64,000 nt of DNA. It comes from Candidatus Latescibacterota bacterium. Its GTDB lineage: Bacteria; Latescibacterota; UBA2968. The notes under the pieces are model-generated. The model searched no databases, was not told the origin of the DNA, and saw only the letters and a program-made list of their open reading frames with translations. Positions 1 to 64,000 of this stretch are shown one piece after another. Position 1 is the first letter of the stretch; each line of letters begins with the position of its first letter. The stretch is taken from contig OZ241986.1 in the NCBI GenBank assembly GCA_965204375.1, forward strand, positions 1,056,001 through 1,120,000. The letters are read 5' to 3'. The position numbers and the translations under genes were made by a program.

Positions 1-47
1 ATCGCAAGATCATCCCGTTCCACCAGACGACCCGGATCCGAAATAAT

Positions 48-794
48 ATGATTCCAAAAAATCTCACCAATAGAACGGCCATTATCACCGGTGCCGCACA
101 GGGTATTGGAAAAGCGATTGCCATACGCCTTGCTAAGGCCGGTGCAACTGTGGCGATTGCCGATCTCAATCTGGACAGCGCGCGCGAAACGGCTCGAGAA
201 ATCGGGGCAGATGCATTGGCTCTGTCGCTCGATGTTGCAAATGCCGAGCGTGTGCAGAATACCGTTGATGAATGTCTCAATACCTGGGGGCGTATTGACA
301 TCCTTGTCAACAACGCGGGTATTGTGGGGCGCGATGTGCCCGTCAAAGATCTCACGGAAGGGGATTGGGATCAGGTGTTCGATATCAATCTCAAGGGGAC
401 TTTTCTGTGTTCGCGCGCCGTAATCGCGCCTATGCTCAACCAAAAAAAAGGTGCTATAGTCTCGGTCGCCTCCATAGCAGGCAAAGAAGGCAATCCCAGC
501 ATGGCACCTTATTCGGTCTCTAAAGCGGGTATTATATGTTTTACCAAGGTCCTGGCAAAAGAGCATCTCGAGGACAATATTCGCGTCAATTGCGTCTCGC
601 CAGCTCTGATCGAAACCCCACTTTTGGCAGATGTGGAGCCAGAGCAACTCGATTACATGACGTCCAAAATTCCCCTCGGTCGCCTCGGTCAGCCGGAAGA
701 AGTCGCGGCTGTTGTCCACTTTCTCGCATCTGACGATGCTTCTTTTGTGACCGGGCAGTGTTATGATGTCAGCGGTGGCAGGGCGACGTATTAA
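48..794 (+). CDS. SDR family NAD(P)-dependent oxidoreductase (FabG-like)
   Basis: TGAAQGIG Rossmann motif, NNAG, YSVSK (YxxxK) catalytic motif. Confidence 0.92.
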   Translation: MIPKNLTNRTAIITGAAQGIGKAIAIRLAKAGATVAIADLNLDSARETAREIGADALALSLDVANAERVQNTVDECLNTWGRIDILVNNAGIVGRDVPVKDLTEGDWDQVFDINLKGTFLCSRAVIAPMLNQKKGAIVSVASIAGKEGNPSMAPYSVSKAGIICFTKVLAKEHLEDNIRVNCVSPALIETPLLADVEPEQLDYMTSKIPLGRLGQPEEVAAVVHFLASDDASFVTGQCYDVSGGRATY

Positions 795-800
795 TAGGAT

Positions 801-965
801 TTACCCAAGCGGTCGCGCACTGAACACTTCTCTCAAATAGAGAACGACCCACCCGATAGCCGTCACCGCTATCGCCACACCCACAGCAATCAGACACAGC
901 AGCCATCCCGGAGTTCGAGCATCTGGATCGTGATAGGGGTTTCGTCGGGGGTCGTCCCAGCGCAT
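801..965 (-). CDS. Small single-pass membrane protein, 54 aa (not in ORF track)
   Basis: Manual translation MRWDDPRRNPYHDPDARTPGWLLCLIAVGVAIAVTAIGWVVLYLREVFSARPLG*; AGGA upstream; one hydrophobic helix; fills the gap between converging genes. Confidence 0.6.
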   Translation of the reverse strand: MRWDDPRRNPYHDPDARTPGWLLCLIAVGVAIAVTAIGWVVLYLREVFSARPLG

Positions 966-1000
966 GGTCGTGTCCTGAGTGGTATCAGCAATTCATCATC

Positions 1001-1435
1001 TTATAGATCTTCTGAAAATTCGGTGCCTTCTGGTACATCTGTATCGCTTTCAAAACAGATGCGAAATCCATCCGGGTCGTTCAATGAAACAACCCACATT
1101 CCGTTTCCCACAAAGGGATTCGATACCTCGATACCACGATTCTTGATTCTGCGATAGATCGCCAGGGCATCTTCGCACATGAATACAATCGAGACACCTT
1201 CGCCTACTTTTCCTTCGGGCACCCACGAATTGCGTCCTTCCTTTCGAAATTCCTGTAACATCAGCGCGGCGTCCCCACATTGGAGCCAGCACCAGCGAAG
1301 TCTCCCATCCGGTTCCCATTTATGGACCATTTCAAATCCGAGATCCTCGACATAGAAGCGAACAGACGCTTTGATGTTTGATACAGAAAAAAATGGGACT
1401 GCCTGTTTGACATTTGGTTTTGCTTCAGCGTTCAT
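1001..1435 (-). CDS. VOC/glyoxalase/bleomycin-resistance family protein
   Basis: FY..LGF and DPDG..I.F motifs; AAGGAG RBS. Confidence 0.88.
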   Translation of the reverse strand: MNAEAKPNVKQAVPFFSVSNIKASVRFYVEDLGFEMVHKWEPDGRLRWCWLQCGDAALMLQEFRKEGRNSWVPEGKVGEGVSIVFMCEDALAIYRRIKNRGIEVSNPFVGNGMWVVSLNDPDGFRICFESDTDVPEGTEFSEDL

Positions 1436-1468
1436 TGTTCGCTCCTTATGTTTTTAGGGGCTTGCTCT

Positions 1469-1627
1469 TTATTGGAAGATGTAAAATTCTGCAATGACGG
1501 GATCAATGCCGCGCAAATAGAGCAACGAGATTATTGCGAGGATAATAAAGATAGCGACACAGAGGAGCACAAATCCATGTTTTTGATACCACCATTTGGG
1601 GCGGGGGGGGATGTTGGGATCATTCAT
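1469..1627 (-). CDS. Small single-pass membrane protein, 52 aa (not in ORF track)
   Basis: MNDPNIPPRPKWWYQKHGFVLLCVAIFIILAIISLLYLRGIDPVIAEFYIFQ*; ATG overlaps the rdgB stop (ATGA). Confidence 0.65.
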   Translation of the reverse strand: MNDPNIPPRPKWWYQKHGFVLLCVAIFIILAIISLLYLRGIDPVIAEFYIFQ

Positions 1628-2229
1628 GGTATGGACGCGCTGAAAAGGTCGAGAATGCAGGGCAAGATGGCACGCAGAGCCTGGCCCCGGTGACTGATAC
1701 GATTTTTTTCGTCAGAAGATAGCTCGGCGGAAGTGGCGTTGCAGGTGGGAACGTAAAAGAGTGGGTCGTAACCAAAGCCATTCTCTCCTCGGGGTGTTGT
1801 GAGGATGCGCCCCTTCCATATAGCTTCGGTGGTCTGTACGCGACCATCGGGTGTGGCAAGGGCCATCGCGCAGCAAAAGTGCGCTGTGCGTTGTTTCGCG
1901 GGAATGGCGTGCAGATTTTCGACGAGTTTGGCATTGTTCGTCTCATCTGTGGCGTTCTCTCCGGCGTAACGCGCAGAATATATGCCGGGTGCGCCGTTTA
2001 AGGCGTCAACCACAAGTCCGGAGTCATCGGCTAAAGCAGGCAAGCCCGTGTATTTTGCAATTTCACGGGCTTTTTTTTCGGCATTGGCTTCAAAGGTTTC
2101 GCCGTCTTCGATTACTTCGGGTGCGTTGGGAAACGCATCGAGCGATAGGACCTGAATATCAGAGCCGAGCATGTCCTGGATTTCCCTGAGCTTGCCCTGA
2201 TTGCGCGTGGCGAGTATGAGGATAGGCAT
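1624..2229 (-). CDS. rdgB: Non-canonical purine NTP pyrophosphatase RdgB/HAM1
   Basis: ATRNQGK, ADDSGL, GFGYDP, SHR motifs; follows rph; start placed at MPILILAT. Confidence 0.95.
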   Translation of the reverse strand: MPILILATRNQGKLREIQDMLGSDIQVLSLDAFPNAPEVIEDGETFEANAEKKAREIAKYTGLPALADDSGLVVDALNGAPGIYSARYAGENATDETNNAKLVENLHAIPAKQRTAHFCCAMALATPDGRVQTTEAIWKGRILTTPRGENGFGYDPLFYVPTCNATSAELSSDEKNRISHRGQALRAILPCILDLFSASIP

Positions 2230-2234
2230 GGGTT

Positions 2235-2260
2235 TGAAGTGTGAAGTGTGAAGTGTGAAG
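2235..2260. repeat. Heptamer tandem repeat (TGAAGTG)x3.7 between rph and rdgB
   Basis: TGAAGTG TGAAGTG TGAAGTG TGAAG read directly. Confidence 0.85.
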
Positions 2261-2284
2261 GAAGAAATGTAGGGTAACTGGCTA

Positions 2285-3001
2285 TTATTGTGCCAGAACA
2301 TCACGCTGGAGTTGGGTGATGTCGGAGATGCCCTTTTGGCCTAGGGCGATGAGGTGTTGCATCTGGTCGAATGTGAAGGGATTTCCTTCGGCTGTGCCCT
2401 GCACCTCGACAAAGTTGCCCTGACCGGTCATGACGATATTCATATCCACTTCGGCTGTTGCATCTTCGGCATAACACAAATCGAGCATGGGCGTGTTGCC
2501 AATGATGCCCACGCTGACGGCTGCGACGGAATCGCCAAGAGGATTCTTTGTAATACGGTCCTCATTTTTGAGCTTGTCAATCGCATCGACGACTGCAACA
2601 TAAGCTCCCGAAATTGAGGCTGTGCGGGTGCCGCCATCGGCTTGTAACACATCGCAGTCGATCCAGAGGGTACGCGAACCGAGTTTTTTGAGGTCGATCA
2701 CAGCGCGCAGTGCGCGTCCAATTAAGCGTTGAATTTCCTGGGTTCGGCCTTTAGTACCGCGCGTTTCGCGCTCGCTGCGCGTATGGGTCGAACGGGGCAA
2801 CATGGCGTATTCCGCCGTGATCCAGCCCGTGTTTTTGCCCACGAGAAAATGGGGTACGCGGTTCTCAACACTGGCTGTGCATATAACGTGTGTGTCACCC
2901 ATTTTGATCAGTGCCGATCCCTCGGCGTGTTTCATAAATCCGCGTTCAATACTCACGGGACGCAATTGATCTGGGAGGCGTCCATCTATGCGCTGGCTCA
3001 T
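2285..3001 (-). CDS. rph: Ribonuclease PH
   Basis: [38 protein letters not shown] motifs. Confidence 0.97.
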
Positions 3002-3016
3002 AAATGCTCCTTGTTC

Positions 3017-3880
3017 TTACCGTGGATCGATCCATTTCTCTTCGGGATTGCCCAATTCGCGGAAGTCTTGCCCGGTGACGTGGATGATATGACACATTTC
3101 GAGAAAGCGAGAATAGATGCGCCCCTGTGCGAGATCTTTCAATTCATCAACTTTCTGATTTGTGGTCACAAAGGTGAGGCGTTGATTGGCATAGCGGGCG
3201 TCAATGAGGTTGTAGAGAATTTCCATTTCCCATTCGGTATTGCGCTGCACGCCAAAGTCGTCAATGACGAGATAGGGAACATTGCTCAGTACATCAATCA
3301 TGGGCATTGCCTGCCCATGTGTATCACTGCTTTCGTCAAATGTGTGTCTGAGTTCGTGAAAGCTCTTTGAGAGGGAGATAAATTTGCCGGGTTTGACAAA
3401 TCGAAAAATGAGCTCGTTGAGCAAAATATAAGCAAAGTAAGTTTTTCCTCGGCCTGGCTCACCCCACAAATAGAAGCCTTTGATCGATGCTTTATTGCCG
3501 TAAATATTATCGACTAAGGTGCTAAAATAGGACTTGAGGAGTGCCGCTCCCTGGATGGTCTGCCCATTGTCATGCTGCACCTTAAAGTCCTTTAAAAACT
3601 TAAAGCGAAAAGGTGCAGGTATGCCCGATTTTCGGATGTATTTGTCAATGTGGATTATTTTTTTTCGAAAGGGATAACACGGGCACCAGGTGGGTTCGCC
3701 GCTCTTTGGATCCAGGGTCATAAAAGGCGGCTTGCCGCCGCATTGACAGTATCGACAGTGTTCGAGGACTTTTGGAGAGAGTGTGATTTTTCCGTGAAGC
3801 CCCGCTTCGACATGGGGGTCGTAGTCGTAGCCGAGGTCATTGGGGGGAAGGTCAATGCCTGTTGTTTGTGGAGATGTGAT
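3017..3880 (-). CDS. DnaC/DnaI/IstB-like AAA+ ATPase with N-terminal Cys cluster (probable AUC start; ORF-track ATG at 3721)
   Basis: Walker A GEPGRGKT, Walker B LVIDDFG, TTN, RIYSR; frame is open up to the smpB stop and adds CRYCQC before CPC; GGAGGT precedes ATC ATC. Confidence 0.75.
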   Translation of the reverse strand: MTSPQTTGIDLPPNDLGYDYDPHVEAGLHGKITLSPKVLEHCRYCQCGGKPPFMTLDPKSGEPTWCPCYPFRKKIIHIDKYIRKSGIPAPFRFKFLKDFKVQHDNGQTIQGAALLKSYFSTLVDNIYGNKASIKGFYLWGEPGRGKTYFAYILLNELIFRFVKPGKFISLSKSFHELRHTFDESSDTHGQAMPMIDVLSNVPYLVIDDFGVQRNTEWEMEILYNLIDARYANQRLTFVTTNQKVDELKDLAQGRIYSRFLEMCHIIHVTGQDFRELGNPEEKWIDPR

Positions 3881-3883
3881 GAT

Positions 3884-4354
3884 TTACCTCCCGTTGTGAG
3901 TGCGTGTCTTTAACGCCTGTTCGACTTCGCGCTGGGCATCTCGGCGAGCAATATCGCGCCTCTTGTCAAATTGTTTTTTGCCGCGTGCCACGCCGAGTTC
4001 GACTTTGGCTTTGCCGCGTTTGAAATAGAGTTTGAGGGGAATTAATGTATGGCCTCTTTCGTTGATATATCCTCTCAGGCGATTGATTTCATGGCGGTGG
4101 AGCAGCAATTTGCGTTTGCGCTCGGTGTCGTGGTTAAACTGGTTGCCCTGTGCATATTCGCTGATATGCGTGTTGTGCAAATAAGCTTCCCCGTCCTCAA
4201 TGCGCGCGTAGCCATCTTTCAAATTGGCCCGGCCCTCGCGCAGGGCTTTGACTTCTGTGCCCCGCAATTGCAGGCCAGCTTCATAAGTGCTGAGGATGTG
4301 GTAGTCGCGCCGTGCTTTTCGGTTTTGCGCGATAATTTTGATACTTTCTGGCAT
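3884..4354 (-). CDS. smpB: SsrA-binding protein SmpB
   Basis: [31 protein letters not shown]; GGAGG before ATG at 4354. Confidence 0.97.
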
Positions 4355-4366
4355 TGGCACCTCCGC

Positions 4367-5197
4367 TCATATATCGGGTTGCAGGATGTGCATGAGATGT
4401 TCGAGTTTTTCTGCGCGGTTTGGGTCATCCAAATTTAGATATGTATATCTGAGGTTATTCATCATGCGAAAGAGTGTGAAGGAGTTGCTGGCTTTAGAAA
4501 AAAGATCGTCCGAGATTTTTTCACCAATGAGATCGGCACATTCATTTGCCGTGAGAATCTGACCGCGGTTGTGTGGATCAATATAAATATGTTGATCGTT
4601 GTGGATGTATTTGACGATGTAGTGCTTGGGTAAAGCGACGCCTGAGATAGATAATTCAAGGCGTTGTGCGAGAATGAGATAGATGGCTGAGAGCGTGATC
4701 GGCCAGCCGCGCTTGCGATCGATTACACGATTGAAATACGTATCGTCGGGATCATAGTGTGTAGATGCGTGAAACCCTTGCTCGTCAAAGAGATAATGAT
4801 TGAGCGTGCGAATGATGCGAATGGGATGATCGTCGGGGGCAATCCTGGGTGCGAGCTCAAAGGCCATGTATCCCAGACGCGTTTTGTAAGCACTTTCATC
4901 GAGGTCGGGATATCCAAATCGCGCCAGCGCAAAGACGCCTTCTTCAAGGGCAATATCGCCGTGTTGGTCGCGTGTGAGATTGCGAAACCGCCTGTCCAGA
5001 GACGGTTCTCTAAATTGTCTGAGCACGCGGCTGACTTCTCGGTGTGCGCGCGAGTCTTCAGCGCAGGCACTGTGGATTTCGCGTGTGGCTTTTTCACCCA
5101 GATCATACAGCTTTTGGCGCAGGCGATCCGCGATGTCGGGAGAGCAGTCCGATAGAAGCGATACAATGGCGCGGATTTGTTCGGGGTGGAGTTTCAT
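4367..5197 (-). CDS. SirB1/transglutaminase-like family protein
   Basis: LNHYLF..GF, VIDRKRG.PI.LS.IY, IYIDP..G pattern. Confidence 0.8.
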   Translation of the reverse strand: MKLHPEQIRAIVSLLSDCSPDIADRLRQKLYDLGEKATREIHSACAEDSRAHREVSRVLRQFREPSLDRRFRNLTRDQHGDIALEEGVFALARFGYPDLDESAYKTRLGYMAFELAPRIAPDDHPIRIIRTLNHYLFDEQGFHASTHYDPDDTYFNRVIDRKRGWPITLSAIYLILAQRLELSISGVALPKHYIVKYIHNDQHIYIDPHNRGQILTANECADLIGEKISDDLFSKASNSFTLFRMMNNLRYTYLNLDDPNRAEKLEHLMHILQPDI

Positions 5198-7071
5198 ACG
5201 GGAATACCGCGTTTTTTCAGCATGATCATAAGTAGAGAAATATCAGCAGGCGAAATGCCTGGAATACGAGAGGCCTGTCCCAGTGATCGGGGTCTGATGC
5301 GGGTGAATTTTTCAATAGCTTCATTTCGCAAAGCCGCAATATTGGCATAGTCAAAGTTTTCGGGGATATATTTTTTTTCCAAATTGTAAAAGCGCTGCAC
5401 CTGCTCTTCTTGCCGGTCGAGATATCCCTCGTATTTGAGTTCGATTTCGACCGATTCACATACATCCTCGGGCAGGGTTTCAGAAGCAGGTGACAATTGT
5501 GTGACGATGTCGTAAGACAATTCTGGTCGTCGCAAAAGTTCGGCGAGTGTCACCGCGCGTTTCAACGGAGAAGAATGCGATGCTTTGAGCGCTGTTTGAA
5601 CATTGTCGGTTGGGGTGAGGCGCGTTGATCGCAACCGTCCGACTTCTTCGTCAATTTGTCGTTTGCGTTTGCAAAAGCGGTTGTACGCCTCGCCGGAAAG
5701 CAGTCCAATTTTGCGTCCGAGTTCACACAGGCGCAAATCCGCGTTGTCCTGTCGCAAGAGCAGGCGATATTCGGCCAGCGAGGTAAACATGCGATAGGGT
5801 TCTTCGGTGCCTTTGGTAACGAGGTCGTCAATTAGAACGCCGATATAAGCCTGCGAGCGATCCAGGATTATGGGATCGTCGCCCCGGGCTGTTAAGGCGG
5901 CGTTTATGCCCGCCATAATCCCCTGTCCAGCGGCTTCCTCGTATCCGGTGGTGCCGTTGATTTGCCCCGCAAAAAATAAACCGGCGATGGGTTTGGTTTC
6001 CAGGGTAGGATGGATTTGTGTCGGGGGGACATAGTCGTATTCGACAGCATAGGCCGGGCGCATGATCTCGGCCCGTTCGAGACCGGGAATGCTGCGTACA
6101 ACTTCGACCTGCACATCTTCGGGCAGGCTCATCGACAGTCCATTGAGATAGACTTCAAGGGTGTGATACCCTTCGGGCTCGAGAAAAATTTGATGCCCTT
6201 CCTTGTCGGGAAAGCGCACAATTTTGTCTTCTACCGAGGGGCAATACCGCGGCCCCACACCCTGGATGCGTCCGCTGTACATGGCCGAGCGATCCAGATT
6301 GCTGCGAATAATATCGTGCGTTTTTGGCACAGTCATTGTGAGATGACAGCAGAGTTGCTCTTGCTCGATGGCGTCGGTGTGGTAGGAAAAGGGCCGGGGG
6401 TCTGCATCACCGGGTTGCTCTTCACACGCGCCAAAGTCGATGCTGCGCGCATTGACGCGCGGTGGGGTGCCGGTTTTGAGCCGCCCGAGTTCAAAACCGA
6501 GTTGCGAGAGACCATCGGATGCTTTGTCGGCGGCTTGCTCACCTGCGCGCCCCGCGCTGTAGGAGAAATCGCCCACATGGATGAGGCCCTTGAGGAAGGT
6601 GCCTGTGGTCAGGATCACAGTTTTAGCAGCAAAAACCATTTTGGCTTTGGTGACCACGCCTTCAATGCATCTGTTTTTGACCACGAGGTCTTCGAGCAAG
6701 CCCTGTTTGACATCGAGGTATGGCTGGTTTTCGACTACTTCTTTCATGCGAAACTGGTATGCTTTTTTGTCCGCCTGTGCCCGGGGGGCCTGTACAGCGG
6801 GTCCTCTGCGCCGATTGAGCAGGCGAAATTGCAGGCCCGTGTCGTCAATATTGCGCGCCATTTCACCGCCCAGAGCGTCAATTTCACGCACCATGTGGCC
6901 TTTTGCTATGCCGCCAATGGCCGGGTTGCAAGACATCTGCGCGATGGTGTCGAGGTTCATAGTCAGCAGCAGTGTTTCACATCCCATGCGTGCAGAGGCC
7001 AGTGCAGCTTCTGCACCTGCATGCCCCCCGCCAACAACAATAACATCATACTTTTTTTCGTAGATCGACAT
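5194..7071 (-). CDS. mnmG: tRNA uridine-5-carboxymethylaminomethyl synthesis enzyme MnmG (GidA)
   Basis: GGGHAG, MSCNPAIGG, LKTGTPPR, GPRYCPS, GQINGTTGYEEAA. Confidence 0.98.
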   Translation of the reverse strand: MSIYEKKYDVIVVGGGHAGAEAALASARMGCETLLLTMNLDTIAQMSCNPAIGGIAKGHMVREIDALGGEMARNIDDTGLQFRLLNRRRGPAVQAPRAQADKKAYQFRMKEVVENQPYLDVKQGLLEDLVVKNRCIEGVVTKAKMVFAAKTVILTTGTFLKGLIHVGDFSYSAGRAGEQAADKASDGLSQLGFELGRLKTGTPPRVNARSIDFGACEEQPGDADPRPFSYHTDAIEQEQLCCHLTMTVPKTHDIIRSNLDRSAMYSGRIQGVGPRYCPSVEDKIVRFPDKEGHQIFLEPEGYHTLEVYLNGLSMSLPEDVQVEVVRSIPGLERAEIMRPAYAVEYDYVPPTQIHPTLETKPIAGLFFAGQINGTTGYEEAAGQGIMAGINAALTARGDDPIILDRSQAYIGVLIDDLVTKGTEEPYRMFTSLAEYRLLLRQDNADLRLCELGRKIGLLSGEAYNRFCKRKRQIDEEVGRLRSTRLTPTDNVQTALKASHSSPLKRAVTLAELLRRPELSYDIVTQLSPASETLPEDVCESVEIELKYEGYLDRQEEQVQRFYNLEKKYIPENFDYANIAALRNEAIEKFTRIRPRSLGQASRIPGISPADISLLMIMLKKRGIPV

Positions 7072-7079
7072 ATTCGTTT

Positions 7080-8108
7080 TTACTGCTGGGCGTGTACTGG
7101 TGTGCCAATTGCCAGAAGCTGATCGCTTTTCGATTCGCTTTGAATCGTTTCAACTTCAAATCCCAGATCGGCAATCATCTGGTGCGTATTTTCCACATCC
7201 AGACCACCGGTGGTCAAATATCCTTCCATGAAGAGCGAGTTGGCCGGATAAAGTGATAGGGGTTGGAGAGAGCGGAGGTTTTTTTCTCGCCCACCTGCCA
7301 CGCGAATTTCGGTTGATGGATTGACAAATCGGAACAGACACAATGCGCGCAAGCAATCGTGAGGGGCTAAGGAATTTTGATTTGACAGGGGCGTGCCTGC
7401 GATGGGGTGCAGGAAATTGACGGGGATGGAGTCGATGCTGAGGTCGCGCAACGACACGGCCATATCAATTATATCATCGTGGGTTTCTCCCATGCCGATA
7501 ATGCCGCCGCTGCACGTGTCCAGGCCCGCTTTTTGGATGTTGTACAGGGTTTTTAGGCGGTCTTCGTAGGTATGCGTAGATACAATATGCGGCGTGTGCG
7601 CTTTGCTGGTGTTGAGGTTGTGGTTTACGCGATCGACGCCAGCGTTTTTTAAGCGCTGTGCTTTTTCGCCAGTTAGCAAGCCCAAACAACAACAGATGTC
7701 GATATCTACTTCCCGTTTGATCTGACGCACGACATCTGTAATGGCATCAACTTCATTGTCGGTGGGTGCGCGTCCGCTCGTGACAATGCAGTATCGATAC
7801 GCACCGTTTTCTTTGGCTTCGCGGGCTGCATCTATCATTTCGCGGGCTGGTCGCAGGGGATATTTATCAATAGGTGCGTTTGAGACAGCCGATTGTGAAC
7901 AATAGGCACAATCTTCGGGACACAAGCCACTTTTGGCATTCATCAGCACATGGATGTGTACTTTGGATCCAAAATAATGATGGCGCACCTGGTATGCCGC
8001 GTGTAAAAGTGGTAAAATATCGCGGTCAGGCGTTTGAAGGACAGCGTGCATTTCAGCGGTTGACAAGCCGTTACTGAAGAGAGCTTTTTGGGCATAAAAG
8101 GTGTACAT
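7080..8108 (-). CDS. bioB: Biotin synthase (radical SAM)
   Basis: CPEDCAYCSQS, NHNL, CSGGIIGMGE, IPVNFL, RVAGGRE, GYLTT. Confidence 0.96.
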   Translation of the reverse strand: MYTFYAQKALFSNGLSTAEMHAVLQTPDRDILPLLHAAYQVRHHYFGSKVHIHVLMNAKSGLCPEDCAYCSQSAVSNAPIDKYPLRPAREMIDAAREAKENGAYRYCIVTSGRAPTDNEVDAITDVVRQIKREVDIDICCCLGLLTGEKAQRLKNAGVDRVNHNLNTSKAHTPHIVSTHTYEDRLKTLYNIQKAGLDTCSGGIIGMGETHDDIIDMAVSLRDLSIDSIPVNFLHPIAGTPLSNQNSLAPHDCLRALCLFRFVNPSTEIRVAGGREKNLRSLQPLSLYPANSLFMEGYLTTGGLDVENTHQMIADLGFEVETIQSESKSDQLLAIGTPVHAQQ

Positions 8109-8390
8109 AGTATGTCCTGAATATCTGTACTTTATGAATGTAACAGATTGTTAAACATCAGTGTTATGAATAAAATTGCTTCTTGCGACGAATTGGAAAT
8201 ATATCCATTTCACGCTTATGAGACAAGGTAAATCACATCGGGAATCGTCGAAATTATTGGCTGATTTTGCAGTGGATTTTTTGGTGAGATTTTTTACATT
8301 TGAGAACGATTTTGTCGCGCGTTGATCTATTCTTGTGTAATTGCGGGGGAAGACGGTGCAATAGAAATGGGATAAGATCTCTGTTTATCG

Positions 8391-8419
8391 TTGACAACTT
8401 CGGACCTTTTTTCTATTAT
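8391..8419 (+). promoter_or_regulatory. sigma70-type promoter for the TPR-efp-acc operon
   Basis: TTGACA-N17-TATTAT about 30 nt upstream of ATG 8451. Confidence 0.65.
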
Positions 8420-8450
8420 GCCCGATCTTTTTCAGGGGTAAATTACTTCT

Positions 8451-9203
8451 ATGTTGGAAATAAAAAAACTTCAAAAAATCTGTGATCAAAATCCGACATC
8501 CATTTTATTTGCACGTCTGGCAGATGGGTTGTTGCAGCGTGGAGAGGTCACACGCGCAATTGAGGTGTGTCTCCGCGGATTGCGCTATCGCCCGTCTTAT
8601 ACGGCGGGCTATGTGGTGATGGGCAAGTGCTATCAGGCTGCCGGGCATTATGAAGAAGCGCGTCTGGCGTTTCAAAAAGTATTGCAATTAGATGCTGGTC
8701 ATCTTGCCGCACATTGGTATATGGGCAAAATCGCTTTGCAATTGGGCCGCGATGACCTCGCGCTCAAATATTTTGAACAGGCTCATGCACGCGATCCATT
8801 TAGTCCCGAACTTATAGAGCAGATTCGCAAACTCAAGGGCGAGGAGCTTGAAGAGGAGCAAGATAACGGTCCTGAGCCTGCAGACGCGAATACCGATTCT
8901 GGAGATCAGGAAGTCGTATCTGAGAGCGAGGCATTTGATCAGGCCCTCTTAGAGGAAGAAGTCGAGGATGATTTAGATACGCTGGTTACGTCGCTTAAAC
9001 GCGAGCCAAAATCCGGGAGGGAGGCCCCTGTTATTGCAACGAAAACGCTGGCTGAGCTGTACGCGAGTCAGGGCCTTATTCAGGAGGCCATCGCAGTTTT
9101 GGAACAGGTGATTGCACGCGAACCCGATAATGAGCATATTATTGCCCGCCTATATGAGTTGCGGAATTTATCAGAGGAATCGGGGCATGAATCAGGAGTA
9201 TGA
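8451..9203 (+). CDS. Tetratricopeptide repeat protein
   Basis: N-terminal TPR helices, acidic linker, C-terminal TLAELYASQG TPR. Confidence 0.85.
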   Translation: MLEIKKLQKICDQNPTSILFARLADGLLQRGEVTRAIEVCLRGLRYRPSYTAGYVVMGKCYQAAGHYEEARLAFQKVLQLDAGHLAAHWYMGKIALQLGRDDLALKYFEQAHARDPFSPELIEQIRKLKGEELEEEQDNGPEPADANTDSGDQEVVSESEAFDQALLEEEVEDDLDTLVTSLKREPKSGREAPVIATKTLAELYASQGLIQEAIAVLEQVIAREPDNEHIIARLYELRNLSEESGHESGV

Positions 9204-9924
9204 TGGAATTGCGGAAGCCTATAGGGATTCCAAGCAACTTTCATTTCGAAAATATATTGAAGAATATACTTTTTTTGAGATATTGGGAGATATCCGAGGA
9301 GCAACGGTCTTAGACCTGGCTTGCGGTGAGGGGTTTTACACGCGCAAGATCAAGCGTGCCGGGGCGGCAGAAGTCACAGGCGTCGATCTTTCCGCAGAAA
9401 TGATTAAATTGGCAGAGGAAGAAGAACGCATCCGGCCTTTGGGATGCAAGTACCTGAATCGAGATGTGGCACGGCTCGATATGGCTGAATCTGTCGATGT
9501 CGTGGTGGCGATGTATCTTTTAAATTATGCCAGGACAAAAGAGGAACTTCTCAATTTTGTCCAAGTGGCTTATAATAGACTGCGACTGGGGGGGCGATTT
9601 ATCGGATTTAATGATAATGTCCAGCATGTTCCCAGAGGAACTATTTCCTTCGCCCAATACGGATTTGACAAAGTGTGTACCCCTGCTCCTGAAGAGGGCG
9701 ATGTCATTTTGTATCAAATGATCAATGAAGATGGCACGCAGTTTGAGTTTAAGAATTATTTTCTCAAACCAGAAACGTATCAATGGGCTTTTCAGAAAGC
9801 TGGTTTTTCCGATTTTCAATGGGTCGGTCCCTTTATACACCCGTCCCAGCAGCACAATCCATTTTGGGATGCTTTTATGTCTCGTCCCCCACTTATTGGC
9901 TTTAGCGCGTCAAAGCAAGGATAA
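9187..9924 (+). CDS. Class I SAM-dependent methyltransferase (ToxA-like)
   Basis: VLDLACGEG motif I, GVDLS, YLLNYA; start placed at MNQEYD. Confidence 0.85.
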   Translation: MNQEYDGIAEAYRDSKQLSFRKYIEEYTFFEILGDIRGATVLDLACGEGFYTRKIKRAGAAEVTGVDLSAEMIKLAEEEERIRPLGCKYLNRDVARLDMAESVDVVVAMYLLNYARTKEELLNFVQVAYNRLRLGGRFIGFNDNVQHVPRGTISFAQYGFDKVCTPAPEEGDVILYQMINEDGTQFEFKNYFLKPETYQWAFQKAGFSDFQWVGPFIHPSQQHNPFWDAFMSRPPLIGFSASKQG

Positions 9925-9928
9925 TTTT

Positions 9929-10486
9929 ATGGTTTCTACTTCTGACTTTCGCAATGGTATGGTTATTCGCCTGGATGGGCAACTTTTTTTTATGACTGAG
10001 TTTGAGCATTTTAAACCCGGCAAAGGTGCTGCGGTCGTGCGCACCAAGCTCAAGAGTGTGAAGTCGGGTGCTGTGATTGACCGCACATTCCGGTCGGGCG
10101 ACAAAGTAGATGATGTTCGTCTGGAAAAACGCAAGAGCCAATACTTATATAAACAAGACACATTTTACATTTTTATGGATACCCGCACCTACGACCAATA
10201 CGAAGTATCTACGGAGATTGTGGGCGATGCACAAAAGCTGTTGCAGGAAAATGAGATTGTCGATGTACTGATTGCCGAGGGAAATGCCATGGGTGTGGAA
10301 CTGCCCATTTTTGTAGAATTAAAAGTCGATCAAACCGATCCCGGTTTGCGCGGCGATACAGCCACTGGCGGGACAAAGCCCGCGCGTGTGGAAACCGGGG
10401 CGACAGTACAGGTTCCGCTATTTGTCGAGATTGGCGATGTGTTGAAGATTGATACGCGCACCCAATCTTATGTCGAACGGGTTTAG
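9929..10486 (+). CDS. efp: Elongation factor P
   Basis: KPGKG, PGLRGDTA, VPLFV, IDTR; AAGGA RBS before ATG 9929. Confidence 0.97.
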   Translation: MVSTSDFRNGMVIRLDGQLFFMTEFEHFKPGKGAAVVRTKLKSVKSGAVIDRTFRSGDKVDDVRLEKRKSQYLYKQDTFYIFMDTRTYDQYEVSTEIVGDAQKLLQENEIVDVLIAEGNAMGVELPIFVELKVDQTDPGLRGDTATGGTKPARVETGATVQVPLFVEIGDVLKIDTRTQSYVERV

Positions 10487-10495
10487 GAGATCATT

Positions 10496-10981
10496 GTGAA
10501 AATTTCCAAGCAGGTAATAGCGAGTGCAAAAGAACTCATCGATCTGATTGGCGCCGATGATGTGCAGGAAGTTGAGGTTGAACGCAAGCTCTTTGGACGC
10601 GGGCGCATTCGCATTGTGCGCGCCAGCCAGCAAGCCCCCATTGTGCAAACACTATCTGCGCCACCGGCGTCAGGATCTGCACCTGTCGATGCACCTGAGA
10701 CCCAGGTTGAAGATGCTGTAAGTGAAGACGATGGCCGCTATCACACTTTGCGCTCGCCTATGGTGGGTATGTTTTACCAATCGCCAAACCCCGAAGCACC
10801 GCCTTATGCAACAGAAGGCGATGAGGTGGCGAGAGGACAGACCCTGTGTATTATTGAAGCCATGAAAATTATGAATGAAATCGAGTGTGATGTGAATGGT
10901 CGGGTGGTGCGCGTACTGGTTGAAAATGCCGCGCCCGTCGAATACAATACCCCCTTGTTTTTAATTGATCCACAAAAGTAG
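10496..10981 (+). CDS. accB: Acetyl-CoA carboxylase biotin carboxyl carrier protein
   Basis: SPMVG, EAMK biotinylation motif. Confidence 0.95.
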   Translation: MKISKQVIASAKELIDLIGADDVQEVEVERKLFGRGRIRIVRASQQAPIVQTLSAPPASGSAPVDAPETQVEDAVSEDDGRYHTLRSPMVGMFYQSPNPEAPPYATEGDEVARGQTLCIIEAMKIMNEIECDVNGRVVRVLVENAAPVEYNTPLFLIDPQK

Positions 10982-11074
10982 CCCCTCGGGGATGTCCATT
11001 CGCTTGTTGTCGTTTGCCCTCCCCCTTGCGAATGAGCAGGCCCTATTGACCTTTCCTTTTTTGAGATCATACCC

Positions 11075-12418
11075 TTGTTTGAGAAAGTTCTCATTGCCGA
11101 CCGCGGCGAGATTGCGCTGCGTATTATCCGAGCCTGTAAAGAGTTGGGGCTGCAAACTGTAGCCGTTTACTCTGAAGCGGACAGCAATTCACTGCACGTT
11201 GGTATGGCCGATGAAGATGTTTGTATTGGCCCACCCTCTGGCGAGCAAAGTTATCGAAATATTCCGCGCATTTTAAGTGCTGCCGAAGTGACCAATGCCG
11301 ATGCGATTCATCCGGGATATGGTCCGCTGGCCGAGAATGCCGAGTTTGCCGAAATTTGCGGCACTTGTGGCATTGTTTTTATTGGTCCATCTGCCGAAGC
11401 GATACGCAAAATGGGCGATAAGGCCATCGCACGAGAGACCATGCAAGGGGCCGGTGTGCCCGTTGCGCCGGGTACGGGGGTTTTGGAGAGCTATGAGGCG
11501 GCCCAACAAGCTGCGCGTAGCATTGGATACCCCGTGCGCCTCAAGGCGGTAGCAGGCGGGGGTGGACGGGGAATGCGCACTGTGTTTTCAGAGCGCGAGT
11601 TGGAACGCGCGTGGCAAATGGCACAGGCCGAGGCACGGGCGGCGTTTACGTCTGGTGCGCTTTATTTGGAGAAAGAGATTGTGCAGCCCCGGCATGTGGA
11701 GATTCAAGTGTTGGGAGATTTGACAGGGCGTATTGTGCATTTGGGGGAACGAGAGTGTTCGGTCCAGCGTCGGCATCAAAAGCTCATTGAAGAGTCGCCT
11801 TCACCCGTAGTTGATGACGCCATGCGCCAGCGCATGGGAGAGGCAGCTATTAAAGGTGCGCTCGCTGTTGGATATGCCAGTGCTGGTACAGTTGAGTTTT
11901 TGCTCGACGCTTCCGGTGACTTTTATTTTTTAGAAATGAACACGCGCATTCAGGTTGAGCACCCGGTTACAGAGATGGTGGCAAGACTCGATCTGGTCAA
12001 ATGGCAGATTCTCATCGCAGCCGGTACATCCCTTCCACAATCTCAAGATCTATTTGATTTCCAGGGGCATGCTATTGAGTGTCGGATCAATGCCGAAGAT
12101 CCCGAGCACAATTTCAGGCCCTCGCCCGGCACAATTACGTCCCTTCACATGCCGGGTGGTCCGGGCATTCGCATTGATTCACACGTATATACGGGATATA
12201 CGGTTCCCCCGCAGTACGATTCCCTTTTGGCCAAGCTCATCGGATATGGCGACACGCGCGACGAGGCAATTGCACGGGCAGTGCGCGCGCTTGAAGAGTT
12301 TGTAATCGAAGGTGTGCCAACGACCATTCCCTTTCACCTCCATGCCTTGCAGCACGAGGATTTTAGAACGGGACGAGCAACAACAGAATTTGTGAGCAAG
12401 TTGGGCTATGGGGGGTGA
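11075..12418 (+). CDS. accC: Acetyl-CoA carboxylase biotin carboxylase subunit
   Basis: [37 protein letters not shown]; TTG start. Confidence 0.95.
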
Positions 12419-12461
12419 ATCCCATTTCTCACTCATAAATAAGGGTGCAAAGGAGTAGAAG

Positions 12462-12845
12462 ATGTCAGATATTCCAGAAGATTTACTTTTTAACAGCGAT
12501 CACGACTGGGTTCGGATTGAGGGTGATACCGGTACATGTGGGATTACGGATTACGCGCAGGGGGAACTGGGCGATATTGTGTTTTTAGAATTGCCAGAGA
12601 TTGGCGATTTTGTTACTCAAGGGGAATCCTATGGCATAATTGAGGCGGTCAAGACAGTGTCCGATCTCATTGCACCGGTTTCGGGTGAGGTGGTTGATGT
12701 CAATACTCAGTTGACAGATGATGCTGCTCTGGTTAATGACGAGCCCTATGAAGAGGGATGGATGATTCAAGTGCGCCTTTCAGATCCTTCAGAAACAGAG
12801 GCCTTGATGGATGCGCACGCCTATGCGGGTCTGGTTGATGAATAG
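12462..12845 (+). CDS. gcvH: Glycine cleavage system H protein
   Basis: GITDYAQ..LGD, EAVK lipoyl-Lys, PY..GW. Confidence 0.95.
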   Translation: MSDIPEDLLFNSDHDWVRIEGDTGTCGITDYAQGELGDIVFLELPEIGDFVTQGESYGIIEAVKTVSDLIAPVSGEVVDVNTQLTDDAALVNDEPYEEGWMIQVRLSDPSETEALMDAHAYAGLVDE

Positions 12846-12964
12846 ATAGAGCGAAATGAGAGTGAATAAGTCTTGACACCTTGTAGTCAATGCGATATAT
12901 CATGAGGATTTATGGTAGAGAGTGGATGGGAGGAGGCTAATCGCTATTTTTGAGGTGCTTTATC

Positions 12965-13492
12965 ATGCCCGTGACGATGCCCACGGTACTCAATCAGTCT
13001 GTGCTGGTGCTCAATCAGAGTTACGAACCTCTGCATGTGTGTTCTGTACGCAGGGCTATTGTGCTGGTTTTTCGAGGCCGCGCCGAAGTTGTTGAGGCGT
13101 GCGATTCTCGTATTCATACGGTGAGCGATTCATTCCCCGTGCCGAGCGTGGTACGTCTGGCCGTATATGTGCGCGTACCTCCCAAACCGCTCGCTTTGAC
13201 CAAGCGCAATATCTTAAAACGCGATGGATTCCAGTGTCAGTATTGTGGCATTCGCCGCGGTCCATTTACCATTGATCACGTGGTGCCGCGATCTCACAAC
13301 GGGCGCAATTCATGGGACAATCTGGTGTGCGCCTGCCATCGGTGCAACAACCGCAAGGGCGACAATACGCCTGCTGAAGTCGGTTTATCATTATTGCGCA
13401 AGCCTCAGTCACCGAATCGGGTGACCTTTATTCGACATCATATTGGGGTGCCAGACCGTCGCTGGCGTCCCTATCTTTTTATGGATGATTAA
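12965..13492 (+). CDS. HNH endonuclease
   Basis: VLVLN.SYEPL, RD.FQCQYCG, TIDHVVPRS, WDNLVCAC..CN..KG. Confidence 0.92.
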   Translation: MPVTMPTVLNQSVLVLNQSYEPLHVCSVRRAIVLVFRGRAEVVEACDSRIHTVSDSFPVPSVVRLAVYVRVPPKPLALTKRNILKRDGFQCQYCGIRRGPFTIDHVVPRSHNGRNSWDNLVCACHRCNNRKGDNTPAEVGLSLLRKPQSPNRVTFIRHHIGVPDRRWRPYLFMDD

Positions 13493-13504
13493 AAGCTGGG
13501 ACTG

Positions 13505-14572
13505 ATGGAAAAAAAGCGAATTTTGACAGGTGATCGGCCCACGGGGCGTTTGCATCTCGGGCACTATGTCGGGTCTTTGAAAAACCGCGTGGCCCTGCAA
13601 GATGATTACGAGAGCTATTTTTTAGTGGCCGACCTGCACATGTTGACCACGCAGCCCCAAAAAGAATACATCGATGCACTGCGTGAAAATATCTATGAGA
13701 TGGTATTGGATTATTTGGCCGTGGGTATAGATCCCCAAAAATCGACCATCTATTTGCAATCGGCCATCCACGCTGTGTACGAGATGAATCTGTTTTTTGA
13801 GATGCTCGTGACATTGCCTCGCGTGGCGCGGTTGCCCAGTGTGAAAGATATGGCACGCGCGGCGAATATGACAGATGAAGCTATTCCATTTGGTCTGATT
13901 GGGTATCCCGTGCTTCAAAGTGCCGATATTTTGATGCCGCGCGCACATGTTGTGCCGGTGGGGAAAGACAATGAGGCGCACGTTGAAGTGACGCGGGAAA
14001 TTGCGCGTCGGTTCAACGCTTATTACGGCGATGTATTTCCCATTCCCGAACTCCTCATGGGCGATGTGCCTACCCTGGTGGGGACCGATGGACAGGCCAA
14101 GATGAGCAAAAGTCTCGACAATGCGATTTTTTTATCTGATGATGAAAAGACAGTAGAAAAAAAAGTGCGCGGTATGTACACAGACCCCAATCGCATTCGC
14201 GCAGATATCCCGGGAACTGTAGAAGGCAATCCCGTATTTATGTATCACGATGCATTTAATCCCAATGTCGCTGAGGTTGATGATCTCAAAACCCGCTATC
14301 GCCAGGGCCGCGTGGGCGATGTCGAAGTGAAAGATAAATTGGCACGCGCGCTCAATGTGTTTCTCGCACCTATCCGCCAGCGCCGAGCACATTTTGCGGC
14401 GCAGTCGGGTTATGTCGAGCAAGTGATTTACGAAGGCACGCTCAAAACCCAAGCACTTGCAAACGAAACGCTTTTGGCTATGAAAAAGGCGATGGGTTTT
14501 ACTGGCGTATGGAATCGGATTTCTCGCAAAGCGCGAGATAGAATGAAAAAACAAGAGAAGGAGGCGCGATGA
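13505..14572 (+). CDS. trpS: Tryptophan--tRNA ligase
   Basis: [25 protein letters not shown]. Confidence 0.96.
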
Positions 14573-15372
14573 TTGCATCCAATTTGACAGCTCAGTTTGA
14601 TCCGGATGCTGCGCCTTATGGTGTGAAGCTCGATTTGTTTGAAGGCCCGCTGGATCTGTTGCTCTTTCTCATTCAAAAAAACGAGATCGATATCTACGAT
14701 ATTCCCATCGCTGCTATTACGCGGCAATTTTTAGAATACGTCGAGATCATCCAGCGATTAAACTTAGAGGTTGCTGGCGATTTTGTCGTGATGGCCGCCA
14801 CATTGATGCGTATCAAATCGCGTATGTTGTTGCCCTCTGACCCAGAAGCCGAGGAGGAAGAAGGAGATCCTCGCGAAGAATTGGTGCGCCGCTTGCTGGA
14901 ATACCAGCAGTTCAGAGAAGTAGCCGCGTGGATGGACGATCAGCAAACGGAATACCGCGATGTTTTTTATCGGGGTACTTCGATGGATCTGGAAGATATT
15001 CGGAAGCAACACGCGGCCGAAGCCGGGGAATTTCGTCCCGTGAGCCTGTTCGAATTGCTCCGCGCCTTTAAGCAAGCGATGGATGCGGCGCCAAAAGCCG
15101 ATTTTCACGAGGTGACGCGAGTCGATGTGACCACAGAGGAGCGCGCCGAATACGTGCTCGATGTACTCGAACGACGGCATCAAGTTCCATTTAGCGACCT
15201 GATTGCCAGTGCATATCGCATTGTCGTTGTTGTGACGTTTATCGCGTTGCTGGAATTGATGAAAGAAGGAAAAGTCCGCGTCCAACAGGCCGATACCGAT
15301 GGAGAACTCTGGGTTTATCGCCGCGATGCTTTAGAAACGGCGTCTTTCGAGGAGGACATAAACGATGTCTGA
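14569..15372 (+). CDS. scpA: Segregation and condensation protein A
   Basis: [26 protein letters not shown]. Confidence 0.95.
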
Positions 15373-16111
15373 GAGAGATGACGCACGCGTCGCCAATCTG
15401 GCTACCGATGAAGATGCACGCAACAAAGGCGTGGTTGAAGCGTTGTTGATTGCAGCCGATGATCCTCTGGGAGCATCGCGTCTGTCATCGGTTTTGGGAC
15501 GGGATACTGGCGCAAAAGAAATTCGCGCTTATGTCAATGATCTCAATGAAGAATACGCACAGACGGGTCGCAGTTTCAGGGTTGTCGAAGTCGCGGGGGG
15601 CTTTCAGTTGGCTGTACACAGCGAATTTGCGCCATGGATTCGGCAACTGATGCGCGAGAGAGTCGCGCCCCGGCTTTCTCAAGCTTCTCTGGAAACGCTC
15701 GCTATCCTGGCTTTTAAACAGCCGGTTACCAAAGCCGAAGTCGAGCATATTCGCGGTGTGTCTGTCGATGGCGTTTTGCGGCAATTGATGGAAAAGGGCC
15801 TGATCCGCATTTCCGGGCGGTCAGACGCGCCCGGGCGGCCTCTGTTATACGGAACGACACGCGATTTTTTGAAGCATTTTGGCCTTAAGACCCTGTCTGA
15901 TCTGCCCCGGATTCGCGAGTTGGAAGAGTTGCTCCGAGAAGAAGAACAACGGGTGGCCGAAGGCAAAGACAGCCCGTTATCGGGTGTAATCAATACCGAT
16001 GGGGAAAGCGAACAGGATACCCATGACAGAGCGCCTGAACCGGTTTCTGGCCCGCGCGGGGGTAGCTTCGCGGCGGGCGAGCGATCGGTTGATCCAAACG
16101 GGCAGCGTTAA
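15365..16111 (+). CDS. scpB: Segregation and condensation protein B
   Basis: LSQASLETLAILAFKQP, IRGV, PGRPLLYGTT. Confidence 0.95.
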   Translation: MSERDDARVANLATDEDARNKGVVEALLIAADDPLGASRLSSVLGRDTGAKEIRAYVNDLNEEYAQTGRSFRVVEVAGGFQLAVHSEFAPWIRQLMRERVAPRLSQASLETLAILAFKQPVTKAEVEHIRGVSVDGVLRQLMEKGLIRISGRSDAPGRPLLYGTTRDFLKHFGLKTLSDLPRIRELEELLREEEQRVAEGKDSPLSGVINTDGESEQDTHDRAPEPVSGPRGGSFAAGERSVDPNGQR

Positions 16112-16757
16112 AATAAATGGCGCTGTTGTGACACATCCGGGCACGCGATTAAATCCGCATAGCGATCGCGTATGTGTCAATGGGCGGGTGATCCTATCGG
16201 TTGATCGACAAACTTATATTTTATTGCACAAACCCCCGGGATATCTGGTATCGGCGCGCGATCCGCATCATGCCCAAACAATTTACAAATTGTTGCGCGG
16301 CATTGATGCTCGGGTTTTTCCCGCCGGACGGCTCGATCTGGATACGCGAGGGGTTTTGTTGTTGATGGATGACGGCGATCTGGCATTTCGATTGACTCAT
16401 CCGCGATATGGCGTCAAAAAAGTCTATCGCGCATGGGTGCGCGGGCATCCCAGCGAGGCGGTATTGACAGCACTGCGAGAGGGCATAAAGCTCAGCGATG
16501 GTATTTCCGCTCCTGCACATATTCGCGTGATGCGCGCAAGAGGTGGGGATACAGAATTGGAATTGATACTTCACGAGGGACGAAAAAGGCAAGTGAAGCG
16601 GATGTGCGAGGCGGCAGGACATCGGGTGCTGTCTTTGACGCGCACGCATTTTGCCGGTCTCACAACGCGACACCTCGAGCCAGGCCAATGGCGGCATCTG
16701 ACACAAGCAGAAGTAAAAAGGCTTCGAGAACTGGTCGGGCTGAACGATGAACAATGA
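16023..16757 (+). CDS. rluB: rRNA pseudouridine synthase (RluB/RsuA family)
   Basis: S4 domain RLNRFLARAGVASRR, HKPPG, GRLD catalytic Asp, EGRKRQVKRM; scpB-rluB-cmk synteny. Confidence 0.88.
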   Translation: MTERLNRFLARAGVASRRASDRLIQTGSVKINGAVVTHPGTRLNPHSDRVCVNGRVILSVDRQTYILLHKPPGYLVSARDPHHAQTIYKLLRGIDARVFPAGRLDLDTRGVLLLMDDGDLAFRLTHPRYGVKKVYRAWVRGHPSEAVLTALREGIKLSDGISAPAHIRVMRARGGDTELELILHEGRKRQVKRMCEAAGHRVLSLTRTHFAGLTTRHLEPGQWRHLTQAEVKRLRELVGLNDEQ

Positions 16758-17448
16758 GCAATTTATGCGCAAAAATGGCATTGTTATTGCGATTGATGGC
16801 CCGGCAGGTGCTGGGAAGAGTACAACTGCACGGCGCGTTGCAGATCAGATGGGGTACCTGTATCTGGATACCGGGGCGATGTATCGCGCCGTGGGGCTGG
16901 CGGTCCTGCAACAGGGTGTTGATCCCGATGATGCCGATGGCGTAACCGCAGTGTGTCGTGCGCTCGATATCGCATTTGAAACGAGAGATGGGCAGTTGCA
17001 AACCTTGCTCAATGGAAGAAATATATCCGATGCAATTCGCTCATCTGAAATTTCGCAGGCTGCGTCTCGCGTAGCTGTCCATCCAGGGGTGCGCGATGTG
17101 CTCGTTGCATTACAGCGGGCCATGGGGAGAGATGGAGGTATTGTTTTAGAAGGTAGAGATACTGGGACTGCTATTTTTCCGGATGCGGAATTGAAAATTT
17201 TTCTCGTCGCCGATCCCGTCGAACGCGCGCGGCGACGACTCAGAGACTTGAAAAAAAGGGGCGAATCTGCTGTGTTTGAGTCGCTGTTGGACGAGATTCG
17301 CATTCGGGATATCCGCGACCGGCAAACGCAGTTGCAACGCGGCGCGTGGCCCGCGCCTGATGCCGTGTGTATAGATACCACAGAATTGTCAATCGCAGAA
17401 CAAGTGGATCGGATTGTTGCTCTTGCCCACAGGCAAAATAGGGCGTGA
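16747..17448 (+). CDS. cmk: Cytidylate kinase
   Basis: IAIDGPAGAGKST, LDTGAMYR, EGRDTGT. Confidence 0.96.
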   Translation: MNNEQFMRKNGIVIAIDGPAGAGKSTTARRVADQMGYLYLDTGAMYRAVGLAVLQQGVDPDDADGVTAVCRALDIAFETRDGQLQTLLNGRNISDAIRSSEISQAASRVAVHPGVRDVLVALQRAMGRDGGIVLEGRDTGTAIFPDAELKIFLVADPVERARRRLRDLKKRGESAVFESLLDEIRIRDIRDRQTQLQRGAWPAPDAVCIDTTELSIAEQVDRIVALAHRQNRA

Positions 17449-18113
17449 ACGATAAATGGATGATATCGATGACTTTTTATCGCTTTTGCTGGTGGCTGGC
17501 CTACGGGCTGGTCGTTGTTCTCTTTCGGTTACGGGTCGAAGGGCGGCGTCACATACCCCAGTCGGGTGCGTTAATTTTGGCTTCTAACCATTGTTCTAAC
17601 GTCGATCCCGTTATTATTGGAGTTGCGGCAGGCCGCGAACTTTGGTATCTTGCTAAGGCTGAACTCTTTCCTATTCCATTGCTGGGAAAGTTGATTCACA
17701 GGTTGCACGCGATGCCCGTTGACAGAAGCCGTGGAGACCGCAGCGCATTTTTGGCCTGGACAAAAATTTTGCAGGACGGTAATCCCGTGCTCATTTTTCC
17801 AGAAGGTACGCGCAATAAGCGTCCCGAATTTCTGCGACCTCGACCAGGGGTTGGCATGCTGGTTTATCGCACTCAGGCACCTGTGATACCCGTATATATT
17901 TCGGGCACAGTCAATATCTGGAAAACGATGGTTGGGCTGGATCGGTTGCAGGTGCGATTTGGCAAGCCTATTTTGGGTTGTCCAGAACAATTGCCCGACA
18001 GGCGTCGCGACGCCTACAATTTTGTCACTCAGGAAGTGATGCGTCATCTCGCTGTTCTGAAGCGGATGCGGCGGAAAGCCGGCACGGTCGCACCCGCTTC
18101 CCACAATGGTTAA
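17445..18113 (+). CDS. plsC: 1-acyl-sn-glycerol-3-phosphate acyltransferase family
   Basis: NHCSNVD, AKAELF, FPEGTR. Confidence 0.88.
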   Translation: MNDKWMISMTFYRFCWWLAYGLVVVLFRLRVEGRRHIPQSGALILASNHCSNVDPVIIGVAAGRELWYLAKAELFPIPLLGKLIHRLHAMPVDRSRGDRSAFLAWTKILQDGNPVLIFPEGTRNKRPEFLRPRPGVGMLVYRTQAPVIPVYISGTVNIWKTMVGLDRLQVRFGKPILGCPEQLPDRRRDAYNFVTQEVMRHLAVLKRMRRKAGTVAPASHNG

Positions 18114-18205
18114 CCATAAGGTGTCGGCACGGTTTGATCGACGTTGTTCGTCGTTCTTTTTTTATTGTTTTGCGCGATTTTTTAGCGCGAAAGGAAATAT
18201 TTGGT

Positions 18206-20068
18206 ATGTCTGTTAATACCCTTTCCAAACCCACCCCTGAAGAAGCCCTGGCTGCACTGGATGAAAGCGAATATAGCGAGGCAGAATTTAATGAAATGAT
18301 GGAACTCTACGAAGAGACGTTAGAGACCATTAAGCAGGGCGAGATTGTTGTGGGTACTGTAAGGTCCATCCACGACGGAATCGTGGTGGTAGATATCGGT
18401 TTCAAGTCTGAAGGCGCGATTCCTCTCTCTGAGTTTGGCGACCCGCCAGCTATAGAGGAAGGCGATGAAATCGAGGTTTTTTTGGAGAGCATTGAAGATC
18501 AAGAAGGCCAGGTGGTACTGTCCAAGACTAAGGCTGACTTTATGCGGGTGTGGGATCGCATTAAAGATGCGTATGATAGCGATCAGATTGTAGAGGGTCG
18601 TTTGATGCGGCGAATCAAGGGGGGCATTGTGGTGGATCTTTTTGGCGTCGATGCTTTCTTGCCCGGCTCCCAAATTGACATCAAACAGGTCAAAAATTTT
18701 GATCAATTTCTCGGCAATGTGTACCCGTTCCGGATTATAAAGCTCAACAAAAACCGCCGAAATATTGTCATTTCTCGTCGCGTTGTTCTCGAAGAAGAAC
18801 GTTCCAGGCTGCGCAAACAGATTCTCGCCACATTGGAAGTGGGACAAGTGCGTCAGGGATCGGTCAAAAATATCACTGATTTTGGTGCGTTTATCGATCT
18901 GGGCGGTTTAGACGGGTTGTTGCACATTACGGATATTGCCTGGGGCAGGGTTGGGCATCCATCAGAGGTCTTGTCCATTGGCGAAGAAGTAGAAGTCAAG
19001 GTGCTCAATTACGATGAGAAGCGCGAGCGCATTTCTCTGGGTATGAAGCAATTACAAGACCATCCCTGGAAAGATGTCGAGGAAAAATATCCGGTTGATA
19101 ACAAGGTGATAGGCAAGGTTGTCAGCATTACGGATTACGGAGCTTTTGTCGAGTTGGAACAGGGTGTCGAAGGTTTGGTACACATTTCAGAAATGTCGTG
19201 GACACAGCATATTCGCCATCCTTCCAAGCTGGTCTCCATCGGCGATGAAGTTGAGGTTATGGTCCTGCGCGTTGACCAGGAAGGGCAAAAAATTTCGCTG
19301 GGCCTCAAGCAAGTGCAGCCCGATCCCTGGGAAGATCTCGACCAAAAATACCCCTCAGGTACACCTCTTCGAGGCATTGTACGCAATTTGACTAATTTTG
19401 GAGCTTTTGTCGAAATCGAAGAGGGGATCGACGGGTTGGTGCATATTTCCGATATGTCCTGGACCAAGCGCATTCGCCATCCGAGCGAGGTGATTAAAAA
19501 AGGCCAGGAACTGGATGTTATTGTGCTCAATATCGACAAAGAGCGCCGGCGCATTTCGCTGGGTCACAAACAGACCATTGAAAATCCCTGGGCGAAATTG
19601 GCTGTTACCTATGCGGTGGGCAATGCCGTAGAGGGTAATATTTCTCGCATTCTCGAACGCGGGGTGGTCGTTGACCTCGAAGGCCATGTTGAGGGATTTG
19701 TGCCGATCTCCCAACTGGGTATTGACGACCTTCAACGTCCCGATGAATATTTTGAGGAAGGCGATGAGATGCCGCTGAAAGTCGTGGAGTTTGACGAAGA
19801 CCAAAAGAAAATTGTGTTGAGCGTGCGAGAGCGTTTGCGCGATGCCGATCAAGATGAAATCGACGCTTTTCTGGCGGCACATCCTCGACGTGAAGGCGCA
19901 GAAGTAGCAGTGGAAGCTGAAGTAGCCGAAGAAGAAGTCGAGGTAGAAGAAGTGGAAGGTGCAGTGGAAGTTGAAACTGAAGCAGAAACCGAAACAGCCG
20001 AGGCAGAAGCAGAAGTAGAAGCTGAGGCAAAATCTGAGGATGAGTCACAGAGCAGTAAAGAGGCGTAA
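18206..20068 (+). CDS. rpsA: 30S ribosomal protein S1 with long acidic C-terminal tail
   Basis: Six S1 repeats (FGAFIDLGG.DGLLHI etc.); start at MSVNTL after AAGGA. Confidence 0.97.
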   Translation: MSVNTLSKPTPEEALAALDESEYSEAEFNEMMELYEETLETIKQGEIVVGTVRSIHDGIVVVDIGFKSEGAIPLSEFGDPPAIEEGDEIEVFLESIEDQEGQVVLSKTKADFMRVWDRIKDAYDSDQIVEGRLMRRIKGGIVVDLFGVDAFLPGSQIDIKQVKNFDQFLGNVYPFRIIKLNKNRRNIVISRRVVLEEERSRLRKQILATLEVGQVRQGSVKNITDFGAFIDLGGLDGLLHITDIAWGRVGHPSEVLSIGEEVEVKVLNYDEKRERISLGMKQLQDHPWKDVEEKYPVDNKVIGKVVSITDYGAFVELEQGVEGLVHISEMSWTQHIRHPSKLVSIGDEVEVMVLRVDQEGQKISLGLKQVQPDPWEDLDQKYPSGTPLRGIVRNLTNFGAFVEIEEGIDGLVHISDMSWTKRIRHPSEVIKKGQELDVIVLNIDKERRRISLGHKQTIENPWAKLAVTYAVGNAVEGNISRILERGVVVDLEGHVEGFVPISQLGIDDLQRPDEYFEEGDEMPLKVVEFDEDQKKIVLSVRERLRDADQDEIDAFLAAHPRREGAEVAVEAEVAEEEVEVEEVEGAVEVETEAETETAEAEAEVEAEAKSEDESQSSKEA

Positions 20069-20149
20069 GATTGCTCAGATCTTTATGGCGGTTGCAAAGC
20101 GTTGGGGCATATCGCCTCAACGCTTTGTTTTTTCAAATGGCTGATTTTT

Positions 20150-21505
20150 ATGCGAGATCAAAAGACAGTTGCGTTTTATACGCTGGGTTGTAAGCTCAAT
20201 ACCTATGACACGCAGTGGTATGCCGAGCAGTTTGTGGCGCAGGATTATCGCGAGGTGCCATTTGGCGAGTTGGCAGATGTTACTGTGGTTAATACCTGCA
20301 CTGTGACCGGTCAAGGGGATGCGCAGTCGCGCAAGGCATTGCGCAGAGCACATCGGATTTCGCCCACAGGTACCGTGGTTGCGGTGGGGTGTTATGCACA
20401 AACCGATCCAGATGCCCTATCTGCAATGCCCGAAGTCGATCTGGTGGTCGGAACAGCTGAGCGGGCGCAACTTCTGGATTTGGTAAATAATACCTGTTCT
20501 TTGGGGCGCACATTCGTGACGCGCAGTCGCGCGGCTGATTTCCAGGATATGGATATTTACAATTTTGGAGGACGCGCCCGGGCTTTTGTCAAAATTCAGG
20601 AAGGATGCAATGAATTTTGTTCGTTTTGCATTATTCCGTTTGCGCGTGGGCGCAGTCGCAGTCGCACGATTGAGAGTACCGTATCGCAGGTCGAGAAATT
20701 GGTATCAGCGGGCTATCGAGAGGTGGTTCTGACGGGGGTGCATATTGGCGATTACGGCGTGGATTTAGAGGCACGCGATTTGTTGCAGGTGCTGGAGGCT
20801 ATTGAGGGGATCAAAGGATTGGAGCGTTTTCGCGTGAGTTCTATTGAAGCCACTTTTGTGACCGATGCCATGATCGCATTTTTTGCGTCGAGCCAGAAAT
20901 TTTGCAGACATTTGCACATTCCATTGCAAAGCGGTGATAATGGCGTGTTGAAGGCAATGCGCCGCCCCTATACGCGGGAGCAGTATATCGCGCTGATTGA
21001 AAAACTCGCGGATCGGATTCCCGATGTGGGCATTGGCGGGGATGTGATGGTGGGTTTTCCCGGTGAGTCGGATGAGGCATTTCAAAATACGCGCGATTTG
21101 ATTGCCAATCATCCCATGACGTATTTGCATGTATTTCCGTATTCGCCTCGGGGGAAAACGCCTGCAGCGCGCATGACAAATCAGGTTGATTCTCAGGTGA
21201 AAAAGCAACGCGGCGCAATACTTCGCGAATTGGGGCAGCAAAAGGTGGCGGCATTTCAAGCGGGGTTTATTGGGCGCATATTGCCCGTACTTTTTGAAAA
21301 TCGCCGCAATGGGCAGCTTTTACAGGGGTTGACCGATAATTATATCCGCGTGGTTGCGCCCGCTCCAGATGCCGCGTGCGAAGAGATTGTAGATGTGCGT
21401 TTGCAGCGGGTTGAAGACGATGTGGTCGTCGGAGAATTGGCGGGTTTCGAGCGCGAAATAGTACAGCATCACGCGCGGGAGTTGTTGCAGGTGCAAAGTG
21501 CATAA
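20150..21505 (+). CDS. mtaB: tRNA t6A37 methylthiotransferase MtaB
   Basis: TLGCKLN, NTCTVT, GCYAQ, CNEFCSFC, LHVFPYS. Confidence 0.92.
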   Translation: MRDQKTVAFYTLGCKLNTYDTQWYAEQFVAQDYREVPFGELADVTVVNTCTVTGQGDAQSRKALRRAHRISPTGTVVAVGCYAQTDPDALSAMPEVDLVVGTAERAQLLDLVNNTCSLGRTFVTRSRAADFQDMDIYNFGGRARAFVKIQEGCNEFCSFCIIPFARGRSRSRTIESTVSQVEKLVSAGYREVVLTGVHIGDYGVDLEARDLLQVLEAIEGIKGLERFRVSSIEATFVTDAMIAFFASSQKFCRHLHIPLQSGDNGVLKAMRRPYTREQYIALIEKLADRIPDVGIGGDVMVGFPGESDEAFQNTRDLIANHPMTYLHVFPYSPRGKTPAARMTNQVDSQVKKQRGAILRELGQQKVAAFQAGFIGRILPVLFENRRNGQLLQGLTDNYIRVVAPAPDAACEEIVDVRLQRVEDDVVVGELAGFEREIVQHHARELLQVQSA

Positions 21506-21523
21506 ACAGCGAGATCTGGATAG

Positions 21524-21561
21524 AAAAGGCCGATTCCGAAGGGAATTGGTCTTTTTTTTTT
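21524..21561 (+). terminator. Rho-independent terminator after mtaB
   Basis: AAAAGGCCGATTCC-GAAG-GGAATTGGTC followed by a T-run. Confidence 0.85.
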
Positions 21562-21664
21562 CGAAATTCTGAGTATATTCGAAGAGAAAGAATTTTTGCA
21601 TTTTTTAAAGGCGGTCAAGGTTGGTATGTGTTGGCGCAACGTAGCAAAATAAAGGAGTGAGATT

Positions 21665-22231
21665 ATGTCTTTTGACACAGGTGATTATGGCGGTGTTTTT
21701 GCGGAATTGATTTCCGAAAAGCGATTGAATCCACTGGATGGCGGCGAAGAGAATACCGCGGCGAAAAGCGCGCTCGACGCACTGGCTGTGCAGTCTGCTT
21801 TTGCTGGCAAAACAGTGGTAGATGAAGATATGGCACAGGCCTGTATTTCCGGTATGTGGCTGTATCACAACTTTTTAGATGCGTCTCACACCATCAGTCA
21901 GGGCATTCATACGGCGACAGGAAGTTATTGGCACGGTATCATGCACCGCCGCGAACCCGATTTTTCCAATTCAAAATACTGGTTTGGCAAAGTGGGCAAC
22001 CACGCCATTTTTGACGATTTGTGCAAGGCTGCGGCTCGCATTGCGGGTGGTGTTTCCGGTGCGCCAGAGTTTTTGACGACGCAAGCACATTGGGATGCAG
22101 GTGCCTATGTTGATCTGTGTGCAGATGCTCTGGAAGGGCGTTCTGCACACGACGCGCTTTGCCGCGAGATCCAACTGTGCGAATGGGAATTGTTATTTGA
22201 TTATTCGTATCGAAAAGCGGTTGGGGAATGA
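21665..22231 (+). CDS. Conserved hypothetical protein
   Basis: AAGGAG RBS; SHTISQ, YWHGIMHRREPDFSNSKYWF motif; function not recognised. Confidence 0.8.
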   Translation: MSFDTGDYGGVFAELISEKRLNPLDGGEENTAAKSALDALAVQSAFAGKTVVDEDMAQACISGMWLYHNFLDASHTISQGIHTATGSYWHGIMHRREPDFSNSKYWFGKVGNHAIFDDLCKAAARIAGGVSGAPEFLTTQAHWDAGAYVDLCADALEGRSAHDALCREIQLCEWELLFDYSYRKAVGE

Positions 22232-22252
22232 GTAGTCTTTAGAGGATTTGGG

Positions 22253-24877
22253 ATGGCGACGCAATTGACACCGGCAATGGAACAGTACGCGCATTTTAAG
22301 GAGCAACATCCAGATGCGATTTTGCTGTTTCGGATGGGCGATTTTTACGAGACATTTTACGATGATGCCGTTGTTGCATCTCAGCTTTTGGGATTGACGT
22401 TGACGTCGCGCAACAATGGACGTGCAGATCGCATCCCGCTGGCAGGTGTACCGTATCACGCGCTGGACACCTATCTCGCAAGGCTTATCAGAGCCGGAAA
22501 AAAGGTGGCGATTTGCGAGCAGATGGAGCCGCCTCAAAAGGGCAAAAAAGTGGTGCGCCGCGAGGTGGTGCAGGTCGTATCGCCGGGAACGGTAATGTCC
22601 GATGATTTGCTCGATCAAAAGCGCAATAATTATCTCGTGGGCATTTTTGTTTCCGGCGATCAATTGGGCCTGGCAACAGCGGATTTATCAACGGGGATGT
22701 TCAGGGCATCGGAGCGCGCGGCAGATGATTTGTGGGAGATATTGGAACGCGTGGCTCCCGCAGAGGTGCTGGCACCCGAGGCGTGGGTCAAAGACAACGA
22801 AGCCGAGTTTGAAGCGCGGATGCCGGGTGCTTTGCTCACGCATATAGAAGATTGGCACTTCGGCCAGCACTATGCGTACGATGCATTGAAGGAACATTTT
22901 AAGGTGGCGTCTCTCAAGGGCTTTGGGTGCGATGATCTCACCGTTGGGATATGCGCTGCAGGTGGGGTGCTGTGTTATTTGCGCGAAAATCAGAAGGGAG
23001 CCGTATCCCACATCACGCGATTGGCGCGGGAGCACACCGAGTCGGTGATGGAGCTGGATCTGGTGACACAGCGCAATCTGGAACTGGTGACAACGATTCA
23101 AGAGGGACGGCGCGAGGGCACGTTGTTTGGGGTTTTAGATCAGACGTGTACGCCACAGGGCGCGCGAACACTGCGTACATGGCTATCACAGCCGCTTGTA
23201 GATGTTGGTCGCATTGACGCGCGTTTAGACGCCGTGCAAGCATTTTTCGAATCTGCGGCGTGTCGGGACGAAGCTCGAGAGGCCCTGCGCCACATTGGAG
23301 ACCTGGAGCGGTTGATGTCCCGAATTTGTTGCAATCGGGCCAATCCGCGAGAGCTTGTGGCTCTCCAGCGGTCTCTGGAAGCGGTTGTTCCACTGCGAGA
23401 AACCCTGCGTGAGTTTCGCGAGGATTTGCTGGTGCGGGCGCGCGATCAGGGCATGCCGGACCTGACAGAGTTGATTGATTTGATCGCTCGCACGCTTGAA
23501 GACGATCCACCAGCACAGATTAGCGATGGCGGATATATCAGAACGGGCTATCACAAAGAACTGGACGAATTGCGGGAAATTGCATCGGGCGGGCGCGATT
23601 GGGTTGCCAACTTGCAGGCAGAGGAACGCGAGAAAACGGGTATCGCGTCGTTGAAGGTGGGGTATAATAAGGCATTTGGATATTATATCGAGGTCACCAA
23701 AGCCAATCAGGACAAGGTGCCCGCGTATTTTGTGCGCAAGCAAACGCTGGTCAATGCCGAGCGGTATATCACGCCGGAGTTGAAGGATTGGGAAGCGAAA
23801 ATTTTGGGCGCAGATGAGCGGGCCAGGGATCTCGAGCGCGATTTGTTTGCCGCGTTGCGCGAAGAGGTGGCTGGCTGGGTGGAACCCGTGCAGCGCACGG
23901 CGCTATCCGTGGCCACCGTAGATGTGTTGAGCACTCTGGCCGAGGTGGCGTCGTCCAATGATTATGTGCGTCCCCAGGTGGATGATAGCGTGCGTATTGA
24001 TGTGGAAGAAGGGCGACATCCCGCGGTTGAGCAGTTGCTTCCGGGCGGGCAGTTTGTGCCCAATGATCTGATGATTGATGGCGAGAAAGATCAAATTTTG
24101 CTGATTACTGGCCCAAATATGTCGGGAAAATCGACGATTTTGCGTCAGACCGGGTTGATTGCGCTTTTGGCGCAGGTCGGCAGTTTTGTGCCTGCGCGCG
24201 AAGCGCGTATCGGGGTGGTGGATCGCATTTTTACACGGGTGGGTGCATCCGATAATCTGGCGCGGGGCGAGAGTACATTTTTGGTGGAGATGAATGAGGC
24301 GGCGAATATTTTGAACAATGCGACGCCGAAGAGTCTGGTGCTTTTGGACGAGATTGGACGCGGGACGAGTACGTTTGATGGGTTGAGCATTGCCTGGGCC
24401 ATGACGGAGTATTTACACAATGCCGAACAGATTCAGCCGCGGACGTTGTTTGCGACGCATTATCACGAGTTGACAGAATTGGAGGATTTGCTGCCGAGGG
24501 TGGTGAATTACAGCGTTGCCGTGCGCGAGGCGGGCGATACTATCGCGTTTTTACACAAGTTGGTGCCGGGCGGGTGCGACCACAGTTACGGCATTGAGGT
24601 GGCGCGTCTGGCAGGGATGCCGGCAGAGATGATTGCGCGTGCAAAGGAGATTTTGAACCGGCTGGAGCAAAACGATCTGTCGGTGGGATCAAAGCCCCAA
24701 CCTGACCGCGTGAAGGAGAATGGGCAGATGCCTCTGTTTGCGCCGGTAGCAGAAGTGAAGGTTGAGCAGAAGGACCACCCGATGTTGTCTGAGTTGCGCG
24801 ATTTAGACATTGCCCGTCTCACACCAGTTGAGGCGCTGGTAAAATTAGATGCGTGGAAGCGGACGTTGGAAGATTGA
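22253..24877 (+). CDS. mutS: DNA mismatch repair protein MutS
   Basis: FRMGDFYE, TGPNMSGKST, DEIGRGTS, ATHYHEL, SYGIEVA. Confidence 0.98.
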   Translation: MATQLTPAMEQYAHFKEQHPDAILLFRMGDFYETFYDDAVVASQLLGLTLTSRNNGRADRIPLAGVPYHALDTYLARLIRAGKKVAICEQMEPPQKGKKVVRREVVQVVSPGTVMSDDLLDQKRNNYLVGIFVSGDQLGLATADLSTGMFRASERAADDLWEILERVAPAEVLAPEAWVKDNEAEFEARMPGALLTHIEDWHFGQHYAYDALKEHFKVASLKGFGCDDLTVGICAAGGVLCYLRENQKGAVSHITRLAREHTESVMELDLVTQRNLELVTTIQEGRREGTLFGVLDQTCTPQGARTLRTWLSQPLVDVGRIDARLDAVQAFFESAACRDEAREALRHIGDLERLMSRICCNRANPRELVALQRSLEAVVPLRETLREFREDLLVRARDQGMPDLTELIDLIARTLEDDPPAQISDGGYIRTGYHKELDELREIASGGRDWVANLQAEEREKTGIASLKVGYNKAFGYYIEVTKANQDKVPAYFVRKQTLVNAERYITPELKDWEAKILGADERARDLERDLFAALREEVAGWVEPVQRTALSVATVDVLSTLAEVASSNDYVRPQVDDSVRIDVEEGRHPAVEQLLPGGQFVPNDLMIDGEKDQILLITGPNMSGKSTILRQTGLIALLAQVGSFVPAREARIGVVDRIFTRVGASDNLARGESTFLVEMNEAANILNNATPKSLVLLDEIGRGTSTFDGLSIAWAMTEYLHNAEQIQPRTLFATHYHELTELEDLLPRVVNYSVAVREAGDTIAFLHKLVPGGCDHSYGIEVARLAGMPAEMIARAKEILNRLEQNDLSVGSKPQPDRVKENGQMPLFAPVAEVKVEQKDHPMLSELRDLDIARLTPVEALVKLDAWKRTLED

Positions 24878-24896
24878 TTTGGAGATTGATGAAATG

Positions 24897-24927
24897 AAAA
24901 AAGGCCGATATATATCGGCCTTTTTTT
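24897..24927. terminator. Bidirectional terminator between mutS and PhyH gene
   Basis: AAAAAAGGCCGATA-TA-TATCGGCCTTTTTTT palindrome between converging genes. Confidence 0.88.
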
Positions 24928-24936
24928 ATTAACGGA

Positions 24937-25782
24937 CTATTCACCGCTAATCCCGTGTTCTTCGAACCAGGCTTTGAGGGGCGCGTCTTCGGGAGTGGGG
25001 GAGGTGTAGCCGCGACCACCGGAGTAGCTGACGCCGAGGAGTTGTTTTTGGATGGGCGTGCAGCGGTCGAGGTAGTGTTCGACTCGCATGTCGTCGCGGG
25101 GGCGAAGCCAGCGGTAAGAGTAGCCGTAGAAGAGTACGCGGCGGGGTTCCTTCCAGTAGTTGGTACTGGCGGAGTGCCATAAGCGGCGGTCGAAAAATAC
25201 GGCGGATCCGGGTGGGACGAGTACCGGGATAGCATCTTTGTGCGGGGCGTTGCGGTCTTCTCCGGGAAATGTGTTTTGCGTTTGGCTTTTGGGAAGGACG
25301 TAGAAATTGCCGCGACCCGGTTCCGTTGTGTCGGTGAGAAAAAAGCCGATTTTGAGGGAGATCATGGGACGCGGGTTCATGTCAAAATCCTGATTGATGC
25401 GACCGCTGTCTTGATGGAAACCGAGGCCAGGTCCGTCTTTTTCGAGTGTTTTGTTCGGTTCTGCAGGGGGTGTCACGGTCATGTGGGTGTGGTAGAGCTG
25501 GATGTGCCAGCCCAGGATGCCCCATACTTTGGGAAATGTTTTGTACCAGTCGAGCAGGGGCAAGAAGCGGTCATCCTTGCCTATGAAGTCGTAGTGGTTG
25601 ATGCGCGCTGTGGCACTTTTGCCCATCCGAGCGCGTTCTTCTTTATCCACGCGATCTACTGCGACGACGAGATCGCTGACCATGTCGGGTGGCAGGGCGT
25701 CAGGAACGATGAAATAGCCATCCCGTTTGAATTTGCGTGCTTCTTCTTCTGTCAGGCAATAATCGAGACATTTGGGGTCCAT
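24937..25782 (-). CDS. Phytanoyl-CoA dioxygenase (PhyH) family Fe(II)/2OG oxygenase
   Basis: F.RDGYF, HQD...H iron triad (FHQDS, LWHS), GSAVFFD. Confidence 0.88.
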   Translation of the reverse strand: MDPKCLDYCLTEEEARKFKRDGYFIVPDALPPDMVSDLVVAVDRVDKEERARMGKSATARINHYDFIGKDDRFLPLLDWYKTFPKVWGILGWHIQLYHTHMTVTPPAEPNKTLEKDGPGLGFHQDSGRINQDFDMNPRPMISLKIGFFLTDTTEPGRGNFYVLPKSQTQNTFPGEDRNAPHKDAIPVLVPPGSAVFFDRRLWHSASTNYWKEPRRVLFYGYSYRWLRPRDDMRVEHYLDRCTPIQKQLLGVSYSGGRGYTSPTPEDAPLKAWFEEHGISGE

Positions 25783-25821
25783 TGTCTGGCTCCTTTTGAG
25801 ATTGGGAGGAAGAGCGTAATC

Positions 25822-26283
25822 TCACTTTTTTGTTTTACTGCGGCGCGTCAGTACATACCGATCTTCTGCGGCGCGATAATAACCTTTCACAAAGTTTCTC
25901 TCGCTAAATCCCCATTTTTCATACAGGGAAATAGCACTTTCATTTTCGGGATCTACGGTCAAAAAACAATCCACACCGATTTGATCGCAGGCGGCCAAAA
26001 TCGCGTCGAACAAAGCGGAACCAATGCCTTTGCCGCGAAAGGGATGATCCACAAATACTTTGTGCAAACAATACAGTCTGTCTGTCCCCGTGGGAAATGC
26101 CAGCACAGCACCGATCAGTTTTTCGCGCTCCCACGCACAAAATACCAGTGCGTGCTCTGTCCACAGTCGCCAGACGTGTTCTCCATCGGGAATGTACTCA
26201 GAATTCCGATTTTGTGCCCATGCTTCGCGATCCAATTTTGCGATTTCTAAAAAATCGCGCGTCTCGGCACGCTGAATATGCAT
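25822..26283 (-). CDS. GNAT family N-acetyltransferase
   Basis: VFVDHPFRGKGIG, N..AISLYEKWGF. Confidence 0.9.
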   Translation of the reverse strand: MHIQRAETRDFLEIAKLDREAWAQNRNSEYIPDGEHVWRLWTEHALVFCAWEREKLIGAVLAFPTGTDRLYCLHKVFVDHPFRGKGIGSALFDAILAACDQIGVDCFLTVDPENESAISLYEKWGFSERNFVKGYYRAAEDRYVLTRRSKTKK

Positions 26284-26388
26284 TTCAAATATCCTTGTGA
26301 ATAGCGGTTTGTACCTGTGTAGATATGGCGAAATGTTTGATGTGCGTCAAGTCATTTTCTCTGTCTTGGGGAAGATGCTTCAAAAGCA

Positions 26389-26416
26389 TTGACATTCTCA
26401 GTGCAAGTCCTATCTT
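26389..26416 (+). promoter_or_regulatory. sigma70-type promoter
   Basis: TTGACA-N16-TATCTT about 100 nt upstream of 26515. Confidence 0.5.
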
Positions 26417-26514
26417 CAGAAGTGGTCGGCAATTATGAGTTCATCCACTTTCAGCTTTTGGCCCTTTGTTTTGCCGACCGATAGCGGCTAAGAGCTACTA
26501 ATCGGGAGATAAAA

Positions 26515-27276
26515 ATGAAGTTGGGTATTGTCACGTATCAAATCGCTGCGGATTGGGATGTTTCCACTATTATTGAAACCTGTGCCGAACTCGGTTATAG
26601 CGGTGTCGAATTGCGTACTACGCATGCTCACGGCGTTGAATCAGACCTTTCGGCGGGCCAACGGCAGGATATCCGCAAACAATTTGAAGATGGCGGTGTC
26701 GAAATCGCGGGTTTGGGTTCGGCGTTTGAATACCATTCGGATGATCCCGGTGTTGTGCGCGAAAATATCGATGGCACTATTGAATACGCCAAACTCGCCG
26801 CCGATCTGGGTTGCCCGGGCGTTAAGGTGCGCCCCAATGGCCTGCAAACCGAGAAGGGCATTTCGGTGGATCAAACACTCGAACAAATTGGGAAATCTGT
26901 GCGCGAATGCGCGATTGCCGCTGATGATCTGGGGGTACAAATCCGGGTGGAAGTACACGGGCGAGAAACGCAAAAGCCGGCGTATATGCGCACCATTATG
27001 GATTGGGCAGATCACGACAATGCAAAGATATGCTGGAACTCGAATTTAGGCGAAGTTGAAGATGGGTCTATCAAAGCCAATTTTGACCTGCTCAAACACA
27101 AAATCGGTCTGGTACACATCACCGAATTGTGCAATCCGGACTATCCCTGGCGCGAACTCTTTTCTCTTCTCAATGCCGAAGGCTATGCGGGATATACGCT
27201 GGCTGAAATCCCCGGTAGCTCAGATGCCGAGCGTCTGCTGCGATATTACAAGGCACTGTGGGAAGCGTATCAGTAG
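26515..27276 (+). CDS. Sugar phosphate isomerase/epimerase (xylose isomerase-like TIM barrel)
   Basis: GYSGVELR, AADLG, EVH, VHI, GY.G...AE pattern. Confidence 0.85.
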   Translation: MKLGIVTYQIAADWDVSTIIETCAELGYSGVELRTTHAHGVESDLSAGQRQDIRKQFEDGGVEIAGLGSAFEYHSDDPGVVRENIDGTIEYAKLAADLGCPGVKVRPNGLQTEKGISVDQTLEQIGKSVRECAIAADDLGVQIRVEVHGRETQKPAYMRTIMDWADHDNAKICWNSNLGEVEDGSIKANFDLLKHKIGLVHITELCNPDYPWRELFSLLNAEGYAGYTLAEIPGSSDAERLLRYYKALWEAYQ

Positions 27277-27368
27277 AAGTGTGAAGGATGAAGTGTGAAG
27301 GGTGAAGAAGCACTCGTCTTGGGGGGTGTTGGATGGACTTCTTACTTCTCACTTTTTACTTTTCACTT
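27275..27368. repeat. Inverted pair of degenerate heptamer arrays
   Basis: AGAAGTG TGAAGGA TGAAGTG TGAAGGG TGAAGAA then ACTTCTT ACTTCTC ACTTTTT ACTTTTC ACTT. Confidence 0.7.
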
Positions 27369-27397
27369 ATCGGGGATTTGGGGCTGGCGGGGTCTGT

Positions 27398-28105
27398 ATG
27401 AGCGTACAAAAAGAAATTTACGCCCTCAAACGCGAACTCGCCGCGCGTTATCAACTCGGCGAAGAACACCACAATATTTGCGGGCGCAAAATAGGTGTGA
27501 CTTGTGTTGAAGATGCCGAAGCACTCTTTGACAAACTGGGGATGGCCGATCCCGATAGTTTTGAAGTACGGGACGAACGCCTGCCGTATTGGGCAACGCT
27601 TTGGGATTCTGCGCTTATTTTGTCCGATGTTCTGCTCGCGGATGATCTAATTATGCCGGGCGAATCCGTGCTTGAACTCGGCTGTGGATTGGGCCTTGTC
27701 TCATCTATTGCCTGTCTCAAACGCGCGCGTGTCACTGCCACGGATTACCAGCCCGATGCACTCAAGTTTGCACAACTCAACGGGTTGCAAATTGCCGGCG
27801 TCGCTCCAGGGACAATGCTCATCGACTGGCGCGCCCCGCCGCAAGATCAACACTATGCCACCTTGTTGGGCGCAGACCTCGTGTACGAACCGCGCTTTTT
27901 CAATCCTCTCATCGCCACATTCGACGCCCTTCTCGCACCGGGAGGGCGCGTTTTATTTTCTGAACCCAATCGCATTTTAGGCAGACCTTTTTTTGATCGT
28001 CTGCTCAATGCGGGCTGGGCGTTTTCCATTATAACCGAGCGGGAGGAGGGGACAGTATATGAGATTAAGAGGCGTGAGAAGCAACCACAGAAAAAACGCG
28101 AGTGA
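27398..28105 (+). CDS. Methyltransferase, Methyltransf_16 (METTL21-like) family
   Basis: PYWATLWDSA, VLELGCGLGL, TDY, GADLVYE. Confidence 0.85.
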   Translation: MSVQKEIYALKRELAARYQLGEEHHNICGRKIGVTCVEDAEALFDKLGMADPDSFEVRDERLPYWATLWDSALILSDVLLADDLIMPGESVLELGCGLGLVSSIACLKRARVTATDYQPDALKFAQLNGLQIAGVAPGTMLIDWRAPPQDQHYATLLGADLVYEPRFFNPLIATFDALLAPGGRVLFSEPNRILGRPFFDRLLNAGWAFSIITEREEGTVYEIKRREKQPQKKRE

Positions 28106-28139
28106 GCGGTGTACAACCATATCTGTTTCCGTTCACAGG

Positions 28140-28314
28140 TGTAGCAAGATTACCACAGCTGTGGTTCTTATACTACACTATATAAGTTAATCAATGGTAA
28201 GGCGATAAATTCTGAATTGAAAAATGGTGGCTATAACTCATTGATAATTATAAATATATAATTTCTAAATTTCATACTCATACAGCACTGTAATTAAGTG
28301 GCACGATTTTTGAT
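28140..28314 (+). promoter_or_regulatory. sigma54-type promoter with IHF site and tandem activator sites
   Basis: TGT-N12-ACA at 28140-28157 and 28160-28177; IHF consensus TATCAATGAGTTA on minus strand 28234-28246; TGGCACG-N4-TTGA at 28299-28313. Confidence 0.65.
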
Positions 28315-28403
28315 GTTGTCAAAAGTCAGGAGGGAATTAAAGAGGCTGAAAGACCTGTTGACCAGCATTGGAAGTATTCCAAAAAAAATAATAGATTTGG
28401 GGG

Positions 28404-29516
28404 ATGTTCATGAACAAGGTTAAATTTTATGTTATCTCCTTATGCTTTCACATCTTCCTTTTTCTTCTGATCGGAGCTTTCACACTCCGCGATCGCGAGA
28501 TTCACCAGGTGCCTGTAATTTGGGAACTTGCTGATCATGAAAAAGCAAAACCGATTCCTTCATTGGACATAGCTGCTGGTCCAGTACCAAAAGTGGAGGC
28601 CATATCTTCGGAACCCCAAAGCGCATCCTCGCCCCAAAAAACCAATTCTACTGACGGGCTTCGTAAATTGAACGTGACTTCTGATCCAGTAGTAAGAGCC
28701 GAAGCAATATCCTCGAAAGAAAAAAACACATTTGTCAAAAAAGCCGATTCTGCTGAGGTAGATACTGTTCATACTTTGCAGCAAGAGTTTCCCAAATCTA
28801 TTATGTTTGCAAAACGGCCAAATATGAAAAAAATCCTGGGGCTGGATAGACGATTAAAAAATTATTTTTTACAGGATGCAACGCCTCCCAAAATGAGCAC
28901 GGAAAGCGTGATAGCACAGCGGTTGTCTGCAATAAAAATAAAATACCAACTCCACCTGGACAATCCCCACCCGGACAATCGCAGTTGGAGATACCGCATT
29001 TTAGGTGCAAGTACGGAAGTAGCGGCATTTTATGCGGCTAAGGCCGCAGATAAACCCGTAGCGATGGTCGCTGTTGCGACATACTCATTGACTGTGGGAT
29101 CTATTGGAGAAAGTATGCGGGCAATGGGCAAAGCACTGTGGCGACGTGCTAAAACACCTCGCGGTCTGTACTTAGATGATCGAGAAATCGACATTATGGA
29201 ACAGGTTTGGATGCATGAAAAGGTCTCGGTACGCGACCTTTATCTGGCGCTTTCATCCGAGCGGACGGTTAAAACGCTTCAGAAGAAACTCAAGGATCTC
29301 GTTGATCGCGGTCTTCTGGTGTATAGAGGCAAAGGACACAAGGCAATGTACAGCGCACAAGTTGATCCTGATCAGGTAATGAATACCATGATTGCCAAAC
29401 TCAGCTTCGAAGATGTGAAAGCAAAAGCCAGAATTTTTCGATTGGCCGAAATTCGGGCTGATGGTCTTCAACAGATAGACAAATTGAGTTTCCCAGATTT
29501 TCATCTGAAAAATTAG
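28404..29516 (+). CDS. Membrane-anchored protein with C-terminal BlaI/MecI/CopY-like winged-helix domain
   Basis: N-terminal TM helix with SLCFH; C-terminal EIDIMEQVW...VSVRDLY...TLQKKLKDLVDRGLL...YSA. Confidence 0.7.
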   Translation: MFMNKVKFYVISLCFHIFLFLLIGAFTLRDREIHQVPVIWELADHEKAKPIPSLDIAAGPVPKVEAISSEPQSASSPQKTNSTDGLRKLNVTSDPVVRAEAISSKEKNTFVKKADSAEVDTVHTLQQEFPKSIMFAKRPNMKKILGLDRRLKNYFLQDATPPKMSTESVIAQRLSAIKIKYQLHLDNPHPDNRSWRYRILGASTEVAAFYAAKAADKPVAMVAVATYSLTVGSIGESMRAMGKALWRRAKTPRGLYLDDREIDIMEQVWMHEKVSVRDLYLALSSERTVKTLQKKLKDLVDRGLLVYRGKGHKAMYSAQVDPDQVMNTMIAKLSFEDVKAKARIFRLAEIRADGLQQIDKLSFPDFHLKN

Positions 29517-29529
29517 GTGATGATGGAGT

Positions 29530-30163
29530 ATGCAATACCGTCTTATGATAATCTTGATTTTGTCCTTTTGGCCCTCCAGAAATGATTGTCAGGAAATCTA
29601 TACTGGATTTGGGTTTGGGTTTGGTCCTTCATTTCCAGTGATAAACCAAAGATCCTTGCGGTCCTTTAGATATATTAGACAACTGTCATACCTCTTTAAA
29701 TCTCGTCAAAAATCAGAAGGGACCTGTGGTAAACAGTGAGTTTTTTGTTGGATACGAACCATTTGAGTTGACTTTGCACAGCTCTTTTTTTCGCTTGTCT
29801 CAAAGAGAGGTACAGAATACTCAAGAATATCGCATTTTTGATTCTGGCGGTTGGTTAAATTCATATCTCATTGAATTAAGGTACAAAGTTTTAGCAAGGC
29901 TGTTCAGACCATATCTAAACATCGGTATAGGGGCCTTTCATTTTCGTCCTGAAGATGATCAGGATGCGTTCCCAAAGCTGCATTTTGGTGGGGTATTTGG
30001 GTTGGGCAGTGAATTTGCCTATAAAAAAACAGAAGTCTATTTTTTTAGTGAAATTCGTTTTCAATATTTACGTTTTAGAGGGATACGAGAAGATGTTTCC
30101 GAAAAGATAACAGGCACATTGGACTTTATTGCGGGATGTAGATTTTGGATAGCCTCTCAGTAA
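29530..30163 (+). pseudogene. Frameshifted outer-membrane beta-barrel protein (OmpA/OmpW-like)
   Basis: Signal peptide + GFGFGFGPSFPV in one frame; second frame open from 29645 with amphipathic strands (PYLNIGIG, GGVFGLGSEF, FIAGCRF). Confidence 0.6.
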
Positions 30164-30170
30164 CTTACAA

Positions 30171-30222
30171 TCCCTTCGTGTATCTTCGTGTACCTTAGTG
30201 GATTTTACATCTCACTTCACTT
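30171..30222 (-). repeat. Dispersed ~50 bp intergenic repeat, copy 1
   Basis: Reverse complement AAGTGAAGTGAGATGTAAAATCCACTAAGGTACACGAAGATACACGAAGGGA closely matches 61507-61558. Confidence 0.8.
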
Positions 30223-30231
30223 CGTACCTTT

Positions 30232-31122
30232 TCAAAAAATATCCAACGCCGCTGCTTCGATTTCTTTCCGCAATGCTTTCTCTTCTTCTTTGTCGAGCGG
30301 ACGTGTAGGCTTGACGGGGTCGCCACACTCGATTCCCTGCCAGCGCAATACGGCGCGTACGCTGCCGTGTCCACTGTATTTTTGACAAATCCGAATCAGT
30401 TCATTCACGTCTGCTTGCAATGTGCGTGCCGTGTCCAAATCGCGCTTGTTCACCGCTTCGTAAATGCCCACAAAATGCGCTGTCATCACGTTGTAAAATG
30501 TGCCGATTCCCCCCTGGGCCCCTACCGCAATGCCCGATAGGGCCACTTCGTCATGTCCGTTAAAAATATGCGGTTTATGCGGTCCATTGAGTATGCGTTC
30601 CATTAAGAACAGGTTGAAATTTGTGAATTTAATGCCCACCACGCCATCGAGTGCGAGCATCTGGTTGATTTGTTCAAACGAATACTCCTGATGCGTGACC
30701 ACGGGGATGTAATACACAAAGACCGGCAAGTTTGTCGCTGAACTCAGCGCGCTGTAATACGCCAATATGTCGTCAAAACGATATCCCTGGACATAAGGCG
30801 GCAAACTCGAAATGCCATCGGCTCCTGCATCTGCGGCGTGTTTGGCGAGTTCAACCGCATCGCGCTCAGATGGGGCACCTACATGTACTACTACTCGTCC
30901 ACGTCCTTTTGATGCTTTGACGGCAATCTCTGTGGCCAATTTGCGTTCGGCCATTGTCATCAAATAGCCTTCGCCCGTATTGCCTGCCACATACACGCCA
31001 TGTGATCCCTGTTCGTAAATACGCGCTATGAGTTTTTCAAAGGCCGAGGTGCTGAATGCACCTGTCCCGTCCCTGGGGCTGACCAGTGCGGGATACATGC
31101 CATTAAAACCGTCGAGCATCAC
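30232..31122 (-). CDS. DapA/NanA family class I aldolase (N-acetylneuraminate lyase-like)
   Basis: GNTGE, HVGA, PPY, YYIP, Schiff-base Lys in GIKFT, GGIGTFYN. Confidence 0.85.
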   Translation of the reverse strand: MMLDGFNGMYPALVSPRDGTGAFSTSAFEKLIARIYEQGSHGVYVAGNTGEGYLMTMAERKLATEIAVKASKGRGRVVVHVGAPSERDAVELAKHAADAGADGISSLPPYVQGYRFDDILAYYSALSSATNLPVFVYYIPVVTHQEYSFEQINQMLALDGVVGIKFTNFNLFLMERILNGPHKPHIFNGHDEVALSGIAVGAQGGIGTFYNVMTAHFVGIYEAVNKRDLDTARTLQADVNELIRICQKYSGHGSVRAVLRWQGIECGDPVKPTRPLDKEEEKALRKEIEAAALDIF

Positions 31123-32126
31123 AGGGCGCCTCCTGTCTTTTCGTAAAGGGCGCGAGATAGTGATTCGATTTGTGTGCGTTCAACCAGTGTCTCTACGAGA
31201 TGTTGCGGCAAACCCGATGTTCCGTGATACAAACCGCTCAGGGTACCGGCAATGGCTGCAAATGTATCTACATCTCCACCCGTGAGCAGGGCGCGTTCAA
31301 CTGTGGGGATAAATTCTCCTTCTGAGCGCAAAAATGCCTCCAAAGCCACGACAATTGTGGCCTGGGCTTCGCTTGGAATGGCATTTTCTCGTACTGCTTC
31401 GGGCATTTTTACCATGGCTGACCACGCATCTTCCTCGTTCATTGTCAGCAATGTCCCCACCTGTGCGATCAACTCGCCTGTGGATTCGCAAATCGGTCTG
31501 GCCGACCACTCGGCTACGTCCAGCACCTCATTTCCGTCTAGCGGGCGATGTGTTACCAGATGCCCTACCACATGGGCCATTGCGACTGCAGGCGCAACTG
31601 CGCGTGGGTCCTGGTGCGTTACATGGCTCGCTGCAATTGCATCGTCCAGGATATTTTCACCGGTTGCCCAGTGCCACAAGCCCACTGGCGCGATTTTCAT
31701 GACCGCCCCATTGGAGGGGTGGTCTTTCGATGCGGCTTCGGACCACGCCAGACCCTGATCGAGGCGTTCCAGGGTTTCCCGAAAGGCCCTGCCATACATT
31801 TGCAGAAGTCCCTCGCGCCACATCGCCAAAAACCGATTGCTCAGGTCTTCGGGATCGACCTTTTCACACGCTATAATTGACTCAACCAGGACGAGGGTTT
31901 GCTGGGTATCGTCTGTATATTCTCCAGCCGGCCTAGTCAACACGCCTTCCCGATTGACTCGCCCTCGATAGTGGTCTGTCAATCCCTCTACCGCTTTGAT
32001 CCGATCCCGGTCCCATCCCTCGCAAAAACAGCCCAGGGAATCGCCTATTGCGCCGCCCAGTAGCGCGCCTACAAACATATCTTCGACTTCGATATCTTCT
32101 ATATCGTCTTCCCAATAATCAGCCAT
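31119..32126 (-). CDS. ADP-ribosylglycohydrolase family protein
   Basis: GAIGDSLG, YTDDT, NGAVM, TH, GGDVDT..AIAG. Confidence 0.92.
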   Translation of the reverse strand: MADYWEDDIEDIEVEDMFVGALLGGAIGDSLGCFCEGWDRDRIKAVEGLTDHYRGRVNREGVLTRPAGEYTDDTQQTLVLVESIIACEKVDPEDLSNRFLAMWREGLLQMYGRAFRETLERLDQGLAWSEAASKDHPSNGAVMKIAPVGLWHWATGENILDDAIAASHVTHQDPRAVAPAVAMAHVVGHLVTHRPLDGNEVLDVAEWSARPICESTGELIAQVGTLLTMNEEDAWSAMVKMPEAVRENAIPSEAQATIVVALEAFLRSEGEFIPTVERALLTGGDVDTFAAIAGTLSGLYHGTSGLPQHLVETLVERTQIESLSRALYEKTGGAL

Positions 32127-32174
32127 AATTCATCCTCAAGTTTAATCGGTGAAAAAATATCGGAGCAAGAGCCT

Positions 32175-33173
32175 CTATCGCGTATCTACGATATTGCGAA
32201 ATGCCCGAATGTGATCGGGCGTTGTTCCGCAACATCCGCCTATCAAGAATCCACCGGCGTCCAATAAGTCTTCGACGTGTTGTGCCATGTCTTCTGGTCC
32301 TTGCGAATACGACGCCTGTTTGGTGACTTTGTCCAGGGTGGGTAAGCCCGCATTGGGATAGGCCATCAAACGCTTGTTTTCAATGCCGCGATCCACAAGC
32401 GCTTTTTGCATCTGCACTGTGCCCTCAATTGCATAGGGCATGCCCGTGTGATCTGTATTGCGCGTTTCTGCGCCGCAGTTCAGGCCCAGGAGTTGTACGT
32501 CATTGAGCAGATTATCGCCATTGGAAAATTCGCCACTTGCCAAAATGTCCAGCACATCGCCGGGCGAAAAGCCCCAGTCGGTTCGGTAAATCAATTCGCC
32601 TGTTTTGCGATCTTTTGTGAATTTATACGTCATATTCACGGCGATGGGCAAGCCCGTCTGCCGCGCAATGTCAACGGCGATTGCCGCTTCTTTGGCGGAA
32701 AATTGCGTTTCTATAACAAAAAAATCGACGCCACCTTTGACCATGGCAGAGATCACGCGTGCGTGGGCTGATCGCACATCTGCATTGGGAATGCCAAAAA
32801 CCGTATCGCCAGCATCGGCTTCGATAGCACCGGGGGAGGGACCGATGGAGCCACCTACATAAACATCTTTCCCGCTTTCTTCAACGGCTTGCCGCGCGTG
32901 TTGGACAGCTAATTTTGTCAATTGCTCGGCATCATCTTCATCGGCGTCAGCCATCTCGAGATGCAGGGGGGATACCACAAATGTGTTCGTGCCGATGGCG
33001 TTTGCACCCGCATTGATATATGCGCGATGCACTGCCACAACCTCGTCGGGATGCGATAGATTGGCGATGGAACTGTTTGCCAGATTCACCCCGTGTGCAA
33101 ATAATTGAGACCCAAACCCGCCGTCATACACCATTGGCTGGTCATCTGCGAGGCGTTCTGCAAAAGGCTTCAT
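32175..33173 (-). CDS. Stand-alone homocysteine S-methyltransferase domain (MetH N-terminal-like)
   Basis: DGGFGS, HRAYINAGA, TNTF, GSIGP, Zn ligands GLNC and GGCCGTTPDHI, YPNAGLP. Confidence 0.9.
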   Translation of the reverse strand: MKPFAERLADDQPMVYDGGFGSQLFAHGVNLANSSIANLSHPDEVVAVHRAYINAGANAIGTNTFVVSPLHLEMADADEDDAEQLTKLAVQHARQAVEESGKDVYVGGSIGPSPGAIEADAGDTVFGIPNADVRSAHARVISAMVKGGVDFFVIETQFSAKEAAIAVDIARQTGLPIAVNMTYKFTKDRKTGELIYRTDWGFSPGDVLDILASGEFSNGDNLLNDVQLLGLNCGAETRNTDHTGMPYAIEGTVQMQKALVDRGIENKRLMAYPNAGLPTLDKVTKQASYSQGPEDMAQHVEDLLDAGGFLIGGCCGTTPDHIRAFRNIVDTR

Positions 33174-35098
33174 ACCGTCATCCTTTTAAACTGACACCCT
33201 TCGACAAATACGTCAAAGAAGTCTGGCTTTGTCTCCAGTTCCACATGTTCGATTCGCTGCACCAGGCGTTCTAATTCATCGCGTCGTTTCCGAGAAAGGA
33301 GGGTGGTTCTCGCGCCCAATATCGCGGCATTTCCCACTTTTTCAATGCGCTCTTGCGGCACGGGTGCGAGAAAACCGATGTCAATCGCATTTTGCACATT
33401 TACGTAATTGGCAAAACCACCGGATAGATAAAGCCGATGGATCTGGTCGGGGGCAATGCCAAATTCGCGCATGACGAGTAACTGTCCACAATAATTTGCG
33501 GCCTTGGCCTGAGCCAGATTGCTCGCATCTTCGCGCGATAGCGCAATGCCGTGTTCGGGCACCACCATCATTTCATATTGCTTGCGGTCGGCAAATACGC
33601 CCTTTTCCGTCATCATATCATGCCGCCGAAGCTCGGCCAGCAAATCGATTAGCCCAGAGCCGCACAACCCCTGGGGCGCGCCGTTGCCAATTACGCGATA
33701 ATTGAACTGACCATTTTTCCATACCATCGATTCAATCGCCCCATCTTGCCCGGGCATGCCACAGGCGATACCGCCGCCTTCAAATGCCGGTCCCGCCGGA
33801 CAAGAGGCTGCTACCAACCGGTCTCGGTTGCCCACTACGACCTCGGTATTGGTGCCCACATCGACAAGCATAAATATATCGTCTTGATTACCCATTTCTA
33901 CGGCCAGCATGTCCGCTGCGACATCGCCGCCCACATGGCTTGCAATAAGGGGCATGCCATATACCCGCGCTTTGGGATTTGCCCGAATGCCCAATCGCCG
34001 GCTACTTTCGTAAAGGGCGGTTGTTTTTCGTTCTCCAGCCAGATATTCGTGTTCTATTTGAGATTTATAGGGCTTTTGTCCAATGCTCTGCACATCGAGC
34101 CTGAAGAACATATCCCGCATGGTGGCATTGCCTGCGACGACAATTTCGTAAATTTCTTGTCGCTCAAAATCCAATTTTTCACATAGTACGAGAATTTCGT
34201 GGTTGATAGCATTTACCAGTGCCTTCCACAGCTCATTTGGATATTCGCCATCATAGGAAATGCGATACATGATGTCGCTACCGCCAAAACGCTGGGGATT
34301 TTCATAAGATGCAATCGCAATACTCTCGCCAGATTCCAGATCTACGAGATCCATCACAATTGTCGTGGTGCCCACATCAATTGCCAGTCCGTAGATGTGG
34401 CTCCGAAACCGATCGATGTCTTCTCCGTTGTAGAATACCCGGTCTCCACGGCGCGTTACCACGGGGTCGAGATCAATTTCTTTTTGCTGGCTCAAGGTCA
34501 AAATTTGAGGTTCGCGGCGCAGGGGCACAAATTCGACTTCTGCATCTAAATCTACGACTTCGGCCTGACAGGCCAATCGGTAATTGTCTTTTAAGAAGGC
34601 TTCCGCTTCGGTTTTGGGGCACAGGCTCTCTTCTCCCTTTGTAATTTCTACCACGCATTCATGGCATATCCCCGATCGAAAACACGACGTTGGAACCTGA
34701 ACGGCCAGATCGTCGGCATAATCAAATATCGTTTTTCGTCCTTCGAGTTGTTGCACTTGCCCCATGTGTGTAATTGTGCCCGTTCCCTTTTTTCGGCGAC
34801 GGTTTTTTTGTTTTTTGAGCGCGGTCTTCATCTCACGATAGGCATCTGGCTCTGTTTCCCAGGCCGTGCGATAGTCGAGGTTATCGTTGCTGGCACATTG
34901 AAAAAGCGCCCGGTTGGGCGCTGGTTTTCGCTGGAATTTACATCCAAATTTGGCCGTGCACTCGTTGTCCTTGTTTTTGTAGGGACAGCGCATCTGCGCC
35001 TGTTCGTCGGCATGCTGGACAATATCTGAAAAAATTTCAGACATGCGATCCAGTCGCTTTTGATAGGCTTCCCGATCTATTTTTTCGGGTTTACGCAT
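33170..35098 (-). CDS. ASKHA-fold ATP-dependent corrinoid reductive activator (RACo/RamA-like) with 2Fe-2S domain
   Basis: CFRSGICHEC...RLACQ ferredoxin; DVGTTT, NPQ..GSD, DVGTNTE, AGPAFEG, GLCGSG, GNAA. Confidence 0.9.
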   Translation of the reverse strand: MRKPEKIDREAYQKRLDRMSEIFSDIVQHADEQAQMRCPYKNKDNECTAKFGCKFQRKPAPNRALFQCASNDNLDYRTAWETEPDAYREMKTALKKQKNRRRKKGTGTITHMGQVQQLEGRKTIFDYADDLAVQVPTSCFRSGICHECVVEITKGEESLCPKTEAEAFLKDNYRLACQAEVVDLDAEVEFVPLRREPQILTLSQQKEIDLDPVVTRRGDRVFYNGEDIDRFRSHIYGLAIDVGTTTIVMDLVDLESGESIAIASYENPQRFGGSDIMYRISYDGEYPNELWKALVNAINHEILVLCEKLDFERQEIYEIVVAGNATMRDMFFRLDVQSIGQKPYKSQIEHEYLAGERKTTALYESSRRLGIRANPKARVYGMPLIASHVGGDVAADMLAVEMGNQDDIFMLVDVGTNTEVVVGNRDRLVAASCPAGPAFEGGGIACGMPGQDGAIESMVWKNGQFNYRVIGNGAPQGLCGSGLIDLLAELRRHDMMTEKGVFADRKQYEMMVVPEHGIALSREDASNLAQAKAANYCGQLLVMREFGIAPDQIHRLYLSGGFANYVNVQNAIDIGFLAPVPQERIEKVGNAAILGARTTLLSRKRRDELERLVQRIEHVELETKPDFFDVFVEGCQFKRMTV

Positions 35099-35852
35099 TC
35101 TCTTCCTCCCACTCCTTCAACAATTGTACAGCCAGTTCCACGCAGTCCAGGGCATTTTCACCGTATCCATCCGCACCCATGTCGTCGGCAAATTCCTGTG
35201 TCACAGGGGCGCCGCCCACCATGATTTTTACATCGTCTCGCAGATCTTCGTCGATAAATGCCTCAATTGTCTTGCCCATGTTCGGCATTGTCGTGGTCAA
35301 CAGTGCGGACATACCCAGTAAATTGGCTTCATGTTCTTCCACGGCATCCATAAATTCGTCTTCGGATGTATCCACGCCGAGGTCGTGGACGACAAACCCG
35401 GCACCGCGCAACATCATGATACACAAATTTTTGCCAATATCGTGCAAATCGCCCTTCACCGTGCCCATAATGACAGTGCCTACCGGATCGACACCCGAGG
35501 CTGACAAAATGGGTTCAATATGCGCCATTCCCGCTTTCATCGCACGGGCACATGCGAGGACTTCGGGTACAAAAATAAAATTCTCTCTAAACTTAATCCC
35601 CACAATGCCCATGCCAGCGATCAATCCATCGTCCATAATTTTCAGCGCGCCCACACCTGCATTTAGGGCTTCGCGCGTTAATTGATCGACATTGTGGTGC
35701 GCGCCATCAATCAATGAGGCGGCAATTTCCTGCATCTCGGGGCTCGCATTTGAGAACAGATCGATATTGCGTTGGATCTCATCGGGGCGTTCTAAAAATT
35801 CCTCTATTTCCTCTTTGATAAATTCATTTTGAATATCGGATAATTCAGCCAT
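35091..35852 (-). CDS. Corrinoid (B12-binding) methyltransferase protein
   Basis: Cap domain (GM..VG..F..FVPEV), GDLHDIGKN (DxHxxG), SALLTTT, VGGAP. Confidence 0.93.
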   Translation of the reverse strand: MAELSDIQNEFIKEEIEEFLERPDEIQRNIDLFSNASPEMQEIAASLIDGAHHNVDQLTREALNAGVGALKIMDDGLIAGMGIVGIKFRENFIFVPEVLACARAMKAGMAHIEPILSASGVDPVGTVIMGTVKGDLHDIGKNLCIMMLRGAGFVVHDLGVDTSEDEFMDAVEEHEANLLGMSALLTTTMPNMGKTIEAFIDEDLRDDVKIMVGGAPVTQEFADDMGADGYGENALDCVELAVQLLKEWEEENA

Positions 35853-36894
35853 GAACTCTCTTTTCCTCCGCATGCCAATCCGCGATCGCTTTGGGGATTT
35901 CTTTCAGATTTTCGATGGATGTCTGCAAAGGAATCGCGCATTCAGGCCCGATCAGATTCACACCGGCGTCCAGGTTTTTGTACACTTCTTCTTTTACAGT
36001 TTCCGGATCTTTTGAAAATAGCGTTTCCGGGTTGTTGATGTTGCCGACCAGCGCGATCCGCTCCTTCATAATATCGATTGACTCATTCGGGTCGTTTTTG
36101 GAGTCGTAGTGGAATGCCGCCATGCCCGTTTGCGCGATGTATTCCATCCGATCAACGGTGCGCCCACATATATGTAAAATCAGTGGAATGGGTATGCGGT
36201 CGGCAAATTCAATGTGTAATTCGCGCAAATACCGGTCGTAATAATCGCCGCTGACCAGATCGCCCGTTGCGTGATCGGGCAGGGTCAAGGCGTCGGCACC
36301 CGCTTCAATTTGCGCCACGCCAAATTCGACGGTTACTTCTTTTAATTTGTCCAGAATTTGTCGCGTGTGATCCGGGTCGTCTAATGATAGGAGCAAAAAA
36401 TCCTCTACGCCAAAACAGTGATACGCCAGGGACCAGGGTCCCATTGTTTTGCCGATAATCGCCACTTCGTCGCCGTATTCTTTTCGCAATATGCCAATCG
36501 CGTCCAGTACGCATTTTGTATCGGGATGGGTCAATAAGTTAGACGGGATTTCAATATCATCTACCTTGTGCCAGATCGGTTCTTTCATTTTTACTGTGGG
36601 CCAGTTGTCTTTTTGCTCCCACTGGATTTTGCATCCCAGTGCCGACGATTCTTGAATAATCGTAAATACCGGCATAATTGTGTCAAACCCCAGTTCGGTA
36701 TAGCTCGTTGCCGCCAGGCGCGCCATGAGTTCTGGCTCGCGATTTGCCTGCGGAAATGGGGCATCTACGAGGTCCATTAATTCCACGGTTGCAACCGAAG
36801 TTGGATTGCACGTTGGGGTACGATCTACAGGTGCCCGATTGAGTGCGGCCAATACACGGTCGCGCGGTTTCATGGGTTTTGTCGTCTTGTGCAT
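35845..36894 (-). CDS. MtaA/CmuA family methyltransferase (UroD fold)
   Basis: ALGC, GPWSLA, LHICG (HxC Zn ligands), GNIN, PECAI (third ligand). Confidence 0.88.
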   Translation of the reverse strand: MHKTTKPMKPRDRVLAALNRAPVDRTPTCNPTSVATVELMDLVDAPFPQANREPELMARLAATSYTELGFDTIMPVFTIIQESSALGCKIQWEQKDNWPTVKMKEPIWHKVDDIEIPSNLLTHPDTKCVLDAIGILRKEYGDEVAIIGKTMGPWSLAYHCFGVEDFLLLSLDDPDHTRQILDKLKEVTVEFGVAQIEAGADALTLPDHATGDLVSGDYYDRYLRELHIEFADRIPIPLILHICGRTVDRMEYIAQTGMAAFHYDSKNDPNESIDIMKERIALVGNINNPETLFSKDPETVKEEVYKNLDAGVNLIGPECAIPLQTSIENLKEIPKAIADWHAEEKRVHG

Positions 36895-36934
36895 ATTGGA
36901 CTCCGAAAGGTGAGGCGTGAGAGGCTGAAAGCGT

Positions 36935-37564
36935 TTAATTTTGCGCGCTCGGGGCTGCGAGCACGCCCCGGCTGGCAGCCTGTTCCAATTCTCTCAAAAC
37001 CGATCGCACATTGGGGGCGCGTACGAGAAGGACACCTATGAGGGGATCGTGTGTCATGCCGCAATCAAAGCGCACCTGGTCTTCTTCTACTTGTTCCAAT
37101 TCGCCCAGCTTTGCAAGCCCGCCGGCCACCAATCGAATGCGCCGGTCTGCGCCTTTTTCATCGCTGTCAGCCGTGACTTTGTATGCGCCATTAGATTGGG
37201 GCGTTGCGGAAATGTGCAATCCCGATTTTTTGTCCAGGATGGTCAATGGTCGCATAGATACATCGTCATTCATGCCGAGTTTGCACGCTTCCAGGAATAG
37301 TCGTTTTACAGGGAGCAGATGTGTGGCTCCACACGGAAAGCGCAGCAATCCCTCGTTTGTGTCTTCCATGCCTCCCAGGACTCGCATCGCATGGTTCACG
37401 GAATCTATACGCGCTTGCGCCCCGTCTATCTGGCTGTATGTGTGAACGCGAAAAGTCGTGCCTTGTGCGTTTTCTTGCCGATATAGCCCTATTGTGATGT
37501 CGTGAAAATGGACATCCATTGGCACCAATTCTATTCGCCGACCGATATCTAATGTCTTTCCCAT
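36935..37564 (-). CDS. Hypothetical protein in corrinoid cluster
   Basis: AAGGA RBS; internal F.CG..H repeat (FPCGATH, FDCGMTH); no family recognised. Confidence 0.75.
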   Translation of the reverse strand: MGKTLDIGRRIELVPMDVHFHDITIGLYRQENAQGTTFRVHTYSQIDGAQARIDSVNHAMRVLGGMEDTNEGLLRFPCGATHLLPVKRLFLEACKLGMNDDVSMRPLTILDKKSGLHISATPQSNGAYKVTADSDEKGADRRIRLVAGGLAKLGELEQVEEDQVRFDCGMTHDPLIGVLLVRAPNVRSVLRELEQAASRGVLAAPSAQN

Positions 37565-37578
37565 GAGAATCCTTCCTC

Positions 37579-38442
37579 TTACCTATCAAGCACATATTGG
37601 CGCACGGCTTTGGCAAATCCATCGTTTTCAATGTGGTCGGTTTGTAAAATATTTTCCCCGGCCACTGCGCGATGGGTTGCTGCATCTGCATTGTACATCA
37701 ATACACCGGTTCCGGCTGCGCGCAACATGGGGAGATCATTATTGCCATCGCCCACAGCCATCACTTCATCGAGGCTGCTGCCAATGTGGTTGGCTATCGC
37801 TGTGAGTGCCGCGCCTTTGTTCACATCCGGGTGCATGATTTCGATGCGACCCGCCACGGCCCAGGCCATGTAAATTTGATCGCCAAATAGATTTTTTAAT
37901 TCATCAACTGTCTCATCTGCATGTCCGGGTTCGGGTAGGAGCATTATTTTGGGGGGCGCGGCCAATTCTTTCGCGCGTATTCGCTGCGCGAGATCGGCAT
38001 CGACTTCATAGACCATATTGGTCATTGTGGCTACCGCGCGGCTCATTTTTGTCATGCGGTCGGTGATATAAACTTCGCAGGGATCCTCGCTATTCATGTC
38101 GCAGCGACAATATACAAAATTCATGAGCCGGTCATCGGCATATTGGATCAGCGATAAGAATATGTCATCGGGCAAACGCTGTTCGTGCATGAGTTGGCGT
38201 GTGCCATTCTTTTTGGGTGCAAAAACCATTGCGCCATTATAACATCCGGCGTAGAGCGCGTCGGCCACGCTGGGATTGCGTACAAACGGAATTTGATTGC
38301 GTTCAAAATTGCGCCCACTCATCGACGCTACAGCTACACCGCGATCCAACAATTCGCAAATCGCCGCCATCGAAGCATCCGATGGGGTGTTGTTGTGATT
38401 TAAGATCGTTCCATCCAGGTCAAATGCCACAAGTCTGATCAC
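37579..38442 (-). CDS. Cof-type HAD hydrolase (subfamily IIB)
   Basis: DLDGT, SGR, NGA, NKG, GDGNNDLPM; GTG start after AGGAG. Confidence 0.9.
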   Translation of the reverse strand: MIRLVAFDLDGTILNHNNTPSDASMAAICELLDRGVAVASMSGRNFERNQIPFVRNPSVADALYAGCYNGAMVFAPKKNGTRQLMHEQRLPDDIFLSLIQYADDRLMNFVYCRCDMNSEDPCEVYITDRMTKMSRAVATMTNMVYEVDADLAQRIRAKELAAPPKIMLLPEPGHADETVDELKNLFGDQIYMAWAVAGRIEIMHPDVNKGAALTAIANHIGSSLDEVMAVGDGNNDLPMLRAAGTGVLMYNADAATHRAVAGENILQTDHIENDGFAKAVRQYVLDR

Positions 38443-38452
38443 TGCATCTCCT

Positions 38453-39490
38453 CTAATCAACCAGAGGCAACCGAACGGTTCCGCCTCGCTCTGCCGAGCG
38501 GTGAACCGCTTCGGTAAATTCCATATATCTCATGCCTTCGTAAAAGCTGGTATCGCCCTGAGGCCCACCCTTGATGGCATTGATAAAATCGGCTTCGACA
38601 GTCCATTCGGCGGCTTCATCTTCGGGGATGGGAATTTGTTGCGGTCGTCGATCACCCGTTTTTGCGCCGAGGATTTGCGTTCCCATGTCGTAGATCAATG
38701 TGCCGTCACTGCCATAAGCTTCAACGACGGATTTTCCGCCAAATTGCGCGACGCCCGAAAATAGAAATGCCGCACGCGCACCATTTTCCATTTTGCCTAT
38801 GATGTGTGCCATATCAGGTGTTTCAACTGGTCCATTGCCAGACCCATCGGGTAGGGGGCGCTCTCTGGTAAAAATTTCAGTTTCAGCCGTTATGGTTGAC
38901 ATGTAGCCAAATACGCGCGCTACGCGCTCGACGGTAATGCCCATTCCCAGGATATTCAGACCCGAATACCGGCCCATTTGTCGCCAGTGCAGTGGCTCTT
39001 CGATATCCCAATAGCGCCCGCCCAGGTCGCGGACATAGACGTGGAAAATATCGCCCAAATACCCTTCGTCTATGAGCCGCTTCAAGAAACGTCCACCTTT
39101 CCACGGGGGTGCTGGACAAATTTGGGTTACGAGGTTGGATTCTCGACTTCTGGCATACATCAATCGGGCTTCTCGCAAGTTCATCGCCATGCGCGCCTGT
39201 ACAAATGTGTGTTTGCCCGCGTCTAAGGATGCGAGGACGAATTCACAGTGTTTGTACGGCCATGTGCCGATCATTACGGCGTCGATGTCGTCCCGGTGTA
39301 ACAGGGCCTGTGGATCGGTCATAGCGTCGGCTGATAAGCCCTGCTCGGCTATGACCTTTTCACCGCTTTCTATACTGCGGTTGCATATTGCCACGATTTC
39401 GGCATCGTCAATTTTTGCCAGTCCCGGAAAATGTCGGTTCCGGAAAATACCACCCGCACCAATAATGCCAATGCGAATTTTATCTGCCAT
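38453..39490 (-). CDS. Gfo/Idh/MocA family oxidoreductase (paralog 1)
   Basis: IGIIGAGG, DIDAVMIGTWP..H, GKH.FVQARMA. Confidence 0.9.
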   Translation of the reverse strand: MADKIRIGIIGAGGIFRNRHFPGLAKIDDAEIVAICNRSIESGEKVIAEQGLSADAMTDPQALLHRDDIDAVMIGTWPYKHCEFVLASLDAGKHTFVQARMAMNLREARLMYARSRESNLVTQICPAPPWKGGRFLKRLIDEGYLGDIFHVYVRDLGGRYWDIEEPLHWRQMGRYSGLNILGMGITVERVARVFGYMSTITAETEIFTRERPLPDGSGNGPVETPDMAHIIGKMENGARAAFLFSGVAQFGGKSVVEAYGSDGTLIYDMGTQILGAKTGDRRPQQIPIPEDEAAEWTVEADFINAIKGGPQGDTSFYEGMRYMEFTEAVHRSAERGGTVRLPLVD

Positions 39491-39666
39491 TTTTTACCTC
39501 ACTGTGTTGTCGTTGTTCTTATCTCCTATAGCGCATAATGTTCAAGGGTTGCAGAAACTGCAGCGCAAAAGCAAATGTATCACAGTTTTTGTCAATTAGC
39601 AAACGAATCGGTCACGGCTATTTGGGAAAGTAGGGTTGTGGATGTCTGAGGCGCTATTCACACTTT

Positions 39667-39825
39667 TCATCTCACTTCACCAATATGATCCGCCAGCCAT
39701 TCGACAAATTCATCGCCAGAGACATACCCTGACGCAAGCCCTAAAATGACTTGTTCCTGATCATCCTCAGAGGCATCAATCTCATACCCATTCAGGACCA
39801 ACATTACTTCCATCGCTGCATTGCC
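39667..39825 (-). pseudogene. C-terminal remnant of death-on-curing (Doc/Fic) toxin
   Basis: Manual translation GNAAMEVMLVLNGYEIDASEDDQEQVILGLASGYVSGDEFVEWLADHIGEVR*; HPFxDGNKR motif and N-terminus absent. Confidence 0.7.
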
Positions 39826-39881
39826 TCATGTCGTGAATCTCCGCTTTTGACCTCCCTGGGTCAAACCACCACCGCGAACAA

Positions 39882-40796
39882 TCATTTGATGCGGCCGAAG
39901 TCTCTCAACGCTTTCAAGTTGTCGACCGTGAACCTGGCTTGCCATTCCCTCCTAACTGTGGGCCACGTCTCTGGATACTGATCTCCCCACGAGAAATTCG
40001 GGTACCAGGAGCCGTCCTCGCCCTGCTGCGCGATTTCGAAGTCCAGATTCATCTCTATTTCTTTTTCGAGCCCCGCGGCCAGAGGTGATTCTGGCGAAGA
40101 AACCAGCCAGAGGGGTTTGAGATTATAGCCGGTCCACTGCGCTGCATCCCGGGCGACACCATGCGCCGCCACCCGGGCCAGTTTCTTCCAGATCCGATCC
40201 CTATTTGGCAGCGCTTCGGTCTCTGCCAGTCGCATGGCACAGAGGATGTCGTTCATGTCCATGTCGTCGGGCAGGGAATCCAGGTGCTCCAGAACGGCTG
40301 CGGTTGATGTTTTCAGCAATTGCGGCGGTACGCCATCGCTGTAGTCGTGTAGATATCCGACGATCTCAGCGCGCGGGTTGACCAGAAACTGCCCAAAAGT
40401 CTCCGCGGTGTTCTCGTAATTCCACCAGGGGGCGTGGGGTGCCTCATCCACTTCGAGTGGAACGATTGGCCAAACCTGCCTGGACTCGTCGTATGTGGCG
40501 ACGAAATACGCGATTCCCTTTCGCACCAGCGCGTGGCCCGCGGATGCCCGAATTTCCCTGAGGATCTGGAAGGCTATGGTGGTCGCAATCGCAGACGAAG
40601 CCGGTGTCCTGATGTCGGGTTCCAGACTGTGGCCAAACCCACCGTCGTCGTTCTGGTAAGATGCCAGGGCGGCCAGAACGGCATCGGCGGATCCGGCTTC
40701 AAAGTGATATTCAAAACGCCTTTGGTCCAACGCACTCCCCTGATCCAGAACGAAGGTCTTTGCTTTCTGAAATGCCGCTTGTGTGAGTCTTTTCAT
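39882..40796 (-). CDS. Prenyltransferase/squalene oxidase repeat-like hypothetical protein
   Basis: YQNDDGGFGHSLEPD, HAPWW, QGEDGSW motifs; GGAGG RBS. Confidence 0.72.
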   Translation of the reverse strand: MKRLTQAAFQKAKTFVLDQGSALDQRRFEYHFEAGSADAVLAALASYQNDDGGFGHSLEPDIRTPASSAIATTIAFQILREIRASAGHALVRKGIAYFVATYDESRQVWPIVPLEVDEAPHAPWWNYENTAETFGQFLVNPRAEIVGYLHDYSDGVPPQLLKTSTAAVLEHLDSLPDDMDMNDILCAMRLAETEALPNRDRIWKKLARVAAHGVARDAAQWTGYNLKPLWLVSSPESPLAAGLEKEIEMNLDFEIAQQGEDGSWYPNFSWGDQYPETWPTVRREWQARFTVDNLKALRDFGRIK

Positions 40797-40908
40797 TCTT
40801 GCCCTCCTCTCCTAAAGCGGGGAGAGATGGCCACTCCCCGTTGGGCTAACCAGTTCAAAGAATCCCCACCAAATAAACGATCCAGTGGGGATTGAAAATA
40901 AGGTCAGA

Positions 40909-41094
40909 TCACACCATTCGCTGCACTTCAATTACAGACGCTTGAGTAATGCGAAATGCTTTCATGAAGTCCCGGAAGCTGAGATCGAGTTGATGCTTGC
41001 TCAGGAGCCGAAACGTTTCCTCAAGCGCGCAGTTCCAGGCTTTGTCAAAATTACATAGGGTGTCGTCCAATTCGAAGAAGATCGCGCGAATCAT
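40909..41094 (-). pseudogene. Truncated HAD hydrolase N-terminal fragment
   Basis: MIRAIFFELDDTL (motif I with D to E change), only 61 aa. Confidence 0.6.
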
Positions 41095-41290
41095 GGGTCA
41101 AAATGCTCATGTTGGTTAACGTGTAAGGTTGCCAAATGGGGATGTGGTCTCGCCAGGCAAGATAATCGGTAGGGTTGTCGTCAGAAAATGAAATTATCCA
41201 CGCCCATTTTGGGATAGATGATGTTGGGGTAGGTGCGGCAACCTTTTTTTACGTCTGGTAGCCCTTTAGCGGCGAAGCCTTTAAAGGGAG

Positions 41291-41331
41291 ACCCTAAAAG
41301 GCGCACGATCAACCGTGTCTTTTTTTAGGGT
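41291..41331. terminator. Hairpin downstream of DUF402 gene
   Basis: ACCCTAAAAGGCGCACG...CGTGTCTTTTTTTAGGGT inverted repeat. Confidence 0.5.
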
Positions 41332-41336
41332 GTGGC

Positions 41337-41978
41337 TCAATCATACATAGATAAATCATTCCAATCCGCTTCCAATCTCGGGCGAGTCAGCGACGCATCG
41401 GGGCGCCACTGCTCCCAACCTTCTGAATACAGCCCGCCATTGTGCTCAATTTCTTCAACTGCGAGCTTCCCTTCTTCTCTGACAGCTTTGCCCTGTGCAG
41501 GTGTCATGCGCCCGAGTTCCACAGCAAGGTCGAGTTCATCTTGGTCCTTCCATCTCCAGTTGCGATCAGGTCCAATAACAATGTCCAATTGATGATCCGT
41601 AAAATCAAAGCCCAGATGCGTGCGCCGTAATTTACTTTGAAGGTTGACATACCAACCTTCAAACACGCGATCTGCCGACCATCGCACCCAGGTTGCACGA
41701 CAATTGTGCGGTCGAACGACGATCAGAAGTTCTGCCCATTGCCAAGTCGAATCCACCAATGCCCAGGATCCCTTGACCCAACGACGTGGTGTGCCCGGAA
41801 TATGGTTCAGCAGTACCGGCCTCTTCGTTGGTGTTCCCAACGGGAGCCAAAGAACAACTTGTGCATCTGAATCTTCAATAACGGTGACGGGCTTTACGTC
41901 GACAACTTGACCGTGTTCGTCAAGCTCGCGATAGAGAATGGATTGGCCGTAGCAAAACTCAGACGGTATATCTTTCAT
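41337..41978 (-). CDS. DUF402 domain protein
   Basis: GWYVNL, DHQLDIVI.PD..W.WKD.DEL motif; start uncertain. Confidence 0.8.
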   Translation of the reverse strand: MKDIPSEFCYGQSILYRELDEHGQVVDVKPVTVIEDSDAQVVLWLPLGTPTKRPVLLNHIPGTPRRWVKGSWALVDSTWQWAELLIVVRPHNCRATWVRWSADRVFEGWYVNLQSKLRRTHLGFDFTDHQLDIVIGPDRNWRWKDQDELDLAVELGRMTPAQGKAVREEGKLAVEEIEHNGGLYSEGWEQWRPDASLTRPRLEADWNDLSMYD

Positions 41979-42403
41979 AGGGAACAAGGTTGACGCCACT
42001 CCTCCTGTGGACAAAGATCGAGCTCTCGCCATATTCGCCATGACGAAAGATGGGCTCGAATCCATAGGAGAGAAAGTTGCGGGATGAAAAGTCGTGGAAG
42101 TCCGTGCCTCCATACGTCCTTTCTGCCCAATTCTCCAGATCCATCCGCGCCGAAATTGTCCCAGCGCTCGCCACGTCCCGTGAAGTCAACGACCATGCTA
42201 TTTCCGTTGGCGATCACTTTAAATGTCGCCGTACTCGCCTTCAGAGATGCTTTCAGCCAATCGATCTGGCCCTGGCCGAACATGGTCTTGCGGTCTTCTG
42301 CTTCGTTCGGATCTCGAGGGAAATAAACGTATCCGTCGCGTTCCATCGCCTCGATCTGCTGTTCCAGGTTTGGGTATGCGACAAGCGCTAATGTATTGGC
42401 CAT
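41959..42403 (-). pseudogene. Mosaic of gene fragments (PhyH N-terminus + PhoD internal piece + unrelated C-terminus)
   Basis: AMERDGYVYFP, then KTMFGQGQIDWLKASLKASTATFKVIA...ERWDNF, then another-frame C-terminal piece ending at 41959. Confidence 0.6.
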
Positions 42404-42481
42404 AAATTTTACCTCAAGCCCTGGGGCAAACTTTTCAAAAGAAGATTAGGAAAATACCTGAATAGATGCGTCTGCCACCCC

Positions 42482-42800
42482 TCATACAAATAGACTCTGC
42501 GAATAACGGTATGCGATGCAGCTGGTACCCCACTCTTTATGAGCCACATCCATGAGCGTATATGCTGTGGTCACAATGGTACCATCTTCAAAACATACGG
42601 TACTGGGATACCCGCAGTCCGAATGGTAGGCCGTGTCGCTGATGATGTATTCGCGATTTATATCAAAGGTGTTTCCTCCATCGTGACTCACAACAGCGCG
42701 AACTCCGAAGGGATATGCGCGGTATCCATATGTAACGCGTGCCCGTAGCAATAACGGGGACTTCTTCCATGTGATCGACCAAAGAGACGACCTCAAACAT
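42482..42800 (-). pseudogene. BNR/sialidase family gene with large internal deletion
   Basis: N-terminus MFEVVSLVDH overlapping upstream stop, joined out of frame to TYGYR, Asp-box SHDGGNTF, DCGYPST. Confidence 0.7.
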
Positions 42801-43794
42801 CGTCTTTCTCCTGCGCCTGGTTCGGTGCCTCTTCCCATGGTGCACGCAACGTCGGCCTCTCGGTCAGGAACTCCAGTCCCGCGCGCAACGCCCCATCCGC
42901 GTTGAACCACGCGTGGAAGCCCTGCCCATCGATACCGTTGCCGTCATAGCGGTCGCGACGGGTAGAAATCGCCTTGCCTTCTCGCATGCCCCAGCCCATC
43001 CACCCGTGGCCCGATTCTTCCATCATCTGGATGGTCCAGCGGGCACAATCTGCGCGCTTTGCATCGTCAAGGCAGCCGGGAATGGTCTCGTTGGAGAGCA
43101 TTGGCTTTTTATGACGCTGCTGAACTGCGGCACATACTGCCAACATCTCGCGCTGTTGCTCGGGCGTGCGCCCGTAGGGGTGACAGCACAGCACGTCGCA
43201 GAGTGGCGCGAGTCGGTCCATCTGCTCCTCAATTTGAAGCACGCCAATGGTGATTGGCTGCTGCGCTCCGCACGCGCGCACCGTCTCAGCTACCCGCTCC
43301 AGCCACTCGATTTCTTTGGCGTTGGAATCGGCATCCAGACGCGGGTATTGGGGTTCATTGCAGAGGTCCCAGACGAGGACGCGCTCGTCATTGGCAAGGG
43401 GCGCGACCAGATCGCGAACATAGTCCAGCTTCGGACTCCAATTTCGGTGCAGATCCTCGATATAGGTCCCGCCGTAGTCGTAGTCGCGGCTGTGCCACCG
43501 GTTGAACAGGCATGGCATGGTCCGCATGCCAAGTTCATCAATGGCCGCCACAGCATCCATGAACGACGCGTGGACAGCGTCCGGGTCTGCCATCCATGCT
43601 GTGAACTCGATCCACAGGCGGATGCAATTGGCGTGCGTCTGGTTTGCAAGTGCGACTTCTTCGCGGAATCGGTCCGGGCTATAGTCCCACCAGGCCTGCT
43701 CGATGCGGGCACCCCAGGAGGGTACGATATTGAATCCGCGGAGCCAGGCGTAGTCCTGGTAGTGATGGAGCTTCACATTTGCTGGTTCTGCCAT
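42793..43794 (-). CDS. Glycoside hydrolase, GH5/clan GH-A-like
   Basis: RGFN, NCIRLW, WDLCNEP acid/base, HPY, SNE nucleophile region. Confidence 0.75.
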   Translation of the reverse strand: MAEPANVKLHHYQDYAWLRGFNIVPSWGARIEQAWWDYSPDRFREEVALANQTHANCIRLWIEFTAWMADPDAVHASFMDAVAAIDELGMRTMPCLFNRWHSRDYDYGGTYIEDLHRNWSPKLDYVRDLVAPLANDERVLVWDLCNEPQYPRLDADSNAKEIEWLERVAETVRACGAQQPITIGVLQIEEQMDRLAPLCDVLCCHPYGRTPEQQREMLAVCAAVQQRHKKPMLSNETIPGCLDDAKRADCARWTIQMMEESGHGWMGWGMREGKAISTRRDRYDGNGIDGQGFHAWFNADGALRAGLEFLTERPTLRAPWEEAPNQAQEKDDV

Positions 43795-43814
43795 TGTCTC
43801 TATCCTTAAAGCCC

Positions 43815-45125
43815 TTAATCATTCCTGTTTTCGCTTTTCGCCAAACTGGCACAAACCAGTTCTTTATCATTTCGGGCGAACACATGTTTATAGGCAAACG
43901 CAGGATGCGCCCATGTGACACCACCTCTGCGGTTCAACTGGTCGCGCGTCGGTTCGATCAATTTTGCGCGACTGATGATATTCAGTCCGTCCGGCGAAAG
44001 CGTTGTAATCAGGAGTTCGCCGCGCTCATTGAACATCCAGACCTTATCGCCATTTTTGATAAAATGGATGTTGCTCCAGCGCGCTTTCGGAACCGCGGTG
44101 AGGTCTTCCCAAATCCGATCGCCGTTGCGGGCGTCGAGACAGCGGAGTTCCCCATAGCTATCCACACCGTAAATGTAATCGCCGAGTCGGATCGGGGTTG
44201 ACATCGTGGAATGGAGCGCGTCTGTGTTCCGTTCATTTCTTCCCTTACGGTGCCAACCGAATTGCATCATCGGCTTATCTGGATTCAGTTTCAGCAGCAG
44301 CGAGCCTTCAAAGAAATCAGTGATAAACAACTCATTTTGAGAAAAAACGGGACTTGCGATCCCGATCTCCATACGAGTCGGTGGAAACGGATGGAGCCAA
44401 TGCGTACTGCCTGTCTGCGGGTTGAGCCCAGCGATATTTCTCCCTGTCCAACAGACGAGCACCCGCTCGCCACCCTGTGTAATCACAATTGGAGCTGAGT
44501 AAGATGCGTTGTCTTCAAGGGCTTTCCATTTTTCGGCTCCGGTTTCGCGATCGAAAGCGACGATGCATGCTCCGGGCGTGCCGCCGATTTGTACGATGAG
44601 GTGTGAACCCTCGACAATCGGCGCGCTCGCAATCCCCCAGGTTGGCATCTCAATATTGTATTCGGTGTTGAGGTCTTTTTTCCACTTCAACGTGCCGGTT
44701 GCGGCATCGAAACAGTGGAGATGCCCCATCGCTCCTAAGGCGTAAGCGAGTCCGTCATGAATGATAACATTGGCTCGAGGCCCGGCGGTATAGTCAATTC
44801 GGTATTCACACTCGTAGGTGAAAGACCAAATCGATTCACCTGTTTCCCAGTCGAAACAGTGAACCCGTTCGACCTGTTTCGGTTTCGCGAGACGGTCAGT
44901 AACGTAAACGCGCCCGTCAGCGACACTCGGGCCGCTATAGCCGCTGCCGATTGGCACTCGCCAACGAATCGGGATCTCCGGTCCGTCAAATGCCTCCAAT
45001 ATCCCGGTTTCGCTCCAAACACCGTCCCGGTGCGGTCCCCGCCACTGCGGCCATTCATCGGCCAATATCGAAGAGGTGGGGAAAAGTAAAGCGAGCAGCA
45101 TTAGTTTCAATAGGATTCGGTTCAT
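43815..45125 (-). CDS. Secreted PQQ-like beta-propeller repeat protein
   Basis: Signal peptide, WPQWRGP.RDG, repeated CFD..TG...W motifs. Confidence 0.88.
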   Translation of the reverse strand: MNRILLKLMLLALLFPTSSILADEWPQWRGPHRDGVWSETGILEAFDGPEIPIRWRVPIGSGYSGPSVADGRVYVTDRLAKPKQVERVHCFDWETGESIWSFTYECEYRIDYTAGPRANVIIHDGLAYALGAMGHLHCFDAATGTLKWKKDLNTEYNIEMPTWGIASAPIVEGSHLIVQIGGTPGACIVAFDRETGAEKWKALEDNASYSAPIVITQGGERVLVCWTGRNIAGLNPQTGSTHWLHPFPPTRMEIGIASPVFSQNELFITDFFEGSLLLKLNPDKPMMQFGWHRKGRNERNTDALHSTMSTPIRLGDYIYGVDSYGELRCLDARNGDRIWEDLTAVPKARWSNIHFIKNGDKVWMFNERGELLITTLSPDGLNIISRAKLIEPTRDQLNRRGGVTWAHPAFAYKHVFARNDKELVCASLAKSENRND

Positions 45126-45153
45126 GGTTAATCATGTCCTTTTCATCGCCATC

Positions 45154-46614
45154 TCACGGTTTTTGCACGACAAATTCTGGCCGTGGAATCATGCGTTCCG
45201 GATTTCGTTCGTAGCCTCGTTTCCACAACTCCTTCACAAGCCTGCCACTTTTAGCCAGTTCTTCGCGAAGCGCCTGCTGGTCCGCCTTTGCCCGCTGATC
45301 AATCGCTTCCGGGCAGCACACCTGGTATAGAATTCGCCGAAGCCGAGCCAGTTTCTGAGACGCATCGGGACGCTCCGCAAGATCTTGCATCTCCAAAGGA
45401 TCCTCTGCAAGGTCAAACAACATCGGTCGTTCCCCAACGCACACCACATATTTATCTGAACCCGATCGAAGAGCAAAAGCGCTTCCCGGAAGGCCCGGCC
45501 CATGAAATTCACTGATGGCGAATTCGGGAAGCGCCGCACCCGGCTCGCCCCTCAAGGATCCCAGCAGGGATGTTCCCCGCATGTGTGTTGGCGAAAGCAG
45601 TTCCAGGGCTTCCGAGAATGTTTGGAAAAGATCGAAATGTGAAACAGGTGCAGGCTCGGACCCGCCTGGCTCTATGCCGGGTCCAGCCACGATCATGGGT
45701 ACGCGAATTGAATCCTCATACATCGATCCCATTCCGGAATTGTGATGTGCCCCCATGCTGCCACCGTGATCCGAAGCATAGGCGACCAGCGTCGAATCCC
45801 AGAGATTCTCGGTGTCTATGGCTTTGAGCACGCGCCCCACGTTGCGATCTGCCATCTCACAGATGCCGTGGTAGCCTACCAGACCACGGCGCAACTCCTC
45901 GGGTGTGCAAAGATCGCTGCACGTGTAACGAACAAAATCCCGGTGGAAGGGGTGCAGTCGAGAAACGGGTTCCGAATAGCGCTCGTCCAGGTCTTCGGTT
46001 CGCACCAGCGGATCGTAGTAATCCCATAGCTCCTGCGGCGGATTCCATCCGGGATGGGGCTGTTTGATATTCACAATCAGGACCCAGGGGCGATCTTGTG
46101 GGCGTTCATTCATCAGCCACTGTACCGCTTCTTTTGCGACCTGCGCGTCGTGCTGGTGTTCCCCGCTCCCACTTGCAGGACCCGCTTCTCGCAATCGATG
46201 CAGGTGATGGTACCGGGGTTGCACACGGCCCTCTTCGAACAGCGTGTGTATGTCCAGACTCTCCCGTGTCTTCGCCAGGCGAATGTCTTCCACGCCAGCA
46301 TCACTGCCCGGTTTGTAATCGAGCTTGCCAATGGTCGTAAGCAGGACGCCATTTTCCGCAAAGTAATGCCCCCAGCCTCTGGGCACTCCTGAATAGGGAA
46401 ACGCATTGTCCCAAGCGGAGATCTCGTGAACATACCGTCCCGCCATCATCGCTCCCCGCGAAGGCGCGCATAGAGGACTCGGGCAATAGGCACTGTCGAA
46501 TTTCTTTCCTCGCCTGGCGAGCACATCGATGTGCGGCGTACGGGTAATGGAATTACCGTAACAACCAGAAAACTCGGGGTTGTGTCGATCGGTCATGATA
46601 TAAACAACATTCAT
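45154..46614 (-). CDS. Sulfatase (choline sulfatase-like)
   Basis: NVVYIMTD, CAPSR FGly motif, GK, SDHG, RVPMI, LFDLAEDPLE; GAGGTG RBS before ATG 46614. Confidence 0.9.
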   Translation of the reverse strand: MNVVYIMTDRHNPEFSGCYGNSITRTPHIDVLARRGKKFDSAYCPSPLCAPSRGAMMAGRYVHEISAWDNAFPYSGVPRGWGHYFAENGVLLTTIGKLDYKPGSDAGVEDIRLAKTRESLDIHTLFEEGRVQPRYHHLHRLREAGPASGSGEHQHDAQVAKEAVQWLMNERPQDRPWVLIVNIKQPHPGWNPPQELWDYYDPLVRTEDLDERYSEPVSRLHPFHRDFVRYTCSDLCTPEELRRGLVGYHGICEMADRNVGRVLKAIDTENLWDSTLVAYASDHGGSMGAHHNSGMGSMYEDSIRVPMIVAGPGIEPGGSEPAPVSHFDLFQTFSEALELLSPTHMRGTSLLGSLRGEPGAALPEFAISEFHGPGLPGSAFALRSGSDKYVVCVGERPMLFDLAEDPLEMQDLAERPDASQKLARLRRILYQVCCPEAIDQRAKADQQALREELAKSGRLVKELWKRGYERNPERMIPRPEFVVQKP

Positions 46615-46669
46615 CGAAGTCACCTCGGTGCGAGTTGGCAGCATCTTAAGCCTTTGGAACATATCACAG

Positions 46670-47524
46670 CTAATCGTTATATGCCACAGCTTCGGGGAAG
46701 GTCTCGTGAAGGTGGTCGAGAACCATATCGATCTTACACCTGCACAAAGTGCTGGGATAGGGCATCTCGCCGGTCCGCCGAAAAGATGCCCCGTTCTTTG
46801 CGTGAAAATCACCCCGCCGGTCCATGAACTGCCCCCAACGTCCCATCGTGTATCGCATCTCTGTCCTTTTTTCAGCGCTCTGAATCCAGGCTTCGGGAAA
46901 CAGCATTTGAAACCGGGGTGCCGAATTCAACCAGCTGCCGCATTGAACCACTTTTACTTCCGGTCGACGTACTTGCGAATCTCTGAGCAGCCTGATTAGC
47001 GATGCCGCAAACTGCATGTGCATATCGCTGAGGGGAGATTTTGGCTGATAGACATTGGCAATATGAAGGCTCAACGCATTCTCGTGTTTGTAGTCGTAAT
47101 TCCAGCATTCGTGTGAACGATCGCCAGGCCCGGGCTGTTCATTACCCAACTTGCGAATGCGCGCTTCCATAAGTGGCCAGAGGATCGCAAGTCCTCTGGT
47201 CTCCACGGATTCACTCTCATTACTATACTTGTCGAAGATTTCTCCCAACTTTTCTACAATGACGTTCCATTCGAGATCTTCGTCTCCCGCTGCCGGATGG
47301 TGGTTGCCGTCGTAGAGTGAGGTGTTCCGGTACAGATTGACTCGCACGTTAACGGTATCTTCCAGATCTCCAGGGTTTTCCTGTAGCCGTTTGTTCGCGT
47401 ACCAAAGGCTCAACCGGGTGAATTCCCGAACATAATGCACGCGAATCGGATCCAGATCGGACATTGATTCTACCCCCGTTGTTCGTATTGCGTTAATCTT
47501 TTCCTCTGTCGGATTTTGTGCCAA
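46670..47524 (-). CDS. Hypothetical protein
   Basis: Long ORF in operon; CGSWLN, WGQF..R.G motifs; no family recognised. Confidence 0.7.
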   Translation of the reverse strand: MAQNPTEEKINAIRTTGVESMSDLDPIRVHYVREFTRLSLWYANKRLQENPGDLEDTVNVRVNLYRNTSLYDGNHHPAAGDEDLEWNVIVEKLGEIFDKYSNESESVETRGLAILWPLMEARIRKLGNEQPGPGDRSHECWNYDYKHENALSLHIANVYQPKSPLSDMHMQFAASLIRLLRDSQVRRPEVKVVQCGSWLNSAPRFQMLFPEAWIQSAEKRTEMRYTMGRWGQFMDRRGDFHAKNGASFRRTGEMPYPSTLCRCKIDMVLDHLHETFPEAVAYND

Positions 47525-49679
47525 AATCCTGCCAGCCCCAATCCAGATGGATCCGGGGTATGGAAAACTCGTAATACCAGCGAATACTCACGGGTTCGTG
47601 TTGAGGTTCCAGGTATGCATAAAAAAGAGCAGATCGGCCCGTCACTTCATCCAGCATCCCTGCAGGCGTGAGTTCCGACAACAGGTCCGGATCCTCTTCC
47701 ACTTCCAGGTAACGCAGCAAATCATCTGTATGGTTTTCGGCGCCGCTGGAACTCACCTGAACGGGTGTCTCATGTTCATTCCACCAGGGCAAGTCCGATG
47801 CTGGTTGAGATTCTCCGTCTGCTGTCTTTACCCAGATCGGTGTACTCCAGGCAAACTCTCCATCGTTCTGGCGAAGCCGTATGTAGTAGGCATTCTCTTT
47901 GAGCGGATGTTCATCCACGTAAGTCAGATCTACGTCCAGCGCGTTCGGACGCCAGGTCTTCATGCGTCGATCATTTCGGATGAGATCTACGCGCTGCACT
48001 GTTGCGCATGCGTGAGCTACCACGCGAATTCTGGCTGGGCCTGAAAGCTGTATCTCGCTGCCAGCGGGATTGCCCTCTATCGAAACCATCAGAATGATTC
48101 GAGCCCCAGTCGTTGCAAAGGTTCGTTTTTCAGCGACAGCTTGCCAGATGGCCTTTCGTTCACAGCGAGTGGCCCACACACCTGCCAGAGGGCCCGATCC
48201 AAATCCAGTGTCACGGATGTTGAGCACCTTGTTGAACCGGCCCCGGAAGCAATGGGGAGCCATTGGGGCGCCCAGTGTGGGCAGATGGATATCTCCCGAT
48301 CCGATAACGGCTGGTCGATAGCCGTACCTCAGTGCCTTCTGCAGGAGCCACTCAAAAGCGCCGTGACCGCTGGCCACTTCCAGCAGTGGTTCGACATTTG
48401 GCCGAAATGCGTCCCAATTTGGCGGCCCCCCTCCAACGTGGGATTCAAGAAGTACATCCTCCCGATCTCCGTAGGTTTCCAGCAGGGTTTCCATCGACGA
48501 AAAGGTCGGCAGGTACCCATCTTCCATCTCCTGGAACACAACGTTTCGGTCCCCTCCGGAGCGCGTGTGAACTTCCGATGCCAGAAAGGGCACATATATT
48601 CCGGGTTCATCGTGATTGGTATATGCCTGTTGAAAGGCTTCCCACAGTTCGGGTTCGTCAGCCTGATCTGGCGGCGACATGGGGCCTGGAGCCGCAAAAT
48701 CCAGCCGTCCCACTTCGCGGGCTTGCCTGTGTCGAGCATCCGGATCCAGCTTGAAGCTGGGCTCGTCCATCAGCGCCATGGACGTATCGCCCCAGGCGTG
48801 GGAGTGAAAGTCTCCCCAGAGCAGCCGGAAGTCCGGAGACTTCTGACAGAATATCGGATTGCTTCTGGCTCGAAGGTCTCCATCCCTCGCTTCAAGGCGA
48901 TAAACGCCCGGGTGGTCAATCTGAACGTCCTCCAACCTCAGGACGCCATTATGTACTGGCTCAAACACCGCTCGGTCCGGCAGGCCCGATACGTTGTCGG
49001 GGGCAGTTAACTGGACGACGCCCCGATATTGTTCACACACATTTCGATGGATATCGAAAGCGACCAGATTGAGGTGAAACGATTCGCCCTGTTCGACAAT
49101 GGATGGTCCCAGGATTCGCAGCATATCTGCGGATGCTTCTGAAGTAATGCGAATCCGGGTTTCTCCACCCGCGAGGCTGACAAATACACCATCGCCATTG
49201 CGATCTACCGCTGCCTCCAGTCGCGCCATTGTAGTCGCGTCATAAACTTCAGCACCTGGGCCACCCCCGCAGCGATCACCGATTCGCAATCTGACCCAAT
49301 CTCCCTTTCGAAGGATCCCTTTTGACACGCGAATCCTCGCAACTTCGGGTTCGTGACCATGGTCGGAATTGACAGCCAGGTCCAGCCTGGCGTCAGAATT
49401 TGACGCCATTGTCACATAATCGCGTCCCAGTGGGTTATTCAGCTGAGGGGCGTGGCCCATGAGGAATCCGCGGCGGAAGAAGCAGAATCCTCCACCATCC
49501 CGCACATCCGCTGCAGCAGTAAATGTGATCTCCCACGTGCCGATTTTCCCAGCAGGCAGATTGAATGTGGATCCCGATGTAACAGAACCATCTGCACCCC
49601 GAAACAGGACCTCAAATCCGTCGGGTTCATCCCCGGAAATCGAGGCATGAATCCACTCTATGCGAGCGCTTTTTGACAT
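47493..49679 (-). CDS. DUF3604-like / PHP-fold metal-dependent hydrolase
   Basis: WGDFHSH, GDRNV, EVASGHG, GSGDIH, RTFATTGARI, YYIRLRQ...AWSTPIW. Confidence 0.7.
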   Translation of the reverse strand: MSKSARIEWIHASISGDEPDGFEVLFRGADGSVTSGSTFNLPAGKIGTWEITFTAAADVRDGGGFCFFRRGFLMGHAPQLNNPLGRDYVTMASNSDARLDLAVNSDHGHEPEVARIRVSKGILRKGDWVRLRIGDRCGGGPGAEVYDATTMARLEAAVDRNGDGVFVSLAGGETRIRITSEASADMLRILGPSIVEQGESFHLNLVAFDIHRNVCEQYRGVVQLTAPDNVSGLPDRAVFEPVHNGVLRLEDVQIDHPGVYRLEARDGDLRARSNPIFCQKSPDFRLLWGDFHSHAWGDTSMALMDEPSFKLDPDARHRQAREVGRLDFAAPGPMSPPDQADEPELWEAFQQAYTNHDEPGIYVPFLASEVHTRSGGDRNVVFQEMEDGYLPTFSSMETLLETYGDREDVLLESHVGGGPPNWDAFRPNVEPLLEVASGHGAFEWLLQKALRYGYRPAVIGSGDIHLPTLGAPMAPHCFRGRFNKVLNIRDTGFGSGPLAGVWATRCERKAIWQAVAEKRTFATTGARIILMVSIEGNPAGSEIQLSGPARIRVVAHACATVQRVDLIRNDRRMKTWRPNALDVDLTYVDEHPLKENAYYIRLRQNDGEFAWSTPIWVKTADGESQPASDLPWWNEHETPVQVSSSGAENHTDDLLRYLEVEEDPDLLSELTPAGMLDEVTGRSALFYAYLEPQHEPVSIRWYYEFSIPRIHLDWGWQDFGTKSDRGKD

Positions 49680-50959
49680 ACGGTATCATCCGTTAATTCA
49701 GAAAGCCGCGAACGGTTGTCATATACCTTCTGAAATGCCTCTGCCGTTTGTTCGACCCAGATCGGATCGGGATCTACAGGGGTAGATAGCCAGAAGCACG
49801 TGCCATGTATCCTTTCGCTGATCGGCAGGCTGCCTGGTCGATACGATTTCCGCGCGTTATCTGGAAGATATCCCCAGGGACCCCCAAGGTCCTCGAATGA
49901 GAAATCGTTGAACAATGACTCCAGATGCATCACACCATACCCGTAAGGCGTTATCTCCGGTTTTGTCCGCACTCCTTCGGCTACCAGCGCTTCCAGAACC
50001 TTCGACACGGGTACTCCATAGACTTCAGGATCGACCAAACCCGCATACAACAGGAGACCGCCGCGGGTAGCCTTTGGATAGACCTTCTGAGTCTCAACCC
50101 CCTCTACATTCTCGAGAAGTTCGTCCATTTGGGCAAACCACTTTCGGCGCTTTTCGTTGAGCTCTGACAGGCGTTCGAGCCGTCCTCGAGCCATCGCGAT
50201 ACCAAAGGGATTCGCCCTGTATTTGACGCCCAGACCCATGTTGTGCAATCCCTTAAACCGATCGGTTTTCCACGATTCCCCGCAACGACCGTACTGCCCC
50301 AATGCCATCATCTGGTCGAAGAGATCATCGTCATCTGTTACCACCACCCCGGCTTCCAATCCCGTAACCGGCTTGTTGCCCTGCAGACTGAAGCATCCAA
50401 TGTGGCCAATGCTGCCCACTGGCTTGCCATCCCACAGAGCGCCGTGTGCGTGAGAGGCGTCTTCAATCAGCTTGATATCGGTTCCGGCGATCAGGTCCAG
50501 CAGTCCATCCATATCCGCGGGATTCCCATAAACGTGTGTGACGACAATCGCGCATGTCCTGTCTGTGATTCGTTGTTTTACATCTTCTGGATCCGCACAG
50601 AAGGTGTTCGGATCTACTTCGCAGAATACGGGTGTTGCGCCGCAATGGAGGATGGGTGAAATCGTGGCATGCCAGGTGACTGAGGGCACGATCACTTCTT
50701 TGCCAACACGGGCACCCGTAGCAAAAATGGCCGAGTGCAAAGCTGCGGTTCCGTTGCACGTACAGATCGCGTGCTGCGTCTTTACCAGTTTGCTGAAATC
50801 AGATTCGAAGAGCTCGAGATGTCCCCGGGCTTTTTTCGGATCGTCCAGCACCTCGTTCACGTACGACTTTTCAAGCGGCCCGATATTTTCCCACCCATCT
50901 CCTACCGGAGCCGTAACGGCCTTTGGGCCTCCTTCAATTGCCAGAAGTGATTGTGCCAT
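49658..50959 (-). CDS. DegT/DnrJ/EryC1/StrS family PLP aminotransferase
   Basis: NGTAALH, EDASHAHGA, FSLQGNK (PLP Lys), G.KYR. Confidence 0.92.
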   Translation of the reverse strand: MAQSLLAIEGGPKAVTAPVGDGWENIGPLEKSYVNEVLDDPKKARGHLELFESDFSKLVKTQHAICTCNGTAALHSAIFATGARVGKEVIVPSVTWHATISPILHCGATPVFCEVDPNTFCADPEDVKQRITDRTCAIVVTHVYGNPADMDGLLDLIAGTDIKLIEDASHAHGALWDGKPVGSIGHIGCFSLQGNKPVTGLEAGVVVTDDDDLFDQMMALGQYGRCGESWKTDRFKGLHNMGLGVKYRANPFGIAMARGRLERLSELNEKRRKWFAQMDELLENVEGVETQKVYPKATRGGLLLYAGLVDPEVYGVPVSKVLEALVAEGVRTKPEITPYGYGVMHLESLFNDFSFEDLGGPWGYLPDNARKSYRPGSLPISERIHGTCFWLSTPVDPDPIWVEQTAEAFQKVYDNRSRLSELTDDTVCQKALA

Positions 50960-51016
50960 GGTATTCTCCTTGCTGCGTCCAGTTCAGCGAGTCGTTGGGT
51001 TGCCATAAACTCAGTC

Positions 51017-52378
51017 TCAGTAAATCTCACGATTTCTTTTTTTAAAACGCAAGTTTTTGACCCGGTTTCCCGTCAGTTTGAACCCCGTAACTTGTCCCGT
51101 ATCGTCTCGCGTAAAATGAACTTCTGGGAAAAACCACACATCCCCAACGAAGTGACCGTCGGCACAGGTTAGCGATATGTCGTCATGCCGTCTGTGTTGC
51201 GCCACAAGCCGGTCCCCTCGCACACCAATGGTATAGGTGGTATCGAGTTCTTCGGTGTAATAATCGCCTTCGAATTCTGACAACTGTTCTGGTGATAGGG
51301 GAGGTGTCTCGGTGCGTTCAGAGGGTTGCGTATCCGGGCTGGTTTCTTTGGGAGCAAGGACATCAGCGAGATAGAGATCAGCGATCTTTCTCGCCAGATT
51401 AAGCGGATTAAAGGTGTCCAGATTGCACAATATGACAACGCCAAATTTCTGGGCTGGAAAGCGTATGAGATGGCTGCGAAACCCTCGCCATGATCCGCTG
51501 TGTCCGACCGTTTTCAGCGCTCTGTACTCGCCGATGTCCAATCCGAAGGCGTAGCTGATCTGTTCGCCATTATTGAGAAGCCCTCGCTGATGCATCTGCT
51601 CAACCACTGCCTGTCCGCCTATTCGTGCATCGTCAAAGTTCAGAATCCACTTTGCCAGATCTTCCACGGTTGAATGGAGAGAACTCGAACCGAGAGCGGT
51701 TAAGTTGTTCACAGCATTCTTGAACCCATCATCTTTCACGGAAAAATAGGAATACGCCCGGTTTTTCACGATCATCTCGTGGTCATCGTAAAAGTGGGTG
51801 CTGGTCATGGCGAGGGGCTTAAAGATGTTGGCGTCCGTCCATTCGCGAAATGAATCTCCCGTTATTGTTTCAACGATTTCTGCCAGCAGATTATATCCCG
51901 TATTTGAGTATAAAAACGCTGTTCCTGGCTCGAAATTGAGTTCTTTCTGACGCCTTACCATTTTCAAAATATGCTTAAACGATATTACGTCATCCATCTC
52001 TCCGCCCGCGATGACGAGTGCCTGTACCCAATCCCGCAATCCACTCGTGTGATGCACCAGATGTCGGATCGTTATTTTTGTTCCAAAATCCGGGACATCG
52101 GGCAAGTGCATCCGAATATCGTCATCCAGCGAAAGTTTCCCTTCATGTACCAATGTGGCGATGGCAAAGCCCGCAAATTGCTTGGAGACCGAAGCAATGT
52201 CGAAGATGGTTGTCGGCACAATCGGGATGTCGTATTCCAGATTCGCCATACCGTATCCGCATTTGTAGATAATTTCACCGTCTTTGATAACCGACAGGGC
52301 CGCGCCAGGGGAGTCTGGCTTGTCCCATTCCGCGAATACACGATCGACTTTTGCCTCAAGTGACTCGTGATTTGTCAT
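51017..52378 (-). CDS. Serine hydrolase, beta-lactamase class C-like family
   Basis: SVSK (SxxK), YSN, HSG; C-terminal accessory domain; no signal peptide. Confidence 0.88.
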   Translation of the reverse strand: MTNHESLEAKVDRVFAEWDKPDSPGAALSVIKDGEIIYKCGYGMANLEYDIPIVPTTIFDIASVSKQFAGFAIATLVHEGKLSLDDDIRMHLPDVPDFGTKITIRHLVHHTSGLRDWVQALVIAGGEMDDVISFKHILKMVRRQKELNFEPGTAFLYSNTGYNLLAEIVETITGDSFREWTDANIFKPLAMTSTHFYDDHEMIVKNRAYSYFSVKDDGFKNAVNNLTALGSSSLHSTVEDLAKWILNFDDARIGGQAVVEQMHQRGLLNNGEQISYAFGLDIGEYRALKTVGHSGSWRGFRSHLIRFPAQKFGVVILCNLDTFNPLNLARKIADLYLADVLAPKETSPDTQPSERTETPPLSPEQLSEFEGDYYTEELDTTYTIGVRGDRLVAQHRRHDDISLTCADGHFVGDVWFFPEVHFTRDDTGQVTGFKLTGNRVKNLRFKKRNREIY

Positions 52379-52391
52379 TGGTCACCTCTTC

Positions 52392-53183
52392 TCAGATCAT
52401 GCCCGTCACTTGCATCGCGGCTCTGGCAATCTCGGAGAGCGCGCATTCGCCGGTGACGCGATCGCCGAGTTTTAGACTGTAGAGCGCAATCACCATCGTC
52501 CCTATCGGAGATTCGATGAAGCCGACCTCATTGATTACACCCCGATTCGAGCCGGTTTTGGAACCCCAGCGATAGGTCTTAGAAGTCGGCACATATCGGC
52601 CGATGCGGCGACCGTTTTGTTGCAGGGTTAAGGTGGTGAGCATGGCCTGACAGGCTGCGGGGGAGGCGGCCTGGTCGTCGAGAATTGTCTTGACGACGGC
52701 AGTGTATTCATTGGGTGTAGCCCAATTTTCCTGTTCCCCATCAACCGCGAGGCGTCCGCGCATGGGACGTCCGAGGCAGGAGGCGGTCATACCGAGTTCT
52801 CGCATTGTCGCGTTGATGCGATCCATTCCGGCTGCTTCAATCAATATGTTGGTGGCGGTGTTGTCGCTTATGGACATCATTAGGTAGAGAAGATCTCCAA
52901 ACGACAGTTGCAATCCGGTATGCATGTGTCGCAGCACACCACTGCCAGGGGATTTATCCACAGAGCGGACGGTGTATGTGTCGTCGAGCGCGAGTGTGCC
53001 GCGATCCATAGCTCTGTAGATCTCGATCATGATCGGGATTTTAACTGTGCTGGCCGCTGGAAACTGATGATCACCCCGTGATGCCCAGCGCTCACCCTGA
53101 GGCGAGATCACACTGACGCCGATCGTGCCGGGCGATTCGTACTCTTTAACCGTTTGTTCCAGCCTGCTCCAGTCTGTGGTCAT
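52392..53183 (-). CDS. Serine hydrolase, class A beta-lactamase-like fold
   Basis: STVK, SDN, KTG; no signal peptide. Confidence 0.87.
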   Translation of the reverse strand: MTTDWSRLEQTVKEYESPGTIGVSVISPQGERWASRGDHQFPAASTVKIPIMIEIYRAMDRGTLALDDTYTVRSVDKSPGSGVLRHMHTGLQLSFGDLLYLMMSISDNTATNILIEAAGMDRINATMRELGMTASCLGRPMRGRLAVDGEQENWATPNEYTAVVKTILDDQAASPAACQAMLTTLTLQQNGRRIGRYVPTSKTYRWGSKTGSNRGVINEVGFIESPIGTMVIALYSLKLGDRVTGECALSEIARAAMQVTGMI

Positions 53184-53191
53184 ACGGCCTC

Positions 53192-54241
53192 TCAATCAAC
53201 AATGGGCAAGTGAATTGTTGCGCCGCGTTCGACGGAGCGGAATACTGCTTCGGTGAATTCCATGTATTTCACGCCCTGATAGAAGGTTGATTCGGCGGGT
53301 TTGCCGGTTTTGATCATGTCGATAAAATCCGCCTCAACCGTCCATTCGCGCATGTCGGATGCGGGGACATCCAATTCCTGTAATGCGCCATCGCTGGATT
53401 TGGCTCCCAATATCCGTTGCTCGTCCAAAACGGGTGAGGTTTCGTAAATGAGTGTGCCGTCCGTGCCATAGATTTCAATGCTTTCCCCCGGTGCGTGATG
53501 CGCGGTGCCGGAGAAGAGATAGACCGCAGTTGCGCCGCTTTCCATTTGTGCCAAAATATTCACGGTGTCTGGGCGGTCAACCGGTCCCATGCCGTCTTCT
53601 GTGGCGCGCTCGGTGACATAAGTTTCTGCATGTGCGGATACGGACTTGGTGTAGCCACACCAGCGGTGTACAAATTCTACCAGCATGCCCACGCTCATGG
53701 TGTTTAAGCCGGAGAATCGACCGATCTGTCGCCAGTGTAGCGGAGTATTGGGATCAATACCGCCGGGCGTCATTGAGCGGATGACGATGTTGCGAATATC
53801 GCCAACATATCCTTCGGCGATCAACCGCTGCATGAACCAGTCGCCTTTTAATGCGTGCGGTGGCTGGCATATCTGGTGCGCGAGTTCTGATTCCATTGCT
53901 GCGGCATACATGACCTTTGCTTCGCGCAAGTTCATTGCCATACGCGCCTGCACAAATGCATGCTTGCCCGCCTTGAGCGATTCGAGTACAAACTCACAGT
54001 GTTTGTACGGCCATGTGCCTATCATTACGGCATCGATGTCATCTCGCGCAATGAGCGCGTAGGGATCGGTCATCAGGTCGGAAGTTAATCCAAATTCGGC
54101 CGCAATTTTGCCGCCACTCTCTTCACTGCGGTTGCAAATTGCCACGACCTCGGCATCGTCAATTGGAGCCAATCCCGGAAAGTGGCGGGTGCGAAAAATA
54201 CCGCCCGCACCAATAATACCAATGCGAATGTTATCTGCCAT
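53192..54241 (-). CDS. Gfo/Idh/MocA family oxidoreductase (paralog 2)
   Basis: Near-identical N-terminus to 38453-39490; GGAGG RBS. Confidence 0.9.
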   Translation of the reverse strand: MADNIRIGIIGAGGIFRTRHFPGLAPIDDAEVVAICNRSEESGGKIAAEFGLTSDLMTDPYALIARDDIDAVMIGTWPYKHCEFVLESLKAGKHAFVQARMAMNLREAKVMYAAAMESELAHQICQPPHALKGDWFMQRLIAEGYVGDIRNIVIRSMTPGGIDPNTPLHWRQIGRFSGLNTMSVGMLVEFVHRWCGYTKSVSAHAETYVTERATEDGMGPVDRPDTVNILAQMESGATAVYLFSGTAHHAPGESIEIYGTDGTLIYETSPVLDEQRILGAKSSDGALQELDVPASDMREWTVEADFIDMIKTGKPAESTFYQGVKYMEFTEAVFRSVERGATIHLPIVD

Positions 54242-54254
54242 TACAACCTCCATT

Positions 54255-55250
54255 TTACTGCATAGTTAGATCTTCGTAACTCGTTAGATGATATTCATAT
54301 CCCAGATAGTCCAGCAAATTGCACAGGGCGCGGAATGCCACGCCAAAACCATCGATACCACTAAAGCCGCCGAATTGTCCACCGCCCTTTACATGCGGTT
54401 CCAGATCGATAAATACACCCGGTACACCCAGTTCCTGAAACTGGCTTTGCAGGCGCGGCACGAGGGTCTTAAAGTCTCGCAGGACCATTTCATGTCCGGC
54501 ATCGCCCTGATCGACGGGGATAAATCGCGTCAATCCTCTCTTTGTTGCGCGATCCAGCATCGGTTGATTGGCTGGCGCGTTAAATCCTTTGATGTGGATC
54601 CATCCCAATCCGGGCTTTGTTTTTTCATATTCGGCAAAAACGCTGTCCGGGCTGTGTCCCATGCTTTCCATATTGCCCACATCCATGATGATGCAGGTGT
54701 TGGGACTGTCGATCTTTTCGTGTAATGCGATCAGTGTTTCGCCATCTCCACCGATTAAATGCGATTCTACTTCAGAGCCGTAGATGAGACCTTCGCTTGC
54801 ACACAGGGCCACAATTTCTGAGAGTTGGTCCGCCGCTTGATTTAGATGAGGCCAGGGATCGGTCCCATGTGGATGGTAATAGCTAAAGCCGCGGATGAGT
54901 TTTGTGTCAAATGCATGGGCGAGTTCGATGGCGCGTTTGACATCTGTCTCCAGATATTCCTTAAACGGCACATAGCGATTGTCGGTCCCGTCATCCACGT
55001 CCAGCAATTTTACTTTTCCAAGCGGGGAACCAATACTCGATACCGAAATACCAAATTCACCGTGCAATTTTTGGAGTTGTACAATCTCCTGCGCGGTCAA
55101 TTCCATTGCGTTCTTTACCCCGTTGCCCACGTCGATAAACCGAATGGTGTAATAAGACAAACCGAGCGCGCGCATCATGGTAAATTGCTCTTCGGCGCGC
55201 TTGCTCTCCGGTCCTTCGTCGGCAAAACCCGATAAAATCACCTCTGCCAC
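54255..55250 (-). CDS. Sugar phosphate isomerase/epimerase (TIM barrel)
   Basis: LSGFADE, SSIGSPLGK, IRGFSYY, D.GN, HIK, LEPH. Confidence 0.85.
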   Translation of the reverse strand: MAEVILSGFADEGPESKRAEEQFTMMRALGLSYYTIRFIDVGNGVKNAMELTAQEIVQLQKLHGEFGISVSSIGSPLGKVKLLDVDDGTDNRYVPFKEYLETDVKRAIELAHAFDTKLIRGFSYYHPHGTDPWPHLNQAADQLSEIVALCASEGLIYGSEVESHLIGGDGETLIALHEKIDSPNTCIIMDVGNMESMGHSPDSVFAEYEKTKPGLGWIHIKGFNAPANQPMLDRATKRGLTRFIPVDQGDAGHEMVLRDFKTLVPRLQSQFQELGVPGVFIDLEPHVKGGGQFGGFSGIDGFGVAFRALCNLLDYLGYEYHLTSYEDLTMQ

Positions 55251-55264
55251 AATAATACTCCTTT

Positions 55265-55702
55265 CTATGGATCAGGCCAAAGCACGGGAATCAATCGCTG
55301 TGTGCCAGTGCCCTGATCGCAACTTGGCGTAATCTCAATTGATTGACTATCCCTGAAATCCACGTTGGCCAATACAACGGCTGATAAAAAAGTACACGAT
55401 CCTCCGGGGGCTATTTCAGCGGGTGTACATACATCTTCGCTCATCCCCAACAAGGTGCCGTTTTCACCCAACACGCGCACGCTTACCTTAAGGCCCGTGA
55501 GACCCAAACCCGATTGGCTGTCAAGATTACCATTAATGCGGATAAAGCTCGGATCTTCAGGTGTAACCGCAGCCTCTCCTATAATGGATGGGTTGCCCAA
55601 AACGACTAAATCTTCGGACATGAAAACCCGCGACCCGGCAGAGTCGTCTTTAGAACATCCGAATAAAAAAAAGACGGACAAAAGTCCAATGATGTATTTC
55701 AT
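55265..55702 (-). CDS. Putative lipoprotein (Ig-like fold)
   Basis: MKYIIGLLSVFFLFGC lipobox; GAGGA RBS. Confidence 0.7.
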   Translation of the reverse strand: MKYIIGLLSVFFLFGCSKDDSAGSRVFMSEDLVVLGNPSIIGEAAVTPEDPSFIRINGNLDSQSGLGLTGLKVSVRVLGENGTLLGMSEDVCTPAEIAPGGSCTFLSAVVLANVDFRDSQSIEITPSCDQGTGTQRLIPVLWPDP

Positions 55703-55796
55703 CGCTGTGTCCTCTGTTGTGTGATACGGCTCGTTTGACGCAACAATATACACGCCAAAACCGTATCGGGCAAGGGGGGTATCAGCAGTCAGCTGG

Positions 55797-56177
55797 CTAC
55801 TGACTGATTTCCTCAAAATCAAATGTCACCACATTCTGCACGCCCGATAGATTCAAACGCGGGGCAAATGCCATTGTCAATGCAATTTTCTGCACCTGTC
55901 CCGCGTCAAATCTGGAAAACCGATGGGTTGCACGGGCAATTTCTTCGCTGTCAGCGGTCCGCAATTTCCAGGTCATGATAAATGGACTGATTATCGGTAC
56001 TGGTCCCGTATTGACGACATCGACCAGGATATTGACTCCCACAATATCACCCGCCGCATTGTGGATCGGCTCGCGGTGTACGTTGGCTATGGACATAAAA
56101 TCCGAAAGTATCTCGTTTTCAGGCGATATGGGAACGCCGCCACAGCCGAGCAAAAGACATACGAGCAGCCATCTCAT
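55797..56177 (-). CDS. Putative lipoprotein (CARDB-like)
   Basis: MRWLLVCLLLGC lipobox; V.NTG motif. Confidence 0.68.
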   Translation of the reverse strand: MRWLLVCLLLGCGGVPISPENEILSDFMSIANVHREPIHNAAGDIVGVNILVDVVNTGPVPIISPFIMTWKLRTADSEEIARATHRFSRFDAGQVQKIALTMAFAPRLNLSGVQNVVTFDFEEISQ

Positions 56178-56184
56178 GGATTAT

Positions 56185-56964
56185 TTACTTTCCAAAATAC
56201 GCTATGCCTATCAGGCCGATGAGCCAACAATAATAGGCAAATTGTGCAAAATGTCCGCCACTGAGCAATCTCAGGAGCCATCGAATGGCAAATACCCCGG
56301 ATGCATAAGCGACAATAGCACCAATCAGCAGGGGCCATAGTGCGTTCATTTGCGGGGGGTGGGTGAGCAGGCCGCCAACTTCTAATGCGGTTGCGCCCAA
56401 AATGATGGGGATGGATAATAAAAAAGAAAATGTTGCGGCTTCGCGACCGTCTATCCCGCGCCACAGACCCATGCCAATGGTTGATCCCGATCTGGAAATT
56501 CCCGGCAATACGGCGAGGGCCTGGGCAAAGCCGATTAAAATGGCGTCTAAAAATGTAATTTTCACGCGGTTTGCGCGCGCAAACCGCGTGCTCCACAAAA
56601 TACAGCCGGTCGCGATCAAGAATCCGCATACGGCGACCGGACTGGCGAAAGCCTCTTTGAGCATGTCTTTGAACAAGATTCCCACGACGCCAGCGGGGAT
56701 AGAGCCGATTACCAACAGGTAGATTGTGTGCCAGGATGCGCTGTCGCGCCGCAAACATCCGGCGAGTAGGTTGCTGATTCGCGCTCGCAATGCGGTCACT
56801 ATAGCCAGCAAAGTCCCAAAGTGTACGATCACTTCAAAGGTGACATTACCGGTTTTAATACCCCATGCCGCTTGTCCCAATGCGAGATGTCCCGAACTGC
56901 TTACGGGCAAAAATTCGGTCAGCCCTTGCAATAGTCCCAGGAGTATGGCTTCATAAGGTGTCAA
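56185..56964 (-). CDS. uppP: Undecaprenyl-diphosphate phosphatase
   Basis: QGLTEFLPVSSSGHL, PGISRSGSTI, FSFLLSIP. Confidence 0.96.
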   Translation of the reverse strand: MTPYEAILLGLLQGLTEFLPVSSSGHLALGQAAWGIKTGNVTFEVIVHFGTLLAIVTALRARISNLLAGCLRRDSASWHTIYLLVIGSIPAGVVGILFKDMLKEAFASPVAVCGFLIATGCILWSTRFARANRVKITFLDAILIGFAQALAVLPGISRSGSTIGMGLWRGIDGREAATFSFLLSIPIILGATALEVGGLLTHPPQMNALWPLLIGAIVAYASGVFAIRWLLRLLSGGHFAQFAYYCWLIGLIGIAYFGK

Positions 56965-56974
56965 GAGTAACCCC

Positions 56975-57021
56975 TGTCTGAATCAGGATGTACAGGATTT
57001 TAGGATTTTCAGGATTACAGG
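56975..57021 (+). repeat. Dispersed AGGAT-core repeat element, copy 1
   Basis: TGTCTGAATCAGGATGTACAGGATTTTAGGATTTTCAGGAT; similar to reverse complement of 62610-62650. Confidence 0.75.
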
Positions 57022-57048
57022 CAAAGCGAAAAGAGTAGGCGGAGTAGG

Positions 57049-57867
57049 TCAAAGACATAAGGTTTCCAACAATTCTATCACGGGTACCATAGATGCGTCG
57101 TTGCAGATTACAACATCGTAAGCGCGTAGATATGTAGCGCGATTTTCTTCGACCGCTTCGTTCAAAAATCCCACGCGAATGATACAGTTCGCCCGGGCGT
57201 CGTTTACCATCTGTGCATCTTCTATGGTGTCTCCCAGGAGGAGGACGCAGCCTTGTGGTGTATTTGCATGACGCGCTTTGTTAAAGCTGTGGATTACCGG
57301 TTCGCAAAATCCCGCTACCGCGCCAGGTGTATCGAATATCAATTTGTTTGCCGTTATTGCCACATTTGAAGTGAGTAATGTTCTGACTTTTAAGTATTTC
57401 GCAATTACGTTGCCAATGCCTGCGGATAAAATTAACAGGGGGATCTCTCTGTCTGCCAATATTTTAAAAAGATCGATGGAACCATCGCGCAAGCGCATGA
57501 AATCACGGATAGCAATGTCTTCTATTACCTCCTCGGTAAGTCCATATTTCTGCATCATCGCAAGTGCAGCCATCCACCAGTCGCGCATGGCTTTTTGTTT
57601 TTCACGGTGCGAGATTGTCTGCGATATTTCAATGGGGCGATACCGCGCGTACAGGTGATCCATTTCAACGCGGTATGCCTCTCCCAAATAGGCTCCGTGC
57701 GCAATTACCGAATAGGAGGTCGCATCTTGCCCTTCTTCTGTTCGCGCTTTTGTCAATGTGCGGTCCCAATCGCTGACCACACACAGTTGCTCGTTTTTCG
57801 TCTGACTTTTCAATTGCGCGATTTTGTCCTGCAGGGCGGCCTGATCAGCAATTAATACATGGTCCAT
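57049..57867 (-). CDS. Pyrimidine 5'-nucleotidase (UMPH-1/cN-III) family HAD phosphatase
   Basis: VVSDWDRTLT, M.DWW, LRDG, SAGIG, IHSFNK, LLGD...D..M, VGFLN, YDVVI.ND. Confidence 0.82.
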   Translation of the reverse strand: MDHVLIADQAALQDKIAQLKSQTKNEQLCVVSDWDRTLTKARTEEGQDATSYSVIAHGAYLGEAYRVEMDHLYARYRPIEISQTISHREKQKAMRDWWMAALAMMQKYGLTEEVIEDIAIRDFMRLRDGSIDLFKILADREIPLLILSAGIGNVIAKYLKVRTLLTSNVAITANKLIFDTPGAVAGFCEPVIHSFNKARHANTPQGCVLLLGDTIEDAQMVNDARANCIIRVGFLNEAVEENRATYLRAYDVVICNDASMVPVIELLETLCL

Positions 57868-57869
57868 AG

Positions 57870-59066
57870 TTATTCTTCAATCCGCTCGCTGATCTCACCG
57901 GTTTCTTTGTCTTTTACAATTCGTTTCAAGCGTCCATCGGGCATGCGCTCGGTTTTCAGGGTGGCAAATCGCGTTTCTGTTTCTGCCAATGCTGTTTCTC
58001 GATCCACTTCACCACCGCGCCATTCCATTTCTATAGGCTCCCATTGTTTTGTTTTTGCCGATTTGTAACACGCATCTATAATCGCATTGACGACATAGCC
58101 GTCGTACAGTGTTTCCATTGGTTCGCGTCCTTCATCCCACGCGTTGAACATATCTACAAACATGTCTGAATATCCCAATTCGGCCACTTCGTCGCCCACG
58201 GGGAAGAGCCATCCCGTATCGCCTTCGGCTTTTTCCGCCACATAACCCCCTTGTCCCACAGCCGTGAACATGTCAAATCCCGTGCGCAACCAGTGGTTGA
58301 GCCAGATTGTTCCTTCTGTGCCCGCCACTTCGTCCCGCAGGTCCATGCCTCCGCGAAATGCCCATCCGACTTCAAATTGGCCCATGGATCCATTTTCAAA
58401 TTTGATCAGTCCGATCCCGTGATCCTCTGCTTCGACTGGATGTACGAGTGTGTCGGACCAGCACATCGCTTCGACCGGGCGAATGCCTTTGCCGATGAAG
58501 TTGCGAATGATTTCAATGCAGTGACACCCCATATCGACAATTGCGCCGCCACCTGCTTTGTCTATGTCCCAGAACCAATCGCTGTGGGGACCAGGGTGTG
58601 TTTCGCGCGATCGCACCCACAAGATGCGTCCCAGTGCGCCGTTTTTTACGGATTCGAGGGCTTTTAAGGTTTTTGGGGGATATACCAGGTCTTCGAGATA
58701 CCCGCCAAATACACCCGCTTTTTCCACTGCATTCAGGATTTGCCGGGCTTCATCAGCGGTGCGTCCGAGGGGTTTGGTACACAATACGGCTTTGCCAGCC
58801 TGTGCCGCGAGTGTTGCGGCTTCGAGGTGCAGGTCGTTGGGTAAGCCGATTACCACGCCGTCGGTTTCTTCGTCTTCAATTGCGGCTTTGAGATCTGTTG
58901 TCCATTTTGGTATGTCCCATTCTTCCGCAAATGTCCTGGCGCGTTCTTCGGTCCGCGAATACACGACCTGTACGCGATCAATTCCCCGATGTCTGTGCAA
59001 GGTCATGGTGTAAAACATTCCGATCAGTCCGGTTCCCAACATGGTCAATTTATGTCCTTCAGCCAT
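57870..59066 (-). CDS. Gfo/Idh/MocA family oxidoreductase
   Basis: [23 protein letters not shown]; AAGGAG RBS before MAEGHK. Confidence 0.9.
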
Positions 59067-59096
59067 TTTAAACTCCTTGAAAAAAGTTATCGGCAA

Positions 59097-59627
59097 TCAT
59101 CCAAACAGCGTCGGTTGAAGCACGCCTTCATGCGTTAAGAGAAATTTTTTCTTGTCCATCCCTCCAGCATATCCCGTTAGATGACCAGATGCACCGATTA
59201 CGCGGTGACACGGTACCACTATTGCCACGGGATTTTTGCCATTGGCCGCGCCCACGGCTTGCGATGCGTCTGCATTGCCCAATGCGTGGGCGAGGTCTCC
59301 GTAAGTTCGCGTTTCTCCAAAGGGTATCTCCAGCAATAATTTCCACACGCGCTTTTGAAAATTTGTTCCGCTCAGGTTCAGTGGTAAATCAAAAATTTTC
59401 AGCTTCCCATTAAAATACATCGCGAGTTGCTCGACCGCCGCATTTATGATCGGATGATTTACCGCGCGAGATAGATTTATCTTTGCCTGTTCCGTACGAT
59501 CACCCTCAAACGCAATCGCATGTACGCCATTATCTGAGGCAAAGACAGTCAACGGTCCCAGTGGGCTTACCACATCTTTGCATACGGTCTCTTGTGACAA
59601 TTGCTTTAACATCTGTAAATCTAACAC
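59097..59627 (-). CDS. ogt: Methylated-DNA--protein-cysteine methyltransferase
   Basis: GTNFQ..VW, IPFGET.TY, PCHRV active site, GYAGG. Confidence 0.93.
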   Translation of the reverse strand: MLDLQMLKQLSQETVCKDVVSPLGPLTVFASDNGVHAIAFEGDRTEQAKINLSRAVNHPIINAAVEQLAMYFNGKLKIFDLPLNLSGTNFQKRVWKLLLEIPFGETRTYGDLAHALGNADASQAVGAANGKNPVAIVVPCHRVIGASGHLTGYAGGMDKKKFLLTHEGVLQPTLFG

Positions 59628-59671
59628 AGTGACCTCCGTGAAAGCGAGATAAGTCTTCTCTTACATTATAC

Positions 59672-59712
59672 AAAAAAACGGGACGTATGCTCAAAAGAAC
59701 ATACATCCCGTT
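59672..59712 (-). terminator. Terminator after response regulator
   Basis: AACGGGACGTATG / CATACATCCCGTT stem with T-run on minus strand. Confidence 0.65.
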
Positions 59713-59733
59713 AGGGGAGAAAGATAGATTGGT

Positions 59734-60423
59734 TTACTCAATCGGCTTAAAACAGTATCCCACGCCTCGTACCGTGCGGATCATTTCCTGTGCTGTGCCC
59801 AGTTTTGCGCGCATGCGACGAATATGTGCATCTACCATCCGTCCATTGCCCAGATGGTTGTATCCCCATACGGCGTTGAGCAAATCTCTGCGCGATTGTA
59901 CGCGTCCGGCGCGTTCCATCAGTGTGAATAGCAATTGAAATTCAATTGGCGTCAAATTTTTGGTTTCATTTTCTACGGTCACTTTGTGTGCGGTTTTATC
60001 TACACTTAAAGTGCCATAGGCAAGGCGATCATCACTTTGCTGATTGACCTGATTCACCCGCTGTAAAATGCCCCGAATCCGCAATATGAGTTCCCGCAGG
60101 GAAAATGGTTTTACGATATAATCATCTACGCCGAGTTCAAAAGCCAGTACCCGATCCACTTCATGGCGCCGCGCAGAGAGGATGCAAATTGGTATTGCGC
60201 GTGTTCTGGGTTCTCGCTTTACTTCTTTACAGAAGTCAAATCCATTCATCCCCGGCAAGATCAGGTCCATTAAGATCAGATCTGGAATGCGCTGGTTCAA
60301 AATATCCAGTGCAGTCTCAGCATCGTTAGAACTCACCACATCAAAACCCGTTTTTTCCAGGTTATAGCGGATGGTTTCGACGATGTCGGGTTCATCTACT
60401 ATAATGAGAATCTGTTCGGGCAC
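59734..60423 (-). CDS. OmpR/PhoB family response regulator
   Basis: Receiver (DLILMDL.LPG, KPF) plus winged helix (LT..EF.LL, VWG, VD.HIRR, RTVRGVGY). Confidence 0.92.
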   Translation of the reverse strand: MPEQILIIVDEPDIVETIRYNLEKTGFDVVSSNDAETALDILNQRIPDLILMDLILPGMNGFDFCKEVKREPRTRAIPICILSARRHEVDRVLAFELGVDDYIVKPFSLRELILRIRGILQRVNQVNQQSDDRLAYGTLSVDKTAHKVTVENETKNLTPIEFQLLFTLMERAGRVQSRRDLLNAVWGYNHLGNGRMVDAHIRRMRAKLGTAQEMIRTVRGVGYCFKPIE

Positions 60424-60596
60424 GGCAACCTGTCCTCGCTCGCGTATAGAAGTGAAAATAGAGCGAGTTTATACTACTGTACACAGGTCACAGTCCTATT
60501 TCAAATGTGTTGCGGTTAAGTGACAATTTTGAGAGATACAAGCAGTTAGTTATCAATCCGTCGATTTTAGAGGGTTTTTCGTTTCCAATCTCGCCC

Positions 60597-60625
60597 TTGA
60601 ATCCCCTTGTATTCCGTGTTATATT
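60597..60625 (+). promoter_or_regulatory. sigma70-type extended -10 promoter
   Basis: TTGAAT-N17-TATATT with TG at the extended -10 position. Confidence 0.5.
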
Positions 60626-60674
60626 GGACGGTCTTTATAGCCTTCACCATTTCACTTAAGATAGGTACAACGTC

Positions 60675-61505
60675 ATGGCAGAATATAAAAAGCCAGTAGA
60701 TGTACTACTTACACTTGGCGATGCACGAGATTCTTTGGGAAAATGGCCCGATTATTCGGAATACGGAATTGGTGCAGAACATATTCCCGATTTGATCCGA
60801 ATGGCGACTGATCCAGAATTGAATTGGGCAGATTCAGACAGTCTGGAAGTTTGGGCACCGATTTATGCATGGCGGGCATTGGGACAGTTACAGGCTGAAG
60901 AGGCGATTGAACCTCTCCTCACTTTGTTTCACGAATTGGAAGACAGTGATTGGGTCGGGGAGGAATTACCCAGAGTATATGGCATGATCGGACCAACGGC
61001 GATTCCCGCTCTTACGGCGTATCTTGCGGATACTTCTCGCGGTATATCTCCTCGAATTAGTGCAGCACATGCGCTGGCTGAAATTGGGATGTCACATGCC
61101 GAAGCAGAGGAGGCATGTATTGCCGCTTTAACGCAGCAACTGGAGGCGTTTCGGAAAAATGACCGCGAGTTGAATGGATTTCTGATCAGTTATCTGGTTG
61201 ATCTGCAAGCGATAGAAACAGCACCGCTTATGCAAAGAGCTTATGCGGCTGGTCGTGTGGATGAGATAGTTATGGGAGATTGGGAAGATGTGCAGGTTGC
61301 GTTGGGATTGAAATCTTATGTCGAAAGAGATGCCGACTTCTTCATGGACGATATTGAAGACGTTGATCCTGAAGACAGACCCTTTGCCTTCAAGCCTCAG
61401 AGTGCGGCAAAACGCAAGAAAGCAAAAACAAAACGAAATATGGCGCGAAAATCTCGAAAGCAGAATCGAAAGAAGAAGAAGAAAAGAAAAAAGAAGAAGA
61501 GATAG
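60675..61505 (+). CDS. HEAT-repeat/DUF1186-like protein with basic C-terminal tail
   Basis: WAPIYAWRALGQL.A.EAI.PL helical repeats, VDE..GDWEDV; K/R-rich tail. Confidence 0.72.
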   Translation: MAEYKKPVDVLLTLGDARDSLGKWPDYSEYGIGAEHIPDLIRMATDPELNWADSDSLEVWAPIYAWRALGQLQAEEAIEPLLTLFHELEDSDWVGEELPRVYGMIGPTAIPALTAYLADTSRGISPRISAAHALAEIGMSHAEAEEACIAALTQQLEAFRKNDRELNGFLISYLVDLQAIETAPLMQRAYAAGRVDEIVMGDWEDVQVALGLKSYVERDADFFMDDIEDVDPEDRPFAFKPQSAAKRKKAKTKRNMARKSRKQNRKKKKKRKKKKR

Positions 61506-61506
61506 G

Positions 61507-61558
61507 GAAGTGAGAAGTGTAAAAGAATCCACTAAGGACACGAAGTTACACGAAGGGG
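61507..61558 (+). repeat. Dispersed ~50 bp intergenic repeat, copy 2
   Basis: GAAGTGAGAAGTGTAAAAGAATCCACTAAGGACACGAAGTTACACGAAGGGG. Confidence 0.8.
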
Positions 61559-61653
61559 AACTGGGGGCTGGTTGGACTGACTACTGACTACTGACGGCGG
61601 TCCCATTAATCCAGAGTTCTGATTCACTGAGATCGACATAGTCATTCCAAATA

Positions 61654-62439
61654 ATGCCATATAACCAAATCGCCGACTATGTTCTTTACCACGACGGTAA
61701 TCCTGCAATCGTAATTGAATCCAAAAAATTGGTTGAGCCTCTACAGGGAGGAAAAGCTCTGGACCAGGGTATATTATACTGCGCTTATACAGGTGCAGGT
61801 TACTTCATCTTGACTGATGGGAACAGTTGGGAATTGTATGAGTCTGGTAAAACTTCCCCAATAACAAGTTTTGATCTAACCGGTGGATCGGCGGCGGATG
61901 CGTGCTTGAAGGCGTTGGCTCTGTGGAAACCCAGTGTAATTTCAGGCCAGATTGCTGTTGGAGCAACGCCCGTTATTGGATTGCCTGATAATCAGACACG
62001 TACAACCGATCCTCAGCCCGTTGAAGAAAGTACTGTTCAGCCAACGCCGTCTGTTTCAGATGAAGATGGATGGGTGCCGCTTTCAGAGTTGAATCCAGAT
62101 CTAAAGACTCAACCACCAACTAAAATAATGTTTCCCGATGGATCACAGGCACCACTCAAATTCTGGTATGATATATCGACAGAAGTTGTGCGTTGGCTTA
62201 TGGAGAACGATCATTTATCTGAGGACCAATGTCCTATTCTTCGTGGGCCTCGTTCAAAGAAATCTCTGGTGGATATCAAACCTGTTAATTCAGATGGAAC
62301 GTCTTTCAGCAATCCCAAACAAGTAGGTGCATTACACATTGATACACATGGCAATCTTCGAACTAAAATCGCGAGGGGCAAAATCATCATCGAGCATGTC
62401 GGTCAGAACCCCGCTCAATTCAAAGTCCGTCTTCTCTGA
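61654..62439 (+). pseudogene. 5'-truncated HsdR N-terminal-like PD-(D/E)xK nuclease domain protein
   Basis: ADYVL...P..VIESKK, Q...Y, LTDG..W.LY start immediately; usual upstream N-terminal segment missing; no RBS. Confidence 0.6.
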
Positions 62440-62446
62440 CCACGGC

Positions 62447-62475
62447 GAGCGGTCACAAGAGATTGCTCCTACAAC
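62447..62475 (-). repeat. REP-like GTAG palindrome
   Basis: Reverse complement GTTGTAGGAGCAATCTCTTGTGACCGCTC: GTAG followed by imperfect stem. Confidence 0.5.
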
Positions 62476-62609
62476 GGACTTGAGACGGTGTTAGACGGGT
62501 TTTTCTACTCTGAGTTGCAGGTTGTAGCCTGTGCGCTTCTCGCATTTCATCTGCGTTTATCTGCGGATACTCGCCTTTCTTTTGTGACTTTTGTGGCTTT
62601 TTCGACTTT

Positions 62610-62650
62610 ATCCTGATCATCCTTTCATCCTGCGAATCCTGATTCTGACA
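62610..62650 (-). repeat. Dispersed AGGAT-core repeat element, copy 2
   Basis: Reverse complement TGTCAGAATCAGGATTCGCAGGATGAAAGGATGATCAGGAT. Confidence 0.75.
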
Positions 62651-62656
62651 GTTTTC

Positions 62657-64000
62657 ATGGCCCTTTCATCTGAAATACAAGCTGAAACATCTCCCGCGCC
62701 GGATACGATAACGTTTCGGTCTATTTTGTTGGGGCTGGTGACCATTGCGGTTGCGACGTGGTATATGAGCTATTTTGCGGGGAATCTGGTCAAGAGCTAT
62801 TTGCCCGTGGCTGCTTTGATTCCCTTTGTGATGTGGGTGGGGATCAATGTGGGGCTGATTCATTTCGCGCCGCGCTTCGCGCTGTCTCGCATTGAGTTGC
62901 TCACGATATTTTCGATGATGTGGATTGTCGGGAGTTTGCCCGCGGTGGGGTGGGGGTTTTATGCGGTGAGCCTGATTCCGTCGCCAGAGTTTTTCGCATC
63001 GCCGGAAAATCGCTTGCGAGATGCGGTCATTCCCTTTTTGCCCGGGTGGTTCTTTTTGGACGCCAATATACCCGATGTGCGGGCGGTGTACACCGGGCGA
63101 CACCGCGGCGATCCCGTGCCGTGGTTGCTGTGGGTGCGGCCTTTTTTCTGGTGGTTTGTCGGCTGTATCAGCGCGGTGATGGCGGGATTTTTCGGCAGCG
63201 TGCTCTTCTTTAAGCAGTGGCAGGAAAAAGAGCGTCTGGTCTTTCCCATGTCCGAATTTCCCGTGGCTTTGATCGAGGGTGCTGATGAAGGCCGCGTGCC
63301 CGTTGTGTTGCGAGACAAAGTTTTCTGGATCGGGTTCTGGTGTGTGGCCGGTGTGATTTGCTGGAATATTGTGGGGTATTTTCAGCTCAATATGCCCCGG
63401 ATTACGATTTTTGATCACTATCTCACCAAAGCCGTGGATTTGGGGCCGTATTTTCCTGCGTATTATTTGCGCGTGCAACCGCTGATTATGGGCCTGGCAT
63501 ATCTCTGTCCGGCCGATATTTTGTTCAGTGTGTGGTTTTACAATGTGATCAATATTTTTAAGGTGGGGCTGCTAAATCGAACGGGCTTTACGGTGGGATT
63601 AGAGGGGCAGCCCGCCAAGGCCGGTGAGATTGCGATGCTCGAGATGCACGGCGCACTGGCGTGTCTGGTGCTGTGGTCGGTGTGGGTTGCGCGGAAGCAC
63701 TTGAGGGAGACGGTGCAAAAGGCTTTGAACCGTTCCCGCGCCGTTGATGATGGCGTGCCCGTTACGTATCGCACGGCCTGGGTTGGTCTGGGTTTGGCAA
63801 CGGTTGGTGTCGGCGGTTGGATGATGTCCTCGGGAGTGGGGTTCTGGGCAATGGCAGGGCAACTCATTTTGATGTTTATGTGTTATTTCGGCATTGCGAA
63901 ATACGCGGCAGCAACCGGATTTACCTATCTCAATCCCGCTGGCGGTAAGGGCGTGGCGCTAATTCACTCTGTGATTGGTACCTCGAGCCTTTCGCCCACG
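62657..64000 (+). CDS. Polytopic membrane protein, DUF6785-like (partial, runs off window; absent from ORF track)
   Basis: Manual translation MALSSEIQAETSPAPDTITFRSILLGLV...LSRIELL...FASPENR...QWQEKERLVFPM; many TM helices. Confidence 0.8.
   Translation, partial: MALSSEIQAETSPAPDTITFRSILLGLVTIAVATWYMSYFAGNLVKSYLPVAALIPFVMWVGINVGLIHFAPRFALSRIELLTIFSMMWIVGSLPAVGWGFYAVSLIPSPEFFASPENRLRDAVIPFLPGWFFLDANIPDVRAVYTGRHRGDPVPWLLWVRPFFWWFVGCISAVMAGFFGSVLFFKQWQEKERLVFPMSEFPVALIEGADEGRVPVVLRDKVFWIGFWCVAGVICWNIVGYFQLNMPRITIFDHYLTKAVDLGPYFPAYYLRVQPLIMGLAYLCPADILFSVWFYNVINIFKVGLLNRTGFTVGLEGQPAKAGEIAMLEMHGALACLVLWSVWVARKHLRETVQKALNRSRAVDDGVPVTYRTAWVGLGLATVGVGGWMMSSGVGFWAMAGQLILMFMCYFGIAKYAAATGFTYLNPAGGKGVALIHSVIGTSSLSPT

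Follow-up and report, generated by a model that had tools for sequence, protein, structure and literature searches.

A five-gene cluster of an uncultured marine bacterium encodes a putative corrinoid methyl relay to homocysteine that lacks a folate arm

Can methyl groups be passed to homocysteine by a corrinoid carrier that has no folate-binding partner? The question is raised by five minus-strand genes in a 64,000-nucleotide stretch of DNA (the window) from an uncultured marine bacterium, whose genome is assembled as one contig and is 96% complete. The earlier note on this DNA described five overlapping or adjacent genes, including an uncharacterized protein at the upstream end, and this description is borne out, with all five open reading frames (ORFs) present and their families matched. 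The genes encode a 209-amino-acid (aa) protein of an uncharacterized family (unk209; ORF call, 36935-37564), an MtaA/CmuA-family Zn methyltransferase of the URO-D fold (349 aa; PF01208 and TIGR01463; 35845-36894), a corrinoid (B12) carrier protein (260 aa; PF02607 and PF02310; 35091-35873), a RACo/RamA-type ATP-dependent reductive activase (642 aa; PF00111, PF17651, and PF14574; 33170-35098), and a stand-alone homocysteine S-methyltransferase of the MetH-module-1/MtgE type (332 aa; PF02574; 32175-33173). Their spacing is operon-like, with a gap of 40 nt between unk209 and the MtaA-like gene followed by overlaps of 29 nt (MtaA-like/corrinoid), 8 nt (corrinoid/RACo), and 4 nt (RACo/homocysteine methyltransferase). 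The identical five-gene order was found in 18 of 21 related genome loci; two of the other three are cut by a contig end, and in one the homocysteine methyltransferase is preceded by a pterin-binding gene. The arrangement is therefore not a chance one. Contigs of four metatranscriptome libraries from four studies cover the operon (24 to 29 of 30 bins) and span its gene junctions. The operon genes thus occur in RNA libraries, which may contain contaminating DNA, so these contigs establish neither a transcript nor its level. No SAM riboswitch, B12 riboswitch, or other regulatory RNA tying the operon to methionine status was found.

The MtaA-like protein matched PF01208 (E value, 1.5e-65) and scored above the cut-offs of TIGR01463 (mtaA_cmuA; 257 bits, cut-off 235) and NF004889 (268 bits, cut-off 244). 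It is neither an MtaA equivalog (244.5 bits, cut-off 400) nor an MtbA equivalog (204 bits, cut-off 600). Its top match in the PDB is the MtaA of M. mazei (4ay7; E value, 6e-51), with which the Zn ligands H241-x-C243 and C319 line up; these ligands are invariant in all 30 aligned orthologues, across which the mean column identity is 84%. The earlier note had related the protein to MtaA, MtsA, and CmuA. Phylogenetic analysis placed it in a bacterial clade of its own, separate from the MtaA and MtbA equivalogs, in a tree that took in no MtsA, CmuA, MtpA, or Mlp references. A search of a plasmid collection with the window protein returned HemE-like matches only.

The upstream protein, unk209, is built with a pair of internal repeats that both carry an F-x-C-x3-H motif, and residues C78, H82, C168, and H172 are invariant. 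It has no match in Pfam or NCBIfam, and 30 family members gave no meaningful Pfam match at an E value of ≤5. We found 986 homologues (114 to 366 aa), from Latescibacteria, Poribacteria, and Gemmatimonadota, all named only "hypothetical protein" in their sources. The AF2 model (pLDDT, 86; pTM, 0.84) has no fold match in the PDB at an E value of ≤1e-3. The earlier note was right that this protein lacks a recognizable family, but it is no bystander: the MtaA-like gene lies immediately downstream of unk209 in 69 of 71 metagenome loci, and the two proteins are predicted to bind each other. Across loci, the median identity is 80% for the MtaA-like protein and 54% for unk209. Prediction of their complex gave ipSAE values of 0.01, 0.90, and 0.83 over three runs (median, 0.83, with one of the three runs at 0.01), agreement of at least 19%, and partner pLDDT of at least 82, while the best of three controls reached 0.00; among solved complexes, 58 of 80 attained the mark used, as did 2 of 110 mismatched pairs. 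In the model, unk209 sits on the active-site face of the barrel, and its predicted interface reaches residues 319 to 331, next to the Zn ligand C319. We therefore regard unk209 as a constant companion of the MtaA-like enzyme and as its predicted interaction partner.

The remaining three proteins carry the expected motifs. The corrinoid protein consists of a cap domain (PF02607; E value, 6.5e-19) and a Rossmann domain (PF02310; E value, 1.2e-27), contains the DxHxxG motif described earlier, which reads GDLHDIG in the translation, and scores 187 bits against TIGR02370, under the cut-off of 215. Its median identity to carriers from clusters with a pterin-binding subunit is 79%. The RACo protein comprises a Cys-rich N-terminal extension of ∼110 aa, a 2Fe-2S ferredoxin domain (Fer2; E value, 7e-08), the RACo middle domain (7.7e-42), and an ASKHA domain (RACo_C_ter; 2e-70); its scores fall under the cut-offs of both the AcsV and the RamA models. 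The homocysteine methyltransferase (PF02574; E value, 2.5e-52) shares 27% identity with the N-terminal module of the MetH encoded in the same genome, and in this alignment the motifs NCG and GGCCGTTP are retained, which upholds the earlier claim of intact Zn-Cys ligands. Its identity to the orthologue adjoining a pterin-binding subunit at loci L026 and L039 is 65%.

The genome offers this carrier few other partners. Neither a pterin-binding (PF00809) nor an AdoMet-reactivation (PF02965) domain was found among the 61 ORFs of the window, as the earlier note had claimed for the cluster, and the only two PF00809 matches genome-wide are MetH (NF007024; 1,978 bits) and FolP (TIGR01496; 305 bits), so there is no stand-alone pterin subunit. 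Searches of the single contig (96% complete) for MttB, MtaB, DUF1638, and PF13769 found none. HemE and the MtaA-like gene are the only URO-D members, and the corrinoid protein and RACo of the cluster are the only stand-alone corrinoid protein and the only RACo in the genome. Since other partner methyltransferases are absent, the carrier is limited to shuttling between the MtaA-like enzyme and the homocysteine methyltransferase. The earlier proposal of a folate-independent methionine synthase is thus supported insofar as the cluster lacks a folate-binding partner, but a complete MetH and MetF are encoded elsewhere, so the cluster is not the methionine synthase of the cell and the relay would be an auxiliary or salvage route.

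Comparison across the phylum (151 genomes sampled) separates a conserved core from a variable folate arm. The corrinoid protein and RACo follow the unk209/MtaA-like pair in 27 of the 30 loci that are long enough to show them, and these four genes form a widespread module that is near-universal in one class; the pair itself is single-copy across a whole class. Presence of unk209 is 28/29 in the window's family (f1), 19/19 in family f2, and 57/64 in family f3, whereas the stand-alone pterin subunit is present in 0/29, 19/19, and 46/64, respectively. The MetH activation domain was found in 27/29 genomes of f1 and 3/19 of f2; in genus g16, it is missing from all 22 genomes, 21 of which have the pterin subunit. 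In sister families, the module includes a pterin-binding methyltransferase and an MTHFR-like gene and so amounts to a split MetH. Chloromethane (cmu) clusters, like these sister clusters, carry a pterin methyltransferase and MTHFR. Variants of the module contain the homocysteine methyltransferase only, the pterin and MTHFR genes only, or both, and a role of the MtaA-like enzyme as methyl input fits every variant seen. Folate independence would therefore apply to the window's family and does not extend to the module as a whole, given the folate genes of the sister lineages; the window's family represents a derived, folate-arm-less state. Within the pterin-less genus, dN/dS of all five genes is 0.04 to 0.15 at dS up to ∼1.4, which indicates that the truncated system is kept as a unit. 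That the genes are retained together under purifying selection suggests that what is selected for is the passage of methyl groups between the MtaA substrate and homocysteine/methionine.

What is established directly is which genes the module contains, their motifs and conservation, its distribution, and the selection acting on it; from these we infer its catalysis, and we give about an even chance to the reading that the five genes form an auxiliary, folate-independent corrinoid methyl relay from a donor to cobalt and on to homocysteine. The complex of the MtaA-like Zn enzyme and unk209 would demethylate a small compound and load the methyl group onto the Co(I) of the carrier. The earlier note had suggested a methylated sulfur compound, a methyl halide, or a methylated sugar as the source, or a reverse flow that methylates a thiol. 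We favor a methylated thiol or selenol as the probable donor, and a methyl thioether or methyl selenide (methanethiol/DMS, methylmercaptopropionate, or similar) would be the likeliest because of the His-Cys-Cys zinc site, a set reported to indicate S- or Se-methyl substrates in MtaA-like proteins (PMC10418091). The homocysteine methyltransferase would then carry the methyl group from CH3-Co(III) to homocysteine, yielding methionine, the direction of flow that we infer, and RACo would spend ATP and an electron to return accidentally oxidized Co(II) to Co(I). In sister lineages, the pterin-binding methyltransferase and MTHFR-like enzyme would also serve the same carrier, which gives the split MetH of these lineages an additional input. 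With the folate arm gone and canonical MetH doing the folate-dependent job in f1, the module there would serve auxiliary methyl salvage or assimilation. The extreme conservation of the MtaA-like protein and the near-universality in one class suggest something closer to housekeeping than to the use of a niche substrate. The transfer of methyl from a thioether to Co(I) is described as thermodynamically unfavorable and, for MtpA, as seen at high substrate concentration only (10.1101/548461). If the relay operates as proposed, methionine is made from a non-folate methylated compound through a B12 relay, beside canonical MetH.

The same components could work differently. In the reverse direction, which we consider improbable, the MtaA-like/unk209 complex would be an exit that methylates a thiol, selenol, or sulfide from the methyl-corrinoid protein, supplied by CH3-THF through the pterin subunit in sister lineages and by methionine through a reversed homocysteine methyltransferase in f1. 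All characterized MtaA and MtbA enzymes transfer from methyl-Co to a thiol, MtpA is reported to be far faster in this direction (10.1101/548461), and the assay described for ClMlp2 is methyl transfer from methylcobalamin to selenide or sulfide (PMC10418091). A branched output, to homocysteine or to another thiol, is also coherent in clusters with MTHFR and the pterin subunit. However, the absence of that subunit from all 29 f1 genomes means that the donor there would have to be methionine. We know of no PF02574 enzyme reported to run backwards from methionine, and thiol methylation in cells normally uses SAM. A fairly unlikely option is an accessory or housekeeping role without metabolic methyl flux, in which the MtaA-like/unk209 pair would dealkylate or condition the bound cobamide or gate the carrier, and the f1 cluster would be a split MetH remnant with a role other than net methionine synthesis. 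The extreme conservation and single-copy state of the pair, its company with split MetH genes in many lineages, and the predicted position of unk209 on the active-site face beside C319, presumably the docking side for the corrinoid protein, are all consistent with this. Yet three f1 proteins under purifying selection, the corrinoid protein, RACo, and the homocysteine methyltransferase, would then be idle for want of any donor arm, and at L049, L055, and L072 the pair has no corrinoid protein nearby to serve.

Other alternatives change the donor, and the neighboring genes bear on one of them. Upstream lie a GFO/IDH/MocA oxidoreductase (38453-39490) and a Cof-type HAD phosphatase (37579-38460), which overlap by 8 nt and are followed by a 14-nt gap to unk209; downstream are an ADP-ribosylglycohydrolase-family protein (31119-32126) and a DHDPS/NanA-family aldolase (30232-31122), all four on the minus strand and identified by Pfam and NCBIfam. 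The tie of either set to the module is uncertain. Adjacent genes among these nine overlap or lie ≤48 nt apart, genes for sulfatases and glycan degradation abound in the window, and GFO and HAD genes, with or without an AP_endonuc_2 gene, are kept beside the module in the genus and recur upstream in the divergent loci L024, L036, L075, and L090. The module could on these grounds be an oxygen-independent O-demethylase for a methylated sugar or cyclitol that its neighbors process, feeding homocysteine. We consider this improbable: a GFO match of >100 aligned residues occurs in only 7 of 80 metagenome loci, although the sequence reaches ≥1 kb beyond unk209 on the upstream side in 60 of them, and the downstream pair is kept only in close relatives (≥76% identity) and is missing from L020 and L023 to L025. 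The His-Cys-Cys site is moreover the set described for S/Se substrates, and known UroD-fold O-demethylases are ∼17% identical to the MtaA-like proteins studied in the same work (PMC10418091). Kountz and Balskus raised a methyl-folate role for MtaA-like proteins in clusters without a folate methyltransferase (PMC10418091), and an MtaA-like enzyme acting as an unrecognized methyl-folate (or methyl-pterin):corrinoid methyltransferase would make the system an ordinary folate-dependent split MetH. This is very improbable, as sister clusters hold the MtaA-like gene together with a dedicated pterin-binding subunit, which would make such a role redundant, and folate chemistry would presumably need no intact thiolate-type Zn site. 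Equally remote is a homocysteine methyltransferase acting alone on S-methylmethionine, SAM, or betaine, unrelated to the adjacent corrinoid system. In its favor, the protein matches the BHMT (129 bits) and MmuM (119 bits) models, both under cut-off; against it, the gene overlaps that of RACo by 4 nt, the orthologues accompany corrinoid genes and elsewhere directly adjoin the pterin subunit, and a different, separate PF02574 paralogue is found at L024 and L090.

A literature search for a folate-free MtaA-like/unk209 relay of this kind found no description, and the relay is a variant akin to the split MetH/MtgBCDE hub of Phaeobacter inhibens and Ruegeria pomeroyi (PMC5764234; PMC12478193). As these sources describe it, the hub also has a separate corrinoid protein, a PF02574 subunit (MtgE-like), and a RamA/RACo activase, and there, as would be the case here, one carrier is used by several methyltransferases and a non-folate donor can feed methionine; in Ruegeria, this carrier, MtgC, is shared by the substrate methyltransferase, a pterin methyltransferase, and MtgE as the homocysteine subunit (PMC12478193). 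The hub takes its input through the MttB-family MtgB (glycine betaine) and needs the pterin subunit MtgD and DUF1638 (PMC5764234; PMC12478193), whereas here an MtaA-like Zn enzyme, accompanied by a new partner of 209 aa, is the input candidate, in a genome without MttB, DUF1638, or a stand-alone pterin subunit. The window genes are also clustered, while those of Phaeobacter and Ruegeria are reported from several loci (PMC5764234; PMC12478193). Type 1 mlp clusters, as described by Kountz and Balskus, share the His-Cys-Cys MtaA-like protein, corrinoid protein, bacterial RACo/Ram, and absence of a folate methyltransferase, and are proposed to salvage methyl-S/Se compounds, possibly ending in methionine; they require at least Mlp2 and Mlp3 (two or three URO-D paralogues) and are placed in obligate anaerobes only (PMC10418091). 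The window instead has a single MtaA-like gene, with a PF02574 homocysteine methyltransferase in place of the second Mlp and the 209-aa partner added, and its genome also encodes HemE and MetH. The methanogen enzymes MtsA and MtpA/MtpC pair, as the window proteins would, an MtaA-family Zn enzyme with methyl exchange between a thioether and a corrinoid (10.1101/548461; MtsA cited in PMC10418091), but their acceptor is coenzyme M (10.1101/548461) and that of the window would be the homocysteine methyltransferase module; the window protein is no MtaA or MtbA equivalog and falls in a separate bacterial clade, in a tree without MtsA or MtpA references. Finally, the chloromethane systems CmuAB and CdmBCA, like the relay proposed here, use a URO-D-fold methyltransferase to load a corrinoid from a small methyl donor, although CmuA is described as a methyltransferase-corrinoid fusion and CdmB as lacking zinc; both deliver the methyl group to folate (PMC13222342), whereas the relay in the window would deliver it to homocysteine.

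Nine tightly packed genes were called on the minus strand between 30232 and 39490, in the order GFO/IDH/MocA oxidoreductase, Cof-type HAD phosphatase, a 209-aa protein of an uncharacterised family (unk209), an MtaA/CmuA-family methyltransferase (MtaA-like), a corrinoid protein (Corr), a RACo-type activase (RACo), a stand-alone homocysteine S-methyltransferase (HcyMT), an ADP-ribosylglycohydrolase-family protein, and a DHDPS/NanA-family aldolase. The five genes from unk209 to HcyMT (32175 to 37564) are separated by a 40-nt gap, then overlaps of 29, 8, and 4 nt, and the Pfam and NCBIfam assignments are strong for all of them except unk209. Corr combines PF02607 and PF02310 and carries the motif GDLHDIG. 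HcyMT matches PF02574 (E value, 2.5e-52) and keeps its Zn-ligand motifs, with NCG and GGCCGTTP aligning with the host genome's own MetH. RACo consists of PF00111, PF17651, and PF14574 (ferredoxin domain, RACo middle, and ASKHA C-terminal domain) but falls below the equivalog-type cut-offs for AcsV (313 versus 800) and RamA (119 versus 500). By domain content it is a RACo/RamA-type activase with a putative ATP-dependent reductase function. The corrinoid module described in the earlier note is therefore real, with its domains, GDLHDIG, the H241-x-C243/C319 motifs of the MtaA-like enzyme, and NCG/GGCCGTTP all in place. Its statement that the cluster holds no pterin-binding or AdoMet-reactivation domain also stands, since PF00809 and PF02965 are absent from all 61 called ORFs of the window.

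The RACo gene begins with a Cys-rich extension of about 110 aa (34769 to 35098, minus strand) that has no Pfam match. In many metagenome loci the corresponding part forms its own ORF of about 100 aa, or its own HSP, ahead of RACo (e.g., L090:12514-12816); it shows no similarity to PF13769. Two ORFs flanking the operon, 39882 to 40796 (minus strand, 304 aa) and 29726 to 30163 (plus strand, 145 aa), have no Pfam or NCBIfam match. Upstream, the interval 42793 to 55250 holds GH5-like, PQQ-propeller, sulfatase, DUF3604, DegT aminotransferase, two beta-lactamase-family, GFO, and xylose-isomerase-like TIM genes; in loci L049, L055, and L072, PQQ-propeller and beta-lactamase2 genes lie directly upstream of lone unk209/MtaA-like pairs. 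An Rfam search at gathering thresholds of the window and four loci returned two tRNAs in L053 and no riboswitch or other RNA. A promoter/terminator scan of 29500 to 41500 gave counts of 13 versus 13.4 and 17 versus 13.8 in shuffles, and this agreement makes it uninformative on the operon limits.

The MtaA-like protein, a member of the URO-D fold, belongs to PF01208 (E value, 1.5e-65) and exceeds the MtaA/CmuA family cut-offs (TIGR01463, 257.1 versus 235.4 bits; NF004889, 268.1 versus 244), while scoring below the methanogen equivalogs MtaA (NF040654, 244.5 versus 400) and MtbA (NF041608, 203.9 versus 600). H241-x-C243 and C319 are invariant in 30/30 orthologues and align with Methanosarcina mazei MtaA (PDB 4ay7; E value, 6e-51); according to PMC10418091, the H-x-C ... 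C motifs of MtaA-like proteins are the Zn ligands. A search of 1.84 billion representatives recovered 2344 homologues, and the nearest full-length non-orthologues, at 38 to 51% identity, are unnamed "MtaA/CmuA family" proteins of Limnochordia, Bacillota, and Chloroflexota. In a quick IQ-TREE phylogeny with SH-aLRT support only, built without references for MtsA, MtpA, CmuA, Mlp, OdmB, and CdmB, a clade (support, 100) uniting the window protein with 8 orthologues was nested within a 32-row clade of unnamed bacterial MtaA/CmuA-family proteins (support, 99). It is apart from the 3 rows that pass the MtaA equivalog cut-off and the 1 row that passes that of MtbA. The phylogenetic comparison with MtsA, CmuA, and MtaA proposed in the earlier note is thus answered for its MtaA part, with the window protein outside both equivalog clades. 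A CmuA reference sought in the plasmid collection yielded HemE-like matches only, at no more than 27% identity.

The partner gene unk209 encodes a member of a family with 986 matches (E value, ≤1e-3) of about 205 to 260 aa, which are 55 to 60% identical across records named Latescibacteria, Poribacteria, and Gemmatimonadota. The protein has no match in Pfam or NCBIfam, and 30 family members searched against Pfam gave no meaningful match even at an E value of ≤5. It is an internal duplication with an F-x-C-x3-H motif in each half, and C78, H82, C168, and H172 are invariant, as would suit a Cys2His2 metal site. AlphaFold models the protein with confidence (pLDDT, 86; pTM, 0.84), and Foldseek found no PDB match at an E value of ≤1e-3; the best one, to an RNA polymerase subunit L/Rpo11 fold (E value, 0.1; TM, 0.21 to 0.41), was treated as no match. 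The ESM Atlas likewise gave no usable match. A search for longer family members, as candidate fusions, gave one 509-aa protein with no Pfam domain, and the long open frames around unk209 in G110 and G136 are stop-to-stop frames, in DNA with several overlapping frames of this type, and no evident fusions.

Complex prediction of MtaA-like with unk209 from matched alignments gave ipSAE values of 0.01, 0.90, and 0.83 (median, 0.83; one of three runs failed), against 0.00 for the best of three controls. Of 80 solved complexes, 58 attain the mark applied to such predictions, as do 2 of 110 mismatched pairs. The runs agree in at least 19% of contacts, the partner pLDDT is at least 82, and the predicted interface involves invariant MtaA-like segments (residues 37 to 44, 94 to 100, 288 to 297, and 319 to 331) beside the Zn ligand C319. 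These values express the confidence of a model rather than a measurement, and in that sense they support binding of unk209 to the MtaA-like enzyme.

The host genome is a single 6.34-Mb contig with 96% completeness and 5.5% contamination. The genome-wide check for metH and pterin-binding domains raised by the earlier note revealed no stand-alone pterin subunit: PF00809 occurs twice, in a 1242-aa MetH (NF007024, 1978 bits versus a cut-off of 1497) and in FolP (TIGR01496, 305 versus 163 bits). The organism accordingly already has a standard folate- and B12-dependent methionine synthase, and the idea that the module serves as the cell's methionine synthase fell with that discovery. MetF and RACo are each present once; apart from MetH there is a single corrinoid protein, and apart from HemE a single MtaA-like gene. 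MttB (PF06253), DUF1638 (PF07796), MtaB, and PF13769 were not found in this 96% complete genome. Judged by domain content, the MtaA-like enzyme and HcyMT are the only recognisable methyltransferases predicted to be able to dock on the stand-alone Corr. Two MetE-like "core" proteins of 501 and 349 aa are encoded elsewhere in the genome, at about 3.858 Mb and 0.364 Mb (L005:964-2469, minus strand; L006:1447-2496, plus strand), and score 157 and 140 bits against archaeal-type methionine synthase models (cut-off, 406). These may represent additional folate-independent methionine synthases like those described in PMC7857596.

HcyMT led to 26 genome loci, comprising 21 close relatives (65 to 98% identity) and five distant ones in Spirochaetales, Oscillospiraceae, Clostridia, and Alloprevotella (L029 to L033; 25 to 31%). 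The same five genes occur in the same order in 18 of the 21 close loci, and another two are cut by contig ends; at L026 (65%), a pterin-binding gene lies directly upstream of HcyMT. Alignment of unk209 recovered 80 metagenome loci, which were not dereplicated (some pairs, such as L053/L056, L072/L073, and L090/L091, look identical). An MtaA-like gene is directly downstream of unk209 in 69 of the 71 loci whose sequence extends 400 bp or more in that direction; where it extends 4.5 kb or more, Corr and RACo come next in 27 of 30. Relative to the window proteins, the median identities are 80% for MtaA-like, 79% for Corr, 64% for RACo, 59% for HcyMT, and 54% for unk209. Fuller clusters (L039, L043, L050, L070, L105, and L107) follow a minus-strand GntR gene with unk209, MtaA-like, Corr, RACo, an MTHFR-like gene (PF02219 and PF12225), a pterin-binding methyltransferase, HcyMT, and PF13769; by gene content, they combine a split MetH, equipped with an MTHFR of its own, with the MtaA/unk209 arm. 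In other arrangements, HcyMT-PF13769 lies upstream of unk209 or the pterin subunit occurs without HcyMT. The 19 wide loci include 11 that carry HcyMT and 7 that carry the pterin subunit, with 3 carrying both; another pattern, unk209 and the MtaA-like gene only, is seen in three loci.

Most loci outside the window's family have a small PF13769 ("Virulence_fact") ORF after HcyMT or the pterin subunit (e.g., L025:11002-11286 and L090:16535-16795). A second, divergent PF02574 paralogue, 30 to 53% identical to the L024 copy or the window HcyMT, lies between the HAD gene and GntR/unk209 at L024:3423-4286, L090:8008-8910, and L075:4102-4935. Mobile-looking insertions interrupt some modules, namely, a PF01555 DNA methylase between unk209 and MtaA-like in two relatives (L021:4724-5839 and L022:4659-6017) and a HigB-like toxin ORF between Corr and RACo (L078:5276-5557).

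In a sample of 151 genomes of the phylum, which are relatives and not independent, unk209 is found in 28/29 genomes of the window's family and in 19/19 and 57/64 of two sister families, with almost none in the remaining families. The L039-type pterin subunit (E value, ≤1e-30) is present in 0/29, 19/19, and 46/64, respectively. The MetH activation domain PF02965 occurs in 27/29 genomes of the window's family and 3/19 of the first sister family, and one genus (g16) has the domain in 0/22 and the pterin subunit in 21/22. The module clearly tends to lack its folate arm in genomes that have canonical MetH, most extremely in the window's family. All five genes are nevertheless intact in the pterin-less genus, with dN/dS of 0.04 to 0.15 at dS up to about 1.4; Corr, RACo, and HcyMT have been kept although their sole remaining partner is MtaA-like/unk209. 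Since purifying selection acts on all five without the folate arm, the most economical interpretation is that selection maintains the module for methyl exchange itself, between the MtaA substrate and homocysteine/methionine. Contigs from four metatranscriptome libraries of four studies (sponge, coral, and marine metagenome labels) match 29500 to 40000 at 90 to 99% and cover 24 to 29 of 30 bins, bridging the ADPRH/HcyMT, HcyMT/RACo, RACo/Corr, Corr/MtaA-like, MtaA-like/unk209, and unk209/HAD junctions. The module is probably expressed; such contigs indicate presence only, neither a single transcript nor a level, and DNA carry-over is possible.

Our best explanation, on which we stand evenly divided, is that a methyl group enters through MtaA-like/unk209 and leaves to homocysteine without folate. 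MtaA-like/unk209 would transfer it from a donor to the Co(I) carrier, HcyMT would pass it from CH3-Co(III) to homocysteine, giving methionine and Co(I), and RACo with ATP would repair Co(II). There are precedents: one carrier serving several methyltransferases, including a separate homocysteine subunit, has been shown genetically for MtgBCDE in Ruegeria (PMC12478193) and for the split MetH of Phaeobacter (PMC5764234). For the donor, PMC10418091, which also cites MtsA, argues that S- or Se-methyl substrates go with a His-Cys-Cys zinc site, and the MtaA-family enzyme MtpA is specific for methylmercaptopropionate (bioRxiv 10.1101/548461); from that site and the MtpA and MtsA precedents, we infer an S/Se-methyl donor class. 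Methyl halides are possible by analogy with CmuA and CdmB, the latter being an enzyme without zinc (PMC13222342). The operon neighbours make O-methyl sugars possible too, and we consider a sugar O-methyl donor improbable beside the zinc-site precedents. An ambitious version, which we hold only tentatively and think rather unlikely, makes MtaA-like/unk209 a new two-subunit metalloenzyme that would demethylate an abundant marine methyl-S/Se compound (for example, methanethiol/DMS or methylmercaptopropionate), a single B12 carrier passing the methyl to homocysteine, or to folate in clusters that have the folate arm.

Two points weigh against methyl input from a donor. Methyl transfer from a thioether to cobalt is uphill, and the extreme conservation and class-wide presence of the MtaA-like/unk209 pair look like housekeeping. 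An accessory role for the pair is unlikely, the pair being the sole partner left to Corr, RACo, and HcyMT; reverse flow is quite doubtful. We give very little credence to the MtaA-like enzyme being a cryptic folate methyltransferase, given the loci in which it accompanies a pterin subunit. An HcyMT independent of the corrinoid system seems similarly far-fetched: the close relatives keep it in the five-gene order.

If donor-to-homocysteine transfer holds, many uncultured bacteria, marine and host-associated, can make methionine from a methylated compound other than methyl-folate, and the entry enzyme of its B12 relay, an MtaA-like protein with a never-described partner, is without a characterised counterpart. 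It would also assign a role to the unannotated unk209 family, which numbers about a thousand proteins or more, and might lead to an enzyme so far missing from the marine cycling of methyl-sulfur or methyl-selenium compounds. Should the tentative metalloenzyme reading be true, methyl-sulfur turnover and a folate-independent methionine route would be widespread and unrecognised in Latescibacterota, Poribacteria, Gemmatimonadota, and other marine or host-associated bacteria that also have aerobic-type genes. The module itself is real, conserved, and widespread, it includes a partner from an unannotated family, and the lineage that carries it here amounts to a natural knockout of the folate arm. 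As a natural test case this lineage is the cleanest, having lost the folate arm and kept just the MtaA-like/unk209 and homocysteine arms.

A literature search, with supplements and subscription journals outside its scope, found no description of an arm made of an MtaA-like enzyme and a 209-aa partner on a split methionine synthase. Canonical MetH fuses its homocysteine, pterin, B12, and AdoMet-activation domains, whereas the window has separate genes and no PF00809 or PF02965. According to PMC10418091, a type 1 mlp cluster needs at least Mlp2 and Mlp3, that is, two or more MtaA-like paralogues. The window cluster resembles the mlp clusters of Kountz and Balskus, but these have two or three MtaA-like genes; the window cluster has one, with a PF02574 enzyme replacing the second. 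With the split MetH of Phaeobacter/Ruegeria, the window module shares a stand-alone PF02574 subunit, a stand-alone B12 cap and B12-binding protein, and a RamA/RACo-type activase, but the stand-alone PF00809 subunit is absent from the window's genome and from every sampled member of its family, while the whole of the first sister family has it. The glycine-betaine hub MtgBCDE features the MttB-superfamily protein MtgB and DUF1638, both absent from the window's genome. The window system would work like the split MetH/MtgBCDE hub yet lacks both the pterin subunit and the MttB/DUF1638 pair, which help to define that hub. If the reading is true, it adds a new input arm to the logic of one carrier and several methyltransferases, recognised only recently in the split MetH/MtgBCDE systems.
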